This document shows positions 1 to 64,000 of a stretch of DNA of 64,000 bases, piece by piece. Within the stretch, counting starts at the first letter, position 1, and every line of letters starts with the position of its first letter. The stretch covers positions 3,571,108 to 3,635,107 of the forward strand of contig OY969568.1 of NCBI GenBank assembly GCA_963701125.1, given 5' to 3'. Both the position numbers and the translations under genes were made by a program. The notes below the pieces were generated by a model. The model saw nothing but the letters and a program-made list of their open reading frames with translations. It was not told the DNA's origin and made no database searches. The stretch comes from an uncultured Actinomycetes bacterium (GTDB lineage: Bacteria > Actinomycetota > Thermoleophilia > Gaiellales > JAICJC01).

Positions 1-166
1 CACCACGTAGCACGGTCGCCTTGTGGGCTGGCTCGTCTGGCGCGGGTTGCTCGGTTCGGCCGTTTGCCCGCGGTTTGCCCGCCGGAGTTGATCTCAGGTG
101 ATCGAGCGTGGCACAATCCCGGGCAACCGGGCAGAATCCGAGGCTCGGTGGCGTCGTATCGAACGT

Positions 167-209
167 CTCATAACCCGAAGGTCGCAGGTTCGAATCCTGC
201 CCCCGCTAC
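167..209 (+). other. 3' fragment of an initiator-type tRNA-Met gene (anticodon loop to acceptor 3' strand); putative att site
   Basis: ctcataacccgaaggtcgcaggttcgaatcctgcccccgcta closely resembles the 3' half of bacterial tRNA-fMet: CAU anticodon loop, CCCGA stem strand, GGTTCGAATCC T-arm. The 5' side (aacgt instead of tcggg) cannot pair, and no matching acceptor 5' strand lies at tRNA distance. Confidence 0.7.
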
Positions 210-235
210 TCGATCAAATTGCTGCGCAGAACCGC

Positions 236-262
236 GAAACCGCCGCATTTGCAGGCGGTTTC
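236..262 (+). terminator. Hairpin (9-bp stem gaaaccgcc/ggcggtttc, 9-nt loop) downstream of the tRNA fragment; weak terminator candidate
   Basis: Perfect inverted repeat read directly. Only a short T run (ttt) follows it. Confidence 0.35.
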
Positions 263-564
263 GCTGCGAACAGGGGCGTAGATCTGCGAACGGCTGCGAA
301 CGCCGTTTGCAGGGGTTTTTGCGCCGTGCGTCCTACGGCTGGGTCGCGGACTCTTCCGGTTGGGGTCGCAGCTGCATTGCACGACGCCGAATGCAATGGA
401 ATCCGGCGCCCGGCGGCGACGCGTTGTGGGGGCGCCTGACGGCCTTTTCGGCGGCGAGGTGCACCGGTGCATTCGACCGTAGCGCGGCGACATGTGCCTG
501 CACGGAGCGCCCTGTCAGGCGTTCTCCGGCTGCATTTGTCCGGACGCTCGCTACAACGGGGTGT

Positions 565-765
565 ATGCACACCATCATCGCGTTTCCGGCCCGCGGCGAC
601 TTCGAGCCCTGGGTGTCTAAGCGGGTGCTGGCACGGCACCTCGGCTTCTCCACCCGCTGGGTCGAGCTGCGACATCGCGAAGGGCTGCCCTCGCAGCTGG
701 TCGGCGGGCGCCGCCGCTACCGCATCTCCGAAGTTGAGGCGTGGCTTCGCGAGGCCGGCCGATGA
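565..765 (+). CDS. Excisionase/MerR-like helix-turn-helix DNA-binding protein (Xis-like)
   Basis: The C-terminal 66 aa of ORF 64..765 (MHTIIAF...WVSKRVLARHLGFSTRWVELRHREGLPSQLVGGRRRYRISEVEAWLREAGR) looks like an excisionase-family HTH. It overlaps the start of the integrase. The upstream part of that ORF is R/C-rich and looks non-coding. Confidence 0.6.
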   Translation: MHTIIAFPARGDFEPWVSKRVLARHLGFSTRWVELRHREGLPSQLVGGRRRYRISEVEAWLREAGR

Positions 766-1841
766 TTATCGAGAGAAACGGCCGCTTCGGCGTCTTGGTG
801 TACGACCCGCGCGTCAAGCACAAGGTCTGGGTCGGCACCTATGACACGCGGGAGGAGGCCGAGATGCGCGAGGAACTGGCGAAGGCGGCCCCGCACATCC
901 CCGGCTACGGCGAGGACACCTGCGAGTCGTTCGCACGGCGCTGGCCCGTCGACTTTCCCCGCAACGCACGCGCCACCCAGAACACCTACCGCTATGCGCT
1001 GAAGCGGTTCATCGAGCGGTTCGGCCCGCTTCGGCTGATCGAGCTTGACCGGCCCACCTGCTACCAGTGGGCGCTGACACAGCCCTACGGCACCGCAGTC
1101 GTCTGCCGAAACATGCTGAATGACGCCATCAACGCCGGCCTCTACCGCGGCCCCAACCCGTTCGCCGGCCTTCGCCGGCCGAAGTCCAAGGGGCGCCGCG
1201 ACATCGACGTGATGACCCACACCGACCTCGACGACCTGGTCGCGTGTGCCGTGCACTGCCACGGCGAGTACGGCGAGTCGGTGTTCGGGCCGCTGTTGAT
1301 CTTCCAGGCGTTCGTGACCACCCGCCCTGCCGAGCTCTATTTCATCGAGCGCACAGACGTCCGCGGCGACGAGGTGTACGTCCTCGACTCCGACGACGGC
1401 AGCGGCGACCCGAAGTTGCCCAAGAACTCCAACAAGCGCAAGGTCGTCTTACCGCCGCCAGCCGCCGAGGCGATCGCCCGCGTCCCTGCCCGCATCGGCG
1501 TGCCGTGGCTGTTCTACACGAAGACGGGAAAGCAGTTCAACAAGAGCAACCTTCGCTACTACTGGGATCCCGTGCAGAAGATGTTCGGCCGCCCAGACCT
1601 TGACTTCTACGAGCTGCGCCACTTCGGCGGCGCCTACATGACCAACGAGCTCGACTTGCCGCCGGAGGTGACGGCGATCCAGATGGGCCATCGAGACCAT
1701 GGCCGGCTGGTGCGGGAACTCTACGGGCACAAGTCAGAGAACCTGGCCCGCGAGGAGCTGAAGGACGCCTACCGCCGCCGCTACCACCGGCCCCGCCAGG
1801 CCCGCCGCGAGCCCCCGTTTCCGCCGGAGCGGTCGGCGTGA
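741..1841 (+). CDS. int: Tyrosine recombinase / phage-type integrase
   Basis: The N-terminus has an AP2-like arm-binding segment (GRFGVLVYDPRVKHKVWVGTYDTREEAE). The C-terminus carries YELRHFGG, MGHRDHG and LYGH (R, HxxR, Y catalytic pattern). An alternative ATG lies at 762. Confidence 0.9.
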   Translation: MASRGRPMIIERNGRFGVLVYDPRVKHKVWVGTYDTREEAEMREELAKAAPHIPGYGEDTCESFARRWPVDFPRNARATQNTYRYALKRFIERFGPLRLIELDRPTCYQWALTQPYGTAVVCRNMLNDAINAGLYRGPNPFAGLRRPKSKGRRDIDVMTHTDLDDLVACAVHCHGEYGESVFGPLLIFQAFVTTRPAELYFIERTDVRGDEVYVLDSDDGSGDPKLPKNSNKRKVVLPPPAAEAIARVPARIGVPWLFYTKTGKQFNKSNLRYYWDPVQKMFGRPDLDFYELRHFGGAYMTNELDLPPEVTAIQMGHRDHGRLVRELYGHKSENLAREELKDAYRRRYHRPRQARREPPFPPERSA

Positions 1842-2651
1842 TCCACCGCCGCGCGGCCGGCTATGGGGTGGCGGTGTATGACCCGACCACCAAGCGCATG
1901 CGCTGGGTCGGTACCTATCCGAGCGAGGCGGCGGCCAAACGCGCCGAGGCCGAGGCGGCTGCGCAGGTCGCCGGTGCCGCCACCGGCTATCCGACCCGCT
2001 GGCTGGCGGAACGTCCGCGGCCAGCCGCGCGCACCCGCCGCATGTATACGCGGGCCGTCCGCCTGTTCATCGAACGCTTCGGACGGACCGCTGGACGCGG
2101 TCGAGCCGGTTGATGTGTGGGCCTGGGCGGCGAGCCAACAGCGGGCATTGGCGGTCGCCGTGCAGACGATGTTCTCCGACGCCATCCGCGACGGAGTACA
2201 CCCGGGGCCCAACCCGCTTCGCCGCTTCGCCGGGAGCCGCGGCGGCGGCCGCCGTCCCGGCCAGCTCTCAGAAGACGAGGTCTACCGCCTGGCGGAATGC
2301 GCGGTCGACGCATGGGGCAGCTACGGGCTCGAGGTGCTCGCACCGGCCATCCTTACCACCGCCTATGCCCACCTCACGCGCGCCGAGCTATTTGACCTCA
2401 GACCAGGCGACCTTGACGGCGAGATCCTGCGGGTGCGCCGGGGCGGCCACGTGGATGAGCATCGACTGCCGCCAGAACTGGCCGCCGAGCTGGCCACGCG
2501 CACCCAACGCGGAGCCGAGTGGATGTTCGAGACGATCCGCGGGCGCAAGCTCACCGAAGGCACCCATTACCGCTACTGGAGCGCGATCCGCGTCGCCTAC
2601 GGCCGTCCTGACATGCACTTCCACGAGGTGAGGCTCGATCACGAGCTCTAG
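1838..2651 (+). pseudogene. Second integrase paralogue, frameshifted and 3'-truncated
   Basis: The N-terminus (YGVAVYDPTTKRMRWVGTYPSEAAAKRAE...FIERFG) parallels int. The frame breaks near 2085-2095 and continues in ORF 1863..2651. The sequence ends at DMHFHEVRLDHEL, before the HxxR and Tyr motifs. Confidence 0.8.
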
Positions 2652-2687
2652 CGTGGCGTCTCTCGGCCCGGAACAAGCTCACGGCGA

Positions 2688-3248
2688 TTGGCCTGGAGTA
2701 AAGAAAAGCCGCATGATGGGGATCGTATGAGGGTGGAGCTTCTTGACGACTGTTCGGGCGGTGCCCCTCTCGTGGGAGCGACGCGCGACGCCATCGAGGC
2801 CATCTATCGCCGCTCGTACCCGGACTTCCTTCGCGTCGCGACCGCGATCACCGCGGACGAAGCGGAGGCAGCCGACGCGGTACAGGACGCATTCGCTAGC
2901 GCGCTGCGATCGAGGCGTGGGTACCGCGGTAGCGGATCGCTGGACGCGTGGCTTTGGCGCGTGGTCGTCAACGCTGCGCGCAAGCGCCGCGCAGCCAGGC
3001 CGAATGTGTCGGATGCGTCCGCCGGCGAGCCGGCCGGCGGTTCCGATGACCCTGGTGATGAATCAGTCCGTGCCCTGGTCGCGGCGCTCCCCGAGCGACA
3101 GCGCTTGGTGCTGTTCCTGCGGTACTACGCCGACCTCGACTACCGCGCCATCGGCCGCGTCCTCGGTATCCGGTCCGGAACGGTCGGCGCCACGTTGAGC
3201 GCCGCCCATCAGGCGCTTCGCGCCCACCTGGAGGACAACGATGAGTGA
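2688..3248 (+). CDS. ECF-type RNA polymerase sigma factor (sigma-70 family)
   Basis: Region 2-like segment (YRRSYPDFLRVA...DAVQDAF) and region 4 HTH (LPERQRLVLFLRYYADLDYRAIGRVLGIRSGTVGATLSAAHQALR). The start is uncertain, with an ATG at 2727. Confidence 0.85.
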   Translation: MAWSKEKPHDGDRMRVELLDDCSGGAPLVGATRDAIEAIYRRSYPDFLRVATAITADEAEAADAVQDAFASALRSRRGYRGSGSLDAWLWRVVVNAARKRRAARPNVSDASAGEPAGGSDDPGDESVRALVAALPERQRLVLFLRYYADLDYRAIGRVLGIRSGTVGATLSAAHQALRAHLEDNDE

Positions 3249-4230
3249 GTTCGACCCGATCGTCAGCGGCATTCTGGACAGGTATGTGGAGCGCCGAGAC
3301 GCCGCGACGGGCGATTGGGCCAACGTGCTTCAGCGTGCGCACGCCTCGTCGTCGCGATCACGGTTGCTGACACGACGCCGCGCCGTCGTCGCGGCGATCG
3401 CCATCATGGCGCTGACCGCCTCCGCCGCCGAGGCCGGCGTGCTGCAGCGGGCCGCCCGTGCCTTCACAGACCTCCTCTCGCCTGCCTCCCCCAAAGCCAC
3501 GCAGGTGATCGCGTCCGCCGGCCGCCGGTTCAGTCTGGAACTGCAGACGATGGGGCGCGAGTTGCCCCACAAGGTGACGGGGTCGGCGCCAGTTCTTCGC
3601 CTCGGCCCGGCCCGCCAGGTTTCGACGCTTCCCACCCCGTTGGGCCGCGTGGCTTGGGACGCCGCCGTCGATCGGAACGGACGGGGCTACTGTCAGGTGG
3701 CAGTCCGCCACAACCGCAGCCTCGGCGGTGACTGCCAAGTCACGGACGAGCGCGGGTTCGCGCTCAGCGTCGCGACCTCCGGCGACACCTCCAGACTCGT
3801 GATCATTACCGGTCTGGTTCCGACGTCGGCTGCGAAGGTCGTCATCGCACGGCCGTCCCACCCATCCGCACAGGCACGACGGATTGGCCGCTTCTTCTTC
3901 GCGACGGTGCCCGAAGGATCTCCCCTGACAGTCACGGTCACGGCTGACGATGGGCATGTCTTGCGCAATGCCGCGTTCACCGACCCGGTCTGCACCAATG
4001 GCGTCGACCCGAGAGGGCTCCGCCTCCTGGCTGGCCTCGGGTTCACCTACTGCGGGCAAGGGGGCGTGATCGGTCGCTTCCCAGCAAACCCGAATTCGCC
4101 CCCGTGTGCGCGGCAAGCGGATGCGGCACCCCGATCATCCGAAACAACGAACAACCGATGCCCGCCGCCGCGCCGTCGACCGCGAAGGCCCTGCTACGGC
4201 AACTGCGGGAGAACCTGGGCACGGCCCTGA
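3241..4230 (+). CDS. Hypothetical single-pass membrane protein, possible anti-sigma factor
   Basis: The start overlaps the sigma factor stop. There is one TM segment (AVVAAIAIMALTASAA). The last ~40 aa are R/P-rich, so the real end may lie near 4100 or shift frame into the next ORF. Confidence 0.45.
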   Translation: MSEFDPIVSGILDRYVERRDAATGDWANVLQRAHASSSRSRLLTRRRAVVAAIAIMALTASAAEAGVLQRAARAFTDLLSPASPKATQVIASAGRRFSLELQTMGRELPHKVTGSAPVLRLGPARQVSTLPTPLGRVAWDAAVDRNGRGYCQVAVRHNRSLGGDCQVTDERGFALSVATSGDTSRLVIITGLVPTSAAKVVIARPSHPSAQARRIGRFFFATVPEGSPLTVTVTADDGHVLRNAAFTDPVCTNGVDPRGLRLLAGLGFTYCGQGGVIGRFPANPNSPPCARQADAAPRSSETTNNRCPPPRRRPRRPCYGNCGRTWARP

Positions 4231-4823
4231 TCGAGGACGCCCGCCTTGGCGCGCCCCCCGACGGTTACGGCAAGGGCGGCCACTGGCTCTACGTTCGCAT
4301 CGCCGCCGCCCACGGCGTCGAGGGCGCGCTCGCCGACTTCTACGCCCTCCTGCTGGCCGGCGCCTACGGCAGGGAAGCGCCACTCGGCCATCTGCCGCCG
4401 CTGGGTGGGCTCACCTACTACGACGACGCCCGCACTCCAGGGTGTGGACGGTCTGCCGACGATCCGACCTGCTCCGGCGTGTCGTGGCGCGCCCATCCCC
4501 AGATCGGCGCCGGCGGCCGTACAGACGCCGCCACGGTTGAGTCAGAAATCCGACTCGCACTCGCTCGACTGGGACTGGTTCCCGTCTCGATCAAGCTCGT
4601 CAGACCGCTCGATAGCCTTGCTGCCATCGTGGTCGCGCGCACAGATCGTCCGGCTGGACTCAACCTTGCGAGGCTCGCGGACCAAGTCTTCGGCTCCAAC
4701 CCCGGCCTCGAGGGCACATACCTCGAGATACTCGACCATGACGGTCATCCCCTGGCAGCCCAGGCCGCGGAAGACTCGCTCGGAATCGGGATTGGGTGGG
4801 CCGCGCACAAACCGCGCGGGTAG
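4104..4823 (+). CDS. Hypothetical protein
   Basis: Balanced, protein-like composition over 239 aa. An internal ATG at 4158 is a plausible start. No family recognised. Confidence 0.4.
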   Translation: MCAASGCGTPIIRNNEQPMPAAAPSTAKALLRQLRENLGTALIEDARLGAPPDGYGKGGHWLYVRIAAAHGVEGALADFYALLLAGAYGREAPLGHLPPLGGLTYYDDARTPGCGRSADDPTCSGVSWRAHPQIGAGGRTDAATVESEIRLALARLGLVPVSIKLVRPLDSLAAIVVARTDRPAGLNLARLADQVFGSNPGLEGTYLEILDHDGHPLAAQAAEDSLGIGIGWAAHKPRG

Positions 4824-4989
4824 TCGCGGGTGCCCTGGACGAGCTTGTCAACGCCGCCTGGCAACCAGAGTGCCATGCGGCCTCCAGACGGCTGCCAGAG
4901 GCGGCAAGGCGGCAGCCTTGCGCTGTTACCGCAGCGGTCTGAACGGCTGGCCGCCTTGGCCGCATCTCGCGGCTTCTTTCGCGGAACTC

Positions 4990-5790
4990 CTAGGCGGAGG
5001 AGAGCTTCGCGTCCAGGTAGGTGAGCAGCGACCGGCCGACGTTGATCACGAGCCGGGCTTCCTCGTCTCCGAGCAGCTCCTCGTTTGGGTGCGCGACGCT
5101 GGCGCGGTTCCGAAGGGGAAGCAGGGCGTCGAGGATCGCCCCGGATGCGTTCAGCACCTTCGCGATGTCATCCGCCCGGGGCCCGAGATCACGCAGGCCC
5201 GAGTGGTCGCGCCGGAGCTTCCGCAAGAGCGCGGGCATCGGGTCGGTCTCCTCGTAGGCGACCCCCGCGGTGCGGCACTGGAGCACCAGGTAGCCGTGGA
5301 GGGCGGTGTGCACCCGGTCGACTGCGCTCGTCGGGCCGGATGTCTGAATCAGCGTCTCGGCATCCCGCAGCGCCCTGTCGACGACGTCGCTCGTCATCTG
5401 CGGGACGGGAGGCAGGACGCCCGGCTGCCGCTCGAGGCGAGCGGCGACCTCGAGCAGCGAGTCACGGGCCGCAGCCGTCCGCGTCGCCGGTGCGTCCGCA
5501 GCCTCGATCGGGAACCGCTCGATCACGCCGCGGATGATCTTCGCCTGGTCGCCGGGATGGCGGCTCGAAAGGATCTGGATGAAGCGCTCCCGTGTGGTGC
5601 CCTCGTACTCGTACGGGTTGATGTCGAGGTCGCAGTATTCCGGGTAGAAGTCCGCGTGTGTGCGGTAGGAGAAGTCTCCAAGGTAGCCGCCGCTCACGCC
5701 GACGTAGCGGTTCACAAGCCGCGTGATCTCCATGGCCGTCATGCCGCCAGGCGACGGAGCGGACGGCGGGTGTCTGGCTGGGATACTCAC
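4990..5790 (-). CDS. HEPN-type Abi_C / AbiJ-like protein (putative abortive-infection RNase)
   Basis: The C-terminal LPLRNRASVAHPNE fits the HEPN Rx4-6H motif in an Abi_C-like context. The N-terminus (GYLGDFSYRTHADFYPEYCDLDINPYEYEGTTRERF) resembles AbiJ N-terminal domains from memory. Alternative ATG starts lie at 5742 and 5733. Confidence 0.6.
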   Translation of the reverse strand: MSIPARHPPSAPSPGGMTAMEITRLVNRYVGVSGGYLGDFSYRTHADFYPEYCDLDINPYEYEGTTRERFIQILSSRHPGDQAKIIRGVIERFPIEAADAPATRTAAARDSLLEVAARLERQPGVLPPVPQMTSDVVDRALRDAETLIQTSGPTSAVDRVHTALHGYLVLQCRTAGVAYEETDPMPALLRKLRRDHSGLRDLGPRADDIAKVLNASGAILDALLPLRNRASVAHPNEELLGDEEARLVINVGRSLLTYLDAKLSSA

Positions 5791-5864
5791 CCGAGAGATG
5801 GTAGAGAGCCGGTCGGACCCGATCCGCGGAGCGGCCGGTGCGGTCAGCGAAACGCTCCCAAAGA

Positions 5865-5901
5865 AAAGTGTAGTCAGGTAGTGTTTACTTCGCTACACTT
5901 T
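5865..5901. promoter_or_regulatory. Perfect 9-bp inverted repeat (aaagtgtag N19 ctacacttt) in an AT-rich divergent promoter region
   Basis: Read directly. It lies between the HEPN gene (minus) and the ATPase gene (plus), in one of the few low-GC patches of the window. Confidence 0.5.
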
Positions 5902-5906
5902 GTCTA

Positions 5907-7325
5907 ATGACGAGCAAAGGCTTCATCGGTCGGGACGCTGAGATGGCCGAGCTGGGGGCGCACCTCGAGTTCGTGCAGGAGCGTGGCGCCGGACGGATGC
6001 TCGCGATGCGCGGCCGCCGCCAGATCGGAAAGTCACGGCTGGTTGAGGAGTTCATCCGCCGAAGCGGCGCAGACGCGATCTTCTACACCGCCTCCAAGCA
6101 GTCCAGCGAGGACGAGCTGCGCATCTTCGGCGAGCAGGTCGCGCTCCTGGACACCCCTGGCGGGCAGATCGCCCAGGCCGGCCCGGTCGGTTCATGGGAG
6201 GCCGCGCTGACGATCGCCGCGACCGGCGCGTCGGCGGAGTCGCCGATCATCATCGTCATCGATGAGTTGCCGTTCCTGATCGATAGCGAGTCCGCGATCG
6301 AGGGGATCATCCAGAAGCAGTGGGACCGAGGGCTCGAGCGGCAGCCGGTGCTCTTGCTGCTGGTCGGCTCCGACCTCTCCATGATGGAAGCCCTCAACGA
6401 GTACGACCGCCCGCTGTACGGCCGATTCACCGAGATGGTCGTCCGGCCGTTCTCGCCCAACGCCATCAGTTCGATGCTCCGCCTCGATGCGGCAGACGCG
6501 CTGGACGCCTACCTCGTGATCGGTGGATTCCCGCGCCTGGCCGAGATCTGGCATCGCGGCGACGATGTATGGAAGTTCCTGCGCCGCGAGCTCCAGAATC
6601 CCCAGTCGCCGCTGATCGTCCTGGCGGAACGCTCCCTCAACGCCGAGTTCCCCGCCGACATGAAGGCCCGCGACGTGATCGAGGCGATCGGCGCCGGCGA
6701 GCGATCGTTCAGCACCATCCTCAGCCGGGCCGGCGTCTCCAACAAGACGCTCGAGACGACCCTGGAGACCCTGATCGACAAGCGGGTGATCCGAAAGGCG
6801 CTGCCCTACTCGGCGACTCCGCGGCCGAAGCTGTCGCGCTACCACATCGCAGATCCATACCTGCGGTTCTGGCTACGGTTCGTCCGTCCAAACCTGCCCG
6901 CCATCGAACGTGGCCGTGGCGATCTCGTCTACAAGGACATCCGCGCCCAGTGGCAGACCTACGCCGGCCGGGCGATCGAGCCGACCGTGCGGGGCGCCGT
7001 CGAGAACCTGTTGCCCGATCCTCGGTTCGCCGACGCGCAGTTCGTCGGCGGCTTCTGGAATCGTGACAACAGCATCGAGGTCGACCTGGTCGGCGGCCGA
7101 AACGCCGACACGTCCGACACCATCGACTTCGTGGGATCGATCAAATGGCGTGACAACGCGGCCTTCAACCGCCACGACCTGAGCCGCCTCATCGAACATC
7201 GAGCGGCCGTGCCGGGAGCGACCTCGGACGCGCGACTTGTGGGCGTTTCACGCAGCGGATTTACCGCCGAGGGCCTCGACGTCCAACTCGATCCACAGAC
7301 GATCCTCGACGCCTTCCCAGCCTGA
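5907..7325 (+). CDS. AAA-type ATPase (archaeal-ATPase/ORC-like) with a DUF234-like, PD-(D/E)xK-like C-terminal region
   Basis: Walker A GRRQIGKS and Walker B IIIVIDELPF. The C-terminus has IEVDLVGG...FVGSIKWRD, an E-x-D...S-x-K pattern typical of restriction-endonuclease-fold tails on these ATPases. Confidence 0.75.
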   Translation: MTSKGFIGRDAEMAELGAHLEFVQERGAGRMLAMRGRRQIGKSRLVEEFIRRSGADAIFYTASKQSSEDELRIFGEQVALLDTPGGQIAQAGPVGSWEAALTIAATGASAESPIIIVIDELPFLIDSESAIEGIIQKQWDRGLERQPVLLLLVGSDLSMMEALNEYDRPLYGRFTEMVVRPFSPNAISSMLRLDAADALDAYLVIGGFPRLAEIWHRGDDVWKFLRRELQNPQSPLIVLAERSLNAEFPADMKARDVIEAIGAGERSFSTILSRAGVSNKTLETTLETLIDKRVIRKALPYSATPRPKLSRYHIADPYLRFWLRFVRPNLPAIERGRGDLVYKDIRAQWQTYAGRAIEPTVRGAVENLLPDPRFADAQFVGGFWNRDNSIEVDLVGGRNADTSDTIDFVGSIKWRDNAAFNRHDLSRLIEHRAAVPGATSDARLVGVSRSGFTAEGLDVQLDPQTILDAFPA

Positions 7326-7491
7326 CGACGGCGGACGGTACGAGGTGTCCGAGGCCCGACCCCCACGTCGCCGCAGCCAAACCGTGCGGCGCACGGCGAG
7401 CTCTGATATACGTCTACCGAGAACGCCGCAGTTCGCCGGGTCGCACGGTAGGTAGCAGGAGCAGCGCGCTTTCCGCGCTGGGAACCATGTT

Positions 7492-7520
7492 TCGCAGGGA
7501 GTTGCACTAATCCCCGCTAC
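7492..7520 (+). repeat. Degenerate copy of the tRNA 3' end (TCGCAGG-N13-CCCCGCTAC), putative distal att site
   Basis: It shares both flanking blocks with 182-209, but the T-loop region has diverged. Confidence 0.4.
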
Positions 7521-7527
7521 CTCGGAG

Positions 7528-7552
7528 AAGGCCCGCCTGTGCGGGCCTTTTT
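7528..7552 (+). terminator. Rho-independent terminator
   Basis: aaggcccgc ctgt gcgggcctt followed by ttt: a 9-bp GC-rich stem, 4-nt loop and T run. Confidence 0.75.
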
Positions 7553-7574
7553 CGTTCGACGCCTGGGGGAGACC

Positions 7575-8141
7575 GTGACAACCCTTGAGAACCGGCCGAA
7601 CACTGCACTACTCGTGGTCGACGTCCAGAACGCCGCCGTCGAGCGGGCGCACGAGCGCGACGCCGTCGTCGCCAACGTCGGCAGCCTTGTCGAGCGGGCG
7701 CGGCGCGAGGGGGTGCCGGTGGTCTGGGTGCAGCACTCCGACGCGGAGCTTGCAAGGGGCAGCGACGGCTGGCGGATCGTCTCCGAGCTGACTCCGGGCG
7801 CCGCCGAGCCGCTGGTCGAGAAGAGCTACGGCGACTCCTTCGAGGACACCACGCTCGAGACCGTCCTTCGGAGTCTCGGTGTCGGGCGGCTGGTCGTCGT
7901 CGGCGCGCAGACCGATTGGTGTGTGCGCTCGACGCTGCATGGCGCCCTCGCAAGGGGCTACGACACCATGCTCGTCGGCGACGCCCACACGACGGAGGAC
8001 CAGACCGAGTGGGGCGCGCCGCCGCCGGAGGCCGTCATCGCGCACACGAACCTGTACTGGGCATACCAGACGGCGCCAGGGCGAACCGCTGGGACCGTCA
8101 GCTGCAATGACGTCGACTTCGGCGACGCCCGCGCCTCTTAA
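7575..8141 (+). CDS. Isochorismatase-family cysteine hydrolase
   Basis: ALLVVDVQNA...VVWVQH...LVVVGAQTDWCVRST pattern. GTG at 7575 is preceded by gggggag. The longer ORF start at 7539 sits inside the terminator hairpin. Confidence 0.8.
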   Translation: MTTLENRPNTALLVVDVQNAAVERAHERDAVVANVGSLVERARREGVPVVWVQHSDAELARGSDGWRIVSELTPGAAEPLVEKSYGDSFEDTTLETVLRSLGVGRLVVVGAQTDWCVRSTLHGALARGYDTMLVGDAHTTEDQTEWGAPPPEAVIAHTNLYWAYQTAPGRTAGTVSCNDVDFGDARAS

Positions 8142-8746
8142 GCGAGATTGCGCACTGCGAGCCAGGGTGGGTCGCAGTCGAAGTCGTAGTAGCGAGTGCG
8201 TTCGATGACGAGGCTGTCGGCGCCCAGGAACGGCCCGGGCACCACGCCGGTGTGCAGCCGGACCGAGTGGTAGTGACGCGGGGTGAGCTCGACAGCGCGC
8301 CGATGCAGGGCATGACCATCGACGCGCTTTGGCGCATCCGGTGCCGCACAGAGGATCAGGTTGCCGTATCCACCATCGGCGAGCGCGACGTCGTAGTAGC
8401 AGAGCACACCCGGGATCGTCTCGAGCGAGGCGACGATACCCGCTTCGAGCTCGTCGATCGGCACATGGTCGATGTCGGTGCGTGCCCGGCCGAAGAACCC
8501 GACCGCCGTCATCCCAGCCGCGGCCCGGAGCGCCGCCAGGTCGGGCGCGCGGATCCAGTGGCGATGCCCGTCCGAATCCGGCTCGCGGATGAGCAAGCCT
8601 GTCGTGTCCCCAGAACAGCCGGCCACCCGCACCCGCAGCCGCTCCAGCATCGTCTGCATGATCCCGGCGTCGCGAACCGTGTGGGCCGGTGCCGCGAACG
8701 GCCGGCCGGCACACTCCTCGTTCGCGGACAGCTCGACAGCGCCCAT
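8138..8746 (-). CDS. Hypothetical protein
   Basis: The C-terminal ~200 aa of ORF 8138..9082 have normal composition. The N-terminal extension is R/G/C-rich and would overlap the divergent lipoprotein gene. ATG at 8746. Confidence 0.5.
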   Translation of the reverse strand: MGAVELSANEECAGRPFAAPAHTVRDAGIMQTMLERLRVRVAGCSGDTTGLLIREPDSDGHRHWIRAPDLAALRAAAGMTAVGFFGRARTDIDHVPIDELEAGIVASLETIPGVLCYYDVALADGGYGNLILCAAPDAPKRVDGHALHRRAVELTPRHYHSVRLHTGVVPGPFLGADSLVIERTRYYDFDCDPPWLAVRNLA

Positions 8747-8914
8747 CGCCACCGCCGATCCTACAACCGCTCGCAGCGAGGTCGGATCCGGTCGCTGCGC
8801 GCGGGTACGTACGGCCGCCCGCGTCAGCCGGATTGTCGCGCCGCTCACAATCCCCGCCCCGTTCGGCGTCCGTAGCTCCCCTCGAACGACTGATCCCCAA
8901 GAGGAGCAACGACA

Positions 8915-9445
8915 ATGAACTTGCATATCGGAACACGAGCACGAGCAGCCCTGGCCGTCGCGTCGATCGCCCTGGCGGCGGCGTGCGGGTCGGCCTCCGC
9001 CGGCACCGGGACGCACCAGGCGTCCGGTGTCGTCGGGACGGCCCAGAACGCCACCCTCGCGAGCAGGGTGCTCGTGAATCATCAGGGGATGACCCTCTAC
9101 ACGCTCTCGGCCGAGCGCAACGGCCGCTTCATCTGCACGGCGACTGCCAAGATTGCCGGAAGCTCGCAGCGGTGCCTCCAGGTGTGGAAGCCTCTGCTGG
9201 TGAAGGGCGCGGCGCCCACGGGCACGATCGCCGGCCTCGGCGCCGTCATGCGGCCCGACGACGGCGACACGCAGCTCACCTACAAGGGGCTGCCGCTGTA
9301 CACGTTCACCGGCGATCGCGCGGCGGGCGACGCCGCCGGCAACGGCTTCAAGGACGTCGGCACGTGGCAGGCCGCCACCGTCGGCGCGGCAGCCTCTGCT
9401 TCGGCCTCGACGACGCAGTCAAGCGGCGGCGGGTACGGCTACTGA
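8915..9445 (+). CDS. Secreted lipoprotein with Yx(FWY)xxD repeat (COG4315-like)
   Basis: Signal peptide with lipobox LAAAC, motifs LYTLSAE and LYTFTGD, and an agaggag RBS upstream. Confidence 0.75.
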   Translation: MNLHIGTRARAALAVASIALAAACGSASAGTGTHQASGVVGTAQNATLASRVLVNHQGMTLYTLSAERNGRFICTATAKIAGSSQRCLQVWKPLLVKGAAPTGTIAGLGAVMRPDDGDTQLTYKGLPLYTFTGDRAAGDAAGNGFKDVGTWQAATVGAAASASASTTQSSGGGYGY

Positions 9446-9508
9446 GGCACTCCGCTCACGCCCAGGGGAGCTCGCCCGCTCCCCTGGGCGCCCGGGCGGC
9501 GTGGTCGG

Positions 9509-10651
9509 TCACCTGTAGCGGCGGATCTTGAGGGTGGCGCGGCGCTGCGTGAGGGCGAGTGGGCCGGTATCGAACCCGGCGGTGAGGGGCGTCGTGTTTG
9601 GGGTGATCAGCCCTGTGTACACACGTGTGGTGAAGCGCAGAGTCCGTCCCTGATCAATGCATGAGTGGTGGGTGATGGCCGGTGCCCGGGTGGAGGCGAA
9701 GGTGGCAGACCCGGTCATGAACGGGTTGCCGGCGGCGAAGACCTCGGCGGTGGCTCCGCGGGTCGAGTGGGCCGGCCGCGGCAGGGTCGAGACCGCGGTT
9801 ATCGCCGCCATCGAGTGAGCCTCGGAGGCGACGCTGGGACTCGCGGGGTTCGTACCGGTGAACACAGATTCGCTCACGGCGCGCCGGCCGCGAATCTTCT
9901 CGAACGACCAGGACTGGGTCTGGCTGCCTGCCTCGAGGCTTTCGCGGCCGGGACAGCCGCGATTTTCCGCCGAGGGGGGTGGTGCCGCCGAGCCCTTACA
10001 GCCAGGGTCGTAGATGAGACGGGCGCGCACCGGCCCGCCGGTGAGCGTGCCGAAGAAGGGTGACGTGGGGGTGGCGATGCTGAAGGCCGCGTACGCCAGG
10101 GTGCCCGAGACGTGGCGCCGGTTGCCGTGGCCGCCGTTCGACAGGCTGCAGGCGGTCGTCGTTTGCCGGCCGGAAGCGGTGAAGGTGGTCGTCAGCATGC
10201 TCGGCGCGATCGAGGCGGCCATGTCGAGCGTGGCGGTCGCAAGCGTCCTTCGGGCGATGGTGAAGGTCGCGCCCGACTGGGGGTCGAACACGTAGTCGTG
10301 GGACTGAAACGCGATCGGCGATCCACCCGGCGGCGCCGAGCGGGCGAGATCCACAACCACCGACGGCGGGAACTGGGGGATTCCGGGAAATGCGAAGGCC
10401 AGGAGCCGCATCTCGTACCGCACGCCGGAGATCAGGACTTCCCGCGGCCCGGCGACGAGCGTCACCGCCGCCGCGAGTCGGGGCGGCGCAACGCGGGCGA
10501 GCCGCATGCTCCGCCACCGCACGAGCGCGCCTGAGCGAGGCGCTGCGGCGACGGAGGTGCCGGCCGCCAGGCAGAGCACAAAGACCAGCGCCGCGACACT
10601 GCCGACCGCGACCCGCCTGCACGCACCCTGTCGACCCCAGGCATCCCGCAT
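9509..10651 (-). CDS. Secreted hypothetical protein
   Basis: ATG at 10651 is preceded by aaggggag, and a signal peptide (VAALVFVLCLAAGTSVAAA) follows. The upstream part of the long ORF looks non-coding. Confidence 0.6.
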   Translation of the reverse strand: MRDAWGRQGACRRVAVGSVAALVFVLCLAAGTSVAAAPRSGALVRWRSMRLARVAPPRLAAAVTLVAGPREVLISGVRYEMRLLAFAFPGIPQFPPSVVVDLARSAPPGGSPIAFQSHDYVFDPQSGATFTIARRTLATATLDMAASIAPSMLTTTFTASGRQTTTACSLSNGGHGNRRHVSGTLAYAAFSIATPTSPFFGTLTGGPVRARLIYDPGCKGSAAPPPSAENRGCPGRESLEAGSQTQSWSFEKIRGRRAVSESVFTGTNPASPSVASEAHSMAAITAVSTLPRPAHSTRGATAEVFAAGNPFMTGSATFASTRAPAITHHSCIDQGRTLRFTTRVYTGLITPNTTPLTAGFDTGPLALTQRRATLKIRRYR

Positions 10652-10723
10652 GCTCGCTCCCCTTGGAGGTTGTGCGGATCCGCACTCTAACCGCGGACAG
10701 GTGCCGAGGCCAAGGCGGTTATC

Positions 10724-11113
10724 GTGCAGACCATGAACGATGACGACATCCGTGCCGCGATCGCCGCTCACTGGGCTGCGTCCGACGCGCAGGACTTCGA
10801 GGTCGAGCACCAGATCTACGCCGAGGACGCCGTGCTCGAGTATCCCCAGTCCGGCGAGCGCATCCGCACGCGGAAGAACATCCAGACCACGCGGACGCTC
10901 CAACCCAACGACAAGCGATTCTCGGTCCGGCGGACGGTCGGCTCGGGCCGCCTCTGGATCACCGAGCTCATCCTGAGCTACGACGGAAGGCCGTACCCCA
11001 CCGTCAGCATCATGGAGCTCGGACCCGACGGCAAGGTGTGCCGCGAGACCCAGTACTTCTGCGACCCGTTCCCTGCCAGCGAGTGGCGCTCCCAGTGGGT
11101 CGAGCAGATGTGA
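10724..11113 (+). CDS. SnoaL/NTF2-like fold protein
   Basis: ~129 aa with the typical pattern IRAAIAAHWAASDAQDF...YAEDAVLEYPQSGERI. Confidence 0.6.
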   Translation: MQTMNDDDIRAAIAAHWAASDAQDFEVEHQIYAEDAVLEYPQSGERIRTRKNIQTTRTLQPNDKRFSVRRTVGSGRLWITELILSYDGRPYPTVSIMELGPDGKVCRETQYFCDPFPASEWRSQWVEQM

Positions 11114-11120
11114 GCTCGGC

Positions 11121-11441
11121 TCACTCGAGCCATTCCGTCGTGAACGTCGGGCTGGCGTGGATGCAGACGAGCTTCGACGGCCCCGGCCCCGTGTTTCGGA
11201 ACTTGTGCGGGACGCCGGGCGGCACGACGACGATGTCTCCCTCCGATGCCTCGAGCGTCTCGTCGCCGGCCGTGAACGTCAGCGTCCCCGCCACGACGAC
11301 CCACGTCTCGTCGTAGGGGTGGCGGTGCAGCCGGGGGCCGCCGCCCGGCTCGCTCTGGTCGAGGATGATGCAGACCGTGGCGCCGTGGTCGGCGCCGACC
11401 ATGTTTCCATCGGCAAGCGTGCCTGCAGGGATACGCGGCAT
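11121..11441 (-). CDS. Cupin-domain protein
   Basis: GPRLHRHPYDETWVVVAGTLTF...GDIVVVPPGVPHKFRN, with ggagg upstream of the ATG at 11441. Confidence 0.8.
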   Translation of the reverse strand: MPRIPAGTLADGNMVGADHGATVCIILDQSEPGGGPRLHRHPYDETWVVVAGTLTFTAGDETLEASEGDIVVVPPGVPHKFRNTGPGPSKLVCIHASPTFTTEWLE

Positions 11442-11517
11442 TGGTGACCTCCGTCTCGATTCAATCGGCTCCCGTGTCCTTCCGGGCAGCAGATACCCGC
11501 ATGGTGGTCCAACACGG

Positions 11518-12390
11518 ATGGTGACGACCCGGGTCGCCGTCGTCGGGGTCGGTGCGATCGGAGCGACGATCGCGGCCGCCGTCCAGGCATCCGGGGGCGC
11601 TGAGCTCGTCCTCTGCGGCCGCACGGCGGTCCGAGAGGTCATCGTCCACTCGCCGTGGAGCGGGTCGAGCATCGCGGTCGGCCCCGTCCTCGCCACGCCG
11701 GCGGATGTGAGCGAGGCACGCTGGGTGCTGCTCGCGGTGAAGGCACACCAGACGCCGGACGCGATCGGCTGGCTGCGCCGGCTCACCGGCTCCGGCACCG
11801 TCGTCGCGGTGCTCCAGAACGGCGTCGAGCACCGCGAACGCGTCGCGCCGCTCGTCCCCGGCGCCGAGATCCTTCCCACGGTCATCTGGTTCGGAGCGCA
11901 CACAACGGCACCGGGCCGGGTGACGGTGAGCTCCGCGCCGAGGCTCACGGTGCCGGATTCGGCGCACGGCCGCGCGTTCGCCGACCTCCTCGGCGGCGGC
12001 GCGGAGGTCGCCCTGACCGGCGACTTCCTGACCGAGTCGTGGCGCAAGCTCTGCCGCAATGCCGTTGCGGCGCTGATGGCGCTCACGCATCGACCGGCCG
12101 AGATCTTCCGCGACGACGGCGTGCACACGCTCGCGCTCAGGCTTGCCGACGAGTGCGTCCGCGTCGGACGTGCCGAGGGCGCCGCGCTGCCGGATTCGCT
12201 CGCGCGCGAGATCGCAGACGGCTTTGCCCGCCAACCGCCCGGGAGCGGATCGTCGATCCTTGCCGACTCGATCGCCGGCAGGCCGCTCGAGTGGGACGCC
12301 CGCAACGGGGTCATCCGCCGTCTGGGAGCCCGCCACGGCATCCCGACACCCGTCAGCGACACCCTTGTGCCACTGCTCGGAGCGCGGTAG
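11518..12390 (+). CDS. panE: 2-dehydropantoate 2-reductase (ketopantoate reductase family)
   Basis: VAVVGVGAIGATIAAA Rossmann motif, plus WRKLCRNAV and ILADSIAGRPLEWDARNGVI (ApbA_C-like). Confidence 0.75.
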   Translation: MVTTRVAVVGVGAIGATIAAAVQASGGAELVLCGRTAVREVIVHSPWSGSSIAVGPVLATPADVSEARWVLLAVKAHQTPDAIGWLRRLTGSGTVVAVLQNGVEHRERVAPLVPGAEILPTVIWFGAHTTAPGRVTVSSAPRLTVPDSAHGRAFADLLGGGAEVALTGDFLTESWRKLCRNAVAALMALTHRPAEIFRDDGVHTLALRLADECVRVGRAEGAALPDSLAREIADGFARQPPGSGSSILADSIAGRPLEWDARNGVIRRLGARHGIPTPVSDTLVPLLGAR

Positions 12391-13528
12391 GGCTCAAACC
12401 GCGCACCGCCGCCGCGGCCAGGTGCGGCGCCATCCGGTCGACCACGTGGTCCCATCCGCCGGCCACGAGGATCTCGGCATGCGCGGTTCGGCCCATCGAC
12501 CGCGCGCGATCGGGCGATGAGAGCAGCTCGGTGAGCGCGCCGGCGAGCGCGTGCGCGTCGCGGGGCGGGACGAGCAGGCCCGTGACGCCGTCCGTGATGA
12601 TCTCGGGCATCGCGAGCTGGTCGGTGCCGATGCACGGCAGGCCGTGCGCCATCGCCTCCTGGAACGCGTGCCCCCACGCCTCGAAGTGCGAGGGCATGAC
12701 GAACACCGAGGCGCCGGCGTAGATTCGCGCGAGCTCGGTGCGGTCGGAGACGTAGCCGTGCCAGCGAACGCCGTCCGGGCTGTCGCGGCGGGCGTGCGGT
12801 CCGACGATGCGAAGCTCGGCGCCGGGGACGCGCCGGCGTACCTCGGGCCACGCCGTGAGCAGCGTTTCGCCGCCCTTGATCGCAAACTTGTCCCCGACGA
12901 ACAGCGCCACCGGGCGGTCGTTGCGCTTCGTCGAGCTGTCCTGGGGGGCGAGGTTCGTCCCTCCGCCCACCGCGACGACGCGCGCGGGGTCGCAGCCGTA
13001 CTCGTCGATCACCGCCCTGCGGACGAACTCCGACATGGTGAAGACGACGTCGGCGTCGGTGCAGACGGCGCGCTCGAGCGCCGTCCAGCGCGCGCCCCGG
13101 CGCCGTCCGAGCGGCGCCCAGGCCGGATAGAACCGCTCGGTCAGCGGGTAGATGTTGTCGGTGTAGACGGTGTAGGGACGCGCGTACGGTGCTGACCCCG
13201 GCGCGAACAGCGTCTGCAGCTGCAGGAGCACGTCGTAGCGGCCCTCCCAGCCCGCCAGCTCGGCGCCGGCCAGCTCGCTGCGCCGGCGGAAGGCCCACGG
13301 GCTCAGGCTGTGGCGCGCCGACCACGCCGGCCTGCGCGGATGGATCGCGCCGAGCGACCGCAGGTAGTACTCGCGGTCCGGGATCTGCGGCCGCACGAAC
13401 CCGACCAGGTCGTACCGGCGGTCGAGCGCCGCGAACAGGCCGGCGTAGCGGGTGAACGACGTGCGAAACGCGGAGAGGTTCTGGTTCGAGCAGGCCAGCA
13501 CCCGCAGGGTCTGCGGAGCGTCCGTCAT
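12353..13528 (-). CDS. Glycosyltransferase, GT4 (group 1) family
   Basis: C-terminal SHFEAWGHAFQEAMAHGLPCIGTD...GVTGLLVPP (E-x7-E region). ATG at 13528. Confidence 0.8.
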   Translation of the reverse strand: MTDAPQTLRVLACSNQNLSAFRTSFTRYAGLFAALDRRYDLVGFVRPQIPDREYYLRSLGAIHPRRPAWSARHSLSPWAFRRRSELAGAELAGWEGRYDVLLQLQTLFAPGSAPYARPYTVYTDNIYPLTERFYPAWAPLGRRRGARWTALERAVCTDADVVFTMSEFVRRAVIDEYGCDPARVVAVGGGTNLAPQDSSTKRNDRPVALFVGDKFAIKGGETLLTAWPEVRRRVPGAELRIVGPHARRDSPDGVRWHGYVSDRTELARIYAGASVFVMPSHFEAWGHAFQEAMAHGLPCIGTDQLAMPEIITDGVTGLLVPPRDAHALAGALTELLSSPDRARSMGRTAHAEILVAGGWDHVVDRMAPHLAAAAVRGLSPTALRAVAQGCR

Positions 13529-14694
13529 GGGGAGATCGAGCCCACGAGCTCGCCGTAGAGCTCCTCGATCGTGTGGACGAAGCTGGGCAGGTCGAACCTG
13601 TCGCGCCGGCGGCGTCGCGCGGCCGCGCCGAGCCGGTACCGCAGGTCGGGGTCGGCGCAAAGACGCGTGAGCGCCGCTGCCAGGTCTGCGGGCGAGCCGG
13701 GCGCGACGAGCAGGCCCTCGCACTCGTCGCGGATCGTGTCGGGCACCCCGCCGACGCGGCTCGCGGCGATGCCAAGGCCGGCCTGCATGTACTCGAGGAG
13801 CGCGAGCGGCGTGCCCTCGCGGTCGGAGCAAAGAACGCCGATGTCGGCGGCGGCCAGGATCGCCGGCACGTCCGTGCGAGTGCCGAGGAAGCGCACCCGC
13901 GACCCGAGACCCAGCGTCTCTGCCTGCGCCTCGAGGGCGTCGCGCTCGACTCCGTCGCCGGTGACGAGCGTGACGACGCCTGCGCCGCCGGGACCGAGTT
14001 GGGCGAGGGCTGTGACGAGGACATCGTGGCGCTTCTCGGGGCGTAGCATGGCGGTGGCGACGATCACGATGTCGTCCTGCGCAATGCCGAGCGCGAGGCG
14101 GGCGTCGGCCCTCGAGGCTGGGGAGATTTCGGGTGCCGGAATCCCGAGCGGGACCAGCCGCACCTTGCGCCGCGGCAGGTGCTCGACGGCGACGAGCCGG
14201 GCGTGGTCGGCCTCCGAGACGCACAGGACGACGGTCGCCAGACGCCCCATCAGATGCCGGTCGGCCAGCTTCCGTGCCCGCGAGAGGCCGAAGTGCACGC
14301 CGTCGCCATGGGCGAGATGCTCGTGGGCGATCACGGGCACGCCCGCGAGGCGCCCGACGACGACTGCGGAGTAGTTCGCCCCGGTCTTGTGGCTGTGCAG
14401 GACATCGACGCCGCGCCGGCGCAGGAGCCGCACGACCGAGAGCCATGCCCGCGGGCTGAGCCGCGACCGGCGGCGGATGCCGACGACGCGCACCCCGGCG
14501 GCTTCGAGGCGTGCGATCACGCCGGCGCCGGCAGCCGAGGCGGCCACCGCCGGATCCCATCGCGTGACGATCAGCGTGCGCTCGAACCGGGCCGGGTCGA
14601 GCGCCAGGAGCTGGTGGACGAGCAGGCGCTCGGCGCCGCCCGAGACCGGGATGACGTCGTTCATGACCGCGACGTGGATCGGCTCGACGACCAT
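13525..14694 (-). CDS. Glycosyltransferase, GT4 family
   Basis: SGGAERLLVHQ..., REGTPLALLEYMQAGLGIAASRVGGVPDTI. The start overlaps the upstream stop (TGATG). Confidence 0.8.
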   Translation of the reverse strand: MVVEPIHVAVMNDVIPVSGGAERLLVHQLLALDPARFERTLIVTRWDPAVAASAAGAGVIARLEAAGVRVVGIRRRSRLSPRAWLSVVRLLRRRGVDVLHSHKTGANYSAVVVGRLAGVPVIAHEHLAHGDGVHFGLSRARKLADRHLMGRLATVVLCVSEADHARLVAVEHLPRRKVRLVPLGIPAPEISPASRADARLALGIAQDDIVIVATAMLRPEKRHDVLVTALAQLGPGGAGVVTLVTGDGVERDALEAQAETLGLGSRVRFLGTRTDVPAILAAADIGVLCSDREGTPLALLEYMQAGLGIAASRVGGVPDTIRDECEGLLVAPGSPADLAAALTRLCADPDLRYRLGAAARRRRRDRFDLPSFVHTIEELYGELVGSISP

Positions 14695-16154
14695 CACACC
14701 GCCGGCTCCTTGGCGGCCCGCGGCCACAGGCCGGCCCGGGCTGCGATGGCGTGGAGGTCGAGGAGCCCGAACGCGAAGGCCGCGATCGGAAACGCCGACA
14801 CCGAGAGCGCGACCGCGAGCGGGGTGGCAAGCGCTGTCGCCGCCCATCCGCCGAGCCCCCCGGCCGTGATCGCCCCGGCGTAGCGGATCGCGCGGCTCGC
14901 CGTGGGAAGCTCGAGCCCCACCACCTGCCTGCACACGCGCACGTGGGCGGCGATGTAGATGGCGAAGGCGACGTCGGTGCCGATCGCCGCCCCGACGGCG
15001 CCCAGGTGCGGGATGAGGATCAGGTCGAGGACGACGTTCACGATCACCGTCGCGACCGCCGCCGGCAGCCGGCGGCGGGCCTCGCCCGCATAGCTCGCCG
15101 TCATCGTCAGCAGCGGGGCCAGGCCCCACAGCATCAGATAGGGCGACATCACGAGCGCGATCGTGCCGCAGGCGGCATAGCCGCCGCCCAGGCCGAAGCG
15201 GGCGGCCGACCCGAACCAGATCGCGATCGGGATCACGAGCGCGGACTGGAGCAGCACCAGGTATCCGAGCGTGCGGCCAAGCAGCGCACGGTCGGCGCCG
15301 CTCACCTGGCCCGCGAACCGAGGCGCGAGCGCGATCGCCACGGCCAGGCCGGGATAATGCATGAGGCCGGCGATGCGCACCACGGCGTCGAACCGGCCGG
15401 CGGCGGCGGGGCCGGCAAGCGGGCCGAGCAGCACCGAGTCGATGCGCGTGAACATCACGAAGGCGCCCTCGACGACCGCCACCGCTCCGGCATAGCGCAG
15501 GAGCGCGCGCGGGCTGACGACGCGTGGGCCTGGCCGCTGCATGCCGAGCGTCCTTGCCATCAGCACGACGGCCACGAGCGCTCCCGCCGCGTAGCCCGCC
15601 AGGCGGCCGGCGGCGGCGGCCGTGGCGGTGCCCGTGAGGAGCACGGCCGCGCCCGTGGCGACGGACTCGACCAGGCTCTCGACGCAGACCGCAGCGAGGC
15701 TCACCCGGGTTCGGCGCACGGCGTTCAGCGTTCCGATCGCGCTCGCGAAGATCGCCTGGGCGGCCGTGGCGACGGCCATCACCCGCAGCGGCCATGCGGC
15801 GGCGCCGGCGCCCAGGAGGTGAGTGATCGGTCCGCTCTCGACCACGATCGCGATCGCCACCACGAGCGAGAGGACGAGCTTCAGGGCGAGGGCGTCGCGC
15901 GCCACCCGCGCCGCAGCGCTCCGCGACTCGAAGCGCTCGGCGATGAACCGGGCGGCCGACATCGAGAGGCCCAGGTCGCACACGAGCCCGGCGATGGTCG
16001 CAAAGCCGAAGACGATCGCGTAGACGCCGTACTCGTGGGGGCCGAGCAGTCGCATGGTCACGACCGCTGTGACCAGTGTGAACCCGGCGCTCACCGCCTG
16101 CGCGGCGAATGCCTCGGCGATCCCTCGCCGCAGGAGGGGCGGCCGCTCGGTCAT
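14694..16154 (-). CDS. wzx: Polysaccharide flippase (Wzx, MOP/MATE-like superfamily)
   Basis: ~486 aa, about 12-14 hydrophobic segments. ATGA overlap with the upstream gene. Confidence 0.7.
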   Translation of the reverse strand: MTERPPLLRRGIAEAFAAQAVSAGFTLVTAVVTMRLLGPHEYGVYAIVFGFATIAGLVCDLGLSMSAARFIAERFESRSAAARVARDALALKLVLSLVVAIAIVVESGPITHLLGAGAAAWPLRVMAVATAAQAIFASAIGTLNAVRRTRVSLAAVCVESLVESVATGAAVLLTGTATAAAAGRLAGYAAGALVAVVLMARTLGMQRPGPRVVSPRALLRYAGAVAVVEGAFVMFTRIDSVLLGPLAGPAAAGRFDAVVRIAGLMHYPGLAVAIALAPRFAGQVSGADRALLGRTLGYLVLLQSALVIPIAIWFGSAARFGLGGGYAACGTIALVMSPYLMLWGLAPLLTMTASYAGEARRRLPAAVATVIVNVVLDLILIPHLGAVGAAIGTDVAFAIYIAAHVRVCRQVVGLELPTASRAIRYAGAITAGGLGGWAATALATPLAVALSVSAFPIAAFAFGLLDLHAIAARAGLWPRAAKEPAV

Positions 16155-17296
16155 CGCCGGGCTGCGGCCTCGAAGAACGCGCCGAGCCGCGCCGACTCGG
16201 CCTCGAGCGTGTGCGTGCGGACGACGGCACGGCCCGCGTCGGCCATGCGCTGGCGCTCGCCGGGGTCGCGTTCGAGGCGAAGGAGGCGGGCTGCGATCGC
16301 GTCGGCGTCTCCGGATGCGACCAGGGCGACGCTGTCGCCGAAGGTGGCCCTGATGCCGCCGACATCGGTGCTGACGACGGGCAGCCCGGACGCCAGGGCC
16401 TCGACGATCGTCTGCGGGACGCCCTCCGACCGTGACGGTACGACGAGCGCGTCGGAGTGCCGGTAGAGCTGCAGGAGCGCCTCGCCGAACTGGACGTAGC
16501 CCTCGAAGCGCACGGCGCCGTCGAGCGCGAGCTCGCGGACGCGCGCCTCGAGCACGCCGCGCAGGGTTCCCTCGCCGCAGATGCGAACGCTCCAGCGCGC
16601 GTCCGTGCTGCGCAGCCGCGCGAGCACGTCGAGCAGGAGCAGCGGGTTCTTCTCGGAGTCCAGCCGCCCGACGCTCAGGAGCTCGTGCCCCGATCCGCTC
16701 GCGGCGGCGGGGCCGGCGGTGACGTCGCCCTCGCGCACGAGCGAGACGGTGAGCATGTGCAGCCGGCGGGATGCGCGGTACGTCTCGGCCAGCTGCGGCC
16801 CCACGACGACGCACGGGAGCCGTCTTGCCAGGCGCCGCCACGCCGTCTCCATCGCATTTGCCGCGGCGATGAACGGCCGCCGCCCCGGATAGCGGGAGGC
16901 CACGTATGACGGAAGGTCGGAGCGGACGCCGAGCACGACGGGCAGGCGGCGGGCCCGGGCCGCGAGCACGAACGCGATCGCGATCGGGTTGGGGCCGAGG
17001 ATCCAGGCGACGTCGGCGTGCGCGGACGCGCGCGTGAACGCCCGCAGCGCGGCGGGCAGCGTGCGCAGGGCGGTGCCGGGATTGGCGAGGCTCTCGTAGT
17101 ACGGCATTCCGGCGAAAGTGACCGAGTCGGCGAGCCGGTAGCGCGGCGACACCTGGCCCTCGGCCCCTTCCCGGCCGACGATCGTCAGATCGTGGTGGCG
17201 GGCGATCTCGTTCAGGAAGAGCGCGAACGCGCGCTCGGTCCAGATCCCGTCGTCGTGGCGGACGTAGCGGTAGTCGGTGAAGACGGCGATCCTCAC
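16151..17296 (-). CDS. Glycosyltransferase, GT4 family
   Basis: VGRLDSEKNPLLLLD..., SRSEGVPQTIVEALASGLPVVSTDVGG. The GTG start overlaps the upstream stop (GTGA). Confidence 0.8.
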   Translation of the reverse strand: MRIAVFTDYRYVRHDDGIWTERAFALFLNEIARHHDLTIVGREGAEGQVSPRYRLADSVTFAGMPYYESLANPGTALRTLPAALRAFTRASAHADVAWILGPNPIAIAFVLAARARRLPVVLGVRSDLPSYVASRYPGRRPFIAAANAMETAWRRLARRLPCVVVGPQLAETYRASRRLHMLTVSLVREGDVTAGPAAASGSGHELLSVGRLDSEKNPLLLLDVLARLRSTDARWSVRICGEGTLRGVLEARVRELALDGAVRFEGYVQFGEALLQLYRHSDALVVPSRSEGVPQTIVEALASGLPVVSTDVGGIRATFGDSVALVASGDADAIAARLLRLERDPGERQRMADAGRAVVRTHTLEAESARLGAFFEAAARR

Positions 17297-18252
17297 CGCC
17301 GCCACCCGAAGCGGGCCAGGCCCGACAGGTAGCCGAGACCCCACGCGCCGTGCATGGTCACGAAGACCGCCGGCAGCGCCAGGCGGTCGGAGGCGCCCAG
17401 CGGCGCACGCGCCGATGTGGCCGCGACGCCGGCCCCATACGCCCCCAGGACGAGCCATGCGGGCAGTTGCAGCGGGCTCGGCACGGCGGCGGCGGCAGCG
17501 GTCAGCACGAGGCCCGGGCAGACGAGGTGCGCCCGGCGGCGCGTGGCCGGGTGGCGCACGGCCGACTTGGCGCGGTAGTGCCCGTAGCGGGCGTACTGGC
17601 GCGCGAGCGCGCGCAGGCTCGACCGCGGCCGGTAGCCGGCCGCCATCGACGGGATCGACACCGCCGTGCCGCCCGCCCGGTGGAGCCGGGCCGCGAGCTC
17701 GACGTCCTGGTTCACCGGCCAGCCCTCGTCCCACCCTCCCAGCGCGCGCAGCGTGTCGGCCCGCCACACGCCGGTGAATCCGCTGAACACGGGGCGCTCG
17801 TGGTCGAGGTCATGCTTGTCCGCGCCGCCGGATCCGAGCGGCGTCAGAAGCGCGCAGGCGATCCGGCGCGACCACCCGCTCGCGCCGACCGGCAGCACCG
17901 GGCCGTGGACGGCCTGGACGTCGCCGCGGCGCAGCCGCTCGATGCCCTGGGAGAGGTAGTCGTCGGGATAGCGGCTGTGCGCGTCCATCCGCGCGACGAA
18001 CTCACCGCGGGCCGCGGTGAGGCCGATGTTGAGCGCCCGCGGCGTCGTCCGCCCCGGGTTCTCGAGCAGCACGAAGCGCGGGTCGCGCGCGCACAGATCT
18101 GCGAGGAAGGCGCGGCTGCCGTCGGTCGAGCCGCCGTCGATCATCAGGAACTCGGCGTCGCCGGCGACGCGCTGCGCGGACATCGCCGCGGTCGCCTCGG
18201 CGAGATGGGCCATCCCGTTTCGGACGGGGACGAGGACGCTCACCTCAGGCAT
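17293..18252 (-). CDS. Glycosyltransferase, GT2 family
   Basis: VSVLVPVRNG...LMIDGGSTDGS...ARMDAHS (DxD/DxH-type motifs). Confidence 0.8.
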   Translation of the reverse strand: MPEVSVLVPVRNGMAHLAEATAAMSAQRVAGDAEFLMIDGGSTDGSRAFLADLCARDPRFVLLENPGRTTPRALNIGLTAARGEFVARMDAHSRYPDDYLSQGIERLRRGDVQAVHGPVLPVGASGWSRRIACALLTPLGSGGADKHDLDHERPVFSGFTGVWRADTLRALGGWDEGWPVNQDVELAARLHRAGGTAVSIPSMAAGYRPRSSLRALARQYARYGHYRAKSAVRHPATRRRAHLVCPGLVLTAAAAAVPSPLQLPAWLVLGAYGAGVAATSARAPLGASDRLALPAVFVTMHGAWGLGYLSGLARFGWRR

Positions 18253-19597
18253 GGGCGTCCGGCTCCAATCGCAGCAGGAACCGCGAGTTGGGCGGCGTCC
18301 GGCCGTACTGGCGGTCGGCGACCAGCGTCCGCAGCGTCTCGACCATGATCAGCGCGTCGAAGGTGAGTGTGCGGCGGTTCAGGTAGTACAGGTCGTGGCC
18401 GATCTTCCAGCCCGTCCCGAGCGTGGTGCCGGCATACCCGCACCGCACCTGCGCCCAGCCGGTGACGCCGGGGACGACGAGGTGGCGGCGCGAGTAGTAG
18501 GGGATCTCCCGCTCGAGCACCTCGACGATCGCCGGCTGCTCGGGCCGGGGGCCGACGAGCGTCATCTCCCCGCGCAGGACGTTGATCAGCTGGGGCAGCT
18601 CGTCGAGGTGCAGCCGCCGCAGCCATGCTCCGAGCGGCGTGATGCGCGGGTCATCCGCGGCGGCCCAGCGGGCGTCGGCAACCGGCTCTGCCCGCATCGT
18701 CCGGAACTTGAGGAGCTCGAACTCGGCGCCGCCCTTGCCCACCCGCCGCTGGCGGAACAGGATCGGCCGCCCGTCCTTTGCGGCGAGCAGGAGCGCGATG
18801 ACCGCCATCACTGGCGCCAGCACCACGGCGAGCGTCAGCGCCACCTGGACGTCGCGGATGTGCTGGAGCCGGTGGTGGCTCGCCGGCCGCTCGGGATCGA
18901 GCACGGCGCGGAACCAGGCCGACCGGATCACGGCGATGGGCACGTGTCCGAGGATGCGTTCGTAGAGGGTGGCGCCGTCGGTCAGCGGGATGCCGATCTC
19001 GACGCAGGCGTCGACCGTGCGCTCGACCTCGGGCGAGGACATCACCCGGTTCTCGATGACCACCAGATCGATTCGCTCGCTCGTCACGAGCTTCCTGAAC
19101 CGGTCGACGGACGTGCTCGGCGCGCACGATGCGGCGAACACGAAGCCACGCACCCCACTGTCTGCGAACTGGCGGGCGAGCAGCTCGGTGAACGAGTCGT
19201 CGCCGATCACCGCGACCCGGATCTCGGCCATCGAGAACACAACGTCGACGAGTGCGATGCATGCGGCCACCGCGCCCGCGGCCGCCACGGTGGCGGCGGC
19301 CCGCATCGGCGTGGCGTCGGAGTTCAGATAGGTCGGCGCGACCGCGGCGGCCGCCCCGACCATCGCGCAGGCGACGCGAAGGGCAAACCGCGCCGTCGCC
19401 ATCAGGTGCATCGGGTAGTGCTCGAGCCGCGCGCCCCAGCAGACGAGCGCGATCACCGCGAAGACCCAGCCGCACTCGGCGACGTTGTGCGTCGTCGCCG
19501 TCACGGCGGCGCCGGCGAGGGCCGGGCCGAGCACGTGCAGCCGGCCGGACAGCAGGGAGCGCTGGTGCCAGGTTGCCGCCGGATTGGTGCGGTTCAC
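18245..19597 (-). CDS. Polyprenyl-phosphate glycosyl-1-phosphate transferase (priming sugar transferase, WbaP/EpsL-like)
   Basis: C-terminal PILFRQRRVGKGGAEFELLKFRTM...DELPQLINVLRGEMTLVGPRPE. The N-terminus has TM segments and a Rossmann-like linker. Confidence 0.85.
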   Translation of the reverse strand: MNRTNPAATWHQRSLLSGRLHVLGPALAGAAVTATTHNVAECGWVFAVIALVCWGARLEHYPMHLMATARFALRVACAMVGAAAAVAPTYLNSDATPMRAAATVAAAGAVAACIALVDVVFSMAEIRVAVIGDDSFTELLARQFADSGVRGFVFAASCAPSTSVDRFRKLVTSERIDLVVIENRVMSSPEVERTVDACVEIGIPLTDGATLYERILGHVPIAVIRSAWFRAVLDPERPASHHRLQHIRDVQVALTLAVVLAPVMAVIALLLAAKDGRPILFRQRRVGKGGAEFELLKFRTMRAEPVADARWAAADDPRITPLGAWLRRLHLDELPQLINVLRGEMTLVGPRPEQPAIVEVLEREIPYYSRRHLVVPGVTGWAQVRCGYAGTTLGTGWKIGHDLYYLNRRTLTFDALIMVETLRTLVADRQYGRTPPNSRFLLRLEPDAHA

Positions 19598-20982
19598 GTC
19601 GTCACCTCGGCCAGCCGGCCGGCGCTGAGATTGCCCAGCGGCCCGCGCAGGTGCGGCTCGGACCGGGGTGTCGTGACGATGCGATAGAGGCCGACGCAGA
19701 CCGCCGCGACCAGCCAGAGCTGCTTGTTCACCTCGAGCGTGAGGAAGAACGCTCCGACCGAGATGCCGGCCAGCCCGATCACGAACGCCTGGGCCAGGAA
19801 GGCCATGTCGTGCTCGCCGGCGCAGGCGAAGCGCCGCGCGGCGGCGATCCCGCAGGCGCCCGCGATGCCGAGCATGGCGACGAACGAGACGAGTGCGGGC
19901 GCACCCCCCTCGGCGGAGAGCTGCAGGTAGGTGTTGTGGGCGACCTTGCGCTGGTCGATGACGAGGTCGCTGCGCGAGATCGCTCCCGGCTGGACGAGAT
20001 AGGCCGGCGACTCGGTCACGTAGTTGCCGACACCGACGCCGGTGAACGGGTTCGCCGTGGTCATCCGCCATGCGAGCGTCCAAAGCGTCGTGCGGTTCGA
20101 CGTGTTGCTGTCGGAGAGATGTGAGGCGGGGGACGGCAGCGCGGCGCCCGAGGCGATCACGATCGCCGCCACCGTGCCCAGGCCGAGCACGGGGATCGCC
20201 CAGCTCCACCAGCGCCGGCCGAGGCCGATCGCGACGGCGGCAGCCGCCATGAGCGAGATGGCGCCGCCCCGCGAGCCGGTCATCACGAGGCCGGTCAGCG
20301 CGACTGCCCCGCCGAGCACCACCAGCGCCGCCGTCACGTGCGCGTGCCGGGCGCGCGCCCACGCGTAGAGCGGGGGAACGAGGGCGATCGCCGCCACGAG
20401 CGCGATGGCGAGCTCGTTGGCGTCGCCGACCGTCCCGGCCAGCCGGCCCTGCTGCGATCCGATGCCGGTTGCAAGTCCCATGCCGGCGGCGACCGCGGCG
20501 CCGGCGACGAACGCCGCGGCGACCATCATCGCGTCGTCGCGGCGCCGCATCACCGCGATGCCGACCGTGGCGGTCACGATCAGCTGTGCGAGCCGGCTGA
20601 TCACGTCGAGCCCCGCGCTCAGATCGGTCGCCCACACCAGGCTGAGCGTCGTCCAGCCCGCGAACGCCGTCAGCGAGAAGATGAACGCGAGCGGAACGCG
20701 CCCGGACTGCGAGCGGCCGCGCTGGAGCAGCCAGATCACGACGAACAGCAGCGCGAACGCCTTTACGAGCGTGACCGCGGGCAGGATCTGCGCGGGGACG
20801 AGCGCGACGAACGACGCGAACGAGACCATCGCCAGGCCGAACACCGGCCGGCTCCATGCGTACCAGGAGCACCCGGCGACGACCACTCCGGCAAGGCCGA
20901 TCGCCGGCTGGACGGTCGCGGTGAGCCCGGCCACCACGGCGACCACCATGACGGCCAAGACCACGAACGCGCGGTCACCCAT
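19594..20982 (-). CDS. wzy: O-antigen ligase/polymerase-like membrane protein (Wzy_C family)
   Basis: Polytopic membrane protein with TGSRGG and AHNTYLQ motifs. 8-nt overlap with the upstream gene. Confidence 0.7.
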   Translation of the reverse strand: MGDRAFVVLAVMVVAVVAGLTATVQPAIGLAGVVVAGCSWYAWSRPVFGLAMVSFASFVALVPAQILPAVTLVKAFALLFVVIWLLQRGRSQSGRVPLAFIFSLTAFAGWTTLSLVWATDLSAGLDVISRLAQLIVTATVGIAVMRRRDDAMMVAAAFVAGAAVAAGMGLATGIGSQQGRLAGTVGDANELAIALVAAIALVPPLYAWARARHAHVTAALVVLGGAVALTGLVMTGSRGGAISLMAAAAVAIGLGRRWWSWAIPVLGLGTVAAIVIASGAALPSPASHLSDSNTSNRTTLWTLAWRMTTANPFTGVGVGNYVTESPAYLVQPGAISRSDLVIDQRKVAHNTYLQLSAEGGAPALVSFVAMLGIAGACGIAAARRFACAGEHDMAFLAQAFVIGLAGISVGAFFLTLEVNKQLWLVAAVCVGLYRIVTTPRSEPHLRGPLGNLSAGRLAEVTT

Positions 20983-22561
20983 GGAAGGCGCCCGCGGTTG
21001 CGGGCAGGAGCCTGTGATCGCGAACCTTCGCATGGCGCCTGCCCACGACGACCGTGCCGCTTTCGGCACCTTCGAGCTCGGCAACGGCCTGTGCCAGCGG
21101 CTCGAGCCGGGTCGCGCCCACCCGCACGACCAGCAGGGCGAGGTCGGCGAGGGCGACGAGCGGCACGCTGTCACCGGTCGTGCCGAGCGGCGGCGCGTCG
21201 ACGATCACAAGGTCGGCGAGGTCGCAGAGGCTGCGGATCATGTCGGTAATTCGTCCCGGCTCAGGCAGGTCGGCGAGCGTTGACGGCGGCCTGCCGGCGG
21301 GGAGCACGCGCAGCCGGGGGGAGAGGCCGCGCGGGGTGGTGAGCGCGACGTCGGCGGAGGCGCGGTCGGCGAGGACGTCCTGCACGTCGTAGTCGAGCAG
21401 GCCGAGCGCATCGGCGAGCGCGCCCTTGCGCAGGTCGACCTCGACGAGGATCGTGTCGCGGCCGGCCTCGGCTGAGGCTTCGGCGAGGGCCATCGCCACG
21501 GTCGTTCGGCCCTCACAGCCGGAGGCGCCGGTGACGAGCACGCAGTGGCGTCCGGCCAGGCGGTGGCTCAGCGTGCGGATCTGCTCCGATGCGGCCCGAC
21601 CCAGCACGTGCGGTGGGATCGGGCGCCGCTGCTGTCCGCGGGCGCCGTGGCTGCGCGCGGGCGAGATGGTGGCGATGACCGGAGCCGCGAACAGCCGGCG
21701 CAGCTGACCCGCGGTGCGCAGCCGCGGATCGCGCGACTCGAGCGCGAACGCGCCGAGCACGCCCACGAGCAGGCCGACGAGCGCGGCACCCGCGAGGATG
21801 ATCTGCGGCTTGGGCCAGCTCGGCGCCGACGGCGCCGTCGCGGGCTGGAGGATGTGGACGGACGGGTCTCCGACCAGGCGCAGTGCGGTGAGGTCCTGGA
21901 TCTCGCCGCCCGTCGCCGCGGCCGCGAACGATCCGGGCCGCTCGGCCTTGAGGTCGCCCTGCAGCTGGGCGACAAGACGATCGATCGTGGGCCGCAGGTC
22001 GGCTGCGCGCACGGTCCTGACTCCATAGGCGTCGGCGTTTGCGATCGCCGCCGCGGTCGCGGCGCTGGACGCCGTCGCGGCGATGTCGACCACGTCTGCG
22101 CCCGCGACGGGCTGCGCGACGATGTGCGCAGCGATCGAGCCGGGCGAGGGATGCCCGCCGAGCCTCGCCGAGGCGACGGTGGCGACCCGGCGCGTCATCG
22201 CGAGCCACGCCACGGTCTGGGCGGGGCGGCCGGCGTCCGCCGAGACGTGCAGCAGGCCGAGGTCCTCGAGCGCGGGCTGGTACGTCGGGCTCACGCTGAC
22301 GAGCAGCTCGGCGTGCGCCTCGTAGCGGCGCGGCGCGACGCTGACATACGCCGCCGAGACGGCAACGGTGAGGAGGGTTGCGGCCACGATCAGCCACGGA
22401 TGCGACCGAACGACCGCGAAGTGGGCGCTCCACGGCGTGGGCGGCCGGCGGCGATCCAGAGCCGGGGCGACGTTGCGCGGATCGAACCCGGAGCTGGTCT
22501 CGGTGCCCCGGGTGTCACGGGCAGGCTGCTTCATTGCCGTAACATCGACCCGGGGTGTCAC
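20975..22561 (-). CDS. Polysaccharide co-polymerase (Wzz-like) fused to a BY-kinase-like P-loop domain with a degenerate Walker A
   Basis: Two TM segments flank a ~190-aa extracytoplasmic region. The C-terminal domain has GASGCEGRTT (Walker A with R in place of K), ILVEVDLR (A') and LVIVDAPP (B). There is no C-terminal Tyr cluster. Confidence 0.7.
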   Translation of the reverse strand: MTPRVDVTAMKQPARDTRGTETSSGFDPRNVAPALDRRRPPTPWSAHFAVVRSHPWLIVAATLLTVAVSAAYVSVAPRRYEAHAELLVSVSPTYQPALEDLGLLHVSADAGRPAQTVAWLAMTRRVATVASARLGGHPSPGSIAAHIVAQPVAGADVVDIAATASSAATAAAIANADAYGVRTVRAADLRPTIDRLVAQLQGDLKAERPGSFAAAATGGEIQDLTALRLVGDPSVHILQPATAPSAPSWPKPQIILAGAALVGLLVGVLGAFALESRDPRLRTAGQLRRLFAAPVIATISPARSHGARGQQRRPIPPHVLGRAASEQIRTLSHRLAGRHCVLVTGASGCEGRTTVAMALAEASAEAGRDTILVEVDLRKGALADALGLLDYDVQDVLADRASADVALTTPRGLSPRLRVLPAGRPPSTLADLPEPGRITDMIRSLCDLADLVIVDAPPLGTTGDSVPLVALADLALLVVRVGATRLEPLAQAVAELEGAESGTVVVGRRHAKVRDHRLLPATAGAFHG

Positions 22562-22662
22562 GAGTCGACGGTAGTTTCTACGCGACGCCGCTCACGCGTT
22601 TTGGGGGGGCTGGTACCTGCCGGCCGCACCCCCGACCGCGCCGTGCGACACTGTAAGCCGCG

Positions 22663-25212
22663 GTGATCAGGGTCGCCTTCAAGAGCCTGCTCGGACGCAA
22701 GCTGCGGCTCGTGCTGACGTCGCTCGCGATCGTGATGGGCGTGGGGATGGTGAGCGGCACGTATGTCCTCACCGACACGATCAACGCCAGCCTGGGGACG
22801 CTCCTGAACGGCGTCTACGCCAAGTCCGACGCCGTCGTCACGGGCAAGGCGGCGTTCGGCGGCAGCGGCAACGCGCCGTCGTTCCCCGAGTCGACGGTCG
22901 CCCGGATCGCGAACCTTCCGGGCGTCGCGGCCGCCGCCGGGTCGGTCGGCGCCGAGGTCGAGATCGTCGGCGCCGACGGCAAGGTCGTCTCGCGCGGCTC
23001 CGCGCTCCAGCTCGGCCTCAGCATCGCCCCCGGCTCGCAGCGGTTCAGCCCGTTTCGGATCGTCTCCGGCGCGTGGCCCACCGGCCCGGGCGAGGTCGCG
23101 ATCGACGCCCAGACGGCCGGTTCCGAGCACTACCGGGTCGGCGACCGGGTCGGGCTGATCGTGAACGGCGGCAGCGAGCAGCACTTCCGCATCACCGGCA
23201 TCGCCGACTACGGCAGCTCGTCGTCGCTTGCGGGCGACACGCTCTCGATCTTCGACCTTCCCACCGCACAGCGGCTGTTCGGGGAACCGGGGAAGCTCGA
23301 CCAGATCGACGTCGCGTCGCGGCCGGGCACCTCGAAAGCGGCGCTGCTGCGCCAGATCCGGTCGGTGCTGCCCGCGCACACGCAGGTGCGCACGAGCGCG
23401 AAGCAGGCGCACGCGACGTTCGAGGACTACGACTCGGCGATCACGACGCTGCGTTACTTCCTGCTCGCGTTCGGCGGCATCGCCCTCTTCGTCGGGTCAT
23501 TCGTGATCGCAAACACGCTGTCGATCACCGTCGCCCAGCGCTCGCGCGAGTTCGCGACACTGCGCACGCTCGGCGCCACCGTCCGCCAGGTGCGCCGCTC
23601 GGTCCTGATCGAGGGCTTCGCGATCGGCCTCCTGGCGTCGATCGTCGGGCTGTTCGTCGGCCTCGGCCTCGCCAAGGGGCTCGAGGCGCTCTTCCGGGCC
23701 GAGGGGCTGAAGCTGCCGCTCGCCGGGCTCGTCTTTGCGACCCGCACCGTGATCGTGTCGCTCGTCGTCGGCACCGGCGTCACGCTCCTCGCCAGCTTCT
23801 GGCCGGCCCTGCGCGCGACGCGCGTGCCTCCGATCGCGGCCGTCCGCGAGGGATCGCTGCTGCCGCCCTCGCGGCTCGCGCGCTTCGGGCCGGCGGTCGC
23901 GCTGGCCGTCTGCGCGATCGCGCTCGTGCTCGTCTGCGTCGGCGCGTTCGTCTCGGCCATCGCCACGGGCCCGCGCCTGGTCGTCCTCGGCATCGGGGTG
24001 CTCCTGCTCTTCGTCGGCGTGGCGATGGTCGCGCCGAGCATCGCGCGCCCGCTCGCGCGGGTGCTCGGGTGGCCGGCGACCAGGATCGGCGGCGCCGCCG
24101 GAGAGCTGGCGCGCCGAAACGCGATGCGCAACCCGGCGCGCACCGCCTCGACCGCGGCGGCGCTCATGATCGGCCTCGCGCTCGTGACCGCCTTCGCCGT
24201 GCTCGCACAGGGCCTCAAGCAGTCGATCATCGGATCGGTCAGGGACGAGTTCCGGGGCAACTACGTCCTCACCTCCGAGAACGGGTTCACGCCCACGTCG
24301 GTCGCCTCGGCGGACGCGCTTCGGCGGGCGCACATCGCCACCGTCGTCGCCGGCGAGCGTTCGGGCGAGGCGCGCGTGTTCGGCCAGACGATCGGCGTGG
24401 CCGGACTCGACCCGGGGCTCTCGCAGCTCCTGGCGCTCAAGTGGAAGCAGGGTACGAACGCCGCGATGGCGTCGCTCGGCACCGGCGGCGTGATCGTCGA
24501 CAAGGATTTCGCGAAGAGCCATCATCTCGCCGTCGGCTCGCACATCACCATGGAGACGCCCTCCGGCCACACGATCGAACTGCGGGTGAACGGCATCTAC
24601 GCCCCGCCGCAGGCCGAGAACCCGCTCGGGACGATCTCGATCTCGTCGCGCACCTTCGACACGCTCTACCCGAATCCCGAGAACGTCTTCACCCTGATCG
24701 CGACTCCGGGCGGCGTGACCGCCCATAACACGGCTGCCCTGAACCGCGTGCTGGCGCGCTTCCCCGACGCGAAGCTCCAGTCCGAGCAGCAGTTCATCAG
24801 CTCGCAGCAGGCCTCGATCCAGAGCGAGCTCAACCTGCTCTACATCCTGCTCGCGCTCTCGATCGTCGTCAGCCTGTTCGGGATCGTGAACACGCTCGTG
24901 CTCACCGTCTTCGAGCGCACCCGCGAGCTCGGGCTGCTGCGCGCCGTCGGCATGACCCGCCGCCAGACCCGGCGCATGATCCGCCACGAGGCCGTGATCA
25001 CCGCGCTCCTCGGCGCCACGCTCGGCATCCCGGTCGGCATCGGGCTTGCGGCGGTGCTCGACCGCGCCCTGGGCAACATCCCCTTCGCGGTGCCGGTCGG
25101 CACGATCATCGAGTTCGTCGTCGCCGCCATCGTCGTCGGACTGATCGCGGCGATCTTCCCCGCCCGGCGCGCGGCGCGGCTGAACGTTCTGAACGCGCTC
25201 CAGTACGAATAG
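22663..25212 (+). CDS. ABC transporter permease, FtsX/MacB-like, double FtsX domain
   Basis: 849 aa with a duplicated four-TM FtsX architecture (LRTLGAT...; LRAVGMTRRQ...). No ATPase gene lies adjacent in this window. Confidence 0.8.
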   Translation: MIRVAFKSLLGRKLRLVLTSLAIVMGVGMVSGTYVLTDTINASLGTLLNGVYAKSDAVVTGKAAFGGSGNAPSFPESTVARIANLPGVAAAAGSVGAEVEIVGADGKVVSRGSALQLGLSIAPGSQRFSPFRIVSGAWPTGPGEVAIDAQTAGSEHYRVGDRVGLIVNGGSEQHFRITGIADYGSSSSLAGDTLSIFDLPTAQRLFGEPGKLDQIDVASRPGTSKAALLRQIRSVLPAHTQVRTSAKQAHATFEDYDSAITTLRYFLLAFGGIALFVGSFVIANTLSITVAQRSREFATLRTLGATVRQVRRSVLIEGFAIGLLASIVGLFVGLGLAKGLEALFRAEGLKLPLAGLVFATRTVIVSLVVGTGVTLLASFWPALRATRVPPIAAVREGSLLPPSRLARFGPAVALAVCAIALVLVCVGAFVSAIATGPRLVVLGIGVLLLFVGVAMVAPSIARPLARVLGWPATRIGGAAGELARRNAMRNPARTASTAAALMIGLALVTAFAVLAQGLKQSIIGSVRDEFRGNYVLTSENGFTPTSVASADALRRAHIATVVAGERSGEARVFGQTIGVAGLDPGLSQLLALKWKQGTNAAMASLGTGGVIVDKDFAKSHHLAVGSHITMETPSGHTIELRVNGIYAPPQAENPLGTISISSRTFDTLYPNPENVFTLIATPGGVTAHNTAALNRVLARFPDAKLQSEQQFISSQQASIQSELNLLYILLALSIVVSLFGIVNTLVLTVFERTRELGLLRAVGMTRRQTRRMIRHEAVITALLGATLGIPVGIGLAAVLDRALGNIPFAVPVGTIIEFVVAAIVVGLIAAIFPARRAARLNVLNALQYE

Positions 25213-25229
25213 GCGACCGGCCCGCGAGG

Positions 25230-26942
25230 TCAGGGCATCGGCTGATCGCCGACGTAGGACACGGCGCTCTCTTCGGCCGTGTCGGGGTGGATGTCGCGGC
25301 CGCCGCGCAGGGCCGAGGCGAACGCTCCGAGCAGCGAGAGCACCGCCGCGACGCTGAAGACGACGACGAGCCCCTGGTGGAACGGGGCCGAGATCAGGTG
25401 GGGGAAGAACTCGCGGCTCGTGAGCGTATGCCGGTTCGCCGCCCGCAGCCGGCCGAGGGTGCCGGTCGGCGCCAGCAGGTGCTGCACCGGGTTCTCGCCG
25501 AGCACGGCCGCGAAGAGCGACGACACCGGCGGCAGCGATGCGACGTGGTGGGCGACGGCGTGGGGGACGCCCTGGCGCTCGAGGCCGTTCGTGAGCGCGC
25601 TCGGAAGTGCGCTCGCAAGGCCGGCGATCATGAGCGAGAAGAAGACGCCGATCGAGACGGCCGTGCCGGTGTTCTGGAACGTCGAGCGCATGCCGGACGC
25701 CGCGCCCCGCTGGCGCGCGGGCACGCTGCTCATGATCGACGCCGAGTTGGGGGCGCTGAACATGCCCACGCCGATGCCGTTTGCGAGGATCAGCAGAGCG
25801 AACGCCCAGTAGGGGAAGACGACCGGCAGCAGCATCAGCCCGACGAAGCTCGCGCCGAACACGAGCATTCCGGCGGTCGCAAAGCCACGGGCGCCGAACT
25901 TGTCGGAGAGGTAGCCGGACAGCGGCCCCGAGACGAGGAACGCCGCCGTCAGCGGCAGCAGGTAGATCCCGGCCCAGAGCGGCGTCTCGGTATACGCGTA
26001 CCCGTGCAGCGGCAGCCAGATTCCCTGCAGCCAGATGATGAGCATGAACTGCAGGCCGCCGCGCGCCGCCGAGGCGACCAGGCCCGCGATGTTGCCCGCG
26101 GCGAACGCGCGGATGCGGAAGAGCGTGAGCTGGAACATCGGCTCGGCGACACGGGTCTCGATCAGCCCGAACACGACCAGGAGCAGCGCGCCGCCGGTGA
26201 GCCCGGCGATCACGGCAGGGTTCGTCCAGCCCATCGTGTCGCCGCCGTAGGGCTGGATGCCCGCGGTGATCGCGATCAGCACCGCGCCCAGGCCGATGGC
26301 GAAGGTGACGTTTCCCCACCAGTCGATGCGGGCCGGATGCCGCTCGCCCGAGTCGCGCAGCTTGCGATAGGCCCACACCGTCCCGAACACGCCGACGGGC
26401 ACGTTCACCCAGAACACCGCCCGCCAGTCGAGGGCGGCCAGCAGACCGCCCGCGATCAGGCCGATGAACTGGCCCGCGATTGCCGCGATCTGGTTGATGC
26501 CGAGCGCCAGGCCGCGCTGGTCGCGCGGAAACGCGTCGGTCAGGATCGCGGCGGAGTTGGCGGTCAGCATCGAGCCGCCGACGGCCTGCAGCACGCGCCA
26601 CCCGATCAGCCAGTCCGCGCCGTGCCCGCCCCGGAACGGGTCGAACGAGAGCAGCACCGACGCCCCGGCGAAGACGGCGAAGCCGGCGTTGTAGATCCGC
26701 ACCCGGCCGTACATGTCGCCCATGCGCCCGAGCGTGACCACGAGCACCGCCTGGACGAGGCGGTAGCCCATGATCATCCACAGCAGGTAGGTGATGTTGC
26801 CCGGCGCGAGCGGGTCCAGGTGGATGCCGCGGAAGATCGCGGGCAGCGCGATGATGACGATCGAGCCGTCGAGCGCCGACATGAACACGGCCATGGTCGT
26901 GTTCGAGAGCGCCACCCACTTGGAGCGCTCGCCCGCCGGCAT
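25230..26942 (-). CDS. MFS transporter, DHA2 (EmrB/QacA-like, 14-TM) family
   Basis: SNTTMAVFMSALDGSIVIIALP..., LGRMGDMYGR motif; ~570 aa. Confidence 0.85.
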   Translation of the reverse strand: MPAGERSKWVALSNTTMAVFMSALDGSIVIIALPAIFRGIHLDPLAPGNITYLLWMIMGYRLVQAVLVVTLGRMGDMYGRVRIYNAGFAVFAGASVLLSFDPFRGGHGADWLIGWRVLQAVGGSMLTANSAAILTDAFPRDQRGLALGINQIAAIAGQFIGLIAGGLLAALDWRAVFWVNVPVGVFGTVWAYRKLRDSGERHPARIDWWGNVTFAIGLGAVLIAITAGIQPYGGDTMGWTNPAVIAGLTGGALLLVVFGLIETRVAEPMFQLTLFRIRAFAAGNIAGLVASAARGGLQFMLIIWLQGIWLPLHGYAYTETPLWAGIYLLPLTAAFLVSGPLSGYLSDKFGARGFATAGMLVFGASFVGLMLLPVVFPYWAFALLILANGIGVGMFSAPNSASIMSSVPARQRGAASGMRSTFQNTGTAVSIGVFFSLMIAGLASALPSALTNGLERQGVPHAVAHHVASLPPVSSLFAAVLGENPVQHLLAPTGTLGRLRAANRHTLTSREFFPHLISAPFHQGLVVVFSVAAVLSLLGAFASALRGGRDIHPDTAEESAVSYVGDQPMP

Positions 26943-27379
26943 CAGATCGTCTGTGCCAGGCGCTCGAGCAGCGGTGCCGCCGCCCGCAGCTGGTCGAGCT
27001 CCGCGGGCGTGAACCCGCTCGCGAGCGCCTGGGCGAGCTGCTCGGTACGTGCGTTTCGGCGGTCGCGCAGGAGGCGGCGGCCGGCGTCGGTGAGCGACAT
27101 GACGACCCGGCGGCCGTCGCGTGGGTCGGCGCCGCGGGCGACGAGCCCGCGCGCCTCGAGGGCGGCGACGGTCGCGCCCATCGACTGGGGGCTGATCTGC
27201 TCGAGCCGTGCGAGCGCGCTCGGCGTCTGCGCGCCGCCGCGGTCGAGGCGGGCAAGCACCGCGGTCTCGGGCAGCGTCGGATCGCCCTCGGCGTGCGGCT
27301 GTCGCAGCCGCCGCAGCAGCAGGCCGATGCTGACCCGGATCGCCGCCGCGAGCTCGGTCTGATCAGGGCCCGCCGGCAT
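26942..27379 (-). CDS. MarR-family transcriptional regulator
   Basis: Winged-helix pattern LARLDRGGAQTPSALARLEQISPQSMGATVAALEARGLV...DGRRVVMSLTDAG. ATGA overlap with the MFS gene. Confidence 0.85.
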   Translation of the reverse strand: MPAGPDQTELAAAIRVSIGLLLRRLRQPHAEGDPTLPETAVLARLDRGGAQTPSALARLEQISPQSMGATVAALEARGLVARGADPRDGRRVVMSLTDAGRRLLRDRRNARTEQLAQALASGFTPAELDQLRAAAPLLERLAQTI

Positions 27380-27380
27380 A

Positions 27381-27408
27381 TGATAAGCCTAGACTGATAA
27401 GTCTAGAC
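27381..27408. promoter_or_regulatory. Tandem 14-nt repeat (tgataagcctagac / tgataagtctagac) containing the palindrome ctagac-N6-gtctag; likely MarR operator
   Basis: Read directly. It starts 2 nt upstream of the marR start codon, in an AT-rich divergent intergenic region. Confidence 0.55.
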
Positions 27409-27458
27409 TTGCAAATTTTCGGGGTTGCCGCCCCCTCGTATGCGGGTACCCTGGAGGC

Positions 27459-28397
27459 GTGGGAGGTCGGGAGGCACAGGGATGGGGGCGGTGCGCGCGC
27501 GGGCTCGTGCGCGCGGCGTGCCTCGCGGCGGTCGCTCTGGCGGGCGTCTCGGCGGGCGCCGTCGTGCCGCCGCCGGCCGACGCGGCGACGCCGTGCGGCC
27601 CGAGCAAGACGATCCCGCGCTACACGCACATCGTCGTGATCGCGTTCGAGAACACGTCGTACGCGTCCGTTCTCGGCCCGTCGGCGCCCGCGAGCTACTT
27701 CAAGACGCTCGCCGGCGAGTGCGGCTCGGCGACCCACTTCACCGCCACGGAGTTCCCGCACAGCCTGCCGAACTACCTCGCGGTCACCGGCGGGACCACC
27801 GGCTCGGTCACCGGCGACTGCCTGCCCGGCACTTCGTGCAGCGTCCCCGGCGGCGGCATCTTCGGCCAGGTCGGCCCCAGCCAGTGGCGCGTGTGGGCGG
27901 AGTCGATGCCGCAGGCGTGCTCCAAGGCGAACGCCTCGCCCTACGTCGCGCGCCACAACCCGCCGGCCTACTACACGGGGACCTCGGCGGCGACGTGCCG
28001 GGCCGACGACCTGCCGATGCCCGCGAAGCTCCCCGCGCCGGCGCGGTCGTTCACCTGGATCAGCCCGAACCTCCAGGACGACCTGACGCTCGGCACGGTG
28101 AGCGATGCCGGCACGTGGCTCCAGGGCGTGCTCGGCGGCTCGACCGGCCTGCTGAACACGAAGCCCTACAACCAGGGCCATACGGCCATCTTCATCTGGT
28201 TCGACACGGCGGCCGACACCGATGCCGCGTCGACCCCGATCCCGCTGATCGTCGTTGCGCCGAGCACGGGGCATCGCACGGTGGCGACGGCGTTCAGCAA
28301 CTATGCGCTCCTGCGCGGCTTCGAGAACATGCTCGGGCTGCCGTGCCTGGGCGGCGCCTGCACCGCCATCGGGTTCAACAACGCCTTTCGGCTCTGA
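27459..28397 (+). CDS. Secreted phosphoesterase-family protein (acid phosphatase/phospholipase C-like)
   Basis: Signal peptide followed by YTHIVVIAFENTSY and SLPNYLAVTGG, typical of the phosphoesterase family. Confidence 0.65.
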   Translation: MGGREAQGWGRCARGLVRAACLAAVALAGVSAGAVVPPPADAATPCGPSKTIPRYTHIVVIAFENTSYASVLGPSAPASYFKTLAGECGSATHFTATEFPHSLPNYLAVTGGTTGSVTGDCLPGTSCSVPGGGIFGQVGPSQWRVWAESMPQACSKANASPYVARHNPPAYYTGTSAATCRADDLPMPAKLPAPARSFTWISPNLQDDLTLGTVSDAGTWLQGVLGGSTGLLNTKPYNQGHTAIFIWFDTAADTDAASTPIPLIVVAPSTGHRTVATAFSNYALLRGFENMLGLPCLGGACTAIGFNNAFRL

Positions 28398-28427
28398 TCG
28401 CACGCCCACCGCGGATACAGTGCAGGC

Positions 28428-28760
28428 ATGAGCAAGAAGCGTGACCGCCGCTCGCGACCGGGGCGCCTGCGCCGGCGTCTCATCATCGGAAGCGCGTTCG
28501 TGCTGGTCGAGATGGTGGGCCTCCGGCTGCGCACGGGGCGCGTCGCCGGCAAGGTCGTCGTCCGCTGCCGCCAGGGGCACCTGTTCACGACGATCTGGAT
28601 CCCGGGCGCGTCCTTCAAGGCCGTCCGGCTCGGCATGTGGCGTTTCCAGCGCTGCCCGGTCGGCCGCCACTGGACGCTCGTGGCGCCGGTGAACCCGGAC
28701 GAGCTCACCGACGAGGAGCGGCGCGTCGCGGCCGAGCACCGCGACACGCGCATCCCCTGA
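28428..28760 (+). CDS. Small conserved hypothetical protein, possible zinc-ribbon
   Basis: One TM-like segment, then VVVRCRQGHLFTTIWIPGASFKAVRLGMWRFQRCPVGRHW (C..H...C..H spacing). Confidence 0.55.
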   Translation: MSKKRDRRSRPGRLRRRLIIGSAFVLVEMVGLRLRTGRVAGKVVVRCRQGHLFTTIWIPGASFKAVRLGMWRFQRCPVGRHWTLVAPVNPDELTDEERRVAAEHRDTRIP

Positions 28761-28784
28761 CGAGCCGGAGAGGCCTCGATGAGC

Positions 28785-29663
28785 TCAGCAGGCCGGGTAG
28801 GCGGCTGCGAGCCTTCGGCAGGCGGCGCGCGTGGGCGAGGGGCCGATGATCCCGGGTTCGGGGCATTCCCAGCCGGGGTTCACGTACCAGCCGTAGGCGG
28901 ATTGCGCGACCAGGGCGCCGCAACGGTCGTGCAGCTGCCAGGCAAACCCGTCCACCCCGTCGGCGAGTGCGTTCAGCTTGGGGTAGAAGGCGTTGAAGCG
29001 AGCGGCGAAGCGGTGGCGAGTCGAGACGGTCAGCCGTGCGGTCGCGGCGAGCCGGTCAGGCTGGGAGAAGGTGATCGCCGCGACCGCGAACCCGGCTGTC
29101 CGCGCCGCGCGGGTGATCCGCACGACCAGGTCGTGTCTGGACGGCTGGCGGGTGAACGTCGGGCGTGCGTCGAGCGGCTCGCTCTCCACCGCTTGCGTTT
29201 GCCCGTGGTCGCGAACGCCCTCGCTTTCGCCACGCACGCGCGCGCCGCGCCCAGGGATCGCGGCGAGGTAGGCGCGCTCGAACACCTGGGCCTGCCAGAT
29301 GACCCAGTCGCGGGCGTCTTCCTGGGTCGGTGTGGTGGTGCGGGTGAGGAGCGGCGCCCGCACCACAACCGACACCCAATCCGGCCCGCGGACCGCTCGG
29401 AACTGGCGGAATTCGCGGGGAGCGCGACCGAAGTGGACGCTCGCGATCGCTACCCTGCCCATCCCCTCCAGTATGCCCTCGGCGCGCCGGCGCATCGCAG
29501 CGGTACCGCCCGTCACCGACACCGGCGTCGCAGACGCTCGCGCCACGACCATAACCATCGACCGGTGCGAGCCCGGCGGGGCGCTCACACGGCCGCCAGC
29601 GCCACACCCCGACGCGAACACCACGCCGACCACACACACCAGACAGGCACCCACGATTCGCAC
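28785..29663 (-). CDS. Hypothetical lipoprotein
   Basis: N-terminal CLVCVVGVVFASGC lipobox. No family recognised. Confidence 0.5.
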   Translation of the reverse strand: MRIVGACLVCVVGVVFASGCGAGGRVSAPPGSHRSMVMVVARASATPVSVTGGTAAMRRRAEGILEGMGRVAIASVHFGRAPREFRQFRAVRGPDWVSVVVRAPLLTRTTTPTQEDARDWVIWQAQVFERAYLAAIPGRGARVRGESEGVRDHGQTQAVESEPLDARPTFTRQPSRHDLVVRITRAARTAGFAVAAITFSQPDRLAATARLTVSTRHRFAARFNAFYPKLNALADGVDGFAWQLHDRCGALVAQSAYGWYVNPGWECPEPGIIGPSPTRAACRRLAAAYPAC

Positions 29664-29758
29664 TGGTCACCGCCGACGTTGACGAATGGGCACAGACTAT
29701 CTGCGATGGGAAGCCGAAGGGCGCCGAGGTCCGGCGCGAGCCGTTTCGCTCGCCTCTT

Positions 29759-30844
29759 CTACGCCGGCCCGCGCTCCTGCAGGTAGCGGGTGTTGAAGCC
29801 GTCGAGCAGGGAGTCCTTCTCGGCCAGCACGCCGTGGGTGAAGGCGCGCGAGCGCACGCCGCGCTGCACCCGCTCGCACACGACGTAGTCCTGGTGGGCG
29901 ACGAGCTCGACGAACTCGACGATCTCGGACGGGTCGAAGCCGGGATCGGCGATCGCCTCGGGCCGGAACAGGTAGTCGGTGATGACGGTCGTGTGTCCGG
30001 GCTCGCGTGGCAGCAGCGTGGTCGCGATCGCGCCGGTGCCGGTCACGTCGATGAACATGTTCGGGAACACGGTGCAGCCGTAGAGCGAGGTCGAGTCGTG
30101 CTCGTCGAGCCCCGGCATCACCGGCAGGCTGGACTGGCCGGTGCGCGTGAAGCTCGTCCCGCCGCCCGCGATCGCGACGCCGCCGTCGCCGCGGTGGGCG
30201 TCGTACACCGATCCCTTGCGGAACGCCGGCACGACGGCGACCAGCTCGGGGTGCACCGTCGGGCAATGCAGGCACTCGTTGTAGTTCTCGATCAGGATCT
30301 TCCAGTTGGCCTGCACCTCGTTCACGGTCATATGGCCGCTGCGCAGGTCGGTCAGGTTGAAGCGGGCAAATGAGAGCGGCCCGTCGTGCTGGCCGCCAAG
30401 CCAGGTCTCGAGCGGCTGCGGGTCGGGATCGAGGTGCACGAAGAGGAACCCCTCCCAGACGTCCACCTCGACCGGCCACAGGCCGAGCGCATCGCGGTCG
30501 AGCTCGTCCTTGCCGACGTTGGGGGTGCCGATCAGGCGGCCGTCGAACGAGTATGACCAGGCGTGGTAGGGGCACTTGACGGCGCCCTTCATCCGCCCGG
30601 ACAGCTCGTCGCACAGCCGCGAGCCGCGGTGGCGGCACACGTTGTAGAAGCCGTGCAGCCGGCCGTCCTTGTCGCGCAGGACGATCACGCTCTCGCCCGC
30701 GACGTCGACCGTCATGAAGTCGCCCGCCTCGGCGAGCGCATCGGCGCGGCCGGCGTAGAACCAGTTGCGGGCGAAGATCCGCTCGCGCTCCACCTCGAAC
30801 ACCTCGGCCGCGTGATAGTCGCGGCCGGACAGCGTCTTCATCAT
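29759..30844 (-). CDS. Rieske [2Fe-2S] aromatic-ring-hydroxylating oxygenase alpha subunit-like protein
   Basis: CRHRGSRL...CPYHAWSY Rieske motif, and NYNECLHCPTVHPEL mononuclear-iron region. ATG at 30844. Confidence 0.85.
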   Translation of the reverse strand: MMKTLSGRDYHAAEVFEVERERIFARNWFYAGRADALAEAGDFMTVDVAGESVIVLRDKDGRLHGFYNVCRHRGSRLCDELSGRMKGAVKCPYHAWSYSFDGRLIGTPNVGKDELDRDALGLWPVEVDVWEGFLFVHLDPDPQPLETWLGGQHDGPLSFARFNLTDLRSGHMTVNEVQANWKILIENYNECLHCPTVHPELVAVVPAFRKGSVYDAHRGDGGVAIAGGGTSFTRTGQSSLPVMPGLDEHDSTSLYGCTVFPNMFIDVTGTGAIATTLLPREPGHTTVITDYLFRPEAIADPGFDPSEIVEFVELVAHQDYVVCERVQRGVRSRAFTHGVLAEKDSLLDGFNTRYLQERGPA

Positions 30845-30929
30845 CGGTACCGCCAAAACTGCCTCCTCGTAGCCCGTCGAACCGGCTTCCAGCCTACCAT
30901 TCGGGCCCGTTCCGGCCGATACTGCACCG

Positions 30930-31778
30930 ATGCAGATCGTCCGTCCCCCCGGCGCACAGGATGCGCTCGAGATGGTGCAGGAGCCCCTGCGGGCGAGCGG
31001 CGCGGCGGGTGAGGTCTCGTTCGGGATCCTGACCCGGCTCGTCGCCGAGCCCGACGCGTGGGGGGCCGAGGTGACCATCCTGATGGCGGTCGAGTCGGGC
31101 CGCCCTGCGGCCCTGGTGACGATGACGGGGCCGCATCCGGCGCTGATCGTCGCCTTCGCCGAGCTGCGCACGGAGGTCTACGCGGGGCTCGTCGCGGCGA
31201 TGCTCGACGACGGCCGCCGCCCGAGCGCGGTGAACGGCGCCCGGCAGGCGGCCGAGGCGTTCGCGGCCGCGTTCGGCGCCGCCGGGGCACGGGTGCAGGT
31301 GCGTCGTGACGTGCGCGTGTTCGAGCTTCGGGAGGTGCGCCCGCCGGCGCGGCCGCCGGGGCGGGTGCGGCCCGCGGCGGCTGCCGAGACCGACCTGCTC
31401 GAGCGGTGGACGCTCGCGTTCTTCGCCGACGTGGGGGAGCCGGAGACGCCCGCCGCGGCCGCCCGCACCGTCGCGCACAAGCTGGCGCACGACGATCTGC
31501 TCGTCTGGGAGCGCGACGGCCGCGTCGTCTCGATGGCCGGCGTCGTGCGGCGCACCGCCCGGTCGTCGTCGATCGCGCTGGTCTACACGCCGCCCGAGCT
31601 GCGCGGCAACGGCTATGCCAGCGCGGTCGTCGCGGCGCTCTCCCAGCGCGAGCTCGATGCGGGCCAGGAGTGGTGCTCGCTGCTGGCCGACGTCGCCAAC
31701 CCGACCACGAACCACATCTACGCCGCGATCGGGTACGAGCCGAAGTGCGACATGCGCCACCTGCTGCTCACCTGGTGA
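30930..31778 (+). CDS. GNAT-family N-acetyltransferase
   Basis: C-terminal VYTPPELRGNGYASAVVAALSQRE...NPTTNHIYAAIGYE (acetyl-CoA binding motif A). Confidence 0.7.
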   Translation: MQIVRPPGAQDALEMVQEPLRASGAAGEVSFGILTRLVAEPDAWGAEVTILMAVESGRPAALVTMTGPHPALIVAFAELRTEVYAGLVAAMLDDGRRPSAVNGARQAAEAFAAAFGAAGARVQVRRDVRVFELREVRPPARPPGRVRPAAAAETDLLERWTLAFFADVGEPETPAAAARTVAHKLAHDDLLVWERDGRVVSMAGVVRRTARSSSIALVYTPPELRGNGYASAVVAALSQRELDAGQEWCSLLADVANPTTNHIYAAIGYEPKCDMRHLLLTW

Positions 31779-31861
31779 CCCGCCTGCGCACATTCGACAA
31801 CGTGCGTTATTGACGCTATGTTGTCTCACGGGTACGCGCACGGGCGGCGTTGTGAAGCGGG

Positions 31862-33280
31862 GTGAACGCAATGGGGCGCGACGACGGGTCTCGCCGACCG
31901 GCGAGGGCGATACCGGGTGACCTTTCAGAGACGACGCAGGCGATCGCGATCGCGCGCGTGAGCGACGCGGTGATGGTCGAGGTCAGCGACGGCTTCTGCG
32001 ATCTGGTCGGCCGTTCGCGGGACGAGATCCTCGGCCACACGGCGGCGGAGCTTGGTATCAGCGAGCGTGACCGCCTCGACTGGCTGATCGCCCGCTTCCC
32101 GGAGCCGGGGCGCAGCCATCGCCAGCGGCGAGTGTTCAACACTCCGAACGGCCGCCGCGTCGCCGACCTCGACATCCACGGGATCGCGATCGGCGGCGAA
32201 CGCCTCATCGTCTCGGTGATCACCCCCTTGCCGATCTCCGACACGAATCCCGACGTGCTGGGCGCCGTCCTCGACGCGGCCCCGCTCGGGATGGTCGTCT
32301 ATGACCGCAACCTTCGCATCGTGCGCCTGAACCGGGCCGTCGAGACCACCGGCGCCTTCGGTGCGCGCGACGTCGGCAAGCGCCTTCAGGACGTCATCCC
32401 CGACGTCGCCGGTGCGACCGTCGAGGCGATCGAGCGGGTGTTCCAGACCGGCGAGCCGGTGGTCGGCATGGAGACGGTGGGAGTCGACGGCGGCGCCTAC
32501 CTGCTCACGATCTTCCCGATCATGGGCGCGACCGACGAGGTCGAGCGCGTCGGCACGATGGCGCTCGACGTCACCGGGCGGGCGTCGGCCGAGCGGGCGC
32601 TCGTCGAGAGCGAGGAGCGCCGTCGCGAGATCCTCGCGAGCATGCTCCAGGCCGAGGAGGTCGAGCGCAGCCGGATCGCGACCGAGCTCCACGACGACAC
32701 GGTGCAGGTGATGGCGGCGGCGCTGATCTCGCTCGACCGCGTCGCGCTCGTGGCGACGCGGACAGGCAACGAGCGCCTGAGCGCGGCGCTCGCGGTGACG
32801 CGCGCGACGCTCGAGGAGGCGACCGAGCGCACCCGCAGGCTGATGTTCGAGCTGCGCCCGGCCGTGCTGCACGACCACGGGCTGCTCGAGGCGATGCGCG
32901 TGCTCGCGGCCCAGGTCGCCCGCGAGGTCGGCGCCCGGGCCGAGGTGGTCGGCACCGCTGCCCGCTACGACCTGACCGTCGAGGAGCTCGTGTACCGCAC
33001 CGCGCAGGAGGCGCTCGCAAACGTGCGCAAGCACGCAAGCCCCTCGCGGATCTCGGTCGCGATCGCCGAGCGCGGCGGCCGCATCGTCGCCGACATCGAG
33101 GACGACGGCTGCGGGTTCGACCCGGCCGACGTGCGCTCGCGCCCGTCCGCGGCCCTGCATCTGGGCCTCGACTCGATGGTCGAGCGCATCCGGGCGGCCG
33201 GGGGAGAGGTCACGCTCGACTCGGCGCCGGGCGCCGGCACGCGCGTCCGCTTCTCGGTGCCGGTGGGCGTGTCGCGGTAA
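31862..33280 (+). CDS. Cytoplasmic PAS-PAS sensor histidine kinase (HisKA_3/NarL-partner type)
   Basis: SRIATELHDDTVQVM H-box, HATPase region (DDGCGF..., GLDSMVERI), two PAS-like segments and no TM. No response regulator lies adjacent. Confidence 0.8.
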   Translation: MNAMGRDDGSRRPARAIPGDLSETTQAIAIARVSDAVMVEVSDGFCDLVGRSRDEILGHTAAELGISERDRLDWLIARFPEPGRSHRQRRVFNTPNGRRVADLDIHGIAIGGERLIVSVITPLPISDTNPDVLGAVLDAAPLGMVVYDRNLRIVRLNRAVETTGAFGARDVGKRLQDVIPDVAGATVEAIERVFQTGEPVVGMETVGVDGGAYLLTIFPIMGATDEVERVGTMALDVTGRASAERALVESEERRREILASMLQAEEVERSRIATELHDDTVQVMAAALISLDRVALVATRTGNERLSAALAVTRATLEEATERTRRLMFELRPAVLHDHGLLEAMRVLAAQVAREVGARAEVVGTAARYDLTVEELVYRTAQEALANVRKHASPSRISVAIAERGGRIVADIEDDGCGFDPADVRSRPSAALHLGLDSMVERIRAAGGEVTLDSAPGAGTRVRFSVPVGVSR

Positions 33281-33382
33281 AACACGAACCTCGAAAGGGC
33301 TGCAAAGCTCACCATTCCGCAAGGTTCACATACGGCGTTTCGGCCCGTAAATCGGCGCCGGCGCGACGATTACCGGGCCACG

Positions 33383-33589
33383 ATGACCTTCCAGCCCCAC
33401 CCAGATCCGGTGATCGCCTACGAGACCCAGGCGCGCTATGCGCCCGGCGAGGCGTGGATCACGCTTGACGTCAGCGTCTCGCGCACCGTCGCCGTCGATG
33501 AGGCGTTCTTCCGCCAGGATCCCTGGGGCCGGATGCCCACCGAGGTGCGGGTGCGAAGCGTCCTGCACGGCCCGCACAACGATCTGTAG
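33383..33589 (+). CDS. Small hypothetical protein
   Basis: 68-aa ORF with balanced composition that fills the gap before trpS. No homology recognised. Confidence 0.3.
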   Translation: MTFQPHPDPVIAYETQARYAPGEAWITLDVSVSRTVAVDEAFFRQDPWGRMPTEVRVRSVLHGPHNDL

Positions 33590-33595
33590 CGCGGC

Positions 33596-34604
33596 TCAGT
33601 AGGCGGTGTGCATGAGGCTGTGGACGTGGCCGAGCGTCTCGTCGGCGACCGCCTGTGCCCGCTCGCTGCCGGCCCGCAGCACCGAGCGCAGGTGGCCGCG
33701 GTCGGCGAGCAGGGCGCGGCGCCTGGCGCGCACGGCCCGGAAGCGCTCGTTGACCGCATCGGTGACGAGGCGTTTGAGGGCGGCCGAGCCGCCTGTCGCC
33801 GACCGACGCCGCCACCGCCTCCGGCGGCTCGTCGAGGCAGAGCGCGGCCAGCAGCACCAGGTTTGCCACCTCGGGCCGGCGGTCGGGCTCGTAGGTGATG
33901 GCCCGCTCGGCATCGGTCCGGGCCGAGCGGATCAGGCGGGCCGTCTCGTCCTCGCTCGCGCCGATCGCGATCGCATTTCGGCGGCTCTTGCTCATCTTCC
34001 CGCCGTCGACGCCCAGAAGCAGCGGCGCCGACCCGAGCATCGCCTCGGGCTCGGGGAAGAAGGGGCCGTCCGACGGGGCGTAGCGCGCGTTGAACCGCCG
34101 TGCGATCAGCCGCGCGATCTCGACGTGCGGCAGCTGATCGCGGCCGACCGGCACGAGGTTCGCGCGGCAGAACAGGATGTCGGCCGCCTGATGGACGGGG
34201 TAGGTGAACATCAGCGCCGACATCGCCGCCGCGCCGCTCGCGCGCATCTCGTCCTTGACGGTCGGGTTGCGCCGTACCTCGGTGACGCTCACGAGGCTCA
34301 GGAACGGCACCAGCAGCTGGTTGAGCCCACTCACCTGGCTGTGCGCGAAGATCGTCGCCCGGCCGGGGTCGATCCCGACGGCGAGATAGTCGGCCACGAG
34401 CGCGTCGACGTCCTCGGCGAGCCCCGCCGGCGAGTCGCGATCGGTGATCGTCTGGTAGTCGGCGACGACCACGAAGAGCTCGACGCCCTCGTCCTGGAGC
34501 CGGACGCGGTTTTCGAGCGTCCCGAAGTAGTGGCCGAGGTGGAGCGGGCCCGTGGGCCGGTCGCCCGTGAGCACGCGGGGCGTTGTGGGATCGATATGGA
34601 ACAC
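33596..34604 (-). pseudogene. trpS: Tryptophan--tRNA ligase with an apparent single frameshift near 33790-33800
   Basis: HIGH motif (PLHLGHY) and KMSKS are present in ORF 33471..34604. The conserved C-terminus (GGSAALKRLVTDAVNERF...AQAVADETLGHVHSLM) is in ORF 33596..33913, another frame. Confidence 0.85.
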
Positions 34605-34820
34605 GAGAACCTCCTTCAGGTGAGCGGCGGAGCGGCCTCACAGGGGTTCACGTCGATCATGCAGGCGAACCGTCCGAAGACCGGCCCGCCGTGGGTGCAC
34701 GAAGCTACGGGCCGCTCAGAGCGGCCGCCACCAGCACGTGTGCGCGTGCGTGTGCATGTCTCGCACCGTAGCACGGGCGCCGTCACGGCCGCCCGGCCGG
34801 CGGGTGCCTACGCTTGGGGG

Positions 34821-35783
34821 ATGCGACGGCGCGTCGACCTGTGGCTCCTCGGGACGGCGCTCGCGCTCTCATTCGCGACGGGAGTCCTCTCGCTCTGGGT
34901 GAGCGAGCGGCACGCGGGCATCGTCGTTTGGGCGCACGGGGCGAGCGGTCTCGCCGTGGTGCTGCTCGTGTGGAGCAAGGTCGGTGTGATCCGCCGCGGC
35001 CTGCGCCGCCGCTGGCCGGACGTCGGCGCGTCGCTGATCGCCGCGGGATGCGCCGTGGCCCTGCTCGCCTCCGGCCTTGCCCACTCGGCCGGTGTGCGCG
35101 ACCTCGGGCCGCTGACGGCGCAGGGCTGGCACGTCACGTTCGCGCTCGTCCTCGCGCCGCTGCTCGTGGCGCACCTCCTGAGCCGGCCGATCCGGCTACG
35201 CGAGGGCGACCTGACGCGGGGCGCGTTCCTGCGGCTGGCGGCGCTCACCATGGGCGCGGTGGCCGCCAAGCTCGCGTTCGACCGCGTGCTCGGCGCGCCG
35301 CGCGCGGGGACGGGCTCGCTCGAGCAGGCGCAGCCGGCGCCGACGATCTGGCTCGACGACTCCGTGCCGCAGATCGACCCGGGCGCGTGGCGGCTCTCGG
35401 TCGGCGGCGCGCGGCTCGGGCTGGACGACCTCGCCCGTCTGCCGCAGCGCGAGTGGACGGTCGAGCTCGACTGCACGAGCGGGTGGTATGCCCGCAACCG
35501 CTGGCGCGGCGTGCGCGTGTCCGATCTCCCGCTCGGCTCGGCGGCGGGCAGCTCGAGCATCGAGGTGCGCTCGGCGACCGGCTACTCGCGCCGGTTCGAC
35601 CCGTCGGTGGCGGGCGGGCTCATGATCGCCACGCATCTGGACGGCGCGCCGCTCGCCGCCGGCCACGGCGCCCCGGCGAGGCTCGTCGCACCCGGCCGGC
35701 GCGGGTTCTGGTGGGTGAAGTGGGTCACGGCGATCGACCGCAGCTCGAAGCCGGCCTGGTGGCAGTCGCCGTTTCCGCTGTGA
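34821..35783 (+). CDS. Membrane-anchored molybdopterin-dependent oxidoreductase (sulfite-oxidase/YedY-like fold)
   Basis: Four N-terminal TM segments, then the Oxidored_molyb pattern (LDCTSGWYARNRWRGV...GAPARLVAPGRRGFWWVKWV). ATG at 34821. Confidence 0.7.
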   Translation: MRRRVDLWLLGTALALSFATGVLSLWVSERHAGIVVWAHGASGLAVVLLVWSKVGVIRRGLRRRWPDVGASLIAAGCAVALLASGLAHSAGVRDLGPLTAQGWHVTFALVLAPLLVAHLLSRPIRLREGDLTRGAFLRLAALTMGAVAAKLAFDRVLGAPRAGTGSLEQAQPAPTIWLDDSVPQIDPGAWRLSVGGARLGLDDLARLPQREWTVELDCTSGWYARNRWRGVRVSDLPLGSAAGSSSIEVRSATGYSRRFDPSVAGGLMIATHLDGAPLAAGHGAPARLVAPGRRGFWWVKWVTAIDRSSKPAWWQSPFPL

Positions 35784-35995
35784 ACGACTCGCAGTACCAT
35801 GCACGCGTGCAGGACGCCCGGCTCACCGCCGCCGCGACCGCGGCGCTCGACGAGGCGATCGAACGCATGGGCGCGGATGTGTGCATCTGGTCGGTCGACC
35901 TTCTGATCGACCAGATCGCAGCGGACATCGCCACCGACCCGGCCGAGGAGGAGCATCTCCGCGCGGTCCTGCGCGCGCGCCAGGGCCTGGCCTGA
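35780..35995 (+). CDS. Small hypothetical protein (GTGA-coupled to the upstream gene)
   Basis: The in-frame GTG overlaps the upstream TGA. 71 aa, acidic, balanced composition. Confidence 0.3.
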   Translation: MNDSQYHARVQDARLTAAATAALDEAIERMGADVCIWSVDLLIDQIAADIATDPAEEEHLRAVLRARQGLA

Positions 35996-36014
35996 CGCGC
36001 CCGCCAGGGCCTGG

Positions 36015-36665
36015 GTGACGCGGGCCGGTGTAGCATCGGGTGCGATGGGCGACGATCTGCGACCGGACATCGACGGGTGGGCGCGTGCGCACGGCTTCGA
36101 CCCGTCGGACGACCAGATCGGCGGGACGACTCCGCTCCTGCGCCTGGGCATGCTGGACACGACGGATGCCACCTACCGCGGGACGATCGACGGGCAGGAC
36201 GCCATCCTGGCGGAGTTCTCGGTCGGCTCGCCCGACTGGTCGGAGGCGTTCACCGCCTCGGGCATCCGCTCGAGCGGCTTCACGCTGATCCTGATCTTCG
36301 TCGACGCCTCGCGGTGGCCGCGCCTCACCGTCCATCCGAGCCGCTTCAACGACCATGACTGGGCCCGTCGGCTGCTCGGCGCCGACCACCGCGTGCACAC
36401 GCTCTCGGAGCGGATGGACGCGCGGTATCGCGTCGTGGCGTCGGCCGGCATCGGCGCCGACCGGCTCGGCCGGCTCTTCACCTCCGAGCTGGTCGAGTGG
36501 TGGCTCGCGCAGGAGCCCGAGGTGATCGTGGACATCGAGGATCACGGAGACGGGGCGGGCTTCCTCACGGTCGCCCAGCTCGGCATCGGCATCGGCGACG
36601 AGGCGCTCACGACCCTGCAGGCACAGGCGTCGCACCTGCTCGCCGCATTCTCCGCCGTCACGTAG
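36015..36665 (+). CDS. Hypothetical protein
   Basis: 216-aa ORF with normal composition. A possible ATG start lies at 36045. Confidence 0.45.
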   Translation: MTRAGVASGAMGDDLRPDIDGWARAHGFDPSDDQIGGTTPLLRLGMLDTTDATYRGTIDGQDAILAEFSVGSPDWSEAFTASGIRSSGFTLILIFVDASRWPRLTVHPSRFNDHDWARRLLGADHRVHTLSERMDARYRVVASAGIGADRLGRLFTSELVEWWLAQEPEVIVDIEDHGDGAGFLTVAQLGIGIGDEALTTLQAQASHLLAAFSAVT

Positions 36666-36679
36666 TCGTCACATAGCCG

Positions 36680-38158
36680 TCACGGCCGGCGTTCGGGGTC
36701 TGACCCCAGTGCGGCCTCGAGCGGCGAGAGGTCGGCCAGCGGCGGCTCGCCCTCGCGCCGCCGCGGCGCGTGGCTGCGGACGAGGTCATATGCGCGGCGC
36801 GTGCCCTCGCCGAGCTCGCCCGCGCGGTCGCGCAGGTCGACGGCCTGCGCCGCCAGGTAGAGCTCGACCGCGGCGACGTAGGTGCCGAGGCGGGTCATCT
36901 CCTCGACCCGGCGGGCGGCCACGGGAGTGGGGATGACGCGATCCTCGATGCCCTCGGCGGTGGTCGACGTCGACAGGTCGAGCGTCGCCGGCATCGCCAG
37001 CAGGCGCGCCTCGGCCGCGGCGGCGCTCGCGCCGTAGACCACGATGCCGAGGCCGTCCGCGCTGGCCGAGTCGTCGTCGCGCAGGCCGGTCGGCAGTCCG
37101 CTGAACCCGGAGTGGACGAGCTTGTTCGCCCGCTCGCACGAGGCCGTGATCACGTGCGCGAGCGCGATCCGCACGTAGTCGAGGGTGATCCCGTAGGGGA
37201 CGGAATCGAAGTTCCCGTTCGAGAGCGCGCGGCCGTCCGGCGTGATGCTCGGGTTGTCGTGCGACGAGACGAGCTCGGCCTCGACGATCTCGCGGGCGTG
37301 GCGCAGAGCGTTGCGGGCAGCTGCGTGCGTCTGGGGAACGACCCTCATCGTCAGCGGATCCTGCAGGTGCCGGTGCAGTGTCCCGCCGAGCAGGCTGCCG
37401 CCGCGCAGGAGCGCCTGCAGCCGCTCGATCTCGTCGGCGATCCCGGGCACCGGGCGCGCGTCGGCGACGGCCGGGTCGAACGCCTGCACGTTGCCCAGCA
37501 TGCCCTCGAACGTGAGCGCGGCCGCCGCGTCGAAGCGGTCGAGCAGCGTGCCGGCACCGATCAGGCCGAGCGCCGACCAGCCGAGCGAGAACCCGTTCGC
37601 GTTCACGAAGGCGAGCGCCTCCTTGGCCGTCGGCTCCCACGGCGTGAGGCCGAGCCGCTCGAGCTCGCCGGACCATGTGCCCTCGCCGGTCAGGGCGGCC
37701 GCGAGGTCGGCCAGCGGACCGAGGTCTGACTGACCCAGCGAGCCCGTCGTGCGCACGTGCGGGACGAGCCCGGCGTTCAGCGCCGCGATCAGGTGATCGG
37801 CCAGCAGCGGCCGCACGCCGGAGCGCCCGCGCGCGAAGCCGGCCACCTGGGCGAGCATGACGGCGCGCACGACCCGCTCGGGCACGTCGGGGCCCGTCCC
37901 GGTGCGGTGCGAGAGCAGCATGAGCCGGTTGAACGCGAGCTGCTCGTCGCGCTTGACGGCCACGCGCTTGAGCGCGCCGACGCCGGTCGTCAGGCCGTAC
38001 ACGCGCTCGCCGCGGGCAAGGAGCGCGTCGGTCACCTCGCGGGCGCGCTCGATGCGCGCACGGGCGGCGTCGGCCAGCTCCACGCGCCGGCCGCGCACGG
38101 CGACGTCGGCCACGTCCTCGAGCGTGAGGCTCGCGTCGAGCAGGAGCGCGCCGGTCAC
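36680..38158 (-). CDS. HAL/PAL-fold (aromatic amino acid lyase family) protein lacking the Ala-Ser-Gly MIO triad
   Basis: Family-wide similarity (YGLTTGVGAL..., GSLGQSDLGPLADL, QDPLTMRVVPQ, SHDNP, NGNFDS). Canonical G-A-S-G-D-L is replaced by G-Q-S-D-L. The GTG start overlaps the upstream TGA. Confidence 0.75.
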   Translation of the reverse strand: MTGALLLDASLTLEDVADVAVRGRRVELADAARARIERAREVTDALLARGERVYGLTTGVGALKRVAVKRDEQLAFNRLMLLSHRTGTGPDVPERVVRAVMLAQVAGFARGRSGVRPLLADHLIAALNAGLVPHVRTTGSLGQSDLGPLADLAAALTGEGTWSGELERLGLTPWEPTAKEALAFVNANGFSLGWSALGLIGAGTLLDRFDAAAALTFEGMLGNVQAFDPAVADARPVPGIADEIERLQALLRGGSLLGGTLHRHLQDPLTMRVVPQTHAAARNALRHAREIVEAELVSSHDNPSITPDGRALSNGNFDSVPYGITLDYVRIALAHVITASCERANKLVHSGFSGLPTGLRDDDSASADGLGIVVYGASAAAAEARLLAMPATLDLSTSTTAEGIEDRVIPTPVAARRVEEMTRLGTYVAAVELYLAAQAVDLRDRAGELGEGTRRAYDLVRSHAPRRREGEPPLADLSPLEAALGSDPERRP

Positions 38159-39257
38159 GATGTCCGGAAGAACGGCTCGCCGAGCGCCTCGACCCGCACG
38201 GTCACGCCGAGGCCCGGCGCGGCCGGCGCGGCGCGGCGGCCGCCCTGCGGCTCGGGCAGGCCGTCGGCGTTTTGCGATCGTGACCCAGTCGGTGAAGTCG
38301 ACGGTGTGGGCGCGGTTGGGCTCGGGGGTCGAGTGCGACAGGTGCAGCATGGCGGCGGTGTCGATCGTAGCCCCGCCGGTGTCCTCGACCGTCACGGTCA
38401 TGCCGAGCTCGACCGCCGCGTCGCGCATGGCCGCCGCCCGCGTGACCCCGCCGACACGCGCGAGCTTGATCGTGACGCCGTCGGCTCCCGCCTCGCGCCG
38501 GGCGCGCACGAGCTCCGGGAGCGACACGATCGACTCGTCGAGCACGAGCGGATGGCTGCAGTGGGCGCGCAGCGCCGCGCACTCCTCGAGGGTCGCGCAC
38601 GGCTGCTCGAGCGTGTGGTCGATGTTCTCGGTCGCGCGCATGAACCGCCGCGCGGCCGACGTCGTCCAGCCGCCGTTTGCGTCGGCGAAGAGGACGATGT
38701 CCGGGCCGACGGCGTCACGCACGGCGCCGAGCCGGGCCGCGTCTGCGGCCGGGTCGCCGCCGACCTTGATCTGCAGCCGCCGGTAGCCGGCGCCGACGTG
38801 GCTGCGTGCGCGCTCCACGACATCGTCGAGCGTCGCCGGGCGAGATCGAGCGGTAGAGGTCGACCGCCGCCCCGAAACGGCCGCCGAGGGCCTCGCACAG
38901 CGGCTGGCCGTGCAGGCGCGCGGTCGCGTCCCAGCAGGCCATGTCGAGCGCCGACTTGACGTACGGCTGGCCGCGCATGGCGGCGTCCATGAGCTGCACG
39001 ATCCGGCGCGGCTGGCGGGGGTCTGCGCCCACGACGTGCGGGGCGAGCAGGACGATGCCGGCGCGGGCGCCCTCGGCGAACGCGTCGGCGTAGAAGGCGC
39101 CGAGCGGTGCCATCTCGCCCCAGCCGGTCACACCCTCGTCGGTGTCCACCGCGACGACGAGCGAGTCGAAGCCGTCGGTCGCGCCGCCCGACGTCGAGTA
39201 GGGGCCGGCCGCGAACGGCTGCAGCTGGCGGTATGCGCGGACGCCGCTGATGCGCAT
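38155..39257 (-). pseudogene. Enolase-superfamily (MR/MLE) enzyme interrupted by two +1 frameshifts
   Basis: The N-domain (VTGWGEM...KSALDMACWD) is in ORF 38715..39536, and the barrel (QIKVGG, DANGGW, LEQP, LDES, IKLARVGG) in ORF 36680..38818. The C-terminus (NADGLPEP...APGLGVTVRVEAL) is in a third frame. Breaks lie near 38845 and 38270. Confidence 0.8.
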
Positions 39258-39267
39258 CGAGGCGCGA

Positions 39268-40704
39268 CTAGTCCCCGAGCTCCGCGCGGCGGCGCACGAC
39301 GTAGGCATCGAGCTGCGCCCGCACGTCGGGATCGAGCGGCGGCTGCTCGTAGGACTCGATCGTCGCGCGCCAGATCTCGCCCGCCCGCTCGGCCGCGTCG
39401 CGCGAGCCCTTCGACTTCCACCGCTCGAAGTTCTCGGTCGAGGACAGGAGCGGCCGGTAGAAGCAGGTGCGGAACCGCTCCAGCGTGTGCGCGGCGCCCA
39501 GGAAGTGCCCGCCGTGGCCGACCTCCTCATGCGCACCGTAGGCCAGGCTCGCCTCGTCCACCTCGAGCGGCGTGAACTCCTCCTGCAGCATCCGCAGCAT
39601 CTCGATGTCGATGATGAACTTCTCGTAGGAGGCCACGAGCCCGGACTCGAGCCAGCCGGCCGCGTGCTCGACGTAGTTGGCGCCCGCCAGGAACGCGGGC
39701 AGCATCGTGTTCAGCCCCTCGTAGGCCGCCTGCGCGTCAGGCGTCTGGCTCGACGTGAGGAAGCCGCCGCCGGCCCGCCACGGCACGCCGAAGCGGCGCG
39801 CCACCTGGCCCGAGCAGAGCAGGCCCATCGCCGACTCGGGGCCGCCGAACCCGGGCGATCCCGACTGCATGTCGGTGTGGGACAGGAACGAGCCGAGCAC
39901 GACGGGCGCGCCCGGGCGCACGAGCTGCGCGAGCGCCAGGCCGGCCAGCGCCTCGGCCGTCTGCTGCACAAGCGCCGCCGGCACCGATGCCGGCGACATC
40001 GCGCCCATGAGCAGGAACGGCGTGATGATCACCGCCTGCCCGGCCTCGGCGTAGATCGTCATCGCCTCGAGCATGCGGGTGTCGTAGCGAAGCGGCGAGT
40101 TGGCGTTGACGACGCCGAACATGCGCACCTCGCCGTCGGCGGGGCCGCCGTGCAGGATGTCGGTCATCGCGACCGAGTCCGCCGCGGCGTCCTGCGAGAT
40201 GACCGCGCCCATGTACGGCTTGTCCGTGAGCGTCTGCACGGCGAGCAGCATGTCGAGGTGACGCGAGTCGAGCGGGCGGTCGCCCGGCTCGCAGCAGAGG
40301 CCGCCCGGCGTGTCCAGCTGGTCGAACGACTGGCTCAGCCGGCAGAACTGCTCGAAGTCGTGCATCGTCGCCTCGCGGCGGTCCGCGCCCTCACGCACGA
40401 ACGGCGGCCCCTGGGTGGGGGCGAAGAACATGTGCCGGCCGCCCACGTGCACGCTCCGATCCGGGTTGCGCGCGACCAGCGGGAACTCCCGCGGCGTCGT
40501 CGCGACCTGCTCGAGCACCCAGTCGGGGTCGAAGCGCACGACCGAGTCCTCGACCCGCTGCCCCGCGGCGCGGAAGCGATCGAGCGACTCGTCGTGCAGG
40601 AACTCGATCCCGATGTCGGACAGGAGCCGCCGCCAGCCGCGCTCGAGCACGGCCATCGCATCCTCCGAGAGGATGTCGTAGCGGGGCATGTCGTTTCGGA
40701 ACAT
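39268..40704 (-). CDS. MttB-superfamily methyltransferase, non-pyrrolysine type (quaternary-amine/betaine methyltransferase-like)
   Basis: 478 aa with an uninterrupted frame and no internal TAG. Similar to trimethylamine methyltransferase family proteins along its whole length (from memory). Its start overlaps the kinase stop. Confidence 0.75.
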   Translation of the reverse strand: MFRNDMPRYDILSEDAMAVLERGWRRLLSDIGIEFLHDESLDRFRAAGQRVEDSVVRFDPDWVLEQVATTPREFPLVARNPDRSVHVGGRHMFFAPTQGPPFVREGADRREATMHDFEQFCRLSQSFDQLDTPGGLCCEPGDRPLDSRHLDMLLAVQTLTDKPYMGAVISQDAAADSVAMTDILHGGPADGEVRMFGVVNANSPLRYDTRMLEAMTIYAEAGQAVIITPFLLMGAMSPASVPAALVQQTAEALAGLALAQLVRPGAPVVLGSFLSHTDMQSGSPGFGGPESAMGLLCSGQVARRFGVPWRAGGGFLTSSQTPDAQAAYEGLNTMLPAFLAGANYVEHAAGWLESGLVASYEKFIIDIEMLRMLQEEFTPLEVDEASLAYGAHEEVGHGGHFLGAAHTLERFRTCFYRPLLSSTENFERWKSKGSRDAAERAGEIWRATIESYEQPPLDPDVRAQLDAYVVRRRAELGD

Positions 40705-42095
40705 CAGCGCACCGGCCCGCGGCCGGCGGCGGGGAGGGAGATGCCGAAGGTGGTGGATCCCGGCTGCGATCGCACCGTGATCGCACCTCGGTGGCCGATG
40801 ACGATCCGCCGCGCGATGTCGAGGCCGAGGCCGCTGCCGTCGCCGACCGACTTCGTCGTGAAGAAGGGCTCGAAGATGCGCGACTGGACCTCGGCGGGAA
40901 TGCCGGGGCCGTCGTCTGCGATCTCGACCAGGATGTCGTCGCCGAGCGCCCGGGTCGTGATCGTGATCGTGCCCCTGGGCCGGCCGGCGAGGGCGTCGAG
41001 GGCGTTCGTGAGCAGGTTCGTCCACACCTGGTTCAGCTCGGAGCCGTGCACGGTCACGGGCGGAAGGGTGCGGTCATAGCTGCGCTCGATCTTCACGGGC
41101 TCGTGCTTGATGCGGAACTTCAGCATGGTCAGCGTGCTGTCCAGGCCGTCGTGCACATCGACGTCCTCGACCGCGGCCCGGTCCATGTGCGTGTAGTCCT
41201 TGATCGCGGCCACGAGCTCGGAGATCCGCGCGGTCGACTCGTGCAGCTCGCCGACGAGCGTGTGGGCGGTGAGCGACGCCGCCACCCACTCGAGGGCCGG
41301 GCCGGTCGCCGGCCCCGCGGCCGTCGCCACCTGCTCGAGCCACTCCTCGTTCAGGCAGGCCCGGGCCAGCGGCTCGGCCAGCCGCCAGCCCTCCTGGCCC
41401 ATGTCGTCGAGCAGGACGGCCAGCCGGTCTTCGCGGTCGGCCGAGGCGACCGAGCCGTCGCCCTCGCCGGCGCGCGCGAGCGCGGACTGCTGCAGCGCGA
41501 CCAGCCGGGCGGCGTCCTCGCGCTCGACGCCGCTCGACACGAAATGGTGCACCGTGTCCTGCAGCGTCGCGAGCGCCTCACCGAGCTCGGTGGCCGTCCG
41601 CCGTGCCGCCGCCGCCGGGTTGTTCAGCTCGTGGGCGAGGCCGGCCGAGAGCGTGCCGAGCGCCGCGAGCTTCTCCTGCTGGCGCACGAGCGCGTCGGCC
41701 GCCTGGGCGATCGGCGCGATCAGGCGCACGGCGGTGCGCATCGCGCTCGGCGTTTCGCGCAGGAACGATCGGAACGTGGCGGCGTCCCAGGTCAGGAGCC
41801 GCACGTCGGTCGTCGCGTGGCCGCTCGCGAGCAGGGGGTCGCCGGTGAGCAGGTTGGCGGCGCCCGCGTAGGTGGGCGCCTCGCGCTCGCTCAGGAACAC
41901 GTCGACGCCGTTGATGCAGCGCGTCCACTCGACGCGGCCTTCGACGACGACCGAGAAGCGCTCGAGCTTCGTGCCTTCGGTGAAGAGCGCCTCGCCGATC
42001 CCGAGGTGCGCCTCCTGTCCTTGCGCGGCGAACGCGGTCAGCGCGTCGGGATCGACGCCCTCGAAGAGGTCGAGCTGCTCGAGCACCTCGATCAC
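40704..42095 (-). CDS. Sensor histidine kinase with an N-terminal CAP/cNMP-binding-like domain
   Basis: CAP beta-barrel-like N-terminus, H-box LAHELNNP, N box WTNLLTNALDA, G boxes DDGPGI and GSGLGL. No TM segment. Confidence 0.8.
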   Translation of the reverse strand: MIEVLEQLDLFEGVDPDALTAFAAQGQEAHLGIGEALFTEGTKLERFSVVVEGRVEWTRCINGVDVFLSEREAPTYAGAANLLTGDPLLASGHATTDVRLLTWDAATFRSFLRETPSAMRTAVRLIAPIAQAADALVRQQEKLAALGTLSAGLAHELNNPAAAARRTATELGEALATLQDTVHHFVSSGVEREDAARLVALQQSALARAGEGDGSVASADREDRLAVLLDDMGQEGWRLAEPLARACLNEEWLEQVATAAGPATGPALEWVAASLTAHTLVGELHESTARISELVAAIKDYTHMDRAAVEDVDVHDGLDSTLTMLKFRIKHEPVKIERSYDRTLPPVTVHGSELNQVWTNLLTNALDALAGRPRGTITITTRALGDDILVEIADDGPGIPAEVQSRIFEPFFTTKSVGDGSGLGLDIARRIVIGHRGAITVRSQPGSTTFGISLPAAGRGPVR

Positions 42096-43777
42096 ACGGC
42101 CGCCGCCAGGTACTCGTGCACGAAGTGCACCGCCATCGAGCCCTCGCCGACGGCCGAGGCGACCCGCTTCATCGACTCGCTGCGCACGTCGCCGGCCACG
42201 AACACGCCCGCCATGCTCGTCTCGAGCAGGTAGGGGTCGCGGTCGAGGCGCCAGCGCGGCCGCACCTCCTCGCGCAGCACCTCGGCGCCCGCGAGCACGA
42301 AGCCGCGCCCGTCGCGGGCGACGCCGTCGGGCAGCCAGTCGGTCTGCGGGCGGGCGCCGATGAAGACGAACATGGCCGCGAGTTCGACCTCGTCCTCGGC
42401 GCCGGTGACCGTGTCGCGCACCGTGACCCGCTCGAGCGAGTCGCTGCCGTGGGCCGCGGTGACCTCGCCGTTCAGGCGCACGTCGATGTTGGGCGTGGCC
42501 TCGATGGTGTCGATCAGGTAGCGCGACATGCTCTTCGCAAGGCTCGTGCCGCGGTAGAGCAGCGTCACCCGCTGGGCGTAGCCGGCGAAGTAGATCGCCG
42601 CCTGGCCGGCCGAGTTGGCGCCGCCCACGACGACGACGTGCTCGTCGCGGCACGACACGCCCTCGCTGCGCGAGCCGCCGTAGTAGACGCCGCGGCCCGA
42701 GAGCGCCTCGATGCCGGGGGCGTCGAGCCGGCGGTAGTCCACGCCGGTGGCGATGATGATGGCCTTGGCGCCCAGCTGGTCGTGCCCGGCCAGGTGCACG
42801 AGCCGCGCCGGGCCGCGCTCGTCGATCGCCGTCACCTCCTGCACGGTCAGGAGCTCGGCGCCGAAGCGGGTCGCCTGCGCCGTCGCACGGCGGGCGAGGT
42901 CGGCGCCGGAGAGCCCCACCGGGAAGCCGAGGTAGTTCTCGATCCGCGAGCTCTGACCGGCCTGGCCGCCGGGCGCCTCGCGCTCGATCAGCGCGGTGCG
43001 CAGGCCCTCGGACGCGCCGTACACCGCCGCGGCGAGGCCGGCCGGGCCGCCGCCCACGATCACGAGGTCGTAGAACTCGAGCTCGGCGCGGCGGCGGACA
43101 CCGGCCCGCTCGGCCAGCTCCGCCACCGTCGGCCCGTGCAGCACGCCGCCGTCGGGGAAGAGCACGAGCGGCAGCGCCGCCGACCCGTCGGCCGCCGCCA
43201 GCAGGCGTTGCCCCTCGTCGTCGCGCTCGACGTCGAGCCAGCGGTAGGGCACCTGGTTTCGGGCCAGGAAGTCGCGGGCGTCATGTGACTCGCGCGACCA
43301 CCGGTGGCCGACCACCTGGATGCGGTCGGCGTCGGCGGGCGCGTCGGCCTTCCAGGCGTCGAGCAGGTCGTCGAGCACCGGGTAGAGCTGCTCGTCGGGC
43401 GGATCCCACGGCTTCAGCAGATAGTGGTCGAGCGAGACGCGGTTGATCGCGTCGATGGCCGCCTGGGTGTCGGCATACGCGGTGAGGAGCACGCGTTTGG
43501 CCTCGGGGGCGACGCGCATCGCCTCCTCGAGGAACTCGACGCCCGACATCTCCGGCATGCGCTGGTCGGCGAGCAGGAGCGCGACCGCGGCACCGCGCAG
43601 CTTTGACTCGCGGACGGCTGCGAGCGCCGCCTCGCCGCTCTCGGCGCGCAGGATGCGATAGTCGCGCCCGTAGCGCCGGCGCAGGTCGCGCTCGACCGCC
43701 CGCGCGACCGACGGCTCGTCGTCGACGGCGAGCAGCACGGGGCGTGCGCCCTCGCGCGTCTCGGGAACGCTGCTCAC
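42092..43777 (-). CDS. Fused response-regulator receiver / thioredoxin-fold linker / thioredoxin-reductase-like flavoprotein
   Basis: Receiver (LLAVDDEP, LLLADQRMPEMSG, LLTAY, KPW), two Rossmann motifs (VIVGGGPAGL, VVVGGANSAG) and GVFVAGDV. The whole protein has a single Cys and no CxxC. Confidence 0.85.
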   Translation of the reverse strand: MSSVPETREGARPVLLAVDDEPSVARAVERDLRRRYGRDYRILRAESGEAALAAVRESKLRGAAVALLLADQRMPEMSGVEFLEEAMRVAPEAKRVLLTAYADTQAAIDAINRVSLDHYLLKPWDPPDEQLYPVLDDLLDAWKADAPADADRIQVVGHRWSRESHDARDFLARNQVPYRWLDVERDDEGQRLLAAADGSAALPLVLFPDGGVLHGPTVAELAERAGVRRRAELEFYDLVIVGGGPAGLAAAVYGASEGLRTALIEREAPGGQAGQSSRIENYLGFPVGLSGADLARRATAQATRFGAELLTVQEVTAIDERGPARLVHLAGHDQLGAKAIIIATGVDYRRLDAPGIEALSGRGVYYGGSRSEGVSCRDEHVVVVGGANSAGQAAIYFAGYAQRVTLLYRGTSLAKSMSRYLIDTIEATPNIDVRLNGEVTAAHGSDSLERVTVRDTVTGAEDEVELAAMFVFIGARPQTDWLPDGVARDGRGFVLAGAEVLREEVRPRWRLDRDPYLLETSMAGVFVAGDVRSESMKRVASAVGEGSMAVHFVHEYLAAAV

Positions 43778-44055
43778 GCCCCTCCCGCGACGGTGAAGAC
43801 CACCTCGTCGGTGTAGCACCAGAACCAGTCCTCGCCTGGCTCGGCCGACCGGATCACGACGTGGCCGCTCGAGTTGACGTGCGCGGTCGCGTGCCGGTTG
43901 GGCGAGGAGTCGCAGCAGCCGATGTGGCCGCAGGTCGTGCACATCCGCAGGTGCAGCCAGCGCGAGCCCATCGCCAGGCACTCCTCGCACCCGGCGATCG
44001 TCTCCGGAAGCTCGGTCACCTCGATCTGATCCATATGGGTGCAGGTTTCCGCCAC
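43774..44055 (-). CDS. UBP-type zinc-finger protein
   Basis: CTHMD...CEECL...WLHLRMCTTCGHIGCCDSSPNRHATAH...GH pattern. Its TGA stop overlaps the GTG start of the downstream RR/TrxR-like gene (GTGA). Confidence 0.8.
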   Translation of the reverse strand: MAETCTHMDQIEVTELPETIAGCEECLAMGSRWLHLRMCTTCGHIGCCDSSPNRHATAHVNSSGHVVIRSAEPGEDWFWCYTDEVVFTVAGGA

Positions 44056-44141
44056 GTGGGCCCCCCTTGTCGGCGCGGTCGAATTCTTCGACCGATGCCT
44101 ACCACAACCGCGGCGGGGATGCGCGGCGGATCCCGGCGTTT

Positions 44142-44178
44142 GGGGACTGTCCCCGGTTTGCGGGGACAGTCCCCGGTT
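44142..44178. repeat. Doublet of the 13-bp palindrome: GGGGACTGTCCCCggtt tgc GGGGACAGTCCCCggtt
   Basis: Read directly. It lies between the MCP 3' end and the zf-UBP operon start. Confidence 0.9.
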
Positions 44179-44188
44179 CTCGGGATGC

Positions 44189-45919
44189 CTAGAGGCGGAA
44201 GTGCGAGACGAGCCGCTCGAGCGTCTGTGCGGTGGCCGCGAGCTCCTGCGACGAGGCGTTGATCTGCTGTGCGGCGGCGCTCGTCTCCTCGGCCGACGAC
44301 GAGACCTCCTGCGTGGCGGCAGAGGACTCCTCGGCGACGACCGCGACCTGCGACGAGGACGCCGCGATCTGCTCGATCCGGTGAGTCATGTCCTCGACGG
44401 CGGCGCCGATCTGGCCGAAGGCCGTGCGCGCCTCGGCCACGATGGCCGCGCTCTCGTCGCTGCGCTGGGCGCTCTCGGTGGCGGCGGCGACCGTGCGCTG
44501 CGTCTCGACCTGGATCTCGCCGATCAGGCCGGCGATCTGCTCGGCGGCGCGGCGCGACTCCTCGGCCAGCTTGCGCACCTCCTCGGCGACGACGGCGAAG
44601 CCGCGGCCCTGCTCGCCGGCGCGGGCGGCCTCGATGGCCGCGTTGAGCGCCAGCAGGTTCGTCTGGCCGGCGATGCCCGAGATCGTCTCGACGATCCCGC
44701 CGATCCGCTCCGAGCGGTTCGCCAGCTCGCCGATGGCATCGGCCATGTCGGCCGACGACTGGCGGACGGCCGCCATCGCACCGGTGGCCTGCTCGGCGGC
44801 GCCGACGCCGCGGGCGGCCACCTCGCTCGCCTGCCCGGCGGCCGTGGCGGACTCGGACGCGAGATCGCGGGTCGTCTGCACCATCGCCAGCTGGCGGTCG
44901 GCGCCGCCGGCGACGTTCTGGACAGCGCGCGCGATGTCGTCGACGGCCCGGCTCGTCTCGCTCGACGTGGCGGTCAGCTCCTGCGATGCCCCGCTCAGGT
45001 GCGTCGCCGCGCCCGACACCTCGGTGATCACGTTTCGGAGCGCCTCGACCATCCGGGCGACCGCGTGCGAGAGGACGTCGTGCTCGGACTTCGGCGTGAC
45101 CTCGACCGCCAGGTCGCCGCCGGCGACCCGTGTCACCGAGTCGGCGAGCTCCTGCAGGTAGGCCATCATCCGGCCGAACGCGCGGGTGGCGTCGCCGAGC
45201 TCGTCGGTGTTCTCGGTGTTCACGTCGTGGTCGAGCTCGCCCAGCGCGATGCCCTCGGCCGCTGCCAGCAGCCGCTGGGCGCGCCGGCCGATGCGGCGGG
45301 TGAGCAGCGTCGCGAGCGCCGTCGCCGTCACGAGGGCCGTCAGGCTGAACAGCGCGATTGCCCACTCCGCGTGGCTCGAGGTGCTCCCGGCCTGCGCCGT
45401 CAGCGTCGTCTCACGCGTCCGAAGCGTCGACTGATAGGCGGTGAGCGCCTCGACGATGCCGTCGCTGGCCTGGTCGGCGGAGCCGTTGAGAATCGCCTTG
45501 GCCTGCGCATGGCGGCCGGCGGTGAGCAGTCCGAACATCCGCGTGCCGACGGCGTTGGAATGGGCGACGGCGGCGTCGATGCGTGCGACCGCGGCGTGGT
45601 CGCTGCCGGTGCCCGCCAGCGCGTCCAGCCGGTGGAGCGCCCGCATGAAGGTCGTGTGATCGGCCGCGTAGTCGGCCTGCGCGCTCGCGGTCGAGGCGAG
45701 CACCGCGCGCGTCTGCGAGAAGTGCATGTCGGCGGCCGCAGAGCGGACGTCGTCCGCAGCGATCAGGCGCGGGGTCACCGAGCGGTCGACGCTGTTCGAG
45801 ACCGAAGTCAGCTCCGAGAGGCCCCACCATGCGACGCCGGAGAGCCCGAGCAGCAGGAGCACGACGACACCGAAGCTCAGGCCGAGCTTCGACCTGATCG
45901 TCCCTGCGATGGCTGGCAT
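44189..45919 (-). CDS. Methyl-accepting chemotaxis protein (4HB-type sensor, HAMP, MA domain)
   Basis: The highly conserved signalling hairpin [40 protein letters not shown], with two TM segments. ATG at 45919 follows ggag. Confidence 0.9.
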
Positions 45920-46001
45920 GTGCGGCTCCTGATCCGAACGACGGCTTGGCGCGGGCGACGCGCGCCGCGCATCCGGGTGATCGGCCGCTCCCCGATCTGG
46001 A

Positions 46002-46973
46002 TTAGGCGACGAGGCGCGCAGCCGCCCGCGTGCGGGCGTCATCCGGCGCGAACGAGGCGTCGAGCGCCGCGCGGTTGCAGCGGGCCAGGTCGGCATCCGA
46101 CCAGGCGAACGTGGCCCGCAGCCGCGCGTACTCGCGCTCGAGGTCGATGTCGGTGGTCGCGCGGCAGTCGGTGTTCACACCGAGCGACACGCCCCGCCGG
46201 TAGAGCGCGTCGATCGGGTGATCGGCGTAGGTGTCGCACAGGTCGGTCTGGACGTTGGACGACGGGCACAGCTCGAGGTGGATGCCCGTCTCGACCAGGT
46301 GGTCGACCAGCGCCGGATCCTCGATGCTGCGCGCGCCGTGGCCGATGCGCTCGGGCCGCAGCCGGCGCAGCGTCTCCCACACGCTCGCGGGCCCCGACCC
46401 CTCGCCGGCGTGGGCGGTGCGGCGCAGGCCGTGCTCCTCGGCGAGGCGGAACGCGGCCTCGTGCGCGTCGAGCGGATAGCCGGCCTCGTCACCGGCGATG
46501 TCGAGCGCGACCACGAGCGATCCCCGGAACCGGTCGACGAGCTCCACGGTCTCGAGACTCTGGGCGGCGGCGAAGTGGCGCAGCGTGCACAGGATCAGGC
46601 GGGCATCGACGCCGCTTGCGGCGATCGCCCGACCGACCGCAGCATCGACGATCTCGACGACCTCGGTCGCGGTCAGGTCGCCCTCGGTGTGCAGGTGGGG
46701 CGCGAACCGGGCCTCGGCATAGACGACGTTGTCGCGCGCGAGCTGGTCGAACAGGTCGTCGACCATCACCTCGAGGCCGCGCCTGTCCTGCATCAGCGCC
46801 ACGATGCGCGGCGGCCGCAGCAGGAAGTCGGCCAGGTTGGTGCACTTGGCGGGGGCGACGAAGTCGGTTCGGTACTGCTCGAGCGTCACCTCGGGCCGCA
46901 GCCGGGCGACGGCGGCATGGCTCGCGGCACAGTCGAGGTGGAGGTGCAGCTCGACCTTGGGCAGCCCCGGCAT
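46002..46973 (-). CDS. add: Adenosine deaminase
   Basis: [10 protein letters not shown], ...HAGE..., and [12 protein letters not shown] (SxNTDD-like). Confidence 0.85.
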
Positions 46974-47008
46974 CGGCGGATCGTAGTCCGGCGATACTGT
47001 CGGGCGGC

Positions 47009-47698
47009 ATGCCCGGCCGCCAGCACCTGATCTTCGACGCCGACGACACGCTGTGGGAGAACAACATCGTGTTCGAGGCGGTGATCGCGGACTTCATCAC
47101 CTGGATCGACCATCCGCAGCTGGCCGAGGCCGAGGTGCGGGCGGTGCTCGACGAGGTCGAGCGCCTGCACGCGGCCGAGCACGGGTACGGCACCAAGGTC
47201 TTCGCGCTCACGCTCGAGGTGACGGCGCGGCGGCTGCGCGAAGGCGAGCTCACCGACCCGGATCGCGAGCAGATCGCACGGCTGCTGTCGCGGCTCGCAT
47301 GGGATCAGCTCGAGATCATCGAGGGCGTGCCCGAGACGCTGGCCGAGCTGCGCGGCCGGCACGACCTGCTCCTCCTGACCAAGGGCGACCACGAGGAGCA
47401 GGCCCACAAGATCGCCCGCTCTGGCCTCGCGCAGTACTTCCGGCGCACGGTGATCACGCCCGAGAAGAACGCGGAGACCTACCGCGACCTGGTCGTGACC
47501 GCCATGCTCGACCCGGCCCGGACGTGGATGATCGGGAACTCGCCGCGCTCGGACATCCTGCCGGCGGTCGAGGCCGGCCTGCGCGGCGTGTTCGTCCCCC
47601 ACGAGCACACCTGGCGCCTGGAGCATTCCGAGCTGCCCGAGACGCACGACCGCATCCTGCGGCTGCCGCACTTTCGCGCCCTGCTCGACCACTTCTAG
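47009..47698 (+). CDS. HAD-superfamily hydrolase
   Basis: LIFDADDTLW (DxDxT), LLTKGD, and MIGNSPRSDI motifs. ATG at 47009, only 35 bp from the divergent add start. Confidence 0.75.
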   Translation: MPGRQHLIFDADDTLWENNIVFEAVIADFITWIDHPQLAEAEVRAVLDEVERLHAAEHGYGTKVFALTLEVTARRLREGELTDPDREQIARLLSRLAWDQLEIIEGVPETLAELRGRHDLLLLTKGDHEEQAHKIARSGLAQYFRRTVITPEKNAETYRDLVVTAMLDPARTWMIGNSPRSDILPAVEAGLRGVFVPHEHTWRLEHSELPETHDRILRLPHFRALLDHF

Positions 47699-47731
47699 CG
47701 GCCGCGCAGCCGGGAAGCGGGACGGAGAGGC

Positions 47732-47765
47732 GGGGACTGTCCCCGATCGATCGGGGACAGTCCCC
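47732..47765. repeat. Doublet of the 13-bp palindrome forming a perfect 34-bp palindrome (GGGGACTGTCCCC gatcgatc GGGGACAGTCCCC)
   Basis: Read directly. It lies between the convergent HAD and ahcY 3' ends and is a possible bidirectional terminator. Confidence 0.9.
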
Positions 47766-47787
47766 AGCGCTTCGCGCTTGCCGCCGC

Positions 47788-49242
<1,455 letters not shown>

Positions 49243-49264
49243 GAAGGCTCCAGAAGGGTCGGAA

Positions 49265-50206
49265 TCAGGGCTGTGAGACGAGCTCGACGGGCGTGTGCTC
49301 GAACGTGCTGATGCGGGTCAGGCCGTCGACGCGGGTGCGGATCTCGTCCGAGCGCAGCCGCGCGACGCGGTCGGTGCCGAACTCCTCCACGTTGAACGAC
49401 GCGAGCGCCGTTCCGTACGCCATCGCCTGTCGCAGCACGTCGTCGGTGACGCCGTGCTCCACATGCCGTGCAACATAGCCCAGGAAGCCGCCCGCGAACG
49501 TGTCACCGGCGCCCGTCGGGTCGACGACGCTCTCGAGCGGGAAGGCGGGCAGCGAGAAGTACGAGTCGGGCGTGAACATGGCGGCGCCGTACTCGCCCTG
49601 CTTGGAGACGATCACGCGCGGCCCCATCAGCAGCAGGTCGCGCGCGGCCGTGACGAGGTTCGGCTTGCCGGTGAGCTGGCGCAGCTCGGCGTCGTTCAGG
49701 AGCACGCAGTCGACCCGCCGGATCACGTCCATCAGCTCGTCCCGGGCGCTCGAGATCCAGTAGTTCATCGAGTCGAGGGCGACGAAGCGCGCCGAGGTGC
49801 AGCTCTCGCGCACCGCGAGCTGGAGCGACGGCTGGATGTTGGCCAGGAAGAGGACGTCGCAGGCGCGCGACGCCGGCGAGAGCTTCGGCTCGAACTCGGC
49901 GAAGACGCCGAGCTCGGTCGCGAGCGTGTGGCACTGGTTCAGGTCCCAGCCGTACTCGCCGTGCCAGAAGAACGTCCGCCCGCCGGACACCCGCTCGATG
50001 TCCGAGACGTCGGTGCCACGGGTGCGCAGGACGTCGATCTCGGCGTCGCCGAAGTCGTCGCCCACCGGTCCGACGACGCTGACCGTGTCGAAGAACGACG
50101 CCGCCAGGGCGAAGTAGGTCGCGGCGCCGCCGAGCATCCGCTCGCGCTCGCCGAAGGGGCTCTTGACCCGATCAAAGGCGATCGAGCCGACGACCGTTAC
50201 GCCCAT
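49265..50206 (-). CDS. PfkB-family kinase (adenosine/sugar kinase-like)
   Basis: [13 protein letters not shown] motif and PfkB fold pattern. ATG at 50206. Confidence 0.75.
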
Positions 50207-50222
50207 CGGGCGCCGCGCCTGG

Positions 50223-51458
50223 TCATGCCGACACCGCGGCGGCCGCGCCGAGCCCGGCGGCGGCGCGCAGGATGTCGGCGCGGTCGGTGCGCTCCCAGGT
50301 GAAATCGGGATCGTCGCGGCCGAAGTGGCCATAGGCGGCGGTCTTCTGATAGATCGGCCGGTGCAGGCGCAGCTCCTCGCGGAACGCTCCGGGGCGAAGG
50401 TCGAAGTGCTCCGAGATCAGCTCGGCGATCCGTCCCCGGCCGATGCGCTCGGTGCCGAACGTCTCGACCATCACCGAGACCGGATGCGCCACGCCGATCG
50501 CGTAGGCCACCTGCACCTCGGCGCGGCCGGCCAGGCCCGCCGCGACGACGTTCTTGGCCACCCAGCGCGCGGCGTAGGCGGCGGAGCGGTCGACCTTGGA
50601 CGGGTCCTTGCCACTGAACGCGCCCCCGCCGTGGCGGGCCATGCCGCCGTAGGTGTCGACGATGATCTTGCGGCCGGTGAGGCCGCAGTCGCCCATCGGG
50701 CCGCCGATCACGAACCGGCCGGTCGGGTTGACCAGGAAGTCGCGCCGCAGGAGGCGCTCGTCGTACAGGTCGATCGGGAGCACGTGCCGAACGACATGCT
50801 CCCAGAGGTCCGGCTTGATCTGCGTCTCGCAGTCGATGCCGTCGGCGTGCTGGGTCGAGATCAGGAGCTTCTCGACCGCGACCGGGCGGCCGTCGCGGTA
50901 ACGCACGGTCACCTGCGTCTTGCCGTCGGGGCGCAGATAGGGGATGAGGCCGCTCTTCCGGACTTCCGCCAATCGCCGCGCCAGGCCGTGGGCGAGGGCG
51001 ATCGGCATCGGCATCAGCTCGGGTGTCTCGTCCGTCGCGTAGCCGAACATCATCCCCTGGTCGCCCGCGCCGGCAGCCGCCACGCGATCGTCGTCGTCGC
51101 CGCCGCCGCGCGTCTCGTAGGCGTGGTCGACCCCCTGGGCGATGTCGGGCGACTGGCGGTCGATCGTGTTCATGACGGCGCAGGTGTCGCAGTCGAAGCC
51201 GTAGGCGGCGTTGTCGTAGCCGATCCGGCGCACCGTCTCGCGGGCGATGCCCTGGACGTCGACGTAGGTGGATGTCGAGATCTCGCCCGAGACGACGATC
51301 AGGCCCGTGTTCACCAGCGTCTCGCAGGCGACCCGTCCATACGGATCATCCGCGAGCACGGCGTCGAGGACGCCGTCCGAGATCTGATCGGCCATCTTGT
51401 CCGGGTGGCCCTCGGTCACCGACTCGGACGTGAAGAGATACTCGTTGTCTGCGGTCAT
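50223..51458 (-). CDS. metK: S-adenosylmethionine synthetase
   Basis: [25 protein letters not shown], and [19 protein letters not shown]. Confidence 0.95.
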
Positions 51459-53197
51459 GCGGGTGGAGCCTCGCTTTCTGCGGCTCGCGTCACCTCGACG
51501 AGGTACGCGATGATGACGTTCCGGTCTCCCAGGCGCAGGTGGTACGCGTCCGACAGCTGCTCCACCCGGTGGATCTGCTCCTCCTTGTCCTCGAACAGGT
51601 CCGAGAACTCGAAGAACCCGAAGTCTACGACCCTGGACGCGAATCCTGCCCGGTCGAGCAGCGCGGCGGTGCGCCGCTGGCCGATGATCGAGAGCTGCAT
51701 CAGGTAGAGAACGCCGTCTGCGGCGAGCGCCTCGGGCAGCATCGCGATCAGCCGATCGATCAGATTGCGGCCCCAGTAGTCGAGCGGCCGGTGGGTCGAG
51801 ACGGGCTCGAAGGGGTCGACCGGCGTCTGGTAGAGGCTCGCGACGATCACGTCGTAGCGCTCCTCGGGCACCCACGGGTAGAGGTCGACGGCCGCCGCTG
51901 TTACCCGGCCGGCGACGCCGTTTCGAAACGCGTTCGTGAGCGTGTTCTGCGCCGCACGGCGGTCGACGTCGATCGCGTGCACATGCTCGGCGCCGTTGCG
52001 GGCGAGCTGCACGGTCTGCAGGCCGGTGCCGCAGCCGACGTCGAGGCAGCGCAGGCCGGCGCCCACCCGCTGGCTGAACAGGTACTTCCACACCAGGTAG
52101 CTGCCCTGGGTGGGCACGAACACGCCCGGCTCGCACAGGATGTCGGGGAAGTCGAGCGGGTAGAGCGACGAGCCGCGGGCGTCCGTCCAGGGCTCGACCC
52201 GCGCCCCGGGGGGCAGCACGCCCTCGTCCGCCTCGGTGCCGACGAGTTCGAGCGGGCGCGCATTGCCGGGGCGGGTGCCGTCGAGGGCGGCGCGGGCGGC
52301 GGCGACGTGCTCGGGGCCGACACCGCAGCACCCGCCGACGATCTGGGCGCCCTCGTCGCGCCAGCGCAGGGCCATCTGCGCGTACTCCGCTCCGCCGATG
52401 CCCGACTCGGTGCGCCAGCCGGCCGTCGAGAGGTAGCCGAGGTTGGGGTACGCGCCGAGTGGCAGGTCGGTGAAGTCGCGCATCCACGAGATCATCCCGC
52501 CCACGTGGTCGGGGGGAATGCAGTTCACGAGCAGGGCGCTCACGCCCATCTGCTCGAACCGGCGGGCGGCGCGGCCGAACGAGTCGCCCTCCGGCCCGCC
52601 CCAGTGCTCGCCGTAGACGCCGCAGACGCCGCTTCGGCAGCGCCGGAAGCTGAGCCACACCGGCAGCGCCGTGCCCAGCAGGCGCTCGACGGTGTCGTAG
52701 GTCGTGGGGCGCACGAGCGAGAGCGTCTCGAGCAGGATGACGTCGGGCGGGTCGTCCTCGAACACGCGCGCGAGCAGGCGGATCGTCTCGGCCCCCTCGG
52801 GCGTGTCAACGTCGCCGTTCAGGCTGAACGCGACCGCGCACTCGCCGGTGCGGCCGGCGTCGGCGACCGCCTGGCGCGCGAGCTGCACGCCGCGGCGGGC
52901 GACGTCCATCCAGTGCACCGGCCGCTCGGCCTCCCACAGCTGCGGCCGCTCGTCGCGCAGCGCCGTCGGCAGGCCCCACGTGTCGGTGCTGATCACGTCG
53001 CAGCCGACCTCGACGTAGCGGCGGTGCACGCGCAGCACGTCCTCGGGGGAGCGCACGAGCGCGCCGGTGCCCCACAGCCGGTCTTCGAGCTCGGGATGCT
53101 CGCCCGCCGGCTCCCGCAGCTCCGTGGCGGTGCCGCCGTCGAGGATGACGCAGCGGTCCTGCTCGATCAGCTCGATGATCCGGGCGTGCGCGCTCAA
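51455..53197 (-). CDS. Fusion protein: homocysteine S-methyltransferase domain plus class I SAM-dependent methyltransferase domain
   Basis: N-terminal half: [10 protein letters not shown]...LLETL...[11 protein letters not shown]-terminal half: [30 protein letters not shown] overlap with metK. The start is uncertain: TTG at 53197, or ATG at 53299, which would overlap the divergent cupin gene. Confidence 0.75.
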
Positions 53198-53207
53198 GGA
53201 GCCCGGA

Positions 53208-53555
53208 ATGGTAGGGGACGGGGGTATCCTGGCGCGCGTGAAGACGCCGCTCGTGATCGACTGGGACCGGCGCGAGTTCGCCGAGCTGCGGCCGCGCATC
53301 CACGGCAGTACGGTCGTCTCGGACGACCTGACCGTGACGATGTACCGCTACGGGCCCGGCTCGGAGTGGGAGGAGCACCGCCATCCCGAGGATCAGCTCA
53401 CGATCGTCGTCGAGGGCGAGATCGCATTCACCTCGGGCGGCGCCGAGCTGCGCCTCGGCCCCGGCCAGCAGGTGCTGATCCCCGGCGGCGTTCCGCACTC
53501 GGCCCGCGCCGGCGCCGCCGGCGTGGTCACGCTGAACGTGTGGCCGCCGCGGTAG
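53208..53555 (+). CDS. Cupin-domain protein
   Basis: EEHRHPEDQLTIVVEGEIAF...IPGGVPHSA. aaggag lies 6 nt upstream of the ATG at 53208; an alternative GTG is at 53238. Confidence 0.7.
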   Translation: MVGDGGILARVKTPLVIDWDRREFAELRPRIHGSTVVSDDLTVTMYRYGPGSEWEEHRHPEDQLTIVVEGEIAFTSGGAELRLGPGQQVLIPGGVPHSARAGAAGVVTLNVWPPR

Positions 53556-53559
53556 CGAT

Positions 53560-53587
53560 GGGGACTGTCCCCCTGGGGACAGTCCCC
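53560..53587. repeat. Doublet of the 13-bp palindrome with a 2-nt spacer (GGGGACTGTCCCC ct GGGGACAGTCCCC)
   Basis: Read directly. It lies 25 nt upstream of the P450 start codon and 5 nt after the cupin stop. Confidence 0.9.
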
Positions 53588-53612
53588 GCTTCTCGCGGTT
53601 TACGATGACCGC

Positions 53613-54818
53613 ATGGCGATCGCCTCCGACGCGCCCTACTTCGACGTCTCCGACCCGGACTTCTCGGTGGCGTCGGCCGAGGTGCGCGCCGCCCGCGACC
53701 GCAGCTGGTATGCACGCACCAATTTCGGCCTCGCGGTGCTGCGCTACGAGCAGACGAGCCTGCTCCTCAAGGACCGGCGCCTGCGCCAGGGCAGCTTCGC
53801 CTGGCCCGAGCAGCACGGCATCATGGAGGGGCCGCTTCACCGGTGGTGGTCGCTGATCATGCTGAGCGCCGAGGGCGACGACCACCGCCGCCTGCGCCGC
53901 ATGGCCAACCCGGCGTTCTCGCGCGCGCTGATGGAGCGGATGGTGCCCGGCTTCCGGCTGCTCGCGACCGAGCTCGTCGACGCCTTCGGCGACCGCGGGC
54001 GGTGCGAGTTTGTGTCGGAGTTCGCCGAGCCCTACTCGGCGCGCGTGCTGTGCCGCCTGGTCGGTCTCGACGAGGGCCGCTGGCACGACCTGTCGCACTG
54101 GTCGACCGACATCGGCCTCGCGTTCGGCGTGACGATCGCACGGGATCGCGATCGCATCGAGGCGGGCCTCGCACACATGTACGCGCTCGCCGGCGAGCTG
54201 GTCGCCGAGCGCCGGGCCGCGCCGGGCGACGACGTCATCTCGGCCCTCGTCGCCGCCCACGACGGCGACGGCCGCCTGACGCACGAGGAGCTCCTGGCGA
54301 TGATCACGCTGATCGTGTTCGGCGGCATGGACACGACCAAGAACCAGCTCGGCCTGGCGATGCAGCTCTTCATGGAGCGGCCGCAGCAGTGGGAGCTTCT
54401 GGCGGAGCGGCCGGAGCTGGCCGCAAACGCGGTCGAGGAGGTGATCCGCTGGAACCCGACCGTCGTCTGGACGACGCGGCGGGCGATGGAGGACATCGTC
54501 ATGGACGGCCTCGAGATCCCGGCCGGCACGACGCTGCACCTGCTGAGCCCGCCGGCGAACACCGACCCGCTCGCCGTCGGCACCGAGCCGTTCGACATCA
54601 CCCTCGAGCGGGGGACGCACTTCGGCTTCGGCGGCGGCGCCCACCACTGCCTGGGCCACTGGCTGGCGCGGATCGACATGCGCGAGGCGCTGCCCCTGCT
54701 CGCCCGGCGCCTGCGTGAGCCGCGCCTGGAGCGCCCGGCGACCCTGCGGCCGATCAGCGGCGTCACCGGACCCGTCGAGCTTCCGATCGCATTTCACCCA
54801 TCGCAGGAGGGACCATGA
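53613..54818 (+). CDS. Cytochrome P450
   Basis: Heme loop FGFGGGAHHCLG, I-helix FGGMDTT, and EEVIRW (ExxR). Confidence 0.9.
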   Translation: MAIASDAPYFDVSDPDFSVASAEVRAARDRSWYARTNFGLAVLRYEQTSLLLKDRRLRQGSFAWPEQHGIMEGPLHRWWSLIMLSAEGDDHRRLRRMANPAFSRALMERMVPGFRLLATELVDAFGDRGRCEFVSEFAEPYSARVLCRLVGLDEGRWHDLSHWSTDIGLAFGVTIARDRDRIEAGLAHMYALAGELVAERRAAPGDDVISALVAAHDGDGRLTHEELLAMITLIVFGGMDTTKNQLGLAMQLFMERPQQWELLAERPELAANAVEEVIRWNPTVVWTTRRAMEDIVMDGLEIPAGTTLHLLSPPANTDPLAVGTEPFDITLERGTHFGFGGGAHHCLGHWLARIDMREALPLLARRLREPRLERPATLRPISGVTGPVELPIAFHPSQEGP

Positions 54819-55003
54819 AAGTGACCGTCGACACCCAGACGTGCGACCACCACGGCCAGTGCATGATCGCCTGCCCCGAGGTGTTCAACCTGGTGGCGCC
54901 CGACAAGCTCGAGTACGTCGCCGAGCCGGACGAGAGCCTGCGCGACTGCGTCGAGGAGGCCGAGGCGGCCTGCCCGACGCTGTCGATCATGATCGAAGAC
55001 TGA
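54815..55003 (+). CDS. Small ferredoxin (3Fe-4S/4Fe-4S single-cluster type), P450 redox partner
   Basis: CDHHGQCMIACP...CP pattern. ATGA overlap with the P450 gene. Confidence 0.8.
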   Translation: MKVTVDTQTCDHHGQCMIACPEVFNLVAPDKLEYVAEPDESLRDCVEEAEAACPTLSIMIED

Positions 55004-55061
55004 CCGGCCGCCGGTAGAGCAGATTGCCCGCTGCGGGGAGGGCAGACCCCCCGATCGGCGT

Positions 55062-56024
55062 ATGGGAATCGCGGCGGCCGTGGTCGAGCCTTGCGGAATG
55101 CTCCGACCCACTCGCCTCCTCGTCGCCGTCGCGGCCCTCGCGGCCGCCCTCGCCGCCGCCGCGCCCGCCGCGCTCGCCACCTCGATCATCCCCAGCTCGG
55201 GCGCCTACCTCGGCGCGTTTGCCAACGAGCCGGGCGGCATCACCACCCTCGAATCCGACATGGGCCGCACGCTCGCCCTCGACCGCAGCTACATGCCGTG
55301 GACGTTCACCGGCTGGGCCAAGCGGATCGCCCCCGACGTGGCCGCCGGGCGCATCCCCGAGCTGGCCTGGTCGGCCGCGCCGACGACGACGGCCGCCGCC
55401 ATCGCCTCGGGGTCCCAGGACAAGGTCATCACCGCCGCCGCGAAGGCCATGCGTGCCACCGGCGCCCAGATCCTGCTCGTGCCGTGGTACGAGTTCGACC
55501 AGCCCAAGGGGCACCCGCGCTTCATCGGCGGCCCCAAGCGGGTGCGGGTCGCCTGGCGGCGGATGTTCGACATCTTCCAGAAGGTCGGCGCGACCAACGT
55601 GCACCTCGTGTGGACGCCCATGGCCTATGACTTCGGCCCGCACGCGAAGGTCGACGCCGCGTCGTTCTACCCCGGCGACGCCTACGTCCACTGGATCGGC
55701 GCCGATGCCTACAACCTGCCCGGCGCCCCGTTCCGCGCCCAGGCCGACCTGCTGAACCCGGCCGTGGCGTTCGCGACCCTGCACCGCAAGCCGTTCCTGG
55801 TCGGCGAGACGGCCAGTCTGACCGCGCTCGCGAGCACGCCCGCCTGGATCGAGGCCTACGGCGCGTGGGCGGCGCTGCACCCGGCGGTCAAGGCGATCAA
55901 CTTCTTCGACTCGATATCGCCCAAGGGCAACGACTTCCGCCTGATCGCCTATCCCGCGGCGCTGTCGGCGTTCACCGCGCTCGGCCAGGAGACGAACATG
56001 CAGGCGATGCCCGTCTCGCCATAG
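55062..56024 (+). CDS. Secreted glycoside-hydrolase-like protein (GH26-like)
   Basis: Signal peptide; LLVPWYEFD, YPGDAYVHWIGADAYN and FLVGETA resemble GH26 catalytic regions (from memory). A possible start lies at 55098. Confidence 0.5.
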   Translation: MGIAAAVVEPCGMLRPTRLLVAVAALAAALAAAAPAALATSIIPSSGAYLGAFANEPGGITTLESDMGRTLALDRSYMPWTFTGWAKRIAPDVAAGRIPELAWSAAPTTTAAAIASGSQDKVITAAAKAMRATGAQILLVPWYEFDQPKGHPRFIGGPKRVRVAWRRMFDIFQKVGATNVHLVWTPMAYDFGPHAKVDAASFYPGDAYVHWIGADAYNLPGAPFRAQADLLNPAVAFATLHRKPFLVGETASLTALASTPAWIEAYGAWAALHPAVKAINFFDSISPKGNDFRLIAYPAALSAFTALGQETNMQAMPVSP

Positions 56025-56041
56025 GGCACGCCCGCCCCTTG

Positions 56042-56284
56042 CTAGGAGTGGCCGTCCATCCAGCTCGACGCGTCGACCAGGTAGTCGGGCGCGCGGTCGG
56101 CCTGGATCTGCGTCAGGCCGCGGATCTCGTCGGCGCGGTAGAGCCGCGCGCGCCCGGTGCCGCGCCGGTACGAGCGCAGCCGCCCGCGTGACGCGTAGGC
56201 GTAGAGCGTGGCCCGCTTGACGCCGAGCACCGCGGCGGCCTCATCGGCGGTCAGGTACTCGATTCCCTCGACCATCACGGGCAT
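56042..56284 (-). CDS. Excisionase/MerR-type helix-turn-helix DNA-binding protein
   Basis: YLTADEAAAVLGVKRATLYAYASRGRLRSYR. ATG at 56284. Confidence 0.65.
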   Translation of the reverse strand: MPVMVEGIEYLTADEAAAVLGVKRATLYAYASRGRLRSYRRGTGRARLYRADEIRGLTQIQADRAPDYLVDASSWMDGHS

Positions 56285-56329
56285 CGGCTCAGTGTACGGG
56301 GCGGCGGCATGGGCGACGGTGCTATCATC

Positions 56330-56359
56330 ACAAATCAATCTATGTCAAGACAAATCAAT
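56330..56359. promoter_or_regulatory. Direct repeat ACAAATCAAT x2, 20 bp apart, in an AT-rich divergent promoter; the second copy lies just inside the start of the HMGL-like gene
   Basis: Read directly at 56330-56339 and 56350-56359. Confidence 0.5.
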
Positions 56360-57586
56360 AATACTCGCGCACCGAACCGCCATCGCGGCGTGTACCCCGA
56401 GGGCGAGGCGCCGCGGCTGGCCGCAGGCCCGGCCGGCGTGCGCCTGCGCATCACCGACACGACGTTCCGCGACGGCCAGCAGGCCGGCGAGCCGTTCACG
56501 CTCGCTGCGGCGCTCGGCCTGCACCGCGTCCTGGCAGCCCTCGACGCCGGCAGCGGGCGCATCGCCCAGACCGAGCTCTTCCTCTACGCCGACCGCGACC
56601 GCGCCCTGCTCGAGGCGATCCGCGAGACCGGAGCGCGCTTCCCCGAGCCGACGGCCTGGATCCGGGCCGACGCCCGCGACCTGCACCTCGTCCAGGCCGC
56701 AGGCGTCGCCGAGACCGGCATCCTGTGCTCGGCGTCCGACCACCACATCTACGGCAAGCTCGGCTGGACGCGGCAGGAGGCGTTCGACCGCTACATCGAC
56801 CTCGTCCGGGCCGTGATCGACGCGGGCATCCGCCCGCGCGTGCACCTCGAGGACGTCACCCGCGCCGACCTCGACGGGTTCGTCCTGCCGCTCGCATGCG
56901 CGCTGGCCGAGCTCGGCAGGCAACGGGGCGTCCCGGTCAAGCTGCGCCTGTGCGACACGCTCGGCCTGGGCCTGCCCTGGCGGGAGGCCGCGCTGCCGCG
57001 CAGCGTGCCCCGGCTCGTCGAGGCCCTGATCGCGTCGGCGGGCATCGCCCCCGACGACCTGGAGTGGCACGGCCACGACGACCTGGGCAAGGTGCACGCG
57101 AACGCCACCGCCGCGTGGCTCGCGGGCTGCGCGGCCGTGAACGCGACGCTGGGCGGGATCGGCGAGCGCACCGGCAACGAGCCGATCGAGCTCGCGGCTC
57201 TCGAGCTGGCCGGCATCGATCCAGGGTGTGGGCTCGACCTCTCGGCGCTCGGCGAGCTGCCCCAGGCGCTCGCGGCCGCCGGCGCGCCCGTCGCCGCCCG
57301 CCGTCCCGTGATCGGCGCCGACGCGTTCCTGACCCGTGCGGGCGTCCACATCGACGGGCTGCTGAAGGATCCCGAGATCTACCTCCCGTTCGACCCCGCG
57401 CTCGTCGGCCGCGCGGCTGACGTGGCCCTGAACGACCGCTCCGGCGCGGCCGGGGTGGCCTGGGTGCTCGGCCGCGACAAGCGCGACCCGGTGGTGGCGG
57501 CCGTCGCGGAGCGGATCGCCGAGGAGTACGCCGGCGGCCGCACGACCGACGTCACACCCGCCGAGGTGCGGGAGCTCGCCGGCTAG
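56342..57586 (+). CDS. HMGL-like (DRE-TIM) 2-oxoacid:acetyl-CoA synthase family protein (homocitrate/isopropylmalate/citramalate synthase-like)
   Basis: ITDTTFRDGQQ, LRLCDTLG, EWHGHDDLG, and GIGERTGNEP. Confidence 0.75.
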   Translation: MSRQINNTRAPNRHRGVYPEGEAPRLAAGPAGVRLRITDTTFRDGQQAGEPFTLAAALGLHRVLAALDAGSGRIAQTELFLYADRDRALLEAIRETGARFPEPTAWIRADARDLHLVQAAGVAETGILCSASDHHIYGKLGWTRQEAFDRYIDLVRAVIDAGIRPRVHLEDVTRADLDGFVLPLACALAELGRQRGVPVKLRLCDTLGLGLPWREAALPRSVPRLVEALIASAGIAPDDLEWHGHDDLGKVHANATAAWLAGCAAVNATLGGIGERTGNEPIELAALELAGIDPGCGLDLSALGELPQALAAAGAPVAARRPVIGADAFLTRAGVHIDGLLKDPEIYLPFDPALVGRAADVALNDRSGAAGVAWVLGRDKRDPVVAAVAERIAEEYAGGRTTDVTPAEVRELAG

Positions 57587-58650
57587 GCCGCCGCGGGCGT
57601 CGGGCGGCGGGCCGCCCAGACGCAGTTGCGTCCGCCCCGCTTGGCGGCGTAGAGCGCGGCGTCCGTACGTGCGATCACGGTCTCGGCCGTCTCGCCCGCG
57701 TCAGTCACCAGCGCCACCCCGGCCGAGACGGTGATCGGGATCGCGCCGGCGGTCGTTGCGAACGGCCGCTCCGCGGCGGCGGAGCGGACGCGCTCGGCGA
57801 TCGTCATCGCGAAGTCGGCGTCGGCCGTGTGCGGCAGCAGGATCAGGAACTCCTCGCCGCCCCAGCGGATCAGCTCGTCACCGGCGCGCAGCGTCGTGCG
57901 CACCCGGCGGACGAGCTCTCGCATGACCTCGTCCCCGACCGGGTGCCCGTGCACATCGTTCACAAGCTTGAAGTGGTCGATGTCGAGCATGACGAGCGCC
58001 GGGCGCTCAGGGCCGCGCATCCGCTCGCGGCCGAGCTCGGCCTCGAGCCGGACGAGGCCGTAGCGCCGCGAGCGCGCGCCGGTGAGGGGGTCGGTGTAGG
58101 CGTCGGCCTCGGCGGCCGTGCGCGTCTCGCGGAGGGCCACGATCTGGCTGTACCCCATCAGCCCGACCACGGCGAGCGCGATGATCCCGACAACCGTCTC
58201 GAGCACGCTCGCGCCGGCGACGCCGCCACGGAGCGTGGCCGCCGCGAGCGCGGCCGATTCGAGCGCGATGGCGAGCGCCGTCATGCGCAACGAGAGCCAC
58301 GAGCCCACCCAGCCGACGGGGAGCACGAGCATCAGCACCAGGTAGGCGTTCGGCGGGCGGGCCACGTCCAGCTGCAGCGCATACCACCACGCCGGCACGG
58401 CGAGCACCTGGACCGCCCACACCCAGCCGGGAACCGGCCGCTTGACCAGGCAGCGCCCGGCGATGAGGAGCAGCACCGCGGAGCTCACGAGCAGCGTGAG
58501 CGCCGGCCGTGTGTGCGGATGGGCGAGCCAGGCAGCCGCGAGGCCGACCGGCGCGAGCGTTCCCAGGAGCGCCGCCGCTGACACGCGCTGGACGCCGGCG
58601 CCGTCCTCCTTGAAGGGTGCGACGAGCGTGTGATGCCAGCTGCGGTCCAT
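57583..58650 (-). CDS. Membrane-bound diguanylate cyclase (GGDEF, with I-site)
   Basis: About 5-6 TM segments, then RAGDELIRWGGEEFLILLP (RxxD I-site five residues before GGEEF). ATG at 58650; the ORF track extends to a TTG at 58689. Confidence 0.85.
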   Translation of the reverse strand: MDRSWHHTLVAPFKEDGAGVQRVSAAALLGTLAPVGLAAAWLAHPHTRPALTLLVSSAVLLLIAGRCLVKRPVPGWVWAVQVLAVPAWWYALQLDVARPPNAYLVLMLVLPVGWVGSWLSLRMTALAIALESAALAAATLRGGVAGASVLETVVGIIALAVVGLMGYSQIVALRETRTAAEADAYTDPLTGARSRRYGLVRLEAELGRERMRGPERPALVMLDIDHFKLVNDVHGHPVGDEVMRELVRRVRTTLRAGDELIRWGGEEFLILLPHTADADFAMTIAERVRSAAAERPFATTAGAIPITVSAGVALVTDAGETAETVIARTDAALYAAKRGGRNCVWAARRPTPAAA

Positions 58651-58682
58651 CACCTCATGAGATCGGCCCGGGGCGTGCGCGT

Positions 58683-58717
58683 TTGACAAATCAGATCTTT
58701 ACGTACAAAATCAGATT
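58683..58717 (+). promoter_or_regulatory. Promoter-like AT-rich region (TTGACA ... TACAAA) with direct repeat ACAAATCAGAT / ACAAAATCAGAT
   Basis: ttgaca at 58683-58688. Repeats lie at 58686-58696 and 58705-58716, just upstream of the arsR-like ATG at 58722. Confidence 0.5.
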
Positions 58718-58721
58718 TGCA

Positions 58722-59279
58722 ATGCAGGATGTCCTCTACCTCGAGCGCGTCGACCAGGCCGAGACGCTCCTGAAGCCTCGTCGCGTCGACCTGCTCAAGC
58801 GTCTGGCCGAGGAGCGCACGTGTACCGAGCTCGCCGCCGAGCTCGGTGAGTCGCCCCAGCGGGTCTACTACCACGTGAAGAAGCTGGAGGCCGCGGGACT
58901 GGTGGAGCGCGTGCGCGAGCGGCGCGTCCGCGGCATCGCCGAGGGCATCTACCGGGCGCGCGCCCGGGCCTACTGGCTCTCGCCCCGGCTCGTCGGCGAG
59001 CTCGGCGGCCCCCGGCGCGCCCGCGACGCGTTCAGCCTCGGATTCCTGCTCGACCTGGCCGAGCAGCTCGCCGGCGACGTCGCCGAGCTGGCGCAGCACG
59101 GCACCGAGACACCCTCGCTCGGGCTGACGGGCGAGGTGATGCTCGCGCCCGATCGCCGCGACGCCTTCCTGCGCGACCTGCAAGCGACGTTCGAGGCGCT
59201 GCTCGAGCGGCACGGCGGCGGCGAAGGCGAGCCGTTCGCCCTCGCGCTCGCCTGCTATCCGAAGGGAGACCCACAGTGA
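58722..59279 (+). CDS. ArsR-family HTH transcriptional regulator
   Basis: RVDLLKRLAEERTCTELAAELGESPQRVYYHVKKLEAAGLV. Confidence 0.8.
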   Translation: MQDVLYLERVDQAETLLKPRRVDLLKRLAEERTCTELAAELGESPQRVYYHVKKLEAAGLVERVRERRVRGIAEGIYRARARAYWLSPRLVGELGGPRRARDAFSLGFLLDLAEQLAGDVAELAQHGTETPSLGLTGEVMLAPDRRDAFLRDLQATFEALLERHGGGEGEPFALALACYPKGDPQ

Positions 59280-60136
59280 CCGAGACCGTGACATATGCCC
59301 TCGCGCACCGCATCGAGGCCGCGCCTGCGACCGTGTTCGAGGCGCTGACCGAGCCCGCCGCCATGTGCGAATGGCTCGCGGACGACGCGGACGTCGATCT
59401 GAAGGCCGGCCGGTACGAGTTCTCCGGGCCGACGGTGCCCGGCAAGGAGCGAGCGCGCCAGCGGCTTCTGAGCGCCGACGAGGCCCGGCGGCTGCGATTC
59501 GTGTGGCGCCTCGACGGGCTCGACACCGACGTGCGGATCGCCCTGGAGCCCGACGGCGACGCCAGCACGCTCACCCTGACCCACGCCGGCGTGCGAGCGC
59601 GTGAGGGCGCCGAGCCGTCGGTGCGCGACTGGTGGCACCTGACGCTCGACAACCTGGCGAGCTTCGCCGAGGGCCGCGGCCTCGCGCCCCGCGTCGACCT
59701 GACGCGGCCGCCGGGAACCAGCGTCGATGGTGCGGTCGACATCGACGCCCCGGCGGAGCAGGTGTGGCGCTCGCTGATCGAGCCGGCACAGCTCGATCGC
59801 TGGATCGCCGCGCGCGCAACGGTTGAGCCGCAGGTCGGCGGCGTCTACGACTTCGGCTGGGATCACGGCCCGATGCGGATCCTCGCGCTCGAGCCGGAGC
59901 GGCGGCTGGCGTACTCGTGGCGCCGGCCCGGCGACCCCGACACCGTCGTCACGTGGGAGCTCGAGGACTCCGGGGGCCGTACGCGGCTGACCCTCGTCCA
60001 CAGCGGCTTCACCGACGCCCGCTCGGCGGGCGGCTACAACGTCGGCTGGGGCGCGTTCCTCGCGAGCTTCAAGCGCATGCACGAGCTCGAGGGCCGCTGG
60101 CGGCCGGTGCAGAGCGTCGAGCCCGTCACCGCCTGA
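59276..60136 (+). CDS. Tandem SRPBCC/AHSA1-domain protein
   Basis: Two repeats of the AHSA1-like pattern (IEAAPATVFEALTEPAAMCEWL; IDAPAEQVWRSLIEPAQLDRWI). GTGA overlap with arsR, a common pairing. Confidence 0.75.
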   Translation: MTETVTYALAHRIEAAPATVFEALTEPAAMCEWLADDADVDLKAGRYEFSGPTVPGKERARQRLLSADEARRLRFVWRLDGLDTDVRIALEPDGDASTLTLTHAGVRAREGAEPSVRDWWHLTLDNLASFAEGRGLAPRVDLTRPPGTSVDGAVDIDAPAEQVWRSLIEPAQLDRWIAARATVEPQVGGVYDFGWDHGPMRILALEPERRLAYSWRRPGDPDTVVTWELEDSGGRTRLTLVHSGFTDARSAGGYNVGWGAFLASFKRMHELEGRWRPVQSVEPVTA

Positions 60137-60160
60137 CGGCATCGCTAGACTCGGCCGGCA

Positions 60161-60799
60161 ATGGCCGACTGGGTGACAATCTCGTCGCTTGCGACGGCGG
60201 GCGGGACGCTGGTTCTGGCGGTGGCGACGTTCTCGTCGGTGCGCTCGGGGAGCCGCTCGGCCCGCGTGGCCGAGCGATCGCTGATGGCCGGCATCCGGCC
60301 CGTGCTGATGCACTCGCACCTGGAGGACCCGCCGATCAAGGTCGGGTTCGCCGACAACCACTGGATGATGGTCCCCGGCGGCAGCGGAAAGGCGGACGTC
60401 ACACCGGAGGCGATCTACCTGGCCATGTCGCTGCGAAACGTCGGCAACGGCATCGCGGTGCTGCACGGCTGGCGCTTCTGGCCGCAGCGCCAGACCGGCG
60501 CCGACGCAGAGGCGCCGCCGCTCGAGGAGTTCAACCGCCTGACGCGCGACATCTACCTCCCGGTGGGCGAAGTGGGCTTCTGGCAGGGGGTCTTCCGCGA
60601 CGCCGCGAGCCAGGCGTTCGCCGAGGCGGCGGCGGCGATCGAGCGCCGCGACGCCGTCACGATCGACGTGCTCTACGGCGACCACGAGGGCGGCCAGCGC
60701 GCGATCACCCGCTTCGGGATGAGCCCACGGCCCGACGGCGACACCTGGATCGTGGCGGCCGCCCGGCACTGGAACGTCGACCGCGACGATCCGCGCTGA
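60161..60799 (+). CDS. Hypothetical membrane-anchored protein
   Basis: N-terminal TM (ISSLATAGGTLVLAVATF) and balanced composition. No family recognised. Confidence 0.5.
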   Translation: MADWVTISSLATAGGTLVLAVATFSSVRSGSRSARVAERSLMAGIRPVLMHSHLEDPPIKVGFADNHWMMVPGGSGKADVTPEAIYLAMSLRNVGNGIAVLHGWRFWPQRQTGADAEAPPLEEFNRLTRDIYLPVGEVGFWQGVFRDAASQAFAEAAAAIERRDAVTIDVLYGDHEGGQRAITRFGMSPRPDGDTWIVAAARHWNVDRDDPR

Positions 60800-60857
60800 G
60801 GGTTGAGTCACCGGCGGCTCCCGCCGATATTCGCCTCGTGGCAACAACTGGAGGCGA

Positions 60858-61379
60858 ATGATGGACCTGCCGGTGTGGGTGACGGTGATCGTGGGGCGGA
60901 TCGTCGGTGGCGTCGTGACCGGTTTCTTCGCGGGCGTCGTGCTCGCGAGCGTGCTGTTCGCACATTCGGCGGGCAGCGGCCTGTCGCAGTCGACGACGCT
61001 CACGTACTCCCTCGTGATCGCGTGTGCGGGCGCCGCCGTGACCGGCGTGGTGACGGCCCTCCTGCTCCCGTACCTGTCCGGGTGCACCGTCGCGATCGGC
61101 ACCGCGGTGCTGGCGTCGTTCGTGGGTGAGATGGTGCCGTTCGTCGGGTCGGCCCTGTTCATGCGCGCCGCGCTCGACTCGCACGGGTACTCGTCGTGGA
61201 CGCTGCTCGCCGGCGTCTCGCCGCTGCTCGGGCTGGGACTGACCGCCGTGGGCGTGCTCCTGACCGTGTGGATGATCCAGTCGTCCACGACGATCGGCGG
61301 GTCGCGCCGCGGCCCGAACATCGACCTCTACAGCCGCGCCCGGCAGACCAGCCTGGACGAGCCGCCGCCCGAGCTCTAG
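60858..61379 (+). CDS. Hypothetical integral membrane protein
   Basis: Four to five hydrophobic segments in 173 aa. Confidence 0.55.
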   Translation: MMDLPVWVTVIVGRIVGGVVTGFFAGVVLASVLFAHSAGSGLSQSTTLTYSLVIACAGAAVTGVVTALLLPYLSGCTVAIGTAVLASFVGEMVPFVGSALFMRAALDSHGYSSWTLLAGVSPLLGLGLTAVGVLLTVWMIQSSTTIGGSRRGPNIDLYSRARQTSLDEPPPEL

Positions 61380-61405
61380 CGGCACCCGCCGCATACACTG
61401 ACTGC

Positions 61406-62245
61406 ATGAGCCTTCCGGCCCGCGCAGGCACCGTCACCCGCACACGGCTGACCGCGGTCGACCTCGGCGACGGCCGCCGCCGCACCGCCGATGCCCTCGC
61501 CACCGAGGAGCCGATGGAGATCCGTGTCGATGCGCCCGGGATGGAGCAGCGCCGCGTGGCCGTGACGATGCGCACGCCGGGCAGCGACTTCGAGCTCGCC
61601 GCCGGCTTCCTCTTCACCGAGGGCATCATCGGCGGCACGCGCGACGTGACCACGGTGCGCTACTGCTCGGTGCCGCGCGAGGAGCAGATGTACAACGTCG
61701 TCACGGTCGACCTGAGCCGGCCTTATGACGCCGACCTCCTGCAGCGCAACTTCTACACGACGTCGAGCTGCGGCGTGTGCGGGAAGGCGTCGCTCGACTC
61801 GATCGCGGTGCGCTGCGCCCCGGTGGCCGAGGGGCCCGACGTGGCCGAGTCGGTCGTCGTCGCGTTGCCCGACCGCCTGCGCGCGGCCCAGCAGGTCTTC
61901 GAGCGCACCGGCGGGCTGCACGCCGCCGGCCTCTTCGACACCTCCGGGGAGCTGCTCGAGCTGCGCGAGGACGTGGGCCGGCACAACGCCGTCGACAAGC
62001 TGGTCGGCCGGGCGCTGCTCGCCGGCGAGCTGCCCCTGTCCGACCGCGTGCTGATGGTGTCGGGCCGGCTGAGCTTCGAGATCGTGCAGAAGGCCGCCGT
62101 GGCCGGCATCCCGATCGTGTGCGCCGTCTCGGCGCCGTCAAGCCTCGCGGTCGACACCGGCCGCCGGTTCGGGATGACGCTCGTCGGCTTCCTGCGCGGC
62201 AGCCGATTCAACATCTACACCCACCCCGGGCGCATCACTGAATAA
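61406..62245 (+). CDS. fdhD: Formate dehydrogenase accessory sulfurtransferase FdhD
   Basis: SSCGVCGKAS, GGLHAAGLF, VGRHNAVDK, and SGRLSFEIVQKAAVAGIPIV. Confidence 0.9.
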   Translation: MSLPARAGTVTRTRLTAVDLGDGRRRTADALATEEPMEIRVDAPGMEQRRVAVTMRTPGSDFELAAGFLFTEGIIGGTRDVTTVRYCSVPREEQMYNVVTVDLSRPYDADLLQRNFYTTSSCGVCGKASLDSIAVRCAPVAEGPDVAESVVVALPDRLRAAQQVFERTGGLHAAGLFDTSGELLELREDVGRHNAVDKLVGRALLAGELPLSDRVLMVSGRLSFEIVQKAAVAGIPIVCAVSAPSSLAVDTGRRFGMTLVGFLRGSRFNIYTHPGRITE

Positions 62246-62262
62246 CACGGGCCAGGCCCGAT

Positions 62263-63207
62263 TTATTCAGGCTTGCGGTTCTGCACGTACTGGAAGCCGA
62301 AGCGGCCCTTGATGCAGAGGTTGCCGTGCGTGACGTCGTGGTCGAGCGGCGAGGTGACCTTGACGATCTTGTTGTCCTGCACGTGCAGCTCAGGCTGCAG
62401 CCGACGCCGCAGTAGGGGCAGATCGTCTCGGTCATGCGTCTGCGCCGACTCGTCCCAGGTGCCCGCCGCGCGCATGGTCGTGCTCGCTCTTGAACATCAG
62501 CGCGCCCGTCGGGCAGACGGCGATGCAGTTGCCGCAGTAGACGCAGGCCGAGTCGGGCAGCGGCGCGGCGAACTCGGTCGCGATGCGGGCGTCGAACCCG
62601 CGTCCGGCGACGGCGATGGCAAACGTGTTCTGCCAGTCGGTGCCGCAGCCCTCGACGCACTTGTAACAGAGGATGCACTTCGCGTAGTCGCGCACGTAGA
62701 GCTCGTTGTCGACCTTGACCGGCTGGGCGACGGTGGCCGCGGTCTGACCGTCGCCGGCGTGGTGATGGCCGGCGCGGGCGTGATCGCGGACGCCGGCCGG
62801 CGCGGGCGGCGCCGGCGGGCCGTAGCGCTCGCGGCTGCGCCCCGTACTCGGCCGATCCAGCCGTCCGACGTCTCGGCGTCGTCGAGAGGTCGACGCTCGA
62901 GCCCAGGAACTCGAGCACCATCTTGCGGCTGTGGCGGACGCGCTCGGACGCCGTGCTGCACCACCATGCCCGTCCTCGGCCTTGCGCGCGCACGACGGCA
63001 CGAGCACGCGCGAGCCCTCGACCTCGACCATGCAGACGCGGCAGGCGTTCACCGGCGTGAGCGTCTCGCCGTAGCAGAGGGTCGGGATGTCCAGGCCCTG
63101 CGCGCCGGCAGGCGTCGAGGATCGTCTCGCCCTCGCGACGCCGCACCGCCTCGCCGTCGATCTCGAGCTCGACGGTGCGGCGCACTGCTGACAGGCACGG
63201 CGCTCAT
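62263..63207 (-). pseudogene. NuoG/FdhA-like Fe-S N-terminal region of an NAD-linked formate dehydrogenase alpha subunit, multiply frameshifted and lacking the molybdopterin catalytic domain
   Basis: Conserved pieces are scattered over all three minus frames: TVELEIDGEAV..ILDAC; LDIPTLCYGETLTPVNACRVCMVEVEG; KMVLEFLGSS; CILCYKCVEGC; CVYCGNCIAVCPTGAL; ETICPYCGVGC; VQDNKIVKVTSP..HGNLCIKGRFGF. The reading frame stops at 62263. Confidence 0.8.
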
Positions 63208-64000
63208 GCGACGCCCGCCTCGGCGAACGGCCGCAGGCTCGCGGATCGCGGACTCGATCGCGCTGGCCGCGGTCTGGCCGAGGCCGCAGATCGAGGCGTC
63301 GCGCATCGCCTGGGCGATCTCGTCCAGCAGCGCGAGCTCGTCCGCGACCGTGCCCCGCGGCCGGTCCGATCGCGAGCCGCAGCAGCGCCTCCTGCTGGCG
63401 CACGGTGCCGACCCGGCAGGGCACGCACTGGCCGCAGGACTCGTCGCGGAAGAAGGCCGCGATGCGGAGCAGGATCGGCACGAGGTCGACGGTATCGTCG
63501 AACACCATGATCACGCCCGAGCCGAGCGTCGCTCCCGCTGCGCGCGTGGCCTCGAACGAGAGCTCGAGGTCGAGCAGGTCGGGCCCGACGAACGCCGCCG
63601 GCGGCGCCGCCGAGGAGCACCGCCTTCAGCTCGCGCCCGCCGGCGACGCCGCCCGCCATGCTCGATCACCTCGCGCAGCGTGATCCCGAACGGCGCCTCG
63701 TAGAGGCCCGGCCGCTCGACGCAGCCCGAGACGGCAGAACAGGCGCGTGCCGGTCGACTGCTCGGTGCCGATCTCGGCGAAGTGCGCCGCCGCCCTCGAG
63801 CACGATGTCGAGCACGTTGATCAGGCGTCTCGACGTTGTTCACGACGGTCGGCTTCCGGAACAGGCCCGACGTCGACCGGGAACGGCGGCTTGTTGCGCG
63901 GCTCGCCGCGGAAGCCCTCGATCGAGTTGAAGAGCGCCGTCTCCTCGCCGCAGATGTAGGCGCCCGCCCCCTTGCGCAGCTCGATGTCGAAGCGCAGGCC
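63204..64000 (-). pseudogene. NuoF-like (FdsB-like) NAD/FMN/4Fe-4S subunit, partial at the window edge and multiply frameshifted
   Basis: Pieces lie in different frames: VERPGLYEAPFGITLREVIEH; GSGVIMVFDDTVDLVPILLRIAAFFRDESCGQCVPCRVGT; MRDASICGLGQTAASAIESAIR. Its TGA overlaps the ATG of the downstream pseudogene. Confidence 0.75.

What the first reader, a model, noticed from the sequence alone, without database searches (positions are those of the whole stretch)
4990..7325. Divergent HEPN (Abi_C/AbiJ-like) and AAA ATPase with PD-(D/E)xK-like tail sharing a palindromic promoter: possible two-gene defence module on the island
The minus-strand protein ends with LPLRNRASVAHPNE, an Rx4-6H HEPN motif in the context seen in abortive-infection C-terminal domains. 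The plus-strand protein has Walker A GRRQIGKS and Walker B VIDE, followed by a tail with IEVDLVGG...GSIKW, a restriction-endonuclease-fold-like pattern. The genes are 117 nt apart in an AT-rich spacer. That spacer carries a perfect 9-bp inverted repeat (5865-5873 / 5893-5901). An RNase effector paired with an NTPase-nuclease inside an integrase island is the architecture typical of anti-phage systems. I cannot match this particular pairing to a named system.
Basis: partly seen in the sequence, partly recalled or inferred. Interest (0 to 1): 0.65.

Follow-up and report, generated by a model that had tools for sequence, protein, structure and literature searches.

The report
Two unrelated defence-type genes, side by side
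The two genes and the palindrome are real, but they are not a two-gene system: a stand-alone HEPN "abortive infection" gene happens to lie next to a stand-alone ATPase-nuclease gene, and the palindrome is that ATPase gene's own control site.

Summary
The sequence observations hold. ORF 4990-5733(-) matches Pfam Abi_C/HEPN and carries an invariant Rx6H motif. ORF 5907-7325(+) is ATPase_2 + winged helix + DUF234 (PD-(D/E)xK) and matches PADLOC candidate PDC-S27 (E 7.5e-25). The 9-bp inverted repeat is real (p about 0.01).

The two-gene-module reading fails.
- None of 80 loci around Abi_C homologues holds the ATPase, and none of 80 loci around ATPase homologues holds Abi_C. HMM searches agree.
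- Neither gene has any conserved neighbour.
- ATPase genes 85% and 81% identical, and an Abi_C gene 86% identical, sit in unrelated contexts.
- In the closest relatives (97% ATPase identity) the Abi_C gene is truncated before its HEPN domain, yet the ATPase stays intact (pN/pS 0.13).
- DNA homology breakpoints put the seam between the two units at about 5836-5864.

The palindrome travels with the ATPase gene. The element AAGTGTA..AGTGTTTAC..CTACACTT, ending 6-7 nt before the start codon, is present in 16 of 80 ATPase loci and no Abi_C locus. More distant ATPase clades carry different repeats at the same place, and these covary with the protein's winged-helix recognition helix. This suggests autoregulation.

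The Abi_C protein's N-terminal domain, which has no Pfam match, also occurs fused to TIR, kinase and PIN domains.

Both genes are new members of known kinds, so interest is modest.

The parts
4990..5733 (-). Abi_C-family ('abortive infection family protein') gene, 247 aa. Alternative starts are 5742 and GTG 5790.
   Evidence: Pfam Abi_C, 5.7e-11. There are 2222 homologues, typically 58-86% identical over the full length. GC3 is 0.88.
5431..5733 (-). N-terminal all-alpha domain (residues 1-101) with no Pfam match. It is a modular domain also found fused to TIR, kinase, PIN and DUF4062 domains.
   Evidence: Nothing beyond Abi_C matched in Pfam. AF2 predicts five helices, with pLDDT about 90 over most of the domain. 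The domain has 385 representative proteins. Among the best 150: Abi_C 47, TIR_2 16, Pkinase 2, EAD7 2, PIN_2 1, DUF4062 1.
4990..5397 (-). C-terminal HEPN (Abi_C) domain, residues about 113-247, plus the stop codon.
   Evidence: The Pfam match covers residues 201-259 of the 266-aa ORF. The best high-probability Foldseek hits are HEPN domains: 1o3u (prob 0.94) and 2hsb (0.87). Their E-values are above 1.
5089..5112 (-). Rx6H catalytic motif RNRASVAH (R208...H215).
   Evidence: R208, N209, S212, A214 and H215 are invariant in 27 homologues.
5836..5864 (.). Seam between the two independently inherited units.
   Evidence: Homology to L169 (86% Abi_C) ends at 5835. Homology to L167 (85% ATPase) starts at 5848 and to L168 (81%) at 5865.
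5865..5901 (+). Repeat element of the ATPase gene. Half-sites are AAGTGTA (5866-5872), AGTGTTTAC (5880-5888) and the inverted CTACACTT (5893-5900). TACACT (5894-5899) is a possible -10 box, 7 nt before the ATG.
   Evidence: The element is conserved in 15 aligned upstream regions whose flanks are unrelated. It is present in 16/80 ATPase loci and 0/80 Abi_C loci, and occurs once in the window. The inverted repeat is statistically unusual.
5907..7325 (+). PDC-S27-type gene, 472 aa: AAA+ ATPase, lid, winged helix, then DUF234/PD-(D/E)xK.
   Evidence: Pfam ATPase_2 and DUF234. PADLOC PDLC04984 at 7.5e-25 and PDLC04985 at 5.6e-23. AF2 domain layout.
6012..6035 (+). Walker A, GRRQIGKS.
   Evidence: G36, G41, K42 and S43 are each conserved in 64/64 distinct homologues.
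6255..6266 (+). Walker B, VIDE.
   Evidence: D119 is conserved in 64/64 and E120 in 63/64.
6666..6848 (+). Predicted winged helix-turn-helix, residues 254-314.
   Evidence: AF2 predicts three helices (254-262, 268-275, 279-291) and two strands (295-298, 311-314). There is a faint NCBIfam cas_HTH hit at 247-297. Top Foldseek hits are ORC subunits and Orc1/Cdc6. The helix-3 sequence covaries with the upstream repeats.
6870..7310 (+). DUF234 / PD-(D/E)xK-like domain, with E358 (6978-6980), D393 (7083-7085) and S411-I-K413 (7137-7145).
   Evidence: Pfam DUF234 covers residues 322-416. AF2 shows an alpha-beta-beta-beta-alpha-beta order. E358 is conserved in 64/64, D393 in 64/64 and K413 in 63/64.

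Best explanation
Two self-contained, horizontally mobile, single-gene candidate defence genes have been juxtaposed by chance in a lower-GC accessory region close to an integrase gene.

Gene 1 (4990-5733, minus strand) is a one-protein sensor-effector. It has an N-terminal all-alpha module that is swapped among HEPN, TIR, kinase and PIN effectors in other proteins. This is joined to a C-terminal HEPN (Abi_C) domain with an intact Rx6H site. I infer that it is a latent RNase that the N-domain switches on during infection, causing growth arrest or abortive infection.

Gene 2 (5907-7325, plus strand) is a PDC-S27-type protein. It has an Orc1/Cdc6-like AAA+ ATPase with lid and winged helix, fused to a PD-(D/E)xK (DUF234) nuclease-like domain.

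The palindromic element at 5865-5901 belongs to gene 2 only. It is a set of two direct half-sites and one inverted half-site that ends 6-7 nt before the start codon. I infer that it overlaps the -10 box of a leaderless promoter. I also infer that the protein's own winged helix binds it, so the gene represses itself.

What is shown: the domain memberships, the lack of co-occurrence, the independent inheritance with a seam at about 5836-5864, the conservation of the element with the ATPase gene, and the clade-wise covariation of the element with the recognition helix. What is inferred: RNase and nuclease activity, a defence role, autoregulation, and a leaderless start.
For: - Domains.
- No co-occurrence: 0/80 loci around Abi_C homologues hold the ATPase. 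0/80 loci around ATPase homologues hold Abi_C; 56 of these have at least 1 kb of upstream sequence.
- HMM searches of 1605 and 1457 neighbouring ORFs found nothing at E <= 1. Positive controls worked.
- No conserved neighbour of either gene. Abi_C homologues sit in type I R-M operons in 7-8 loci and next to TrwC relaxases in 4. The ATPase has nothing conserved nearby.
- Close relatives: ATPase genes at 85% and 81% identity sit in ordinary chromosomal contexts. Abi_C genes at 76% and 86% identity have no ATPase nearby.
- In L161/L162 (ATPase 97% identical) the Abi_C gene is cut after residue 87. The ATPase ORF is intact there, with 39 synonymous against 15 nonsynonymous codon differences (pN/pS 0.13).
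- Homology breakpoints lie at 5835 and at 5848/5865.
- The repeat element is conserved with the ATPase gene.
- Inverted repeats are enriched upstream across the whole family. The mean best perfect repeat is 8.3 nt, against 5.9 in a control region and 5.0 in shuffles (n=54; Mann-Whitney p 7e-9 and 8.5e-17).
- Different clades carry different repeats that track the winged-helix helix 3.
- N-domain modularity.
- Literature: PDC-S27 is described as a single-gene ATPase + PD-(D/E)xK candidate without experimental validation (PMC12988326; bioRxiv 10.1101/2024.01.29.577857).
Against: - No experiment shows defence, RNase or nuclease activity for either family. PDC-S27 is an untested candidate.
- Several close ATPase homologues sit among ordinary metabolic genes. 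This fits a mobile solo gene but gives no defence-island support.
- The canonical acidic residue of the (D/E)xK triad is Ser in this family (S411), so the nuclease may be atypical or inactive.
- The ATPase model has only moderate confidence (mean pLDDT 68.6), and Foldseek TM-scores are low (0.2-0.3).
- Binding of the repeats by the protein's own winged helix is inferred from covariation, which is partly confounded by shared ancestry.
- The sigma-70 consensus scan found no promoter in the spacer.
- A local regulatory link is not excluded. The left arm of the element could influence transcription towards Abi_C in this genome.
Confidence: 0.8

Rival explanations
1. One reading: the HEPN protein and the ATPase-nuclease form one cooperating two-gene anti-phage system. 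The NTPase would sense infection and the RNase would act as effector, with both genes co-regulated from a shared palindromic promoter.
For: The genes are adjacent and divergent. Both families have a defence flavour. Pairings of NTPases with HEPN effectors are common in known systems (general knowledge). The same adjacency existed in the ancestor of L161/L162.
Against: There was no co-occurrence in 160 loci sampled from both sides. The partner is absent at 76-86% identity. The HEPN domain is deleted in L161/L162 while the ATPase remains under purifying selection. The palindrome is inherited with the ATPase only, and the spacer is a composite with a seam. The ATPase has no copy of the Abi_C N-domain that could mediate a homotypic interaction.
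Confidence: 0.05
2. The ATPase is not an immune protein. It is an Orc1/Cdc6-like, sequence-specific DNA-binding initiator or maintenance factor of a small mobile unit. On this reading the upstream repeats are iteron- or origin-like binding sites rather than an operator.
For: The best structural matches are ORC subunits and archaeal Orc1/Cdc6 bound to origin DNA (E 1e-6 to 1e-4, prob 1.0). Direct and inverted repeats lie in an AT-rich patch immediately upstream of the gene, as at archaeal origins next to orc1/cdc6 (general knowledge). The unit 'repeats + gene' moves as a block. The family occurs on plasmids, 148 records.
Against: The gene is solitary in chromosomal contexts with no other replication or transfer genes conserved nearby. 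The repeats end 6-7 nt from the start codon, which is the position expected of a promoter or operator. The conserved PD-(D/E)xK residues have no role in an initiator. No viral contig carries the gene.
Confidence: 0.08
3. The palindrome is only a generic promoter or a chance inverted repeat and is not a protein-specific binding site.
For: TACACT fits the TANNNT -10 pattern at the distance expected for a leaderless start (read directly from the sequence). The inverted repeat alone has p of about 0.01.
Against: About 35 nt are conserved in 15 loci whose flanks are unrelated. Other clades have quite different repeats at the same position. Inverted repeats are enriched family-wide. A generic host promoter would not change its sequence with the clade of the downstream protein.
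Confidence: 0.07

Closest known systems
PADLOC candidate PDC-S27 (COG1672-type ATPase_2 + DUF234 proteins)
   Same: The protein gives full-length HMM matches: PDLC04985 covers residues 1-427 of a 484-position profile at 5.6e-23, and PDLC04984 scores 7.5e-25. The architecture is the same, an ATPase fused to a PD-(D/E)xK domain. It is likewise a single gene without a conserved partner.
   Different: Nothing essential differs. The family itself is an untested candidate. I found no mention, in the papers searched, of the clade-specific upstream repeat arrays or the winged-helix covariation seen here.
Pfam Abi_C (PF14355) proteins, named 'abortive infection family protein' by NCBI; lactococcal AbiJ is the named prototype of this HEPN class
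   Same: Both have a C-terminal HEPN domain with an Rx4-6H motif. Both are single-gene. Homologues are often embedded in type I R-M operons or carried on conjugative elements and plasmids.
   Different: The PADLOC AbiJ model gives only E 0.033, over 55 C-terminal residues. None of the Pfam AbiJ_NTD families matches the N-terminus. The N-domain is a different, unannotated module shared with TIR, kinase and PIN proteins.
Archaeal Orc1/Cdc6 and eukaryotic ORC subunits
   Same: They share an AAA+ core, lid and winged helix by fold. The gene is preceded by direct and inverted repeats in an AT-rich patch.
   Different: There is no sequence-level match to any solved structure. The protein has an extra PD-(D/E)xK domain. 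The repeats abut the start codon. It is a solitary gene in bacteria.
Self-regulated defence loci with palindromic operators, such as the wHTH-WYL regulators BrxR/CapW (from general knowledge, not tested here)
   Same: A helix-turn-helix protein would bind an inverted repeat in front of a defence gene and keep expression low.
   Different: Here the putative DNA-binding domain is part of the ATPase-nuclease itself, not a separate regulator gene.

Membership tests
Pfam Abi_C / HEPN superfamily | Profile match above the curated cut-off | tested here: met
   PF14355 scores 42.8 bits against a cut-off of 24, E 5.7e-11.
Pfam Abi_C / HEPN superfamily | Conserved Rx4-6H motif | tested here: met
   The motif is R208-NRASVA-H215. 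R208, N209 and H215 are invariant in 27 homologues.
Pfam Abi_C / HEPN superfamily | Helical-bundle HEPN fold | tested here: inconclusive
   The AF2 model is all-alpha with pLDDT 85.6. HEPN domains 1o3u and 2hsb are the high-probability hits (0.94, 0.87; TMt 0.68, 0.66), but their E-values are above 1.
Pfam Abi_C / HEPN superfamily | RNase activity or abortive-infection phenotype | not testable with these tools
   This needs biochemistry and phage assays.
AbiJ (lactococcal system, PADLOC model) | Full-length match to the AbiJ model, or presence of AbiJ N-terminal domains | tested here: not met
   PDLC02347 gives E 0.033 and 11.9 bits, on residues 205-259 only. No AbiJ_NTD family is found in Pfam at E <= 1.
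HEPN-MNT toxin-antitoxin pairs | Adjacent minimal nucleotidyltransferase partner | tested here: not met
   No such neighbour is in the window. No conserved neighbour appears in 80 loci.
PDC-S27 (PADLOC candidate) | Match to the PDC-S27 HMMs | tested here: met
   PDLC04984 at 7.5e-25 and PDLC04985 at 5.6e-23.
PDC-S27 (PADLOC candidate) | ATPase fused to a PD-(D/E)xK domain, as a single-gene unit | tested here: met
   ATPase_2 and DUF234 are both matched. No neighbour is conserved. The description is in PMC12988326.
PDC-S27 (PADLOC candidate) | Antiviral activity | not testable with these tools
   The candidate is unvalidated in the literature read.
PD-(D/E)xK phosphodiesterase superfamily | Membership of a family assigned to the superfamily | tested here: met
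   DUF234 scores 39.9 bits against a cut-off of 22.5. It is listed as family 76 in PMC3424549.
PD-(D/E)xK phosphodiesterase superfamily | Alpha-beta-beta-beta-alpha-beta core with catalytic D ... (D/E)xK | tested here: inconclusive
   The order of secondary-structure elements fits (pLDDT is 60-90 in this domain). E358, D393 and K413 are conserved in 63-64 of 64 homologues, but the (D/E) position is Ser411.
   The counts were 0/80 and 0/80. The partner is absent or truncated in close relatives.
Orc1/Cdc6 initiators | Sequence-level membership and association with a replication origin | tested here: not met
   Only fold similarity was found. No PDB sequence match exists at E <= 0.01. Origin function was not tested.

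The most novel reading that the evidence does not exclude
PDC-S27-type proteins are one of the most abundant untested defence candidates in archaea and bacteria. The novel reading is that they are Orc1/Cdc6-like, sequence-specific DNA-binding AAA+ nucleases. Each clade would recognise its own array of direct and inverted half-sites in front of its own gene, through a co-evolving winged helix. The array would serve as a self-operator that keeps a potentially toxic nuclease at a low level. It might also act as a docking site that holds the protein inactive until infection. Separately, the unannotated N-domain of the Abi_C protein would be a new, widely exchanged sensor module of single-protein HEPN, TIR, kinase and PIN immune effectors.
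Probability: 0.45. Interest if true: 0.5.

Novelty: new member of a known kind. Interest (0 to 1): 0.3.

Why it matters
For the scan, this case shows that a divergent gene pair with a palindrome between the genes is weak evidence for a system. Here the spacer is a composite of two separately inherited upstream regions.

For biology, two by-products can be tested directly:
- PDC-S27 is reported among the commonest defence candidates, with 3503 archaeal and 4562 bacterial instances in PMC12988326. It has no known mechanism. The predicted cognate DNA site for each clade gives an immediate handle for binding, regulation and structure studies.
- The N-domain shared by HEPN, TIR, kinase and PIN proteins is a candidate infection sensor with no Pfam match.

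Neither would overturn current views.

Tried and rejected
- Looking up the source contig to see beyond the window's left edge failed. Neither window protein is on record.
- Sequence searches of the PDB with both family profiles gave nothing usable.
- Foldseek found no match for the Abi_C N-domain. Whole-chain hits such as PDE10 are noise at E around 1.
- The sigma-70 consensus scan found no promoter. It flagged only a weak terminator-like hairpin inside the operator, which I regard as the inverted repeat itself.
- There were no Rfam families in 1-12000, no tRNA in the window and no att-like direct repeats. Island borders therefore remain unknown.
- PADLOC found no other defence-type protein among ten neighbours, so this is not a dense defence island.
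- Viral contigs: only two carry the HEPN half, and none carries the ATPase.
- The first literature search for 'DUF234' was swamped by DUF2345 and similar terms.
- I considered an effector-associated-domain (EAD) homotypic link between the two proteins. I rejected it because the ATPase starts directly with its AAA+ core and has no copy of the N-domain.
Full report
**1. Observation**

ORF 4990-5790(-) and ORF 5907-7325(+) are present. Both show the third-position GC excess of real genes in this roughly 70% GC genome: GC3 is 0.88 and 0.86. The long antisense ORF 4246-5907 has GC3 0.70 and is a shadow ORF.

The 9-bp inverted repeat sits at the stated coordinates. It extends to 16-nt arms with 13/16 complementary. 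A perfect repeat of this length arose in 1.25% of shuffles of the spacer.

There are three corrections:
- Homologues and the database gene call (P0001, 247 aa) place the start of the minus-strand gene at ATG 5733, not GTG 5790. The spacer is therefore about 173 nt.
- Only 5850-5906 is AT-rich, at 40% GC.
- An integrase is present at 741-1841 (PHROG_1, 5.6e-27), and GC is lower over 1-8000. No tRNA, att repeats or island borders were found.

**2. What the two proteins are**

The minus-strand protein matches Pfam Abi_C above threshold. It belongs to a tight full-length family, with 2222 hits that are typically 58-86% identical. R208-x6-H215 is invariant.

The family is spread across Actinomycetota, Chloroflexota, Cyanobacteria, Acidobacteriota, Proteobacteria, Planctomycetota, CPR bacteria and even DPANN archaea. 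That distribution points to horizontal transfer.

AlphaFold gives a confident all-helical model (pLDDT 85.6). Its C-terminal half resembles HEPN domains only weakly. The PADLOC AbiJ model barely touches the protein (E 0.033).

The plus-strand protein matches ATPase_2 and DUF234 and the PADLOC candidate PDC-S27 over nearly its full length. DUF234 is catalogued as a PD-(D/E)xK family (PMC3424549). PDC-S27 is described as a single-gene ATPase + PD-(D/E)xK candidate found by 'guilt by embedding', and it is not validated (PMC12988326; preprint 10.1101/2024.01.29.577857).

The AlphaFold model has moderate confidence (pLDDT 68.6). It shows four parts:
- an AAA+ core, residues 1-180;
- a lid, residues 184-247;
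- a winged helix, residues 254-314;
- an alpha-beta-beta-beta-alpha-beta domain, residues 338-468.

Its best structural matches are ORC subunits and archaeal Orc1/Cdc6 on origin DNA, followed by NLR/STAND proteins. Across 64 distinct homologues K42, D119, E358 and D393 are invariant, and K413 is conserved in 63/64. The usual acidic residue before the lysine is Ser411.

**3. Test of the two-gene hypothesis**

I fetched 80 genomic loci around Abi_C homologues and 80 metagenomic loci around ATPase homologues.

- tblastn found the ATPase in none of the first set.
- tblastn found Abi_C in none of the second set; 56 of those loci have at least 1 kb upstream.
- Family HMMs searched against all neighbouring ORFs also found nothing at E <= 1. 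Positive controls worked.
- Clustering of neighbours shows no conserved partner of any kind. Abi_C homologues sit inside type I R-M operons in 7-8 loci and next to TrwC relaxases in 4. The ATPase has no recurrent neighbour.

Close relatives decide the matter:
- ATPase genes 85% and 81% identical lie among ordinary genes, with no Abi_C.
- Abi_C genes 76% and 86% identical have no ATPase.
- The only contigs that share the adjacency (L161/L162, ATPase 97% identical) share DNA with the window from 5474 to 7523 only.
- In those contigs the Abi_C gene is cut after residue 87 and has lost its HEPN domain. The ATPase ORF is intact, with 39 synonymous against 15 nonsynonymous codon differences (pN/pS 0.13). 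The ATPase is therefore maintained without the supposed effector.

**4. The spacer is a composite**

Nucleotide homology to the 86% Abi_C contig runs from the gene up to window position 5835. Homology to the 85% and 81% ATPase contigs starts at 5848 and 5865. The seam between two separately inherited units therefore lies at about 5836-5864. The palindrome is entirely on the ATPase side.

**5. What the palindrome is**

Upstream regions of ATPase homologues 65-71% identical, in unrelated contexts, keep a roughly 35-nt element: AAGTGTArTC-N3-TAGTGTTTAC-N4-CTACACTT. A start codon follows 6-7 nt later, and the flanks are random.

The composite motif occurs in 16/80 ATPase loci, always just before the gene. 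It occurs in 0/80 Abi_C loci and once in the 64-kb window.

More distant ATPase clades have different repeats at the same place. Examples are:
- GTACCAAA..TTTGGT
- ACAACCAAA..TTTGGTTGT
- TACTAACATTGATGTTAGTA
- two or three copies of GGAGTTCGCT followed by GCGAACTT

Each repeat type goes with a distinct sequence of winged-helix helix 3. Perfect inverted repeats are longer in the 100 nt around the start than in a control region or in shuffles. The means are 8.3, 5.9 and 5.0 nt respectively (n=54; p 7e-9 and 8.5e-17).

The only gene that always travels with the element is the ATPase itself, and that protein has a predicted winged helix. The simplest reading is that the protein binds its own promoter, that is, autoregulation. 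TACACT lies 7 nt before the ATG with no room for a ribosome-binding site, which suggests a leaderless transcript. Both points are inferences.

**6. The Abi_C N-domain**

Residues 1-100 have no Pfam match. An exhaustive search found 385 representative proteins with this domain. Among the best 150, the accompanying domains were:

| Accompanying domain | Proteins |
|---|---|
| Abi_C | 47 |
| TIR_2 | 16 |
| CAP12/Pycsar-type TIR | 2 |
| Protein kinase | 2 |
| EAD7 | 2 |
| STALD | 2 |
| PIN_2 | 1 |
| DUF4062 | 1 |
| SEFIR | 1 |

A small, highly conserved module exchanged among immune-type effector domains fits a built-in sensor or regulatory domain. It also fits a protein that works on its own.

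**7. Mechanism and rivals**

The best-supported picture (confidence about 0.8) is two independent single-gene units juxtaposed near an integrase. One is a sensor-HEPN protein, presumed to be an RNase that causes abortive infection. The other is a self-regulated AAA+-winged-helix-PD-(D/E)xK protein, a PDC-S27 member presumed to act on DNA in an ATP-dependent way.

The rivals are:
- a cooperating pair (about 0.05);
- an Orc-like initiator with iteron-like repeats (about 0.08);
- a generic promoter or chance repeat (about 0.07).

A purely local regulatory influence of the element on Abi_C transcription in this genome cannot be excluded.

**8. Novelty and score**

Both genes are new members of known kinds, and the proposed system is not real. 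The operator and winged-helix covariation in the PDC-S27 family and the modular N-domain are modest, testable additions. I did not find them in the literature searched. Interest is 0.3.

Noticed in passing
L081-L160 (upstream of each ATPase homologue), e.g. L106 around 350-430, L132 around 5920-6000, L152 around 590-660: Every clade of the ATPase_2-DUF234 family has its own array of direct and inverted repeats immediately upstream of the gene. The repeat sequence tracks the sequence of the protein's winged-helix helix 3.
   Followed up: partly
window 5431-5733 (-); proteins P0261, P0296, P0257, P0319, P0370, P0355, P0388, P0361: The N-terminal roughly 100 aa of the Abi_C protein form a domain with no Pfam match. 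It also occurs fused to TIR/SEFIR, protein kinase, DUF4062, PIN and EAD7-containing proteins.
   Followed up: partly
L017, L029, L034, L051, L061 and others (about 6 kb around the Abi_C homologue): In 7-8 of 80 loci the Abi_C homologue is embedded in a type I restriction-modification operon (hsdM, hsdS, hsdR). In 4 loci it lies next to a TrwC relaxase.
   Followed up: yes
L161 4687-4980 and 7304-8563; L162: In the closest relatives the Abi_C gene is a 97-aa remnant of the N-domain only. An IS256-type transposase (Transposase_mut) lies just beyond the shared block.
   Followed up: yes
window 64-765, 741-1841, 1863-2651: An excisionase-like HTH protein is followed by a tyrosine integrase (PHROG_1, 5.6e-27). 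After that comes a second, weak integrase-like ORF (PHROG_1, 1.6e-4), possibly a degraded copy.
   Followed up: partly
window 2688-3248 and 3241-4230: An ECF-type sigma factor gene (Sigma70_r2 and r4_2) overlaps by 8 nt with a 329-aa ORF that has no family match. This is the layout of a sigma / anti-sigma pair.
   Followed up: no
window 7530-7552: A GC-rich hairpin (GGCCCGC-CTGT-GCGGGCC) followed by TTTTT lies about 200 nt after the ATPase stop, just past the end of homology to L161 (7523). L161 has a different hairpin at the same place. The hairpin overlaps the listed GTG start (7539) of the isochorismatase ORF, so that gene probably starts later. The terminator scan did not flag it.
   Followed up: no
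window 4246-5907 (+): A 553-aa ORF runs antisense to the whole Abi_C gene. It has flat codon-position GC (0.73/0.61/0.70) and is a shadow ORF typical of high-GC DNA.
   Followed up: yes
window 1-8000 versus 11000-30000: GC content is 0.65-0.70 in the left 8 kb and 0.71-0.75 further right. This is consistent with acquired DNA at the left end of the window.
   Followed up: no

What the first reader, a model, noticed from the sequence alone, without database searches (positions are those of the whole stretch)
36680..44093. Six-gene coupled operon joining an atypical redox/two-component module to MttB, enolase-superfamily and MIO-less lyase genes: candidate undescribed betaine-catabolic sensing system
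**Organisation.** Six minus-strand ORFs run head to tail:
- zf-UBP (43774-44055)
- receiver/TrxR-like fusion (42092-43777)
- CAP-domain histidine kinase (40704-42095)
- non-Pyl MttB-family methyltransferase (39268-40704)
- enolase-superfamily enzyme (38155-39257)
- HAL/PAL-fold protein (36680-38158)

The junctions are GTGA, GTGA, a 1-nt TGATG overlap, a 10-nt gap, and GTGA. This layout argues for one transcript.

**Known biology.**
- Non-Pyl MttB members demethylate quaternary amines such as glycine betaine, proline betaine and carnitine.
- Some enolase-superfamily members epimerise proline betaines.
- HAL/PAL-fold lyases without MIO (ergothionase type) eliminate trimethylamine from amino-acid betaines.

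**Inference.** The three enzymes would fit one pathway for an amino-acid betaine: epimerise, eliminate or demethylate. No corrinoid protein or MT2 partner is present. The kinase and receiver pair has an enzymatic rather than DNA-binding output. I know of no described system with this composition. A 7-bp inverted repeat (ggtcgaa ttc ttcgacc, 44077-44093) lies 22 nt upstream of the first gene.
Basis: partly seen in the sequence, partly recalled or inferred. Interest (0 to 1): 0.85.

Follow-up and report, generated by a model that had tools for sequence, protein, structure and literature searches.

The report
Two gene cassettes, not one system
The six genes are two separately inherited cassettes that happen to be neighbours in one group of soil Actinomycetota: a widespread signalling trio, and a so far undescribed enzyme pair (plus an accessory enzyme gene that is broken here) that probably breaks down a trimethylated amino acid.

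Summary
The gene order and tight junctions are real for five of the six genes. The enolase-superfamily gene (38155-39257) is not an intact ORF: it carries two +1 frameshifts that none of the four relatives I aligned base by base has.

Comparative data split the locus in two.
- **Signalling cassette:** zf-UBP protein, receiver fused to a thioredoxin-reductase-like flavoprotein without the CxxC, and a cNMP-binding histidine kinase. The receiver fusion has thousands of homologues. In 80 metagenome loci the kinase sits directly downstream in 45 of 54 loci with room. An MttB gene follows in only 1 of 40, and that one belongs to the window's own clade.
- **Catabolic cassette:** it occurs without the sensor genes in more distant Gaiellales. 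Its core is a betaine-type non-Pyl MttB translationally coupled to a MIO-less HAL-fold lyase. The enolase gene is an insert found in only part of the lineage.

The six-gene adjacency is conserved only where about 20 kb of flanking DNA is also collinear, so it is not evidence of functional coupling.

Active-site signatures point to an alpha-N-trimethyl amino acid, possibly hercynine-like, as substrate. This is inferred, not shown. The 8-bp inverted repeat is at chance level.

Verdict: moderate interest, a new variant of known quaternary-amine catabolism.

The parts
44142..44174 (-). 14-bp perfect hairpin (GGGGACTGTCCCCG / CGGGGACAGTCCCC) just downstream of the MCP stop at 44189. It is terminator-like and marks the upstream boundary of the transcription unit.
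   Evidence: 0.1 such hairpins expected per window. Related GC hairpins sit at the same place in L007 and L008. There is no T-tract, so the consensus terminator scan does not call it.
44076..44094 (.). It is probably fortuitous.
   Evidence: coordinates. (6 observed against 4.9 expected). (conserved only in L007; other relatives have unrelated sequence here).
43774..44055 (-). zf-UBP zinc-finger protein of 93 aa. Its GTG start is preceded by a GGGGGG Shine-Dalgarno sequence. It is a frequent third member of the signalling cassette.
   Evidence: PF02148, E 6.7e-12. The start and SD are conserved in relatives. It is adjacent to the RR/HK pair in 23 of 42 informative loci.
42092..43777 (-). Response regulator of 561 aa: receiver domain, an unassigned linker of about 95 aa, and a thioredoxin-reductase-like FAD/NAD(P)H flavoprotein that lacks the redox CxxC.
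   Evidence: Pfam REC plus Pyr_redox_2. TIGR01292 scores 219 bits, below the cutoff of 343. The CAVC of TrxR aligns with GGSRS. The same loss is seen in all homologues read across that stretch, and all keep the DQRMP phospho-acceptor motif.
40704..42095 (-). Cytoplasmic histidine kinase of 463 aa with an N-terminal cyclic-nucleotide-binding domain. It is the cognate kinase of the receiver fusion.
   Evidence: PF00027 plus PF02518. The HELNNP H-box is visible in the translation. It lies directly downstream of the RR in 45 of 54 loci.
39268..40704 (-). Non-Pyl MttB-superfamily methyltransferase of 478 aa, betaine-type. Its ATG overlaps the kinase stop by 1 nt.
   Evidence: PF06253, E 2e-181. Best PDB hits are 4yyc at 1.8e-121 and MtgB at about 1e-107. 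Pyl aligns with Leu. MtgB R312 and H348 are kept, while Y97 is Gln and F356 is Gly; these four residues are the same in the window and all 12 cassette-linked orthologues.
38155..39257 (-). Enolase-superfamily (MLE subgroup) gene related to cis-3-hydroxy-L-proline dehydratase and HpbD. In this window it is disrupted by two +1 frameshifts, near 38832 and in the A-run at 38270-38273.
   Evidence: The repaired product has MR_MLE_N and MR_MLE_C, scores 347 bits against NF043002 (cutoff 500), and hits 4mgg at 8.7e-84.
36680..38158 (-). MIO-less HAL-fold lyase of 492 aa. It is the last gene, and its stop is 14 nt from the end of a convergent ORF.
   Evidence: PF00221, E 3e-118. GQSDL replaces GASGDL and QDPL replaces QDAY, as in ergothionase 6s7j. 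Tyr54, His84 and Glu405 are kept.

Best explanation
The locus is a lineage-specific juxtaposition of two cassettes.

**Cassette A (43774-44055, 42092-43777, 40704-42095): a widespread signalling unit.** A cNMP-binding histidine kinase phosphorylates a receiver domain. The receiver is fused to a thioredoxin-reductase-like flavoprotein that has FAD and NAD(P)H motifs but no CxxC, so the output is flavoenzyme activity rather than transcription. A small zf-UBP protein often accompanies the pair. Its signal and target are unknown.

**Cassette B (36680-40704): a catabolic unit.** Its conserved core is a betaine-type non-Pyl MttB methyltransferase translationally coupled to a MIO-less HAL-fold lyase.
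- Inferred mechanism: the substrate is an alpha-N-trimethyl amino acid, with histidine betaine (hercynine) the best guess.
- The lyase uses Tyr54 as base to remove the beta-proton and expels the methylated ammonium group without MIO, giving an alpha,beta-unsaturated acid.
- The MttB moves a methyl group from a carboxylate-bearing quaternary amine to an unlinked corrinoid protein and on to tetrahydrofolate.
- The enolase-superfamily enzyme, inserted between the two in part of the lineage, interconverts C-alpha stereoisomers or dehydrates a related hydroxylated form.

In this window the enolase gene is broken, either by sequencing error or as a real pseudogene. In the window's clade cassette B has lost its own upstream intergenic region and abuts the kinase gene, so it is probably read through from the cassette A promoter.

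**Shown:** gene content, residue signatures, linkage hierarchy.
**Inferred:** substrate, order of reactions, co-transcription.
For: **Independence of the two cassettes**
- In 80 metagenome loci (54-92% identity) the kinase is directly downstream in 45 of 54, and MttB is present in 1 of 40.
- L022-L024 (81-84% identity) carry zf-UBP/RR/HK followed by Peptidase_M42/AhpC/DsbD or by a cupin.
- L009-L012 and L021 carry MttB-enolase-lyase without the sensor genes and with different flanks.
- L013, L105 and L106 carry MttB-lyase with a 1-4 nt overlap and no enolase gene.
- The six-gene order is kept only where about 20 kb is collinear.

**Lyase**
- GQ[SAG]DL and QDPL are invariant across the 11 aligned family members (47-97% identity to the window protein). 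Tyr54 and His84 are invariant and Glu405 nearly so.
- The motif pattern matches ergothionase 6s7j.
- MIO-less trimethylamine-lyases are an established kind (bioRxiv 10.1101/2025.08.13.670108).
- One family member lies next to a bona fide HutU, 670 bits against a cutoff of 375.

**MttB**
- The Pyl position is Leu. Arg and His stand at the MtgB R312 and H348 positions, where Pyl-MttB has Tyr and Tyr.
- The residue roles come from PMC13080624.
- An unlinked corrinoid partner is normal in aerobes (PMC12478193).

**Enolase-superfamily gene**
- Metal ligands and both catalytic Lys are present in the alignment to 4mgg.
Against: - No biochemical or expression data exist for any of these proteins.
- The substrate guess rests on a handful of residues and on one HutU neighbour in a 48%-identical relative. 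Other relatives sit in unrelated contexts: CoA ligase/hydantoinase, GGDEF/EAL, or 3HCDH/CDO.
- MtgB Y97 and F356, the cation-pi cage, are replaced by Gln and Gly, so even betaine binding is unproven.
- It is unclear why one pathway would need both a demethylase and an amine-eliminating lyase for the same betaine.
- No betaine transporter, Hut genes or corrinoid genes are consistently linked.
- In the window's clade the 1-nt kinase/MttB overlap does argue for co-transcription, so a regulatory link there cannot be excluded.
Confidence: 0.6

Rival explanations
1. All six genes form one integrated system in which the cNMP kinase and the receiver-flavoprotein sense or process a signal tied to betaine catabolism by the three enzymes.
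For: - Junctions are overlapping or near-overlapping throughout, including TGATG between kinase and MttB.
- No strong hairpin lies inside the unit.
- The order is kept in L002-L008, L014 and L025, and partly in L005, whose contig starts inside the kinase gene. That is about 9 species-level genomes or contigs.
Against: - Those genomes are collinear with the window far beyond the six genes, so the adjacency is inherited along with everything else.
- Outside that clade the halves never co-occur: 1 of 40 loci, and that one belongs to the same clade. L009-L013, L021, L105 and L106 lack the sensor genes.
- The response regulator has no DNA-binding domain with which to regulate the enzymes' genes.
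Confidence: 0.12
2. Cassette B is not an amino-acid-betaine pathway. The MttB homologue demethylates a common osmolyte such as glycine betaine or proline betaine. The MIO-less HAL-fold protein has an unrelated or non-lyase role, and the enolase-type enzyme works on hydroxyproline-like compounds. Linkage would then reflect shared regulation only.
For: - The enolase gene's best family is cis-3-hydroxy-L-proline dehydratase (4mgg).
- HAL-fold relatives occur fused to, or flanked by, c-di-GMP signalling domains (P0101; L017) and in varied metabolic contexts.
- The MttB best matches the uncharacterised 4yyc.
Against: - MttB and the lyase are translationally coupled in every locus where both occur. 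They persist together when all flanks change.
- The MtgB glycine-betaine cage residues are not conserved.
- The lyase keeps the catalytic Tyr and the carboxylate and imidazole ligands of HAL.
Confidence: 0.2
3. In this particular genome cassette B is decaying. The enolase gene is a true pseudogene and the pathway is partly or wholly non-functional.
For: - Two independent +1 insertions fall within 560 nt of one gene, while its five neighbours and about 55 other genes appear intact.
- One of the two insertions is not in a homopolymer.
- The enolase gene is dispensable in L013, L105 and L106.
Against: - The window contains another stretch (62235-64000) with many frame changes.
- Related long-read MAGs show scattered frameshifts in different genes (L002, L004, L008, L014), so assembly error is equally plausible.
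- MttB and the lyase are intact and highly conserved.
Confidence: 0.35

Closest known systems
MtgB glycine betaine:corrinoid methyltransferase (D. hafniense DSY3156; PDB 2qne/9yce) and the aerobic MtgBCD system of Ruegeria pomeroyi
   Same: - Full-length PF06253 TIM-barrel.
- No pyrrolysine; Leu stands at the Pyl position.
- The carboxylate-binding Arg and His (MtgB R312, H348) are conserved.
- As in the aerobic system, the corrinoid and pterin partners are not encoded next to it.
   Different: - The cation-pi residues Y97 and F356 are Gln and Gly in the window and all 12 cassette-linked orthologues.
- The gene is coupled to a HAL-fold lyase, which no described MttB-family system has.
- Substrate and partners are untested.
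Ergothionase (Treponema denticola Td_ETL, PDB 6s7j) and histidine-betaine trimethylammonia-lyase (Shewanella woodyi Swoo_3913)
   Same: - HAL/PAL fold.
- The Ala-Ser-Gly MIO triad is absent, with the same one-residue-shorter loop.
- HAL Tyr280 is replaced by Leu (QDPL).
- The catalytic Tyr and the HAL-type His and Glu are kept.
   Different: - Only distantly related (E 1.5e-51).
- Ergothionase Lys384, essential for thiolate binding, is Tyr here (His or Ile in relatives).
- The protein appears cytoplasmic (no signal peptide noted by eye; not run through a predictor) and is paired with MttB, not with urocanate reductase or thiourocanate hydratase.
- Activity is untested.
Enolase-superfamily MLE subgroup: cis-3-hydroxy-L-proline dehydratase (PDB 4mgg, which by my recollection is the Labrenzia aggregata enzyme; the tool output names it only 'muconate lactonizing enzyme') and 4-hydroxyproline betaine 2-epimerase HpbD (2pmq/4h2h, 4e8g)
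   Same: - Two-domain architecture.
- Asp/Glu/Asp metal ligands.
- Two catalytic Lys on strands 2 and 6.
- Best PDB and NCBIfam matches.
   Different: - Scores 347 bits against a 500-bit equivalog cutoff.
- The HpbD betaine-binding Trp312 and Asp293 could not be mapped.
- The gene is frameshifted in this window.
- The genomic context (MttB plus lyase) differs from the Rieske-demethylase context of HpbD.
REC-thioredoxin-reductase response regulators ('Mycobacterium-like' architecture noted by Galperin et al. 2018, PMC5847659)
   Same: A receiver domain fused to a TrxR-type flavoprotein, paired with a histidine kinase.
   Different: - Nothing is known of their function.
- Here and in all homologues examined the CxxC disulfide is missing.
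- The kinase carries a cNMP-binding domain.
- A zf-UBP protein is a frequent partner.

Membership tests
Non-Pyl MttB superfamily (quaternary amine:corrinoid methyltransferases) | Full-length PF06253 domain | tested here: met
   E 2.1e-181, profile positions 25-500 of 500.
Non-Pyl MttB superfamily (quaternary amine:corrinoid methyltransferases) | No in-frame amber/pyrrolysine codon; an ordinary residue at the Pyl position | tested here: met
   The ORF has one terminal stop only. Pyl (X) of 7xcl aligns with Leu. The Pyl-type model TIGR02369 scores 248 bits, below its cutoff of 525.
MtgB (glycine betaine-specific) | Substrate site Y97, F356 (cation-pi) and R312, H348 (carboxylate) (PMC13080624) | tested here: not met
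   R312 and H348 are kept, but Y97 is Gln and F356 is Gly in the window and all 12 cassette-linked orthologues.
Non-Pyl MttB superfamily (quaternary amine:corrinoid methyltransferases) | Cognate corrinoid protein, MT2 and reductive activase available | not testable with these tools
   None found among the window genes scanned, but in aerobes they are unlinked (PMC12478193). The whole genome would be needed.
MIO-less trimethylamine-lyases of the HAL/PAL fold (ergothionase type) | PF00221 fold without the Ala-Ser-Gly MIO precursor | tested here: met
   PF00221, E 3e-118. GSLGQSDL stands in place of GSVGASGDL, and this is invariant across the 11 aligned family members.
MIO-less trimethylamine-lyases of the HAL/PAL fold (ergothionase type) | Catalytic Tyr base retained; HAL Tyr280 replaced (QDPL as in 6s7j) | tested here: met
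   Tyr54 and QDPL are invariant. 6s7j reads QDPLSF.
Ergothionase sensu stricto | Lys384 for thiolate binding (essential in Td_ETL, as cited) | tested here: not met
   It aligns with Tyr in the window protein, and with His or Ile in relatives.
MIO-less trimethylamine-lyases of the HAL/PAL fold (ergothionase type) | Releases trimethylamine from an amino-acid betaine | not testable with these tools
   An enzyme assay is needed.
Enolase superfamily, MLE subgroup (c3LHyp dehydratase / HpbD-like) | MR_MLE_N plus MR_MLE_C domains with Asp/Glu/Asp metal ligands and two catalytic Lys | tested here: met
   After conceptual repair: Pfam and the alignment to 4mgg showing QIK, DAN, EQP, LDE and TIKLARVGG.
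Enolase superfamily, MLE subgroup (c3LHyp dehydratase / HpbD-like) | Equivalog-level match to cis-3-hydroxy-L-proline dehydratase | tested here: not met
   NF043002 scores 347 bits against a cutoff of 500.
Enolase superfamily, MLE subgroup (c3LHyp dehydratase / HpbD-like) | Intact coding sequence in this window | tested here: not met
   Two +1 frameshifts.
HpbD (betaine 2-epimerase) | Betaine-binding Trp312 and Asp293 (PMC3950512) | tested here: inconclusive
   The Asp is probably the VED motif. No Trp was found at the expected spacing. No residue-level alignment to 4e8g could be displayed.
Thioredoxin-disulfide reductase | Redox-active CxxC in the NADPH domain | tested here: not met
   CAVC aligns with GGSRS. 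It is absent in all homologues examined. TIGR01292 scores 219 bits, below its cutoff of 343.
Two-component system (HK plus REC) | Receiver with phospho-acceptor Asp, and an adjacent kinase with H-box and HATPase_c | tested here: met
   REC PF00072, with the DQRMP motif conserved. HATPase_c and the HELNNP H-box. Adjacent in 45 of 54 loci.

The most novel reading that the evidence does not exclude
The translationally coupled MttB/MIO-less-lyase pair (with or without the enolase-type epimerase) is a new aerobic route for alpha-N-trimethyl amino acids such as hercynine in uncultured soil Actinomycetota. It would combine corrinoid-dependent demethylation with MIO-independent amine elimination on one betaine. 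That would assign a function to a clade of the large, mostly uncharacterised pool of non-Pyl MttB homologues in aerobes. In one Gaiellales clade the pair has been captured behind a REC-flavoprotein/cNMP-kinase cassette and is expressed with it.
Probability: 0.25. Interest if true: 0.65.

Novelty: new variant of a known kind. Interest (0 to 1): 0.4.

Why it matters
**MttB homologues in aerobes.** These are very numerous and only glycine betaine use has a worked-out mechanism. A conserved pairing with a MIO-less lyase gives a concrete, testable substrate hypothesis for one clade. It would also extend trimethylamine-lyase chemistry beyond ergothionase and the single hercynine lyase reported so far.

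**The signalling cassette.** The REC-TrxR-like/cNMP-kinase/zf-UBP cassette is abundant in soil Actinomycetota and has no known function. Showing that it is self-contained redirects attention to it as its own problem.

**Method.** The case shows that tight operon junctions, and conservation among close relatives, are not enough to infer a functional system.

Tried and rejected
- **Exact-sequence lookup** of the window MttB found nothing, so the source genome is not in the collection.
- **Rfam scan** of the whole window gave no riboswitch or other RNA family.
- **Consensus promoter/terminator scan** of 36400-44400 gave no hits. This is uninformative for high-GC Actinomycetota.
- **The inverted repeat as an operator** was rejected: it is at chance frequency and not conserved.
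- **Hut-gene support at L019.** I looked for it next to a HAL-like singleton. The amidohydrolase there is not HutI or HutF, and 'HutD' matches Ves only weakly.
- **The window's Rieske oxygenase (29759-30844)** as a betaine monooxygenase gave only a partial, sub-threshold GbcA match.
- **Other apparent frame changes.** The sigma/anti-sigma region at 2767-4428 and the TrpRS region at 33580-34602 turned out to be gene boundaries or scoring artefacts, not clear frameshifts.
- **Literature searches** for MttB together with aromatic amino acid lyase, hercynine or ergothioneine found no paper with both.
- **Not done:** structure prediction and Foldseek. The residue-level alignments already answered the membership questions.
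- **Not spent:** the third large protein search and the representative-library search.


Full report
**Observation**

The window is about 73% G+C. Its closest relatives are Gaiellales and 'uncultured Actinomycetes' MAGs.

Five of the six reported minus-strand ORFs are intact at exactly the stated coordinates. Their junctions are GTGA, GTGA, TGATG, a 10-nt gap and GTGA. Pfam confirms the domain assignments:
- zf-UBP
- receiver plus Pyr_redox_2
- cNMP_binding plus HATPase_c
- MTTB (E 2e-181)
- MR_MLE_N and MR_MLE_C
- Lyase_aromatic (E 3e-118)

The enolase-superfamily gene is not an ORF. The interval 38155-39257 is 1103 nt and reads successively in three frames. Against L001, L003, L006 and L025 the window has one uncompensated extra base near 38832 and one in the A-run at 38270-38273. 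All 13 related loci that carry the gene align to it in one piece, except the error-ridden L014.

I cannot tell whether this is a pseudogene or an assembly error.
- For a pseudogene: the other genes near it are intact.
- For error: a second stretch (62235-64000) is riddled with frame changes, and related long-read MAGs have scattered frameshifts.

**The upstream boundary**

A 14-bp perfect hairpin (44142-44174) follows the stop of the upstream methyl-accepting chemotaxis gene. About 0.1 such hairpins are expected per window. The zf-UBP start at 44055, with its GGGGGG ribosome-binding site, is conserved in relatives.

The window has 6 such repeats against 4.9 expected, and this one is kept only in L007. 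I treat it as fortuitous.

**Two cassettes, not one system**

A scan of one genome per species with the lyase gave 14 close loci.
- L002-L008 and L014 (lyase 84-88% identical) have the full order MCP, zf-UBP, RR, HK, MttB, enolase, lyase.
- L009-L012 (72-77%) have only MttB-enolase-lyase.
- L013 (71%) has MttB-lyase.

The control that matters is. In L002-L008 and L014 the flanks are also collinear with the window. The upstream flank holds the S-adenosylhomocysteine hydrolase, HAD and adenosine deaminase genes. The downstream flank holds a molybdopterin oxidoreductase, TrpRS and PAS kinase genes. The six-gene adjacency there is therefore inherited synteny. In L009-L013 nothing but the enzyme genes is shared.

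Further loci fit the same picture.
- L021 (77%) has the trio beside a DmdA-like GcvT-family gene and an OYE-type flavoprotein.
- L105 and L106 (70%) have MttB-lyase with 1-4 nt overlaps and no enolase gene.
- Lyase homologues at 47-69% identity stand without MttB.

The linkage hierarchy is thus:
1. MttB plus lyase (the core)
2. plus the enolase gene (part of the lineage)
3. plus the sensor cassette (one collinear clade)

**The sensor cassette**

In 80 metagenome loci (54-92% identity, full length):
- the cNMP kinase lies directly downstream in 45 of 54 loci with room;
- a zf-UBP gene is adjacent in 23 of 42 informative loci (upstream of the RR in the Gaiellales type, after the kinase elsewhere);
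- MttB is present in 1 of 40, and that locus (L025) belongs to the window's clade.

In L022-L024 (81-84% identity) the same overlapping trio is followed by Peptidase_M42/AhpC/DsbD or by a cupin gene.

The flavoprotein domain has the FAD and NAD(P)H glycine motifs. At the CxxC of thioredoxin reductase it reads GGSRS. All homologues read across that stretch lack the motif, and all keep the DQRMP phospho-acceptor segment. It scores below the TrxR equivalog cutoff.

[quoted passage not shown] The response regulator has no DNA-binding domain, so it cannot by itself control transcription of the enzyme genes.

**The enzymes: MttB**

- The MttB has no internal stop.
- In the alignment to Pyl-MttB (7xcl), pyrrolysine falls on Leu.
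- The positions of MtgB R312 and H348 are Tyr and Tyr in Pyl-MttB, but Arg and His here. Those two residues bind the glycine betaine carboxylate in MtgB, while Y97 and F356 form the cation-pi cage (PMC13080624).
- In the window and in all 12 cassette-linked orthologues, Y97 is Gln and F356 is Gly.

The protein is therefore betaine-type rather than TMA-type, but it is not an MtgB equivalog. The lack of corrinoid and MT2 genes is not anomalous. In aerobic Ruegeria, MtgB uses unlinked MtgC and MtgD, which it shares with a split methionine synthase (PMC12478193). None is encoded among the window genes I scanned.

**The enzymes: the lyase**

- Best PDB matches are a HAL (7tqr, 1.5e-58) and then ergothionase (6s7j, 1.5e-51).
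- Across the 11 aligned family members (47-97% identity to the window protein) the MIO loop reads G-Q-[S/A/G]-D-L, one residue shorter than GASGDL, as in ergothionase.
- HAL Tyr280 is Leu (QDPL; ergothionase has QDPLSF).
- The catalytic Tyr54, His84 and the IEDR Glu are kept.
- Ergothionase Lys384 is Tyr here.

This pattern is HAL substrate ligands, no MIO and no Lys384. The same pattern led others to predict, and then show, hercynine trimethylamine-lyase activity for Swoo_3913 (bioRxiv 10.1101/2025.08.13.670108).

One 48%-identical relative lies beside a bona fide urocanate hydratase, 670 bits against a cutoff of 375. Other relatives sit in unrelated contexts, so the substrate inference is tentative.

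**The enzymes: the enolase-superfamily gene**

The repaired enolase-type protein is closest to PDB 4mgg (8.7e-84), which I recall as the cis-3-hydroxy-L-proline dehydratase structure; the tool output names it only as a muconate lactonizing enzyme. It matches NF043002, the cis-3-hydroxy-L-proline dehydratase model, at 347 bits, below the cutoff of 500. HpbD follows at about 4e-54. The metal ligands and both catalytic Lys are present.

**Mechanism proposed**

Cassette B most likely degrades an alpha-N-trimethyl amino acid.
- The lyase removes the beta-proton with Tyr54 and expels the methylated ammonium group without MIO.
- The MttB transfers a methyl group from a carboxylate-bearing quaternary amine to a corrinoid protein encoded elsewhere.
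- The enolase-type enzyme, where present, interconverts C-alpha stereoisomers or handles a hydroxylated congener.

Which enzyme acts first, and whether both act on the same compound, is unknown.

In the window's clade the trio has no intergenic region of its own. L009, L010 and L012 have 56-140 nt there, whereas here the MttB start overlaps the kinase stop. Read-through from the cassette A promoter is therefore likely in this clade. That is an expression link, not evidence that cassette A senses betaines.

**Comparison and novelty**

Each component belongs to a known kind: the non-Pyl MttB superfamily, ergothionase-type MIO-less lyases, MLE-subgroup enolase enzymes, and REC-TrxR response regulators.

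The conserved MttB/MIO-less-lyase pairing is the part I could not find described. I rate it a new variant of known quaternary-amine catabolism.

The six-gene 'sensing system' is not supported.

Interest is moderate (0.4). The locus offers a specific, cheap biochemical test for one clade of aerobic MttB homologues. It rests entirely on sequence inference from uncultured organisms, and in this window one of the three enzyme genes is broken.

Noticed in passing
window 62235-64000 (-): Fragments of a formate-dehydrogenase / NuoF-NuoG-like iron-sulfur molybdoenzyme are spread over at least five reading-frame pieces, next to an intact FdhD gene (61406-62245). I recognised the CPYCGVGC, 4Fe-4S and NuoF-like motifs by eye. 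It is either a heavily decayed gene or a low-quality stretch of the assembly.
   Followed up: partly
window 47788-53197 (-): An activated-methyl-cycle cluster lies on the same strand upstream. It holds S-adenosylhomocysteine hydrolase, a PfkB kinase, SAM synthetase, and a 580-aa fusion of a homocysteine S-methyltransferase domain with a class I SAM methyltransferase domain. Adenosine deaminase is at 46002-46973.
   Followed up: partly
L107 1782-5539; L108 2689-8256: In the 47-48% tier of the MIO-less lyase family the gene sits in a GntR / 3-hydroxyacyl-CoA-dehydrogenase-like / lyase / cysteine-dioxygenase-like operon. In L108 this lies beside a bona fide urocanate hydratase. It may be a separate histidine-betaine or ergothioneine-related pathway.
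   Followed up: partly
P0101; L017 8085-12831: One family member (P0101, 674 aa) is an EAL domain fused to the MIO-less lyase. In L017 the lyase is flanked by PAS-GGDEF-EAL and PAS-GGDEF proteins. This hints that some members are tied to c-di-GMP signalling.
   Followed up: no
window 9459, 47733, 53560 and 44143: Perfect GC-rich hairpins with stems of 12 bp or more occur in the window. The one at 44143 lies just past the end of the MCP gene; by the gene map the others also fall close to gene ends. They are probably T-tract-less terminators typical of high-GC Actinomycetota.
   Followed up: no
L002 2199-4097: In L002 about 1.9 kb is inserted between the MCP gene and zf-UBP, where other relatives have 61-323 nt. 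I did not examine its content.
   Followed up: no
window 29759-30844 (-): A Rieske / ring-hydroxylating oxygenase alpha subunit whose best, sub-threshold NCBIfam match is glycine betaine monooxygenase GbcA (192 bits against a cutoff of 670). It lies 6 kb from the cassette.
   Followed up: partly
window 12353-22534 (-): A nine-gene polysaccharide biosynthesis operon: GT4 and GT2 glycosyltransferases, a Wzx-like flippase, a Wzy_C ligase/polymerase and a Bac_transf priming transferase.
   Followed up: no
window 4990-7325: A protein with an Abi_C (abortive infection C-terminal) domain lies divergent from an ATPase_2/DUF234 protein. This may be a small defence-type pair.
   Followed up: no
L021 3611-6884 (-): Divergent from the MttB-enolase-lyase trio are a DmdA-like GcvT-family tetrahydrofolate-dependent demethylase (305 bits against a cutoff of 410) and a fragmented OYE-type FMN oxidoreductase. 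This is a methyl-group catabolism context seen only in this locus.
   Followed up: partly

What the first reader, a model, noticed from the sequence alone, without database searches (positions are those of the whole stretch)
37712..37747. HAL/PAL-fold protein in which the MIO-forming Ala-Ser-Gly triad is replaced by Gln-Ser with a one-residue deletion
Translating the minus strand gives T-T-G-S-L-G-Q-S-D-L-G-P-L-A-D. Canonical histidine and phenylalanine ammonia-lyases have G-S-(V/L)-G-A-S-G-D-L-A-P-L at this position. The autocatalytic MIO electrophile cannot form without the A-S-G triad, so this is not an ordinary ammonia-lyase or aminomutase. The rest of the fold signature is retained (YGLTTGVGAL, QDP..MR, SHDNP, NGNF). 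MIO-less relatives are known to act on substrates with a better leaving group, such as trimethylammonium. That matches the adjacent MttB-family gene.
Basis: partly seen in the sequence, partly recalled or inferred. Interest (0 to 1): 0.7.

Follow-up and report, generated by a model that had tools for sequence, protein, structure and literature searches.

The report
MIO-less histidine-lyase relative in betaine operon
This soil actinobacterial gene encodes a histidine-ammonia-lyase look-alike that cannot make the family's built-in cofactor. It belongs to the recently recognised cofactor-free branch that cuts trimethylamine off amino-acid betaines, and here it is tied to a methyl-harvesting MttB enzyme, a pairing I did not find described.

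Summary
Window 37712-37747 (-) encodes TGSLGQSDLGPL inside an intact 492-aa PF00221 gene (36680-38158, -). HAL's G-A-S-G-D is G-Q-S-D here, one residue shorter.

It is a family trait, not an error. About 115 of 120 homologues, down to 47% identity, carry G-Q-[S/A/G]-D. The gene is under purifying selection (dN/dS 0.10-0.18).

Among 144 aligned PF00221 sequences (mostly 50%-identity representatives), the short loop goes together with Leu at HAL Tyr280 (QDPL) and x-N for HAL N-G-T. All ASG proteins form one clade. The characterised MIO-free trimethylammonia-lyases share these marks: T. denticola ergothionase (GEGD) and S. woodyi histidine-betaine lyase (GLSD). Ergothionase is the top structural hit.

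The catalytic Tyr and the carboxylate and imidazole ligands are kept. Ergothionase's thiolate-binding Lys384 is Tyr.

The gene ends a translationally coupled chain: kinase, non-pyrrolysine MttB, HpbD-like enolase (frameshifted here), lyase. MttB lies upstream in 29 of 30 orthologous loci.

Best reading: MIO-independent elimination of a methylated amine from a histidine-type betaine, most likely hercynine to urocanate plus trimethylamine. The substrate and MttB's role are inferred, not shown. It is a new variant of a known kind, of moderate interest.

The parts
36680..38158 (-). MIO-less PF00221 lyase gene. It encodes 492 aa and starts with a GTG that overlaps the TGA stop of the upstream gene (GTGA).
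   Evidence: Translation. Pfam E 9.5e-118. Start/stop overlap read. AF2 model with pLDDT 93.9. Top Foldseek hit is ergothionase 6s7j.
37712..37747 (-). The flagged loop, TGSLGQSDLGPL. It is the counterpart of HAL GSVGASGDLAPL and is one residue shorter.
   Evidence: Family conservation.
37727..37732 (-). Codons for Gln143-Ser144, which replace the Ala-Ser-Gly MIO triad.
   Evidence: Coordinates. Alignment.
37997..37999 (-). Tyr54, the equivalent of HAL Tyr53 and ergothionase Tyr54. It is the presumed acceptor of the beta-proton.
   Evidence: Invariant.
37343..37363 (-). QDPLTMR. Gln266 and Arg272 are the carboxylate ligands. Leu269 stands where HAL has Tyr280.
   Evidence: Leu or Ile is found here in 95 of 102 short-loop proteins, against Tyr in 41 of 42 MIO proteins.
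37907..37909 (-). His84, the equivalent of HAL His83, an imidazole ligand.
   Evidence: Role.
36944..36946 (-). Glu405, the equivalent of HAL Glu414, an imidazole ligand.
   Evidence: Role.
37034..37036 (-). Tyr375, at the position of ergothionase Lys384 (the thiolate binder). S. woodyi HB-lyase has Asn here and SO_3299 has Gln.
38155..39257 (-). Enolase-superfamily gene of the HpbD / cis-3-hydroxy-L-proline dehydratase group. In this window it is split by two single-base insertions, near 38836 and 38273.
   Evidence: Pfam MR_MLE_N and MR_MLE_C fall in different frames. DNA alignment with four relatives that have one intact 366-369 aa ORF. NCBIfam and PDB matches.
39268..40704 (-). Non-pyrrolysine MttB-family methyltransferase gene, 478 aa. 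Its ATG overlaps the stop of the upstream kinase gene (TGATG).
   Evidence: Pfam E 2e-181. NCBIfam 248 bits against a cut-off of 525 for the Pyl enzyme. PDB hits 4yyc, 2qne and 9yce. Overlap read.
40704..42095 (-). Histidine kinase with a cNMP-binding domain. Its GTG start overlaps the stop of the upstream response-regulator/TrxR-like gene (GTGA).
42092..43990 (-). Fusion of a response-regulator receiver with a pyridine-nucleotide-disulfide oxidoreductase. It is the first gene of the chain.
   Evidence: It is conserved upstream in the closest relatives, L002-L009 and L028.

Best explanation
The gene encodes a cofactor-free (MIO-less) member of the HAL/PAL fold, of the trimethylammonia-lyase type.

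Proposed mechanism (inferred by homology, not shown). The substrate is an N-alpha-methylated amino-acid betaine with a histidine-like side chain. Its carboxylate is held by Gln266, Arg272 and Asn302. Its ring is held by His84 and Glu405. Tyr54 removes the beta-proton. The permanently cationic (tri)methylammonium group then leaves without any electrophilic cofactor, giving the trans-enoic acid plus a methylated amine.

My best single guess for the reaction is hercynine (histidine betaine) to urocanate plus trimethylamine.

The gene is the last in a translationally coupled chain with a non-pyrrolysine MttB-family methyltransferase and, where intact, an HpbD-like enolase-superfamily enzyme. All three have closest characterised relatives that act on amino-acid betaines, so together they look like a betaine-catabolic module. 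MttB probably passes methyl groups from the same or a related betaine to a corrinoid protein encoded elsewhere in the genome.

Shown here:
- the MIO triad is absent;
- the other catalytic residues are conserved;
- the protein shares the sequence marks of the MIO-less branch and lies outside the MIO clade;
- the linkage to MttB is conserved across genomes.

Inferred:
- the identity of the substrate;
- release of trimethylamine;
- the role of MttB.
For: Loop and motifs
- The loop is G-Q-S-D instead of G-A-S-G-D.
- The family-wide pattern is G-Q-[S/A/G]-D, so neither the Ser nor the Gly needed for MIO is conserved.
- In the 144-sequence alignment (mostly representatives at 50% identity, plus selected homologues, the window protein and P. 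putida HAL), the short loop co-occurs with two other marks. Leu or Ile stands at HAL Tyr280 in 95 of 102 short-loop sequences, against Tyr in 41 of 42 MIO sequences. Asn stands at the window Asn188 column in 88 of 102, against N-G-T in 37 of 42.
- In a neighbour-joining tree all 42 ASG/SSG proteins form one clade and the window protein lies outside it.

Shared marks with characterised MIO-less lyases
- The ergothionase family has G-E-[G/A]-D-I, QDPLSFR and YGLNRGVG.
- S. woodyi HB-lyase has GLSDI and QDALSFR.
- The literature states that these enzymes need no MIO because trimethylamine is a good leaving group.

Structure
- The AF2 model is confident, pLDDT 93.9.
- Its best PDB match by E-value is ergothionase 6s7j, E 5e-32, TM 0.90.

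Catalytic and binding residues
- Tyr54, His84, Gln266, Arg272, Asn302 and Glu405 are invariant or nearly so.
- The three-residue pattern His/Glu/Tyr (at HAL His83, HAL Glu414 and ergothionase Lys384) is the one found in 36 of 42 true HAL-type representatives. This argues for an unmodified imidazole ring.
- The gene is under purifying selection, dN/dS 0.10-0.18.

Genomic context
- MttB lies upstream on the same strand in 29 of 30 orthologous loci, either directly adjacent or with the enolase gene between.
- Stop and start codons overlap along the chain.
- The enolase's best matches are the cis-3-hydroxy-L-proline dehydratase model and related solved structures.
- The MttB keeps the carboxylate ligands of glycine-betaine MtgB (Arg312, His348) but has lost its aromatic box: Tyr97 is Gln and Phe356 is Gly (residues from PMC13080624).
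- Related MAGs carry full corrinoid methyl-transfer systems beside a 71-72% identical MttB paralogue.
- Sister clades of the lyase sit beside a bona fide urocanase, BHMT-like and MetE-like methyltransferases, or the formaldehyde-activating enzyme Fae.
Against: - No biochemical data exist for this clade.
- The protein is only 25-30% identical to any characterised trimethylammonia-lyase. It is no closer to them by sequence score than to true HALs.
- No urocanate-pathway gene lies within 10 kb in the window or in the orthologous loci.
- A lyase and a methyltransferase that both attack the same trimethylammonium group are not an obvious linear pathway. A non-Pyl MttB with carboxylate ligands is unlikely to consume free trimethylamine.
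- The enolase's nearest characterised relatives act on proline-type substrates, not histidine derivatives.
- The tree is neighbour-joining without bootstrap support and is midpoint rooted.
Confidence: 0.6

Rival explanations
1. It is an ergothionase: ergothioneine to thiourocanate plus trimethylamine.
For: - Ergothionase 6s7j is the top Foldseek hit and the second-best PDB sequence hit.
- The two share the short loop, QDPL and the GVG motif.
- Actinobacteria and soil fungi make ergothioneine (abstracts).
- A sulfite-oxidase-like molybdoenzyme gene lies downstream.
Against: - Lys384 is reported as essential for binding the thiolate and for ergothionase activity. It is Tyr375 here. It is Tyr, His, Asn or Val across the family, whereas all 10 HEK sequences of the ergothionase clade in the tree, including T. 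denticola ergothionase (P0121), keep Lys.
- The window protein is in a different clade from ergothionases.
- No thiourocanate-hydratase-like gene is nearby.
Confidence: 0.1
2. The lyase acts after MttB. MttB removes one methyl group from the betaine, and the lyase then eliminates dimethylamine from the resulting N,N-dimethyl amino acid (for example N-alpha,N-alpha-dimethylhistidine to urocanate plus dimethylamine).
For: - It would explain why a methyltransferase and a lyase form a conserved two-gene unit.
- Gln and Ser in the loop could hydrogen-bond a protonated tertiary amine. This is inference only.
- Formaldehyde-handling genes cluster with related lyases.
Against: - The literature on characterised MIO-less lyases reports a strict requirement for the trimethylammonium group.
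- There is no direct evidence for this order of reactions.
Confidence: 0.12
3. It is a MIO-less lyase for a betaine that does not contain imidazole, for example proline, hydroxyproline or aromatic amino-acid betaines, as the HpbD-like enolase neighbour might suggest.
For: - The enolase's best matches are the cis-3-hydroxy-L-proline dehydratase model and related solved structures.
- The MIO-less radiation is very diverse in its specificity positions, with patterns such as REK, HDR and QER. Many substrates must therefore exist.
Against: - His84 and Glu405, the imidazole ligands of HAL and of the histidine-betaine lyases, are conserved. The His/Glu/Tyr pattern equals that of true HALs.
- The enolase gene is absent from about a third of orthologous loci and is frameshifted here. 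It is therefore dispensable for the lyase.
Confidence: 0.1
4. It is an ordinary MIO-dependent histidine ammonia-lyase whose triad was garbled by an assembly error, or it forms another electrophile from Gln-Ser-Asp.
For: - The neighbouring enolase gene does carry two single-base indels, so this assembly or lineage is not free of frameshifts.
Against: - An in-frame three-base loss that recurs in more than 100 independent homologues cannot be an error.
- Ser is replaced by Ala or Gly in relatives.
- Tyr280 is also lost.
- The protein falls below the NCBIfam HAL cut-offs.
Confidence: 0.02
5. It is a catalytically dead relic or a binding protein.
For: - The prosthetic group is lost.
Against: - All other catalytic and substrate-binding residues are invariant.
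- dN/dS is 0.10-0.18.
- Characterised relatives with the same loss are efficient enzymes.
Confidence: 0.03

Closest known systems
Ergothionase (ergothioneine trimethylammonia-lyase), Treponema denticola, PDB 6s7j
   Same: - Same PF00221 fold; it is the top Foldseek hit (TM 0.90).
- No Ala-Ser-Gly triad, and a loop one residue shorter than in HAL (GEGD against GQSD).
- QDPL in place of QDPY, a GVG motif, and Asn at the x-N position.
- The catalytic Tyr, the Gln/Arg/Asn carboxylate ligands and the His/Glu imidazole ligands are all conserved.
   Different: - Only 30% identical, and in a separate clade.
- The thiolate-binding Lys384 is Tyr here.
- The loop has Gln-Ser rather than Glu-Gly/Ala.
- The genomic context is different: MttB plus an enolase.
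Histidine betaine trimethylammonia-lyase Swoo_3913 (Shewanella woodyi) and N(pi)-methyl-histidine-betaine lyase SO_3299 (S. oneidensis)
   Same: - MIO-less, with a short loop (GLSD in Swoo_3913).
- Leu at the Tyr280 position, and the His/Glu imidazole ligands are kept.
- A neutral residue stands at the Lys384 position: Asn or Gln there, Tyr here.
- The predicted chemistry is the same.
   Different: - About 25% identity.
- The Shewanella enzymes are periplasmic and coupled to flavocytochrome c enoate reductases for anaerobic respiration.
- The window protein has no signal-peptide-like N-terminus (my reading of the sequence). It sits in a presumably cytoplasmic operon with MttB.
Histidine ammonia-lyase HutH (P. 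putida 1b8f/1gkj; T. acidophilum 7tqr)
   Same: - Same fold and length.
- Tyr53, His83, Gln277, Arg283, Asn313, Phe329 and Glu414 equivalents are all present.
- Best PDB sequence score is to 7tqr, 202 bits.
   Different: - No MIO triad.
- Tyr280 is Leu, and N-G-T is N-A-N.
- Below the NCBIfam HutH cut-off (318 bits against 539).
- Outside the MIO clade.
Non-pyrrolysine MttB-superfamily quaternary-amine methyltransferases (MtgB, MtpB, MtcB, MtyB). This is the closest known family for the operon partner, not for the lyase.
   Same: - Full-length PF06253 match with no in-frame amber codon.
- 363-409 bits to 4yyc, 2qne and 9yce.
- The carboxylate ligands Arg312 and His348 of MtgB are conserved.
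   Different: - The aromatic box of MtgB is lost: Tyr97 is Gln and Phe356 is Gly.
- No corrinoid protein, methyl-THF methyltransferase or activase gene is adjacent, unlike the 71-72% identical paralogue in related MAGs.
- Paired with a lyase.

Membership tests
MIO-dependent aromatic amino acid ammonia-lyases/aminomutases (HAL, PAL, TAL, PAM, TAM) | PF00221 fold | tested here: met
   Pfam E 9.5e-118, full length. AF2 model has TM 0.88-0.92 to HAL, TAM and PAM structures.
MIO-dependent aromatic amino acid ammonia-lyases/aminomutases (HAL, PAL, TAL, PAM, TAM) | Ala/Ser-Ser-Gly triad that cyclises to MIO | tested here: not met
   The loop is G-Q-S-D, one residue shorter. In relatives the dipeptide is Q-S, Q-A or Q-G.
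MIO-dependent aromatic amino acid ammonia-lyases/aminomutases (HAL, PAL, TAL, PAM, TAM) | Tyr280 equivalent (QDxYSxR), conserved in MIO enzymes | tested here: not met
   Leu269 (QDPLTMR). 41 of 42 MIO-type representatives have Tyr.
MIO-dependent aromatic amino acid ammonia-lyases/aminomutases (HAL, PAL, TAL, PAM, TAM) | Reaches the curated HutH/HAL model cut-off | tested here: not met
   TIGR01225 318 bits against 539. NF006871 334 bits against 524.
MIO-dependent aromatic amino acid ammonia-lyases/aminomutases (HAL, PAL, TAL, PAM, TAM) | MIO absorbance and sensitivity to nucleophiles | not testable with these tools
   Needs purified protein.
MIO-less trimethylammonia-lyases (ergothionase / histidine-betaine lyase class) | PF00221 fold lacking Ala-Ser-Gly, with the loop shortened by one residue | tested here: met
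   Same gap as in 6s7j and Swoo_3913. Ergothionase family pattern is G-E-[G/A]-D.
MIO-less trimethylammonia-lyases (ergothionase / histidine-betaine lyase class) | Catalytic Tyr base, Gln/Arg/Asn carboxylate ligands and His/Glu imidazole ligands | tested here: met
   Tyr54, Gln266, Arg272, Asn302, His84 and Glu405.
MIO-less trimethylammonia-lyases (ergothionase / histidine-betaine lyase class) | Groups with MIO-less rather than MIO proteins in a phylogeny | tested here: met
   In the NJ tree all 42 ASG/SSG proteins form one clade and the window protein is outside it, among short-loop proteins. There is no bootstrap support and no PAL outgroup.
MIO-less trimethylammonia-lyases (ergothionase / histidine-betaine lyase class) | Releases trimethylamine from an N-alpha-trimethyl amino acid | not testable with these tools
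   Needs an enzyme assay.
Ergothionase sensu stricto | Lys384 (T. denticola numbering) for binding the thiolate | tested here: not met
   Tyr375 aligns with Lys384. The Lys is reported as essential.
Pyrrolysine-containing trimethylamine methyltransferase MttB (operon partner) | In-frame UAG (Pyl) and a score above the equivalog cut-off | tested here: not met
   The ORF is uninterrupted and covers profile positions 23-500. TIGR02369 248 bits against 525.

The most novel reading that the evidence does not exclude
The conserved MttB-lyase gene pair of Thermoleophilia may be a previously undescribed two-enzyme route for amino-acid betaines. In it, a corrinoid-dependent non-Pyl MttB and a MIO-free lyase act on the same molecule. 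One version: one methyl group of hercynine is salvaged to the C1 pool, and the lyase then eliminates dimethylamine. Another version: the pair handles a betaine not yet known as a substrate for either family.

More broadly, the short-loop/QDPL proteins form a large and largely uncharted radiation (about 100 of the top 150 representatives at 50% identity). It contains several specificity classes that have no characterised member, with His83/Glu414/Lys384-position patterns such as REK, HDR and QER.
Probability: 0.2. Interest if true: 0.65.

Novelty: new variant of a known kind. Interest (0 to 1): 0.45.

Why it matters
MIO-free lyases of the HAL fold are a young enzyme class. Ergothionase was the first, and histidine-betaine lyases were described only in 2025-26 preprints. 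All characterised members come from gut, oral or marine bacteria.

This finding adds three things.
- A soil actinobacterial (Gaiellales/Thermoleophilia) clade with its own loop signature (G-Q-S-D) and its own specificity residue (Tyr at the Lys384 position).
- Simple sequence rules that separate MIO-less from MIO enzymes: the loop length, Leu at the Tyr280 position, and N-x-N in place of N-G-T.
- A link to an MttB-family methyltransferase and an HpbD-like enolase in one operon.

If the substrate is hercynine or a relative, these abundant soil bacteria would be a source of trimethylamine and a sink for fungal and actinobacterial histidine betaines.

The finding also warns that thousands of database entries named 'histidine ammonia-lyase' are probably not ammonia-lyases.

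Tried and rejected
- My first translation of 37700-37760 was in the wrong frame. It was corrected.
- My 'enoN' tblastn query was accidentally out of frame. Its hits in related loci are artefacts of DNA similarity. I replaced them with ORF maps and a DNA alignment.
- My GC3-based gene caller sometimes chose the antisense frame: cluster c7 is the antisense of the lyase and c25 the antisense of the enolase. I interpreted the output with that in mind.
- Literature searches for MIO-less or MIO-independent enzymes, and for MttB together with hercynine or ergothioneine, found nothing beyond the three trimethylammonia-lyase papers.
- The promoter and terminator scan of 35800-44400 found nothing. That scan is not suited to high-GC actinobacteria.
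- I could not obtain the SO_3057, SO_3299 or Burkholderia ergothionase sequences, so they are not placed in the tree.
- The Swoo_3913 sequence was taken from an OCR'd supplement and may contain small errors.
- NCBIfam gave no match to any ergothionase or trimethylammonia-lyase model.
- I considered a sequencing error or a frameshift as the origin of the shortened loop and rejected it.
- I considered a fusion of the enolase with the lyase, because the two share one long stop-free frame of 816 codons. I rejected it because relatives show two separate genes overlapping at GTGA.
Full report
**Observation.** The minus strand of 37712-37747 encodes TGSLGQSDLGPL. It lies within VRTTGSLGQSDLGPLADLAAAL.

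The surrounding stop-free frame (36680-39127) is 816 codons long. It contains two things: the C-terminal barrel of an enolase-superfamily protein, and a complete PF00221 'aromatic amino acid lyase' domain (E 9.5e-118, profile 1-465 of 466).

Comparison with relatives shows that these are two genes. The lyase starts at the GTG at 38158, which overlaps the TGA stop of the enolase gene (GTGA). It ends at 36680 and encodes 492 aa.

A four-way alignment places a one-residue gap exactly in the Ala-Ser-Gly triad:
- P. putida HAL has G-S-V-G-A-S-G-D-L.
- The window protein has G-S-L-G-Q-S-D-L.
- T. denticola ergothionase has S-S-I-G-E-G-D-I.
- S. woodyi histidine-betaine lyase has G-S-V-G-L-S-D-I.

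**Not an artefact.** 115 of the 120 best database homologues (down to 47% identity) matched the loop pattern, and nearly all of those (112) carry G-Q-[S/A/G]-D.

The position after Gln varies among Ser, Ala and Gly, and the Gly of the triad is gone. Neither residue that MIO formation needs is therefore conserved.

The gene is under purifying selection: dN/dS is 0.10 against a relative that is 93% identical in DNA, and 0.18 against one that is 88% identical in protein.

The window comes from a Gaiellales/Thermoleophilia soil lineage. The closest locus is a Gaiellales MAG with 97% protein identity.

**Where it sits in the fold family.** A search of 1.84 billion representatives found 1109 clusters with E below 1e-30. 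I aligned 144 sequences: most of the top 150 representatives, selected homologues, the window protein and P. putida HAL. Of these, 102 have the shortened loop and 42 have A/S-S-G.

Three characters go together:
- The short loop G-x-[S/A/G]-D. The commonest form is G-A-S-D, that is, ASG minus Gly.
- Leu or Ile at the HAL Tyr280 position: 95 of 102 short-loop sequences, against Tyr in 41 of 42 MIO proteins.
- Asn at the window Asn188 column: 88 of 102, against N-G-T in 37 of 42.

In a neighbour-joining tree all 42 MIO proteins form one clade. Three secondary losers (P0304, P0371 and P0374, which have a still shorter G-Y-L loop) are nested inside it. The window protein lies outside, in a Gln-loop group that is distinct from the ergothionase clade. 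The tree has no bootstrap support and no outgroup.

NCBIfam places the protein well below the HAL cut-offs: 318-334 bits against 524-539.

The AF2 model is confident (pLDDT 93.9, pTM 0.93). Its best PDB match by E-value is ergothionase 6s7j (5e-32, TM 0.90), with HAL close behind.

**What is known.** Ergothionase lacks MIO. Two 2025-26 preprints describe three further MIO-less enzymes: histidine-betaine lyase Swoo_3913, ergothionase SO_3057 and N(pi)-methyl-histidine-betaine lyase SO_3299.

All of them remove trimethylamine. A conserved Tyr takes the beta-proton, Gln/Arg/Asn bind the carboxylate, and His/Glu bind the imidazole nitrogens. Lys384 is needed for the ergothioneine thiolate and is replaced by Asn or Gln in the sulfur-free specialists.

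In the window protein the equivalents are Tyr54, Gln266, Arg272, Asn302, His84 and Glu405. All are invariant or nearly so in its family.

The Lys384 position is Tyr375. The resulting His/Glu/Tyr pattern is the one seen in 36 of 42 true HAL-type representatives. This favours an unmodified imidazole ring and argues against ergothioneine.

Identity to the characterised enzymes is low: 30% to ergothionase, 25% to Swoo_3913 and 31% to P. putida HAL.

**Context.** Five minus-strand genes are chained by overlapping or nearly abutting stop and start codons:
- a response-regulator/TrxR-like fusion (42092-43990);
- a cNMP-binding histidine kinase (40704-42095, GTGA overlap);
- MttB (39268-40704, TGATG overlap);
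- the enolase gene (38155-39257, 10-nt gap);
- the lyase.

Among 31 loci whose lyase is at least 65% identical, 29 of the 30 with enough upstream sequence have MttB upstream on the same strand. Twenty have the enolase gene in between. Most of the others have MttB directly adjacent, with gaps of 9-167 nt. In four more distant loci (43-47% identity) MttB lies just downstream.

The MttB has no in-frame amber codon and scores 248 bits against 525 for the pyrrolysine enzyme. Compared with glycine-betaine MtgB, it keeps the carboxylate ligands Arg312 and His348 but has Gln for Tyr97 and Gly for Phe356 (residues from PMC13080624). This suggests a carboxylated but different, probably bulkier, quaternary amine.

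No corrinoid protein is adjacent. However, a 71-72% identical paralogue in related MAGs sits beside an IclR regulator, a corrinoid protein, a pterin-binding methyltransferase, a RACo-type activase and MTHFR. Aerobic bacteria are also known to use corrinoid partners encoded elsewhere (PMC12478193).

The enolase's best matches are the NCBIfam cis-3-hydroxy-L-proline dehydratase model (345 bits against 500) and PDB 4mgg, 2pmq, 4h2h and 4e8g. From memory, those last entries are hydroxyproline-betaine epimerase (HpbD) structures.

All three genes therefore have nearest characterised relatives that act on amino-acid betaines.

Sister clades of the lyase have other informative neighbours:
- in Streptomyces and Pseudonocardia: a bona fide urocanase (917 bits against a cut-off of 375), a GntR regulator, a 3-hydroxyacyl-CoA-dehydrogenase-like protein and a cysteine-dioxygenase-like protein;
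- in a second clade: MetE-like and BHMT-like methyltransferases;
- in a third clade: Fae, a Zn-ADH, the enolase and MttB.

**Mechanism proposed.** The reaction is a MIO-independent beta-elimination. Tyr54 abstracts the beta-proton of an N-alpha-methylated histidine-type betaine, held by the residues above, and the quaternary ammonium group leaves unaided.

My best single guess is hercynine to urocanate plus trimethylamine.

The absence of MIO, the conservation of the remaining catalytic residues, the shared marks of the MIO-less branch and the MttB linkage are shown. The substrate, the released amine and the role of MttB are inferred.

The unexplained point is why a methyltransferase and a lyase that both target a trimethylammonium group form a conserved pair. 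A sequential route is a live alternative: demethylation first, then elimination of dimethylamine. It conflicts with the reported strict trimethyl requirement of the known enzymes.

**Verdict.** The protein is not a HAL. It is a new, uncharacterised clade of the known MIO-less trimethylammonia-lyase kind, in a new operon context. Interest is moderate.

Noticed in passing
window 38155-39257 (-), insertions near 38836 and 38273: The enolase-superfamily gene between MttB and the lyase is broken by two single-base insertions (CCCGG and AAAA contexts). Four related genomes have one intact 366-369 aa ORF. With the frameshifts corrected, dN/dS is 0.23-0.26, against 0.16 between intact orthologues. This is either a recent pseudogene or an assembly error. 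The gene is absent from about a third of orthologous loci.
   Followed up: yes
window 40704-43990 (-): A response-regulator receiver fused to a thioredoxin-reductase-like flavoprotein, and a histidine kinase with a cNMP-binding domain, are translationally coupled to the MttB-enolase-lyase genes through GTGA and TGATG overlaps. They are conserved only in the closest relatives (L002-L009, L028).
   Followed up: partly
window 46002-53299 (-): A cluster of methyl-cycle genes lies just upstream: adenosine deaminase, S-adenosylhomocysteine hydrolase, a PfkB-family kinase, and a 614-aa fusion of a homocysteine S-methyltransferase domain with a class-I SAM methyltransferase domain. It may be connected with the disposal of methyl groups from MttB.
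   Followed up: partly
window 29759-31171 (-): A Rieske oxygenase alpha subunit whose best NCBIfam match is the glycine-betaine monooxygenase GbcA (191 bits against a cut-off of 670). It is another possible betaine-demethylating enzyme, about 6 kb from the lyase.
   Followed up: partly
window 33606-35783 (+) and 36015-36665 (+): Two genes converge on the lyase. One is a 725-aa ORF with a molybdopterin-oxidoreductase (sulfite-oxidase-like) domain only at its C-terminus; it differs from L001 by two 1-nt indels at 34644 and 34676. The other is a conserved 216-aa ORF with no Pfam or NCBIfam match.
   Followed up: no
L081-L083 (related Actinomycetes MAGs): A 71-72% identical MttB paralogue sits in a complete corrinoid methyl-transfer cluster: IclR regulator, B12-binding protein, Pterin_bind methyltransferase, RACo activase, MTHFR and DUF1638. 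Downstream are an aminotransferase and a 2-hydroxyacid dehydrogenase.
   Followed up: partly
L033-L035, L037, L039, L042, L065 (Streptomyces, Pseudonocardia, Streptosporangiaceae, Solirubrobacteraceae): A sister clade of the lyase (about 47-50% identity; G-Q-A-D, QDPLAFK, D-S-P) lies next to some or all of a true urocanase, a GntR regulator, a 3-hydroxyacyl-CoA-dehydrogenase-like protein and a cysteine-dioxygenase-like protein. L033 and L035 also show a second HAL-like match (35-36% identity) a few kb away.
   Followed up: partly
proteins P0304, P0371, P0374: Three representatives nested inside the MIO clade have a different, even shorter loop (G-S-V-G-Y-L) together with QD[AG]L. They look like an independent loss of MIO.
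   Followed up: no
proteins P0101 (674 aa) and P0242 (1121 aa): Lyases of the G-Q-S-D type occur fused to extra domains. P0101 carries an EAL domain (PF00563).
   Followed up: no
table of representatives: Within the short-loop radiation, large groups have Arg at the HAL His83 position and Lys at the ergothionase Lys384 position (the REK pattern, 14 representatives). Others show HDR or QER. These imply substrate classes with no characterised member.
   Followed up: no
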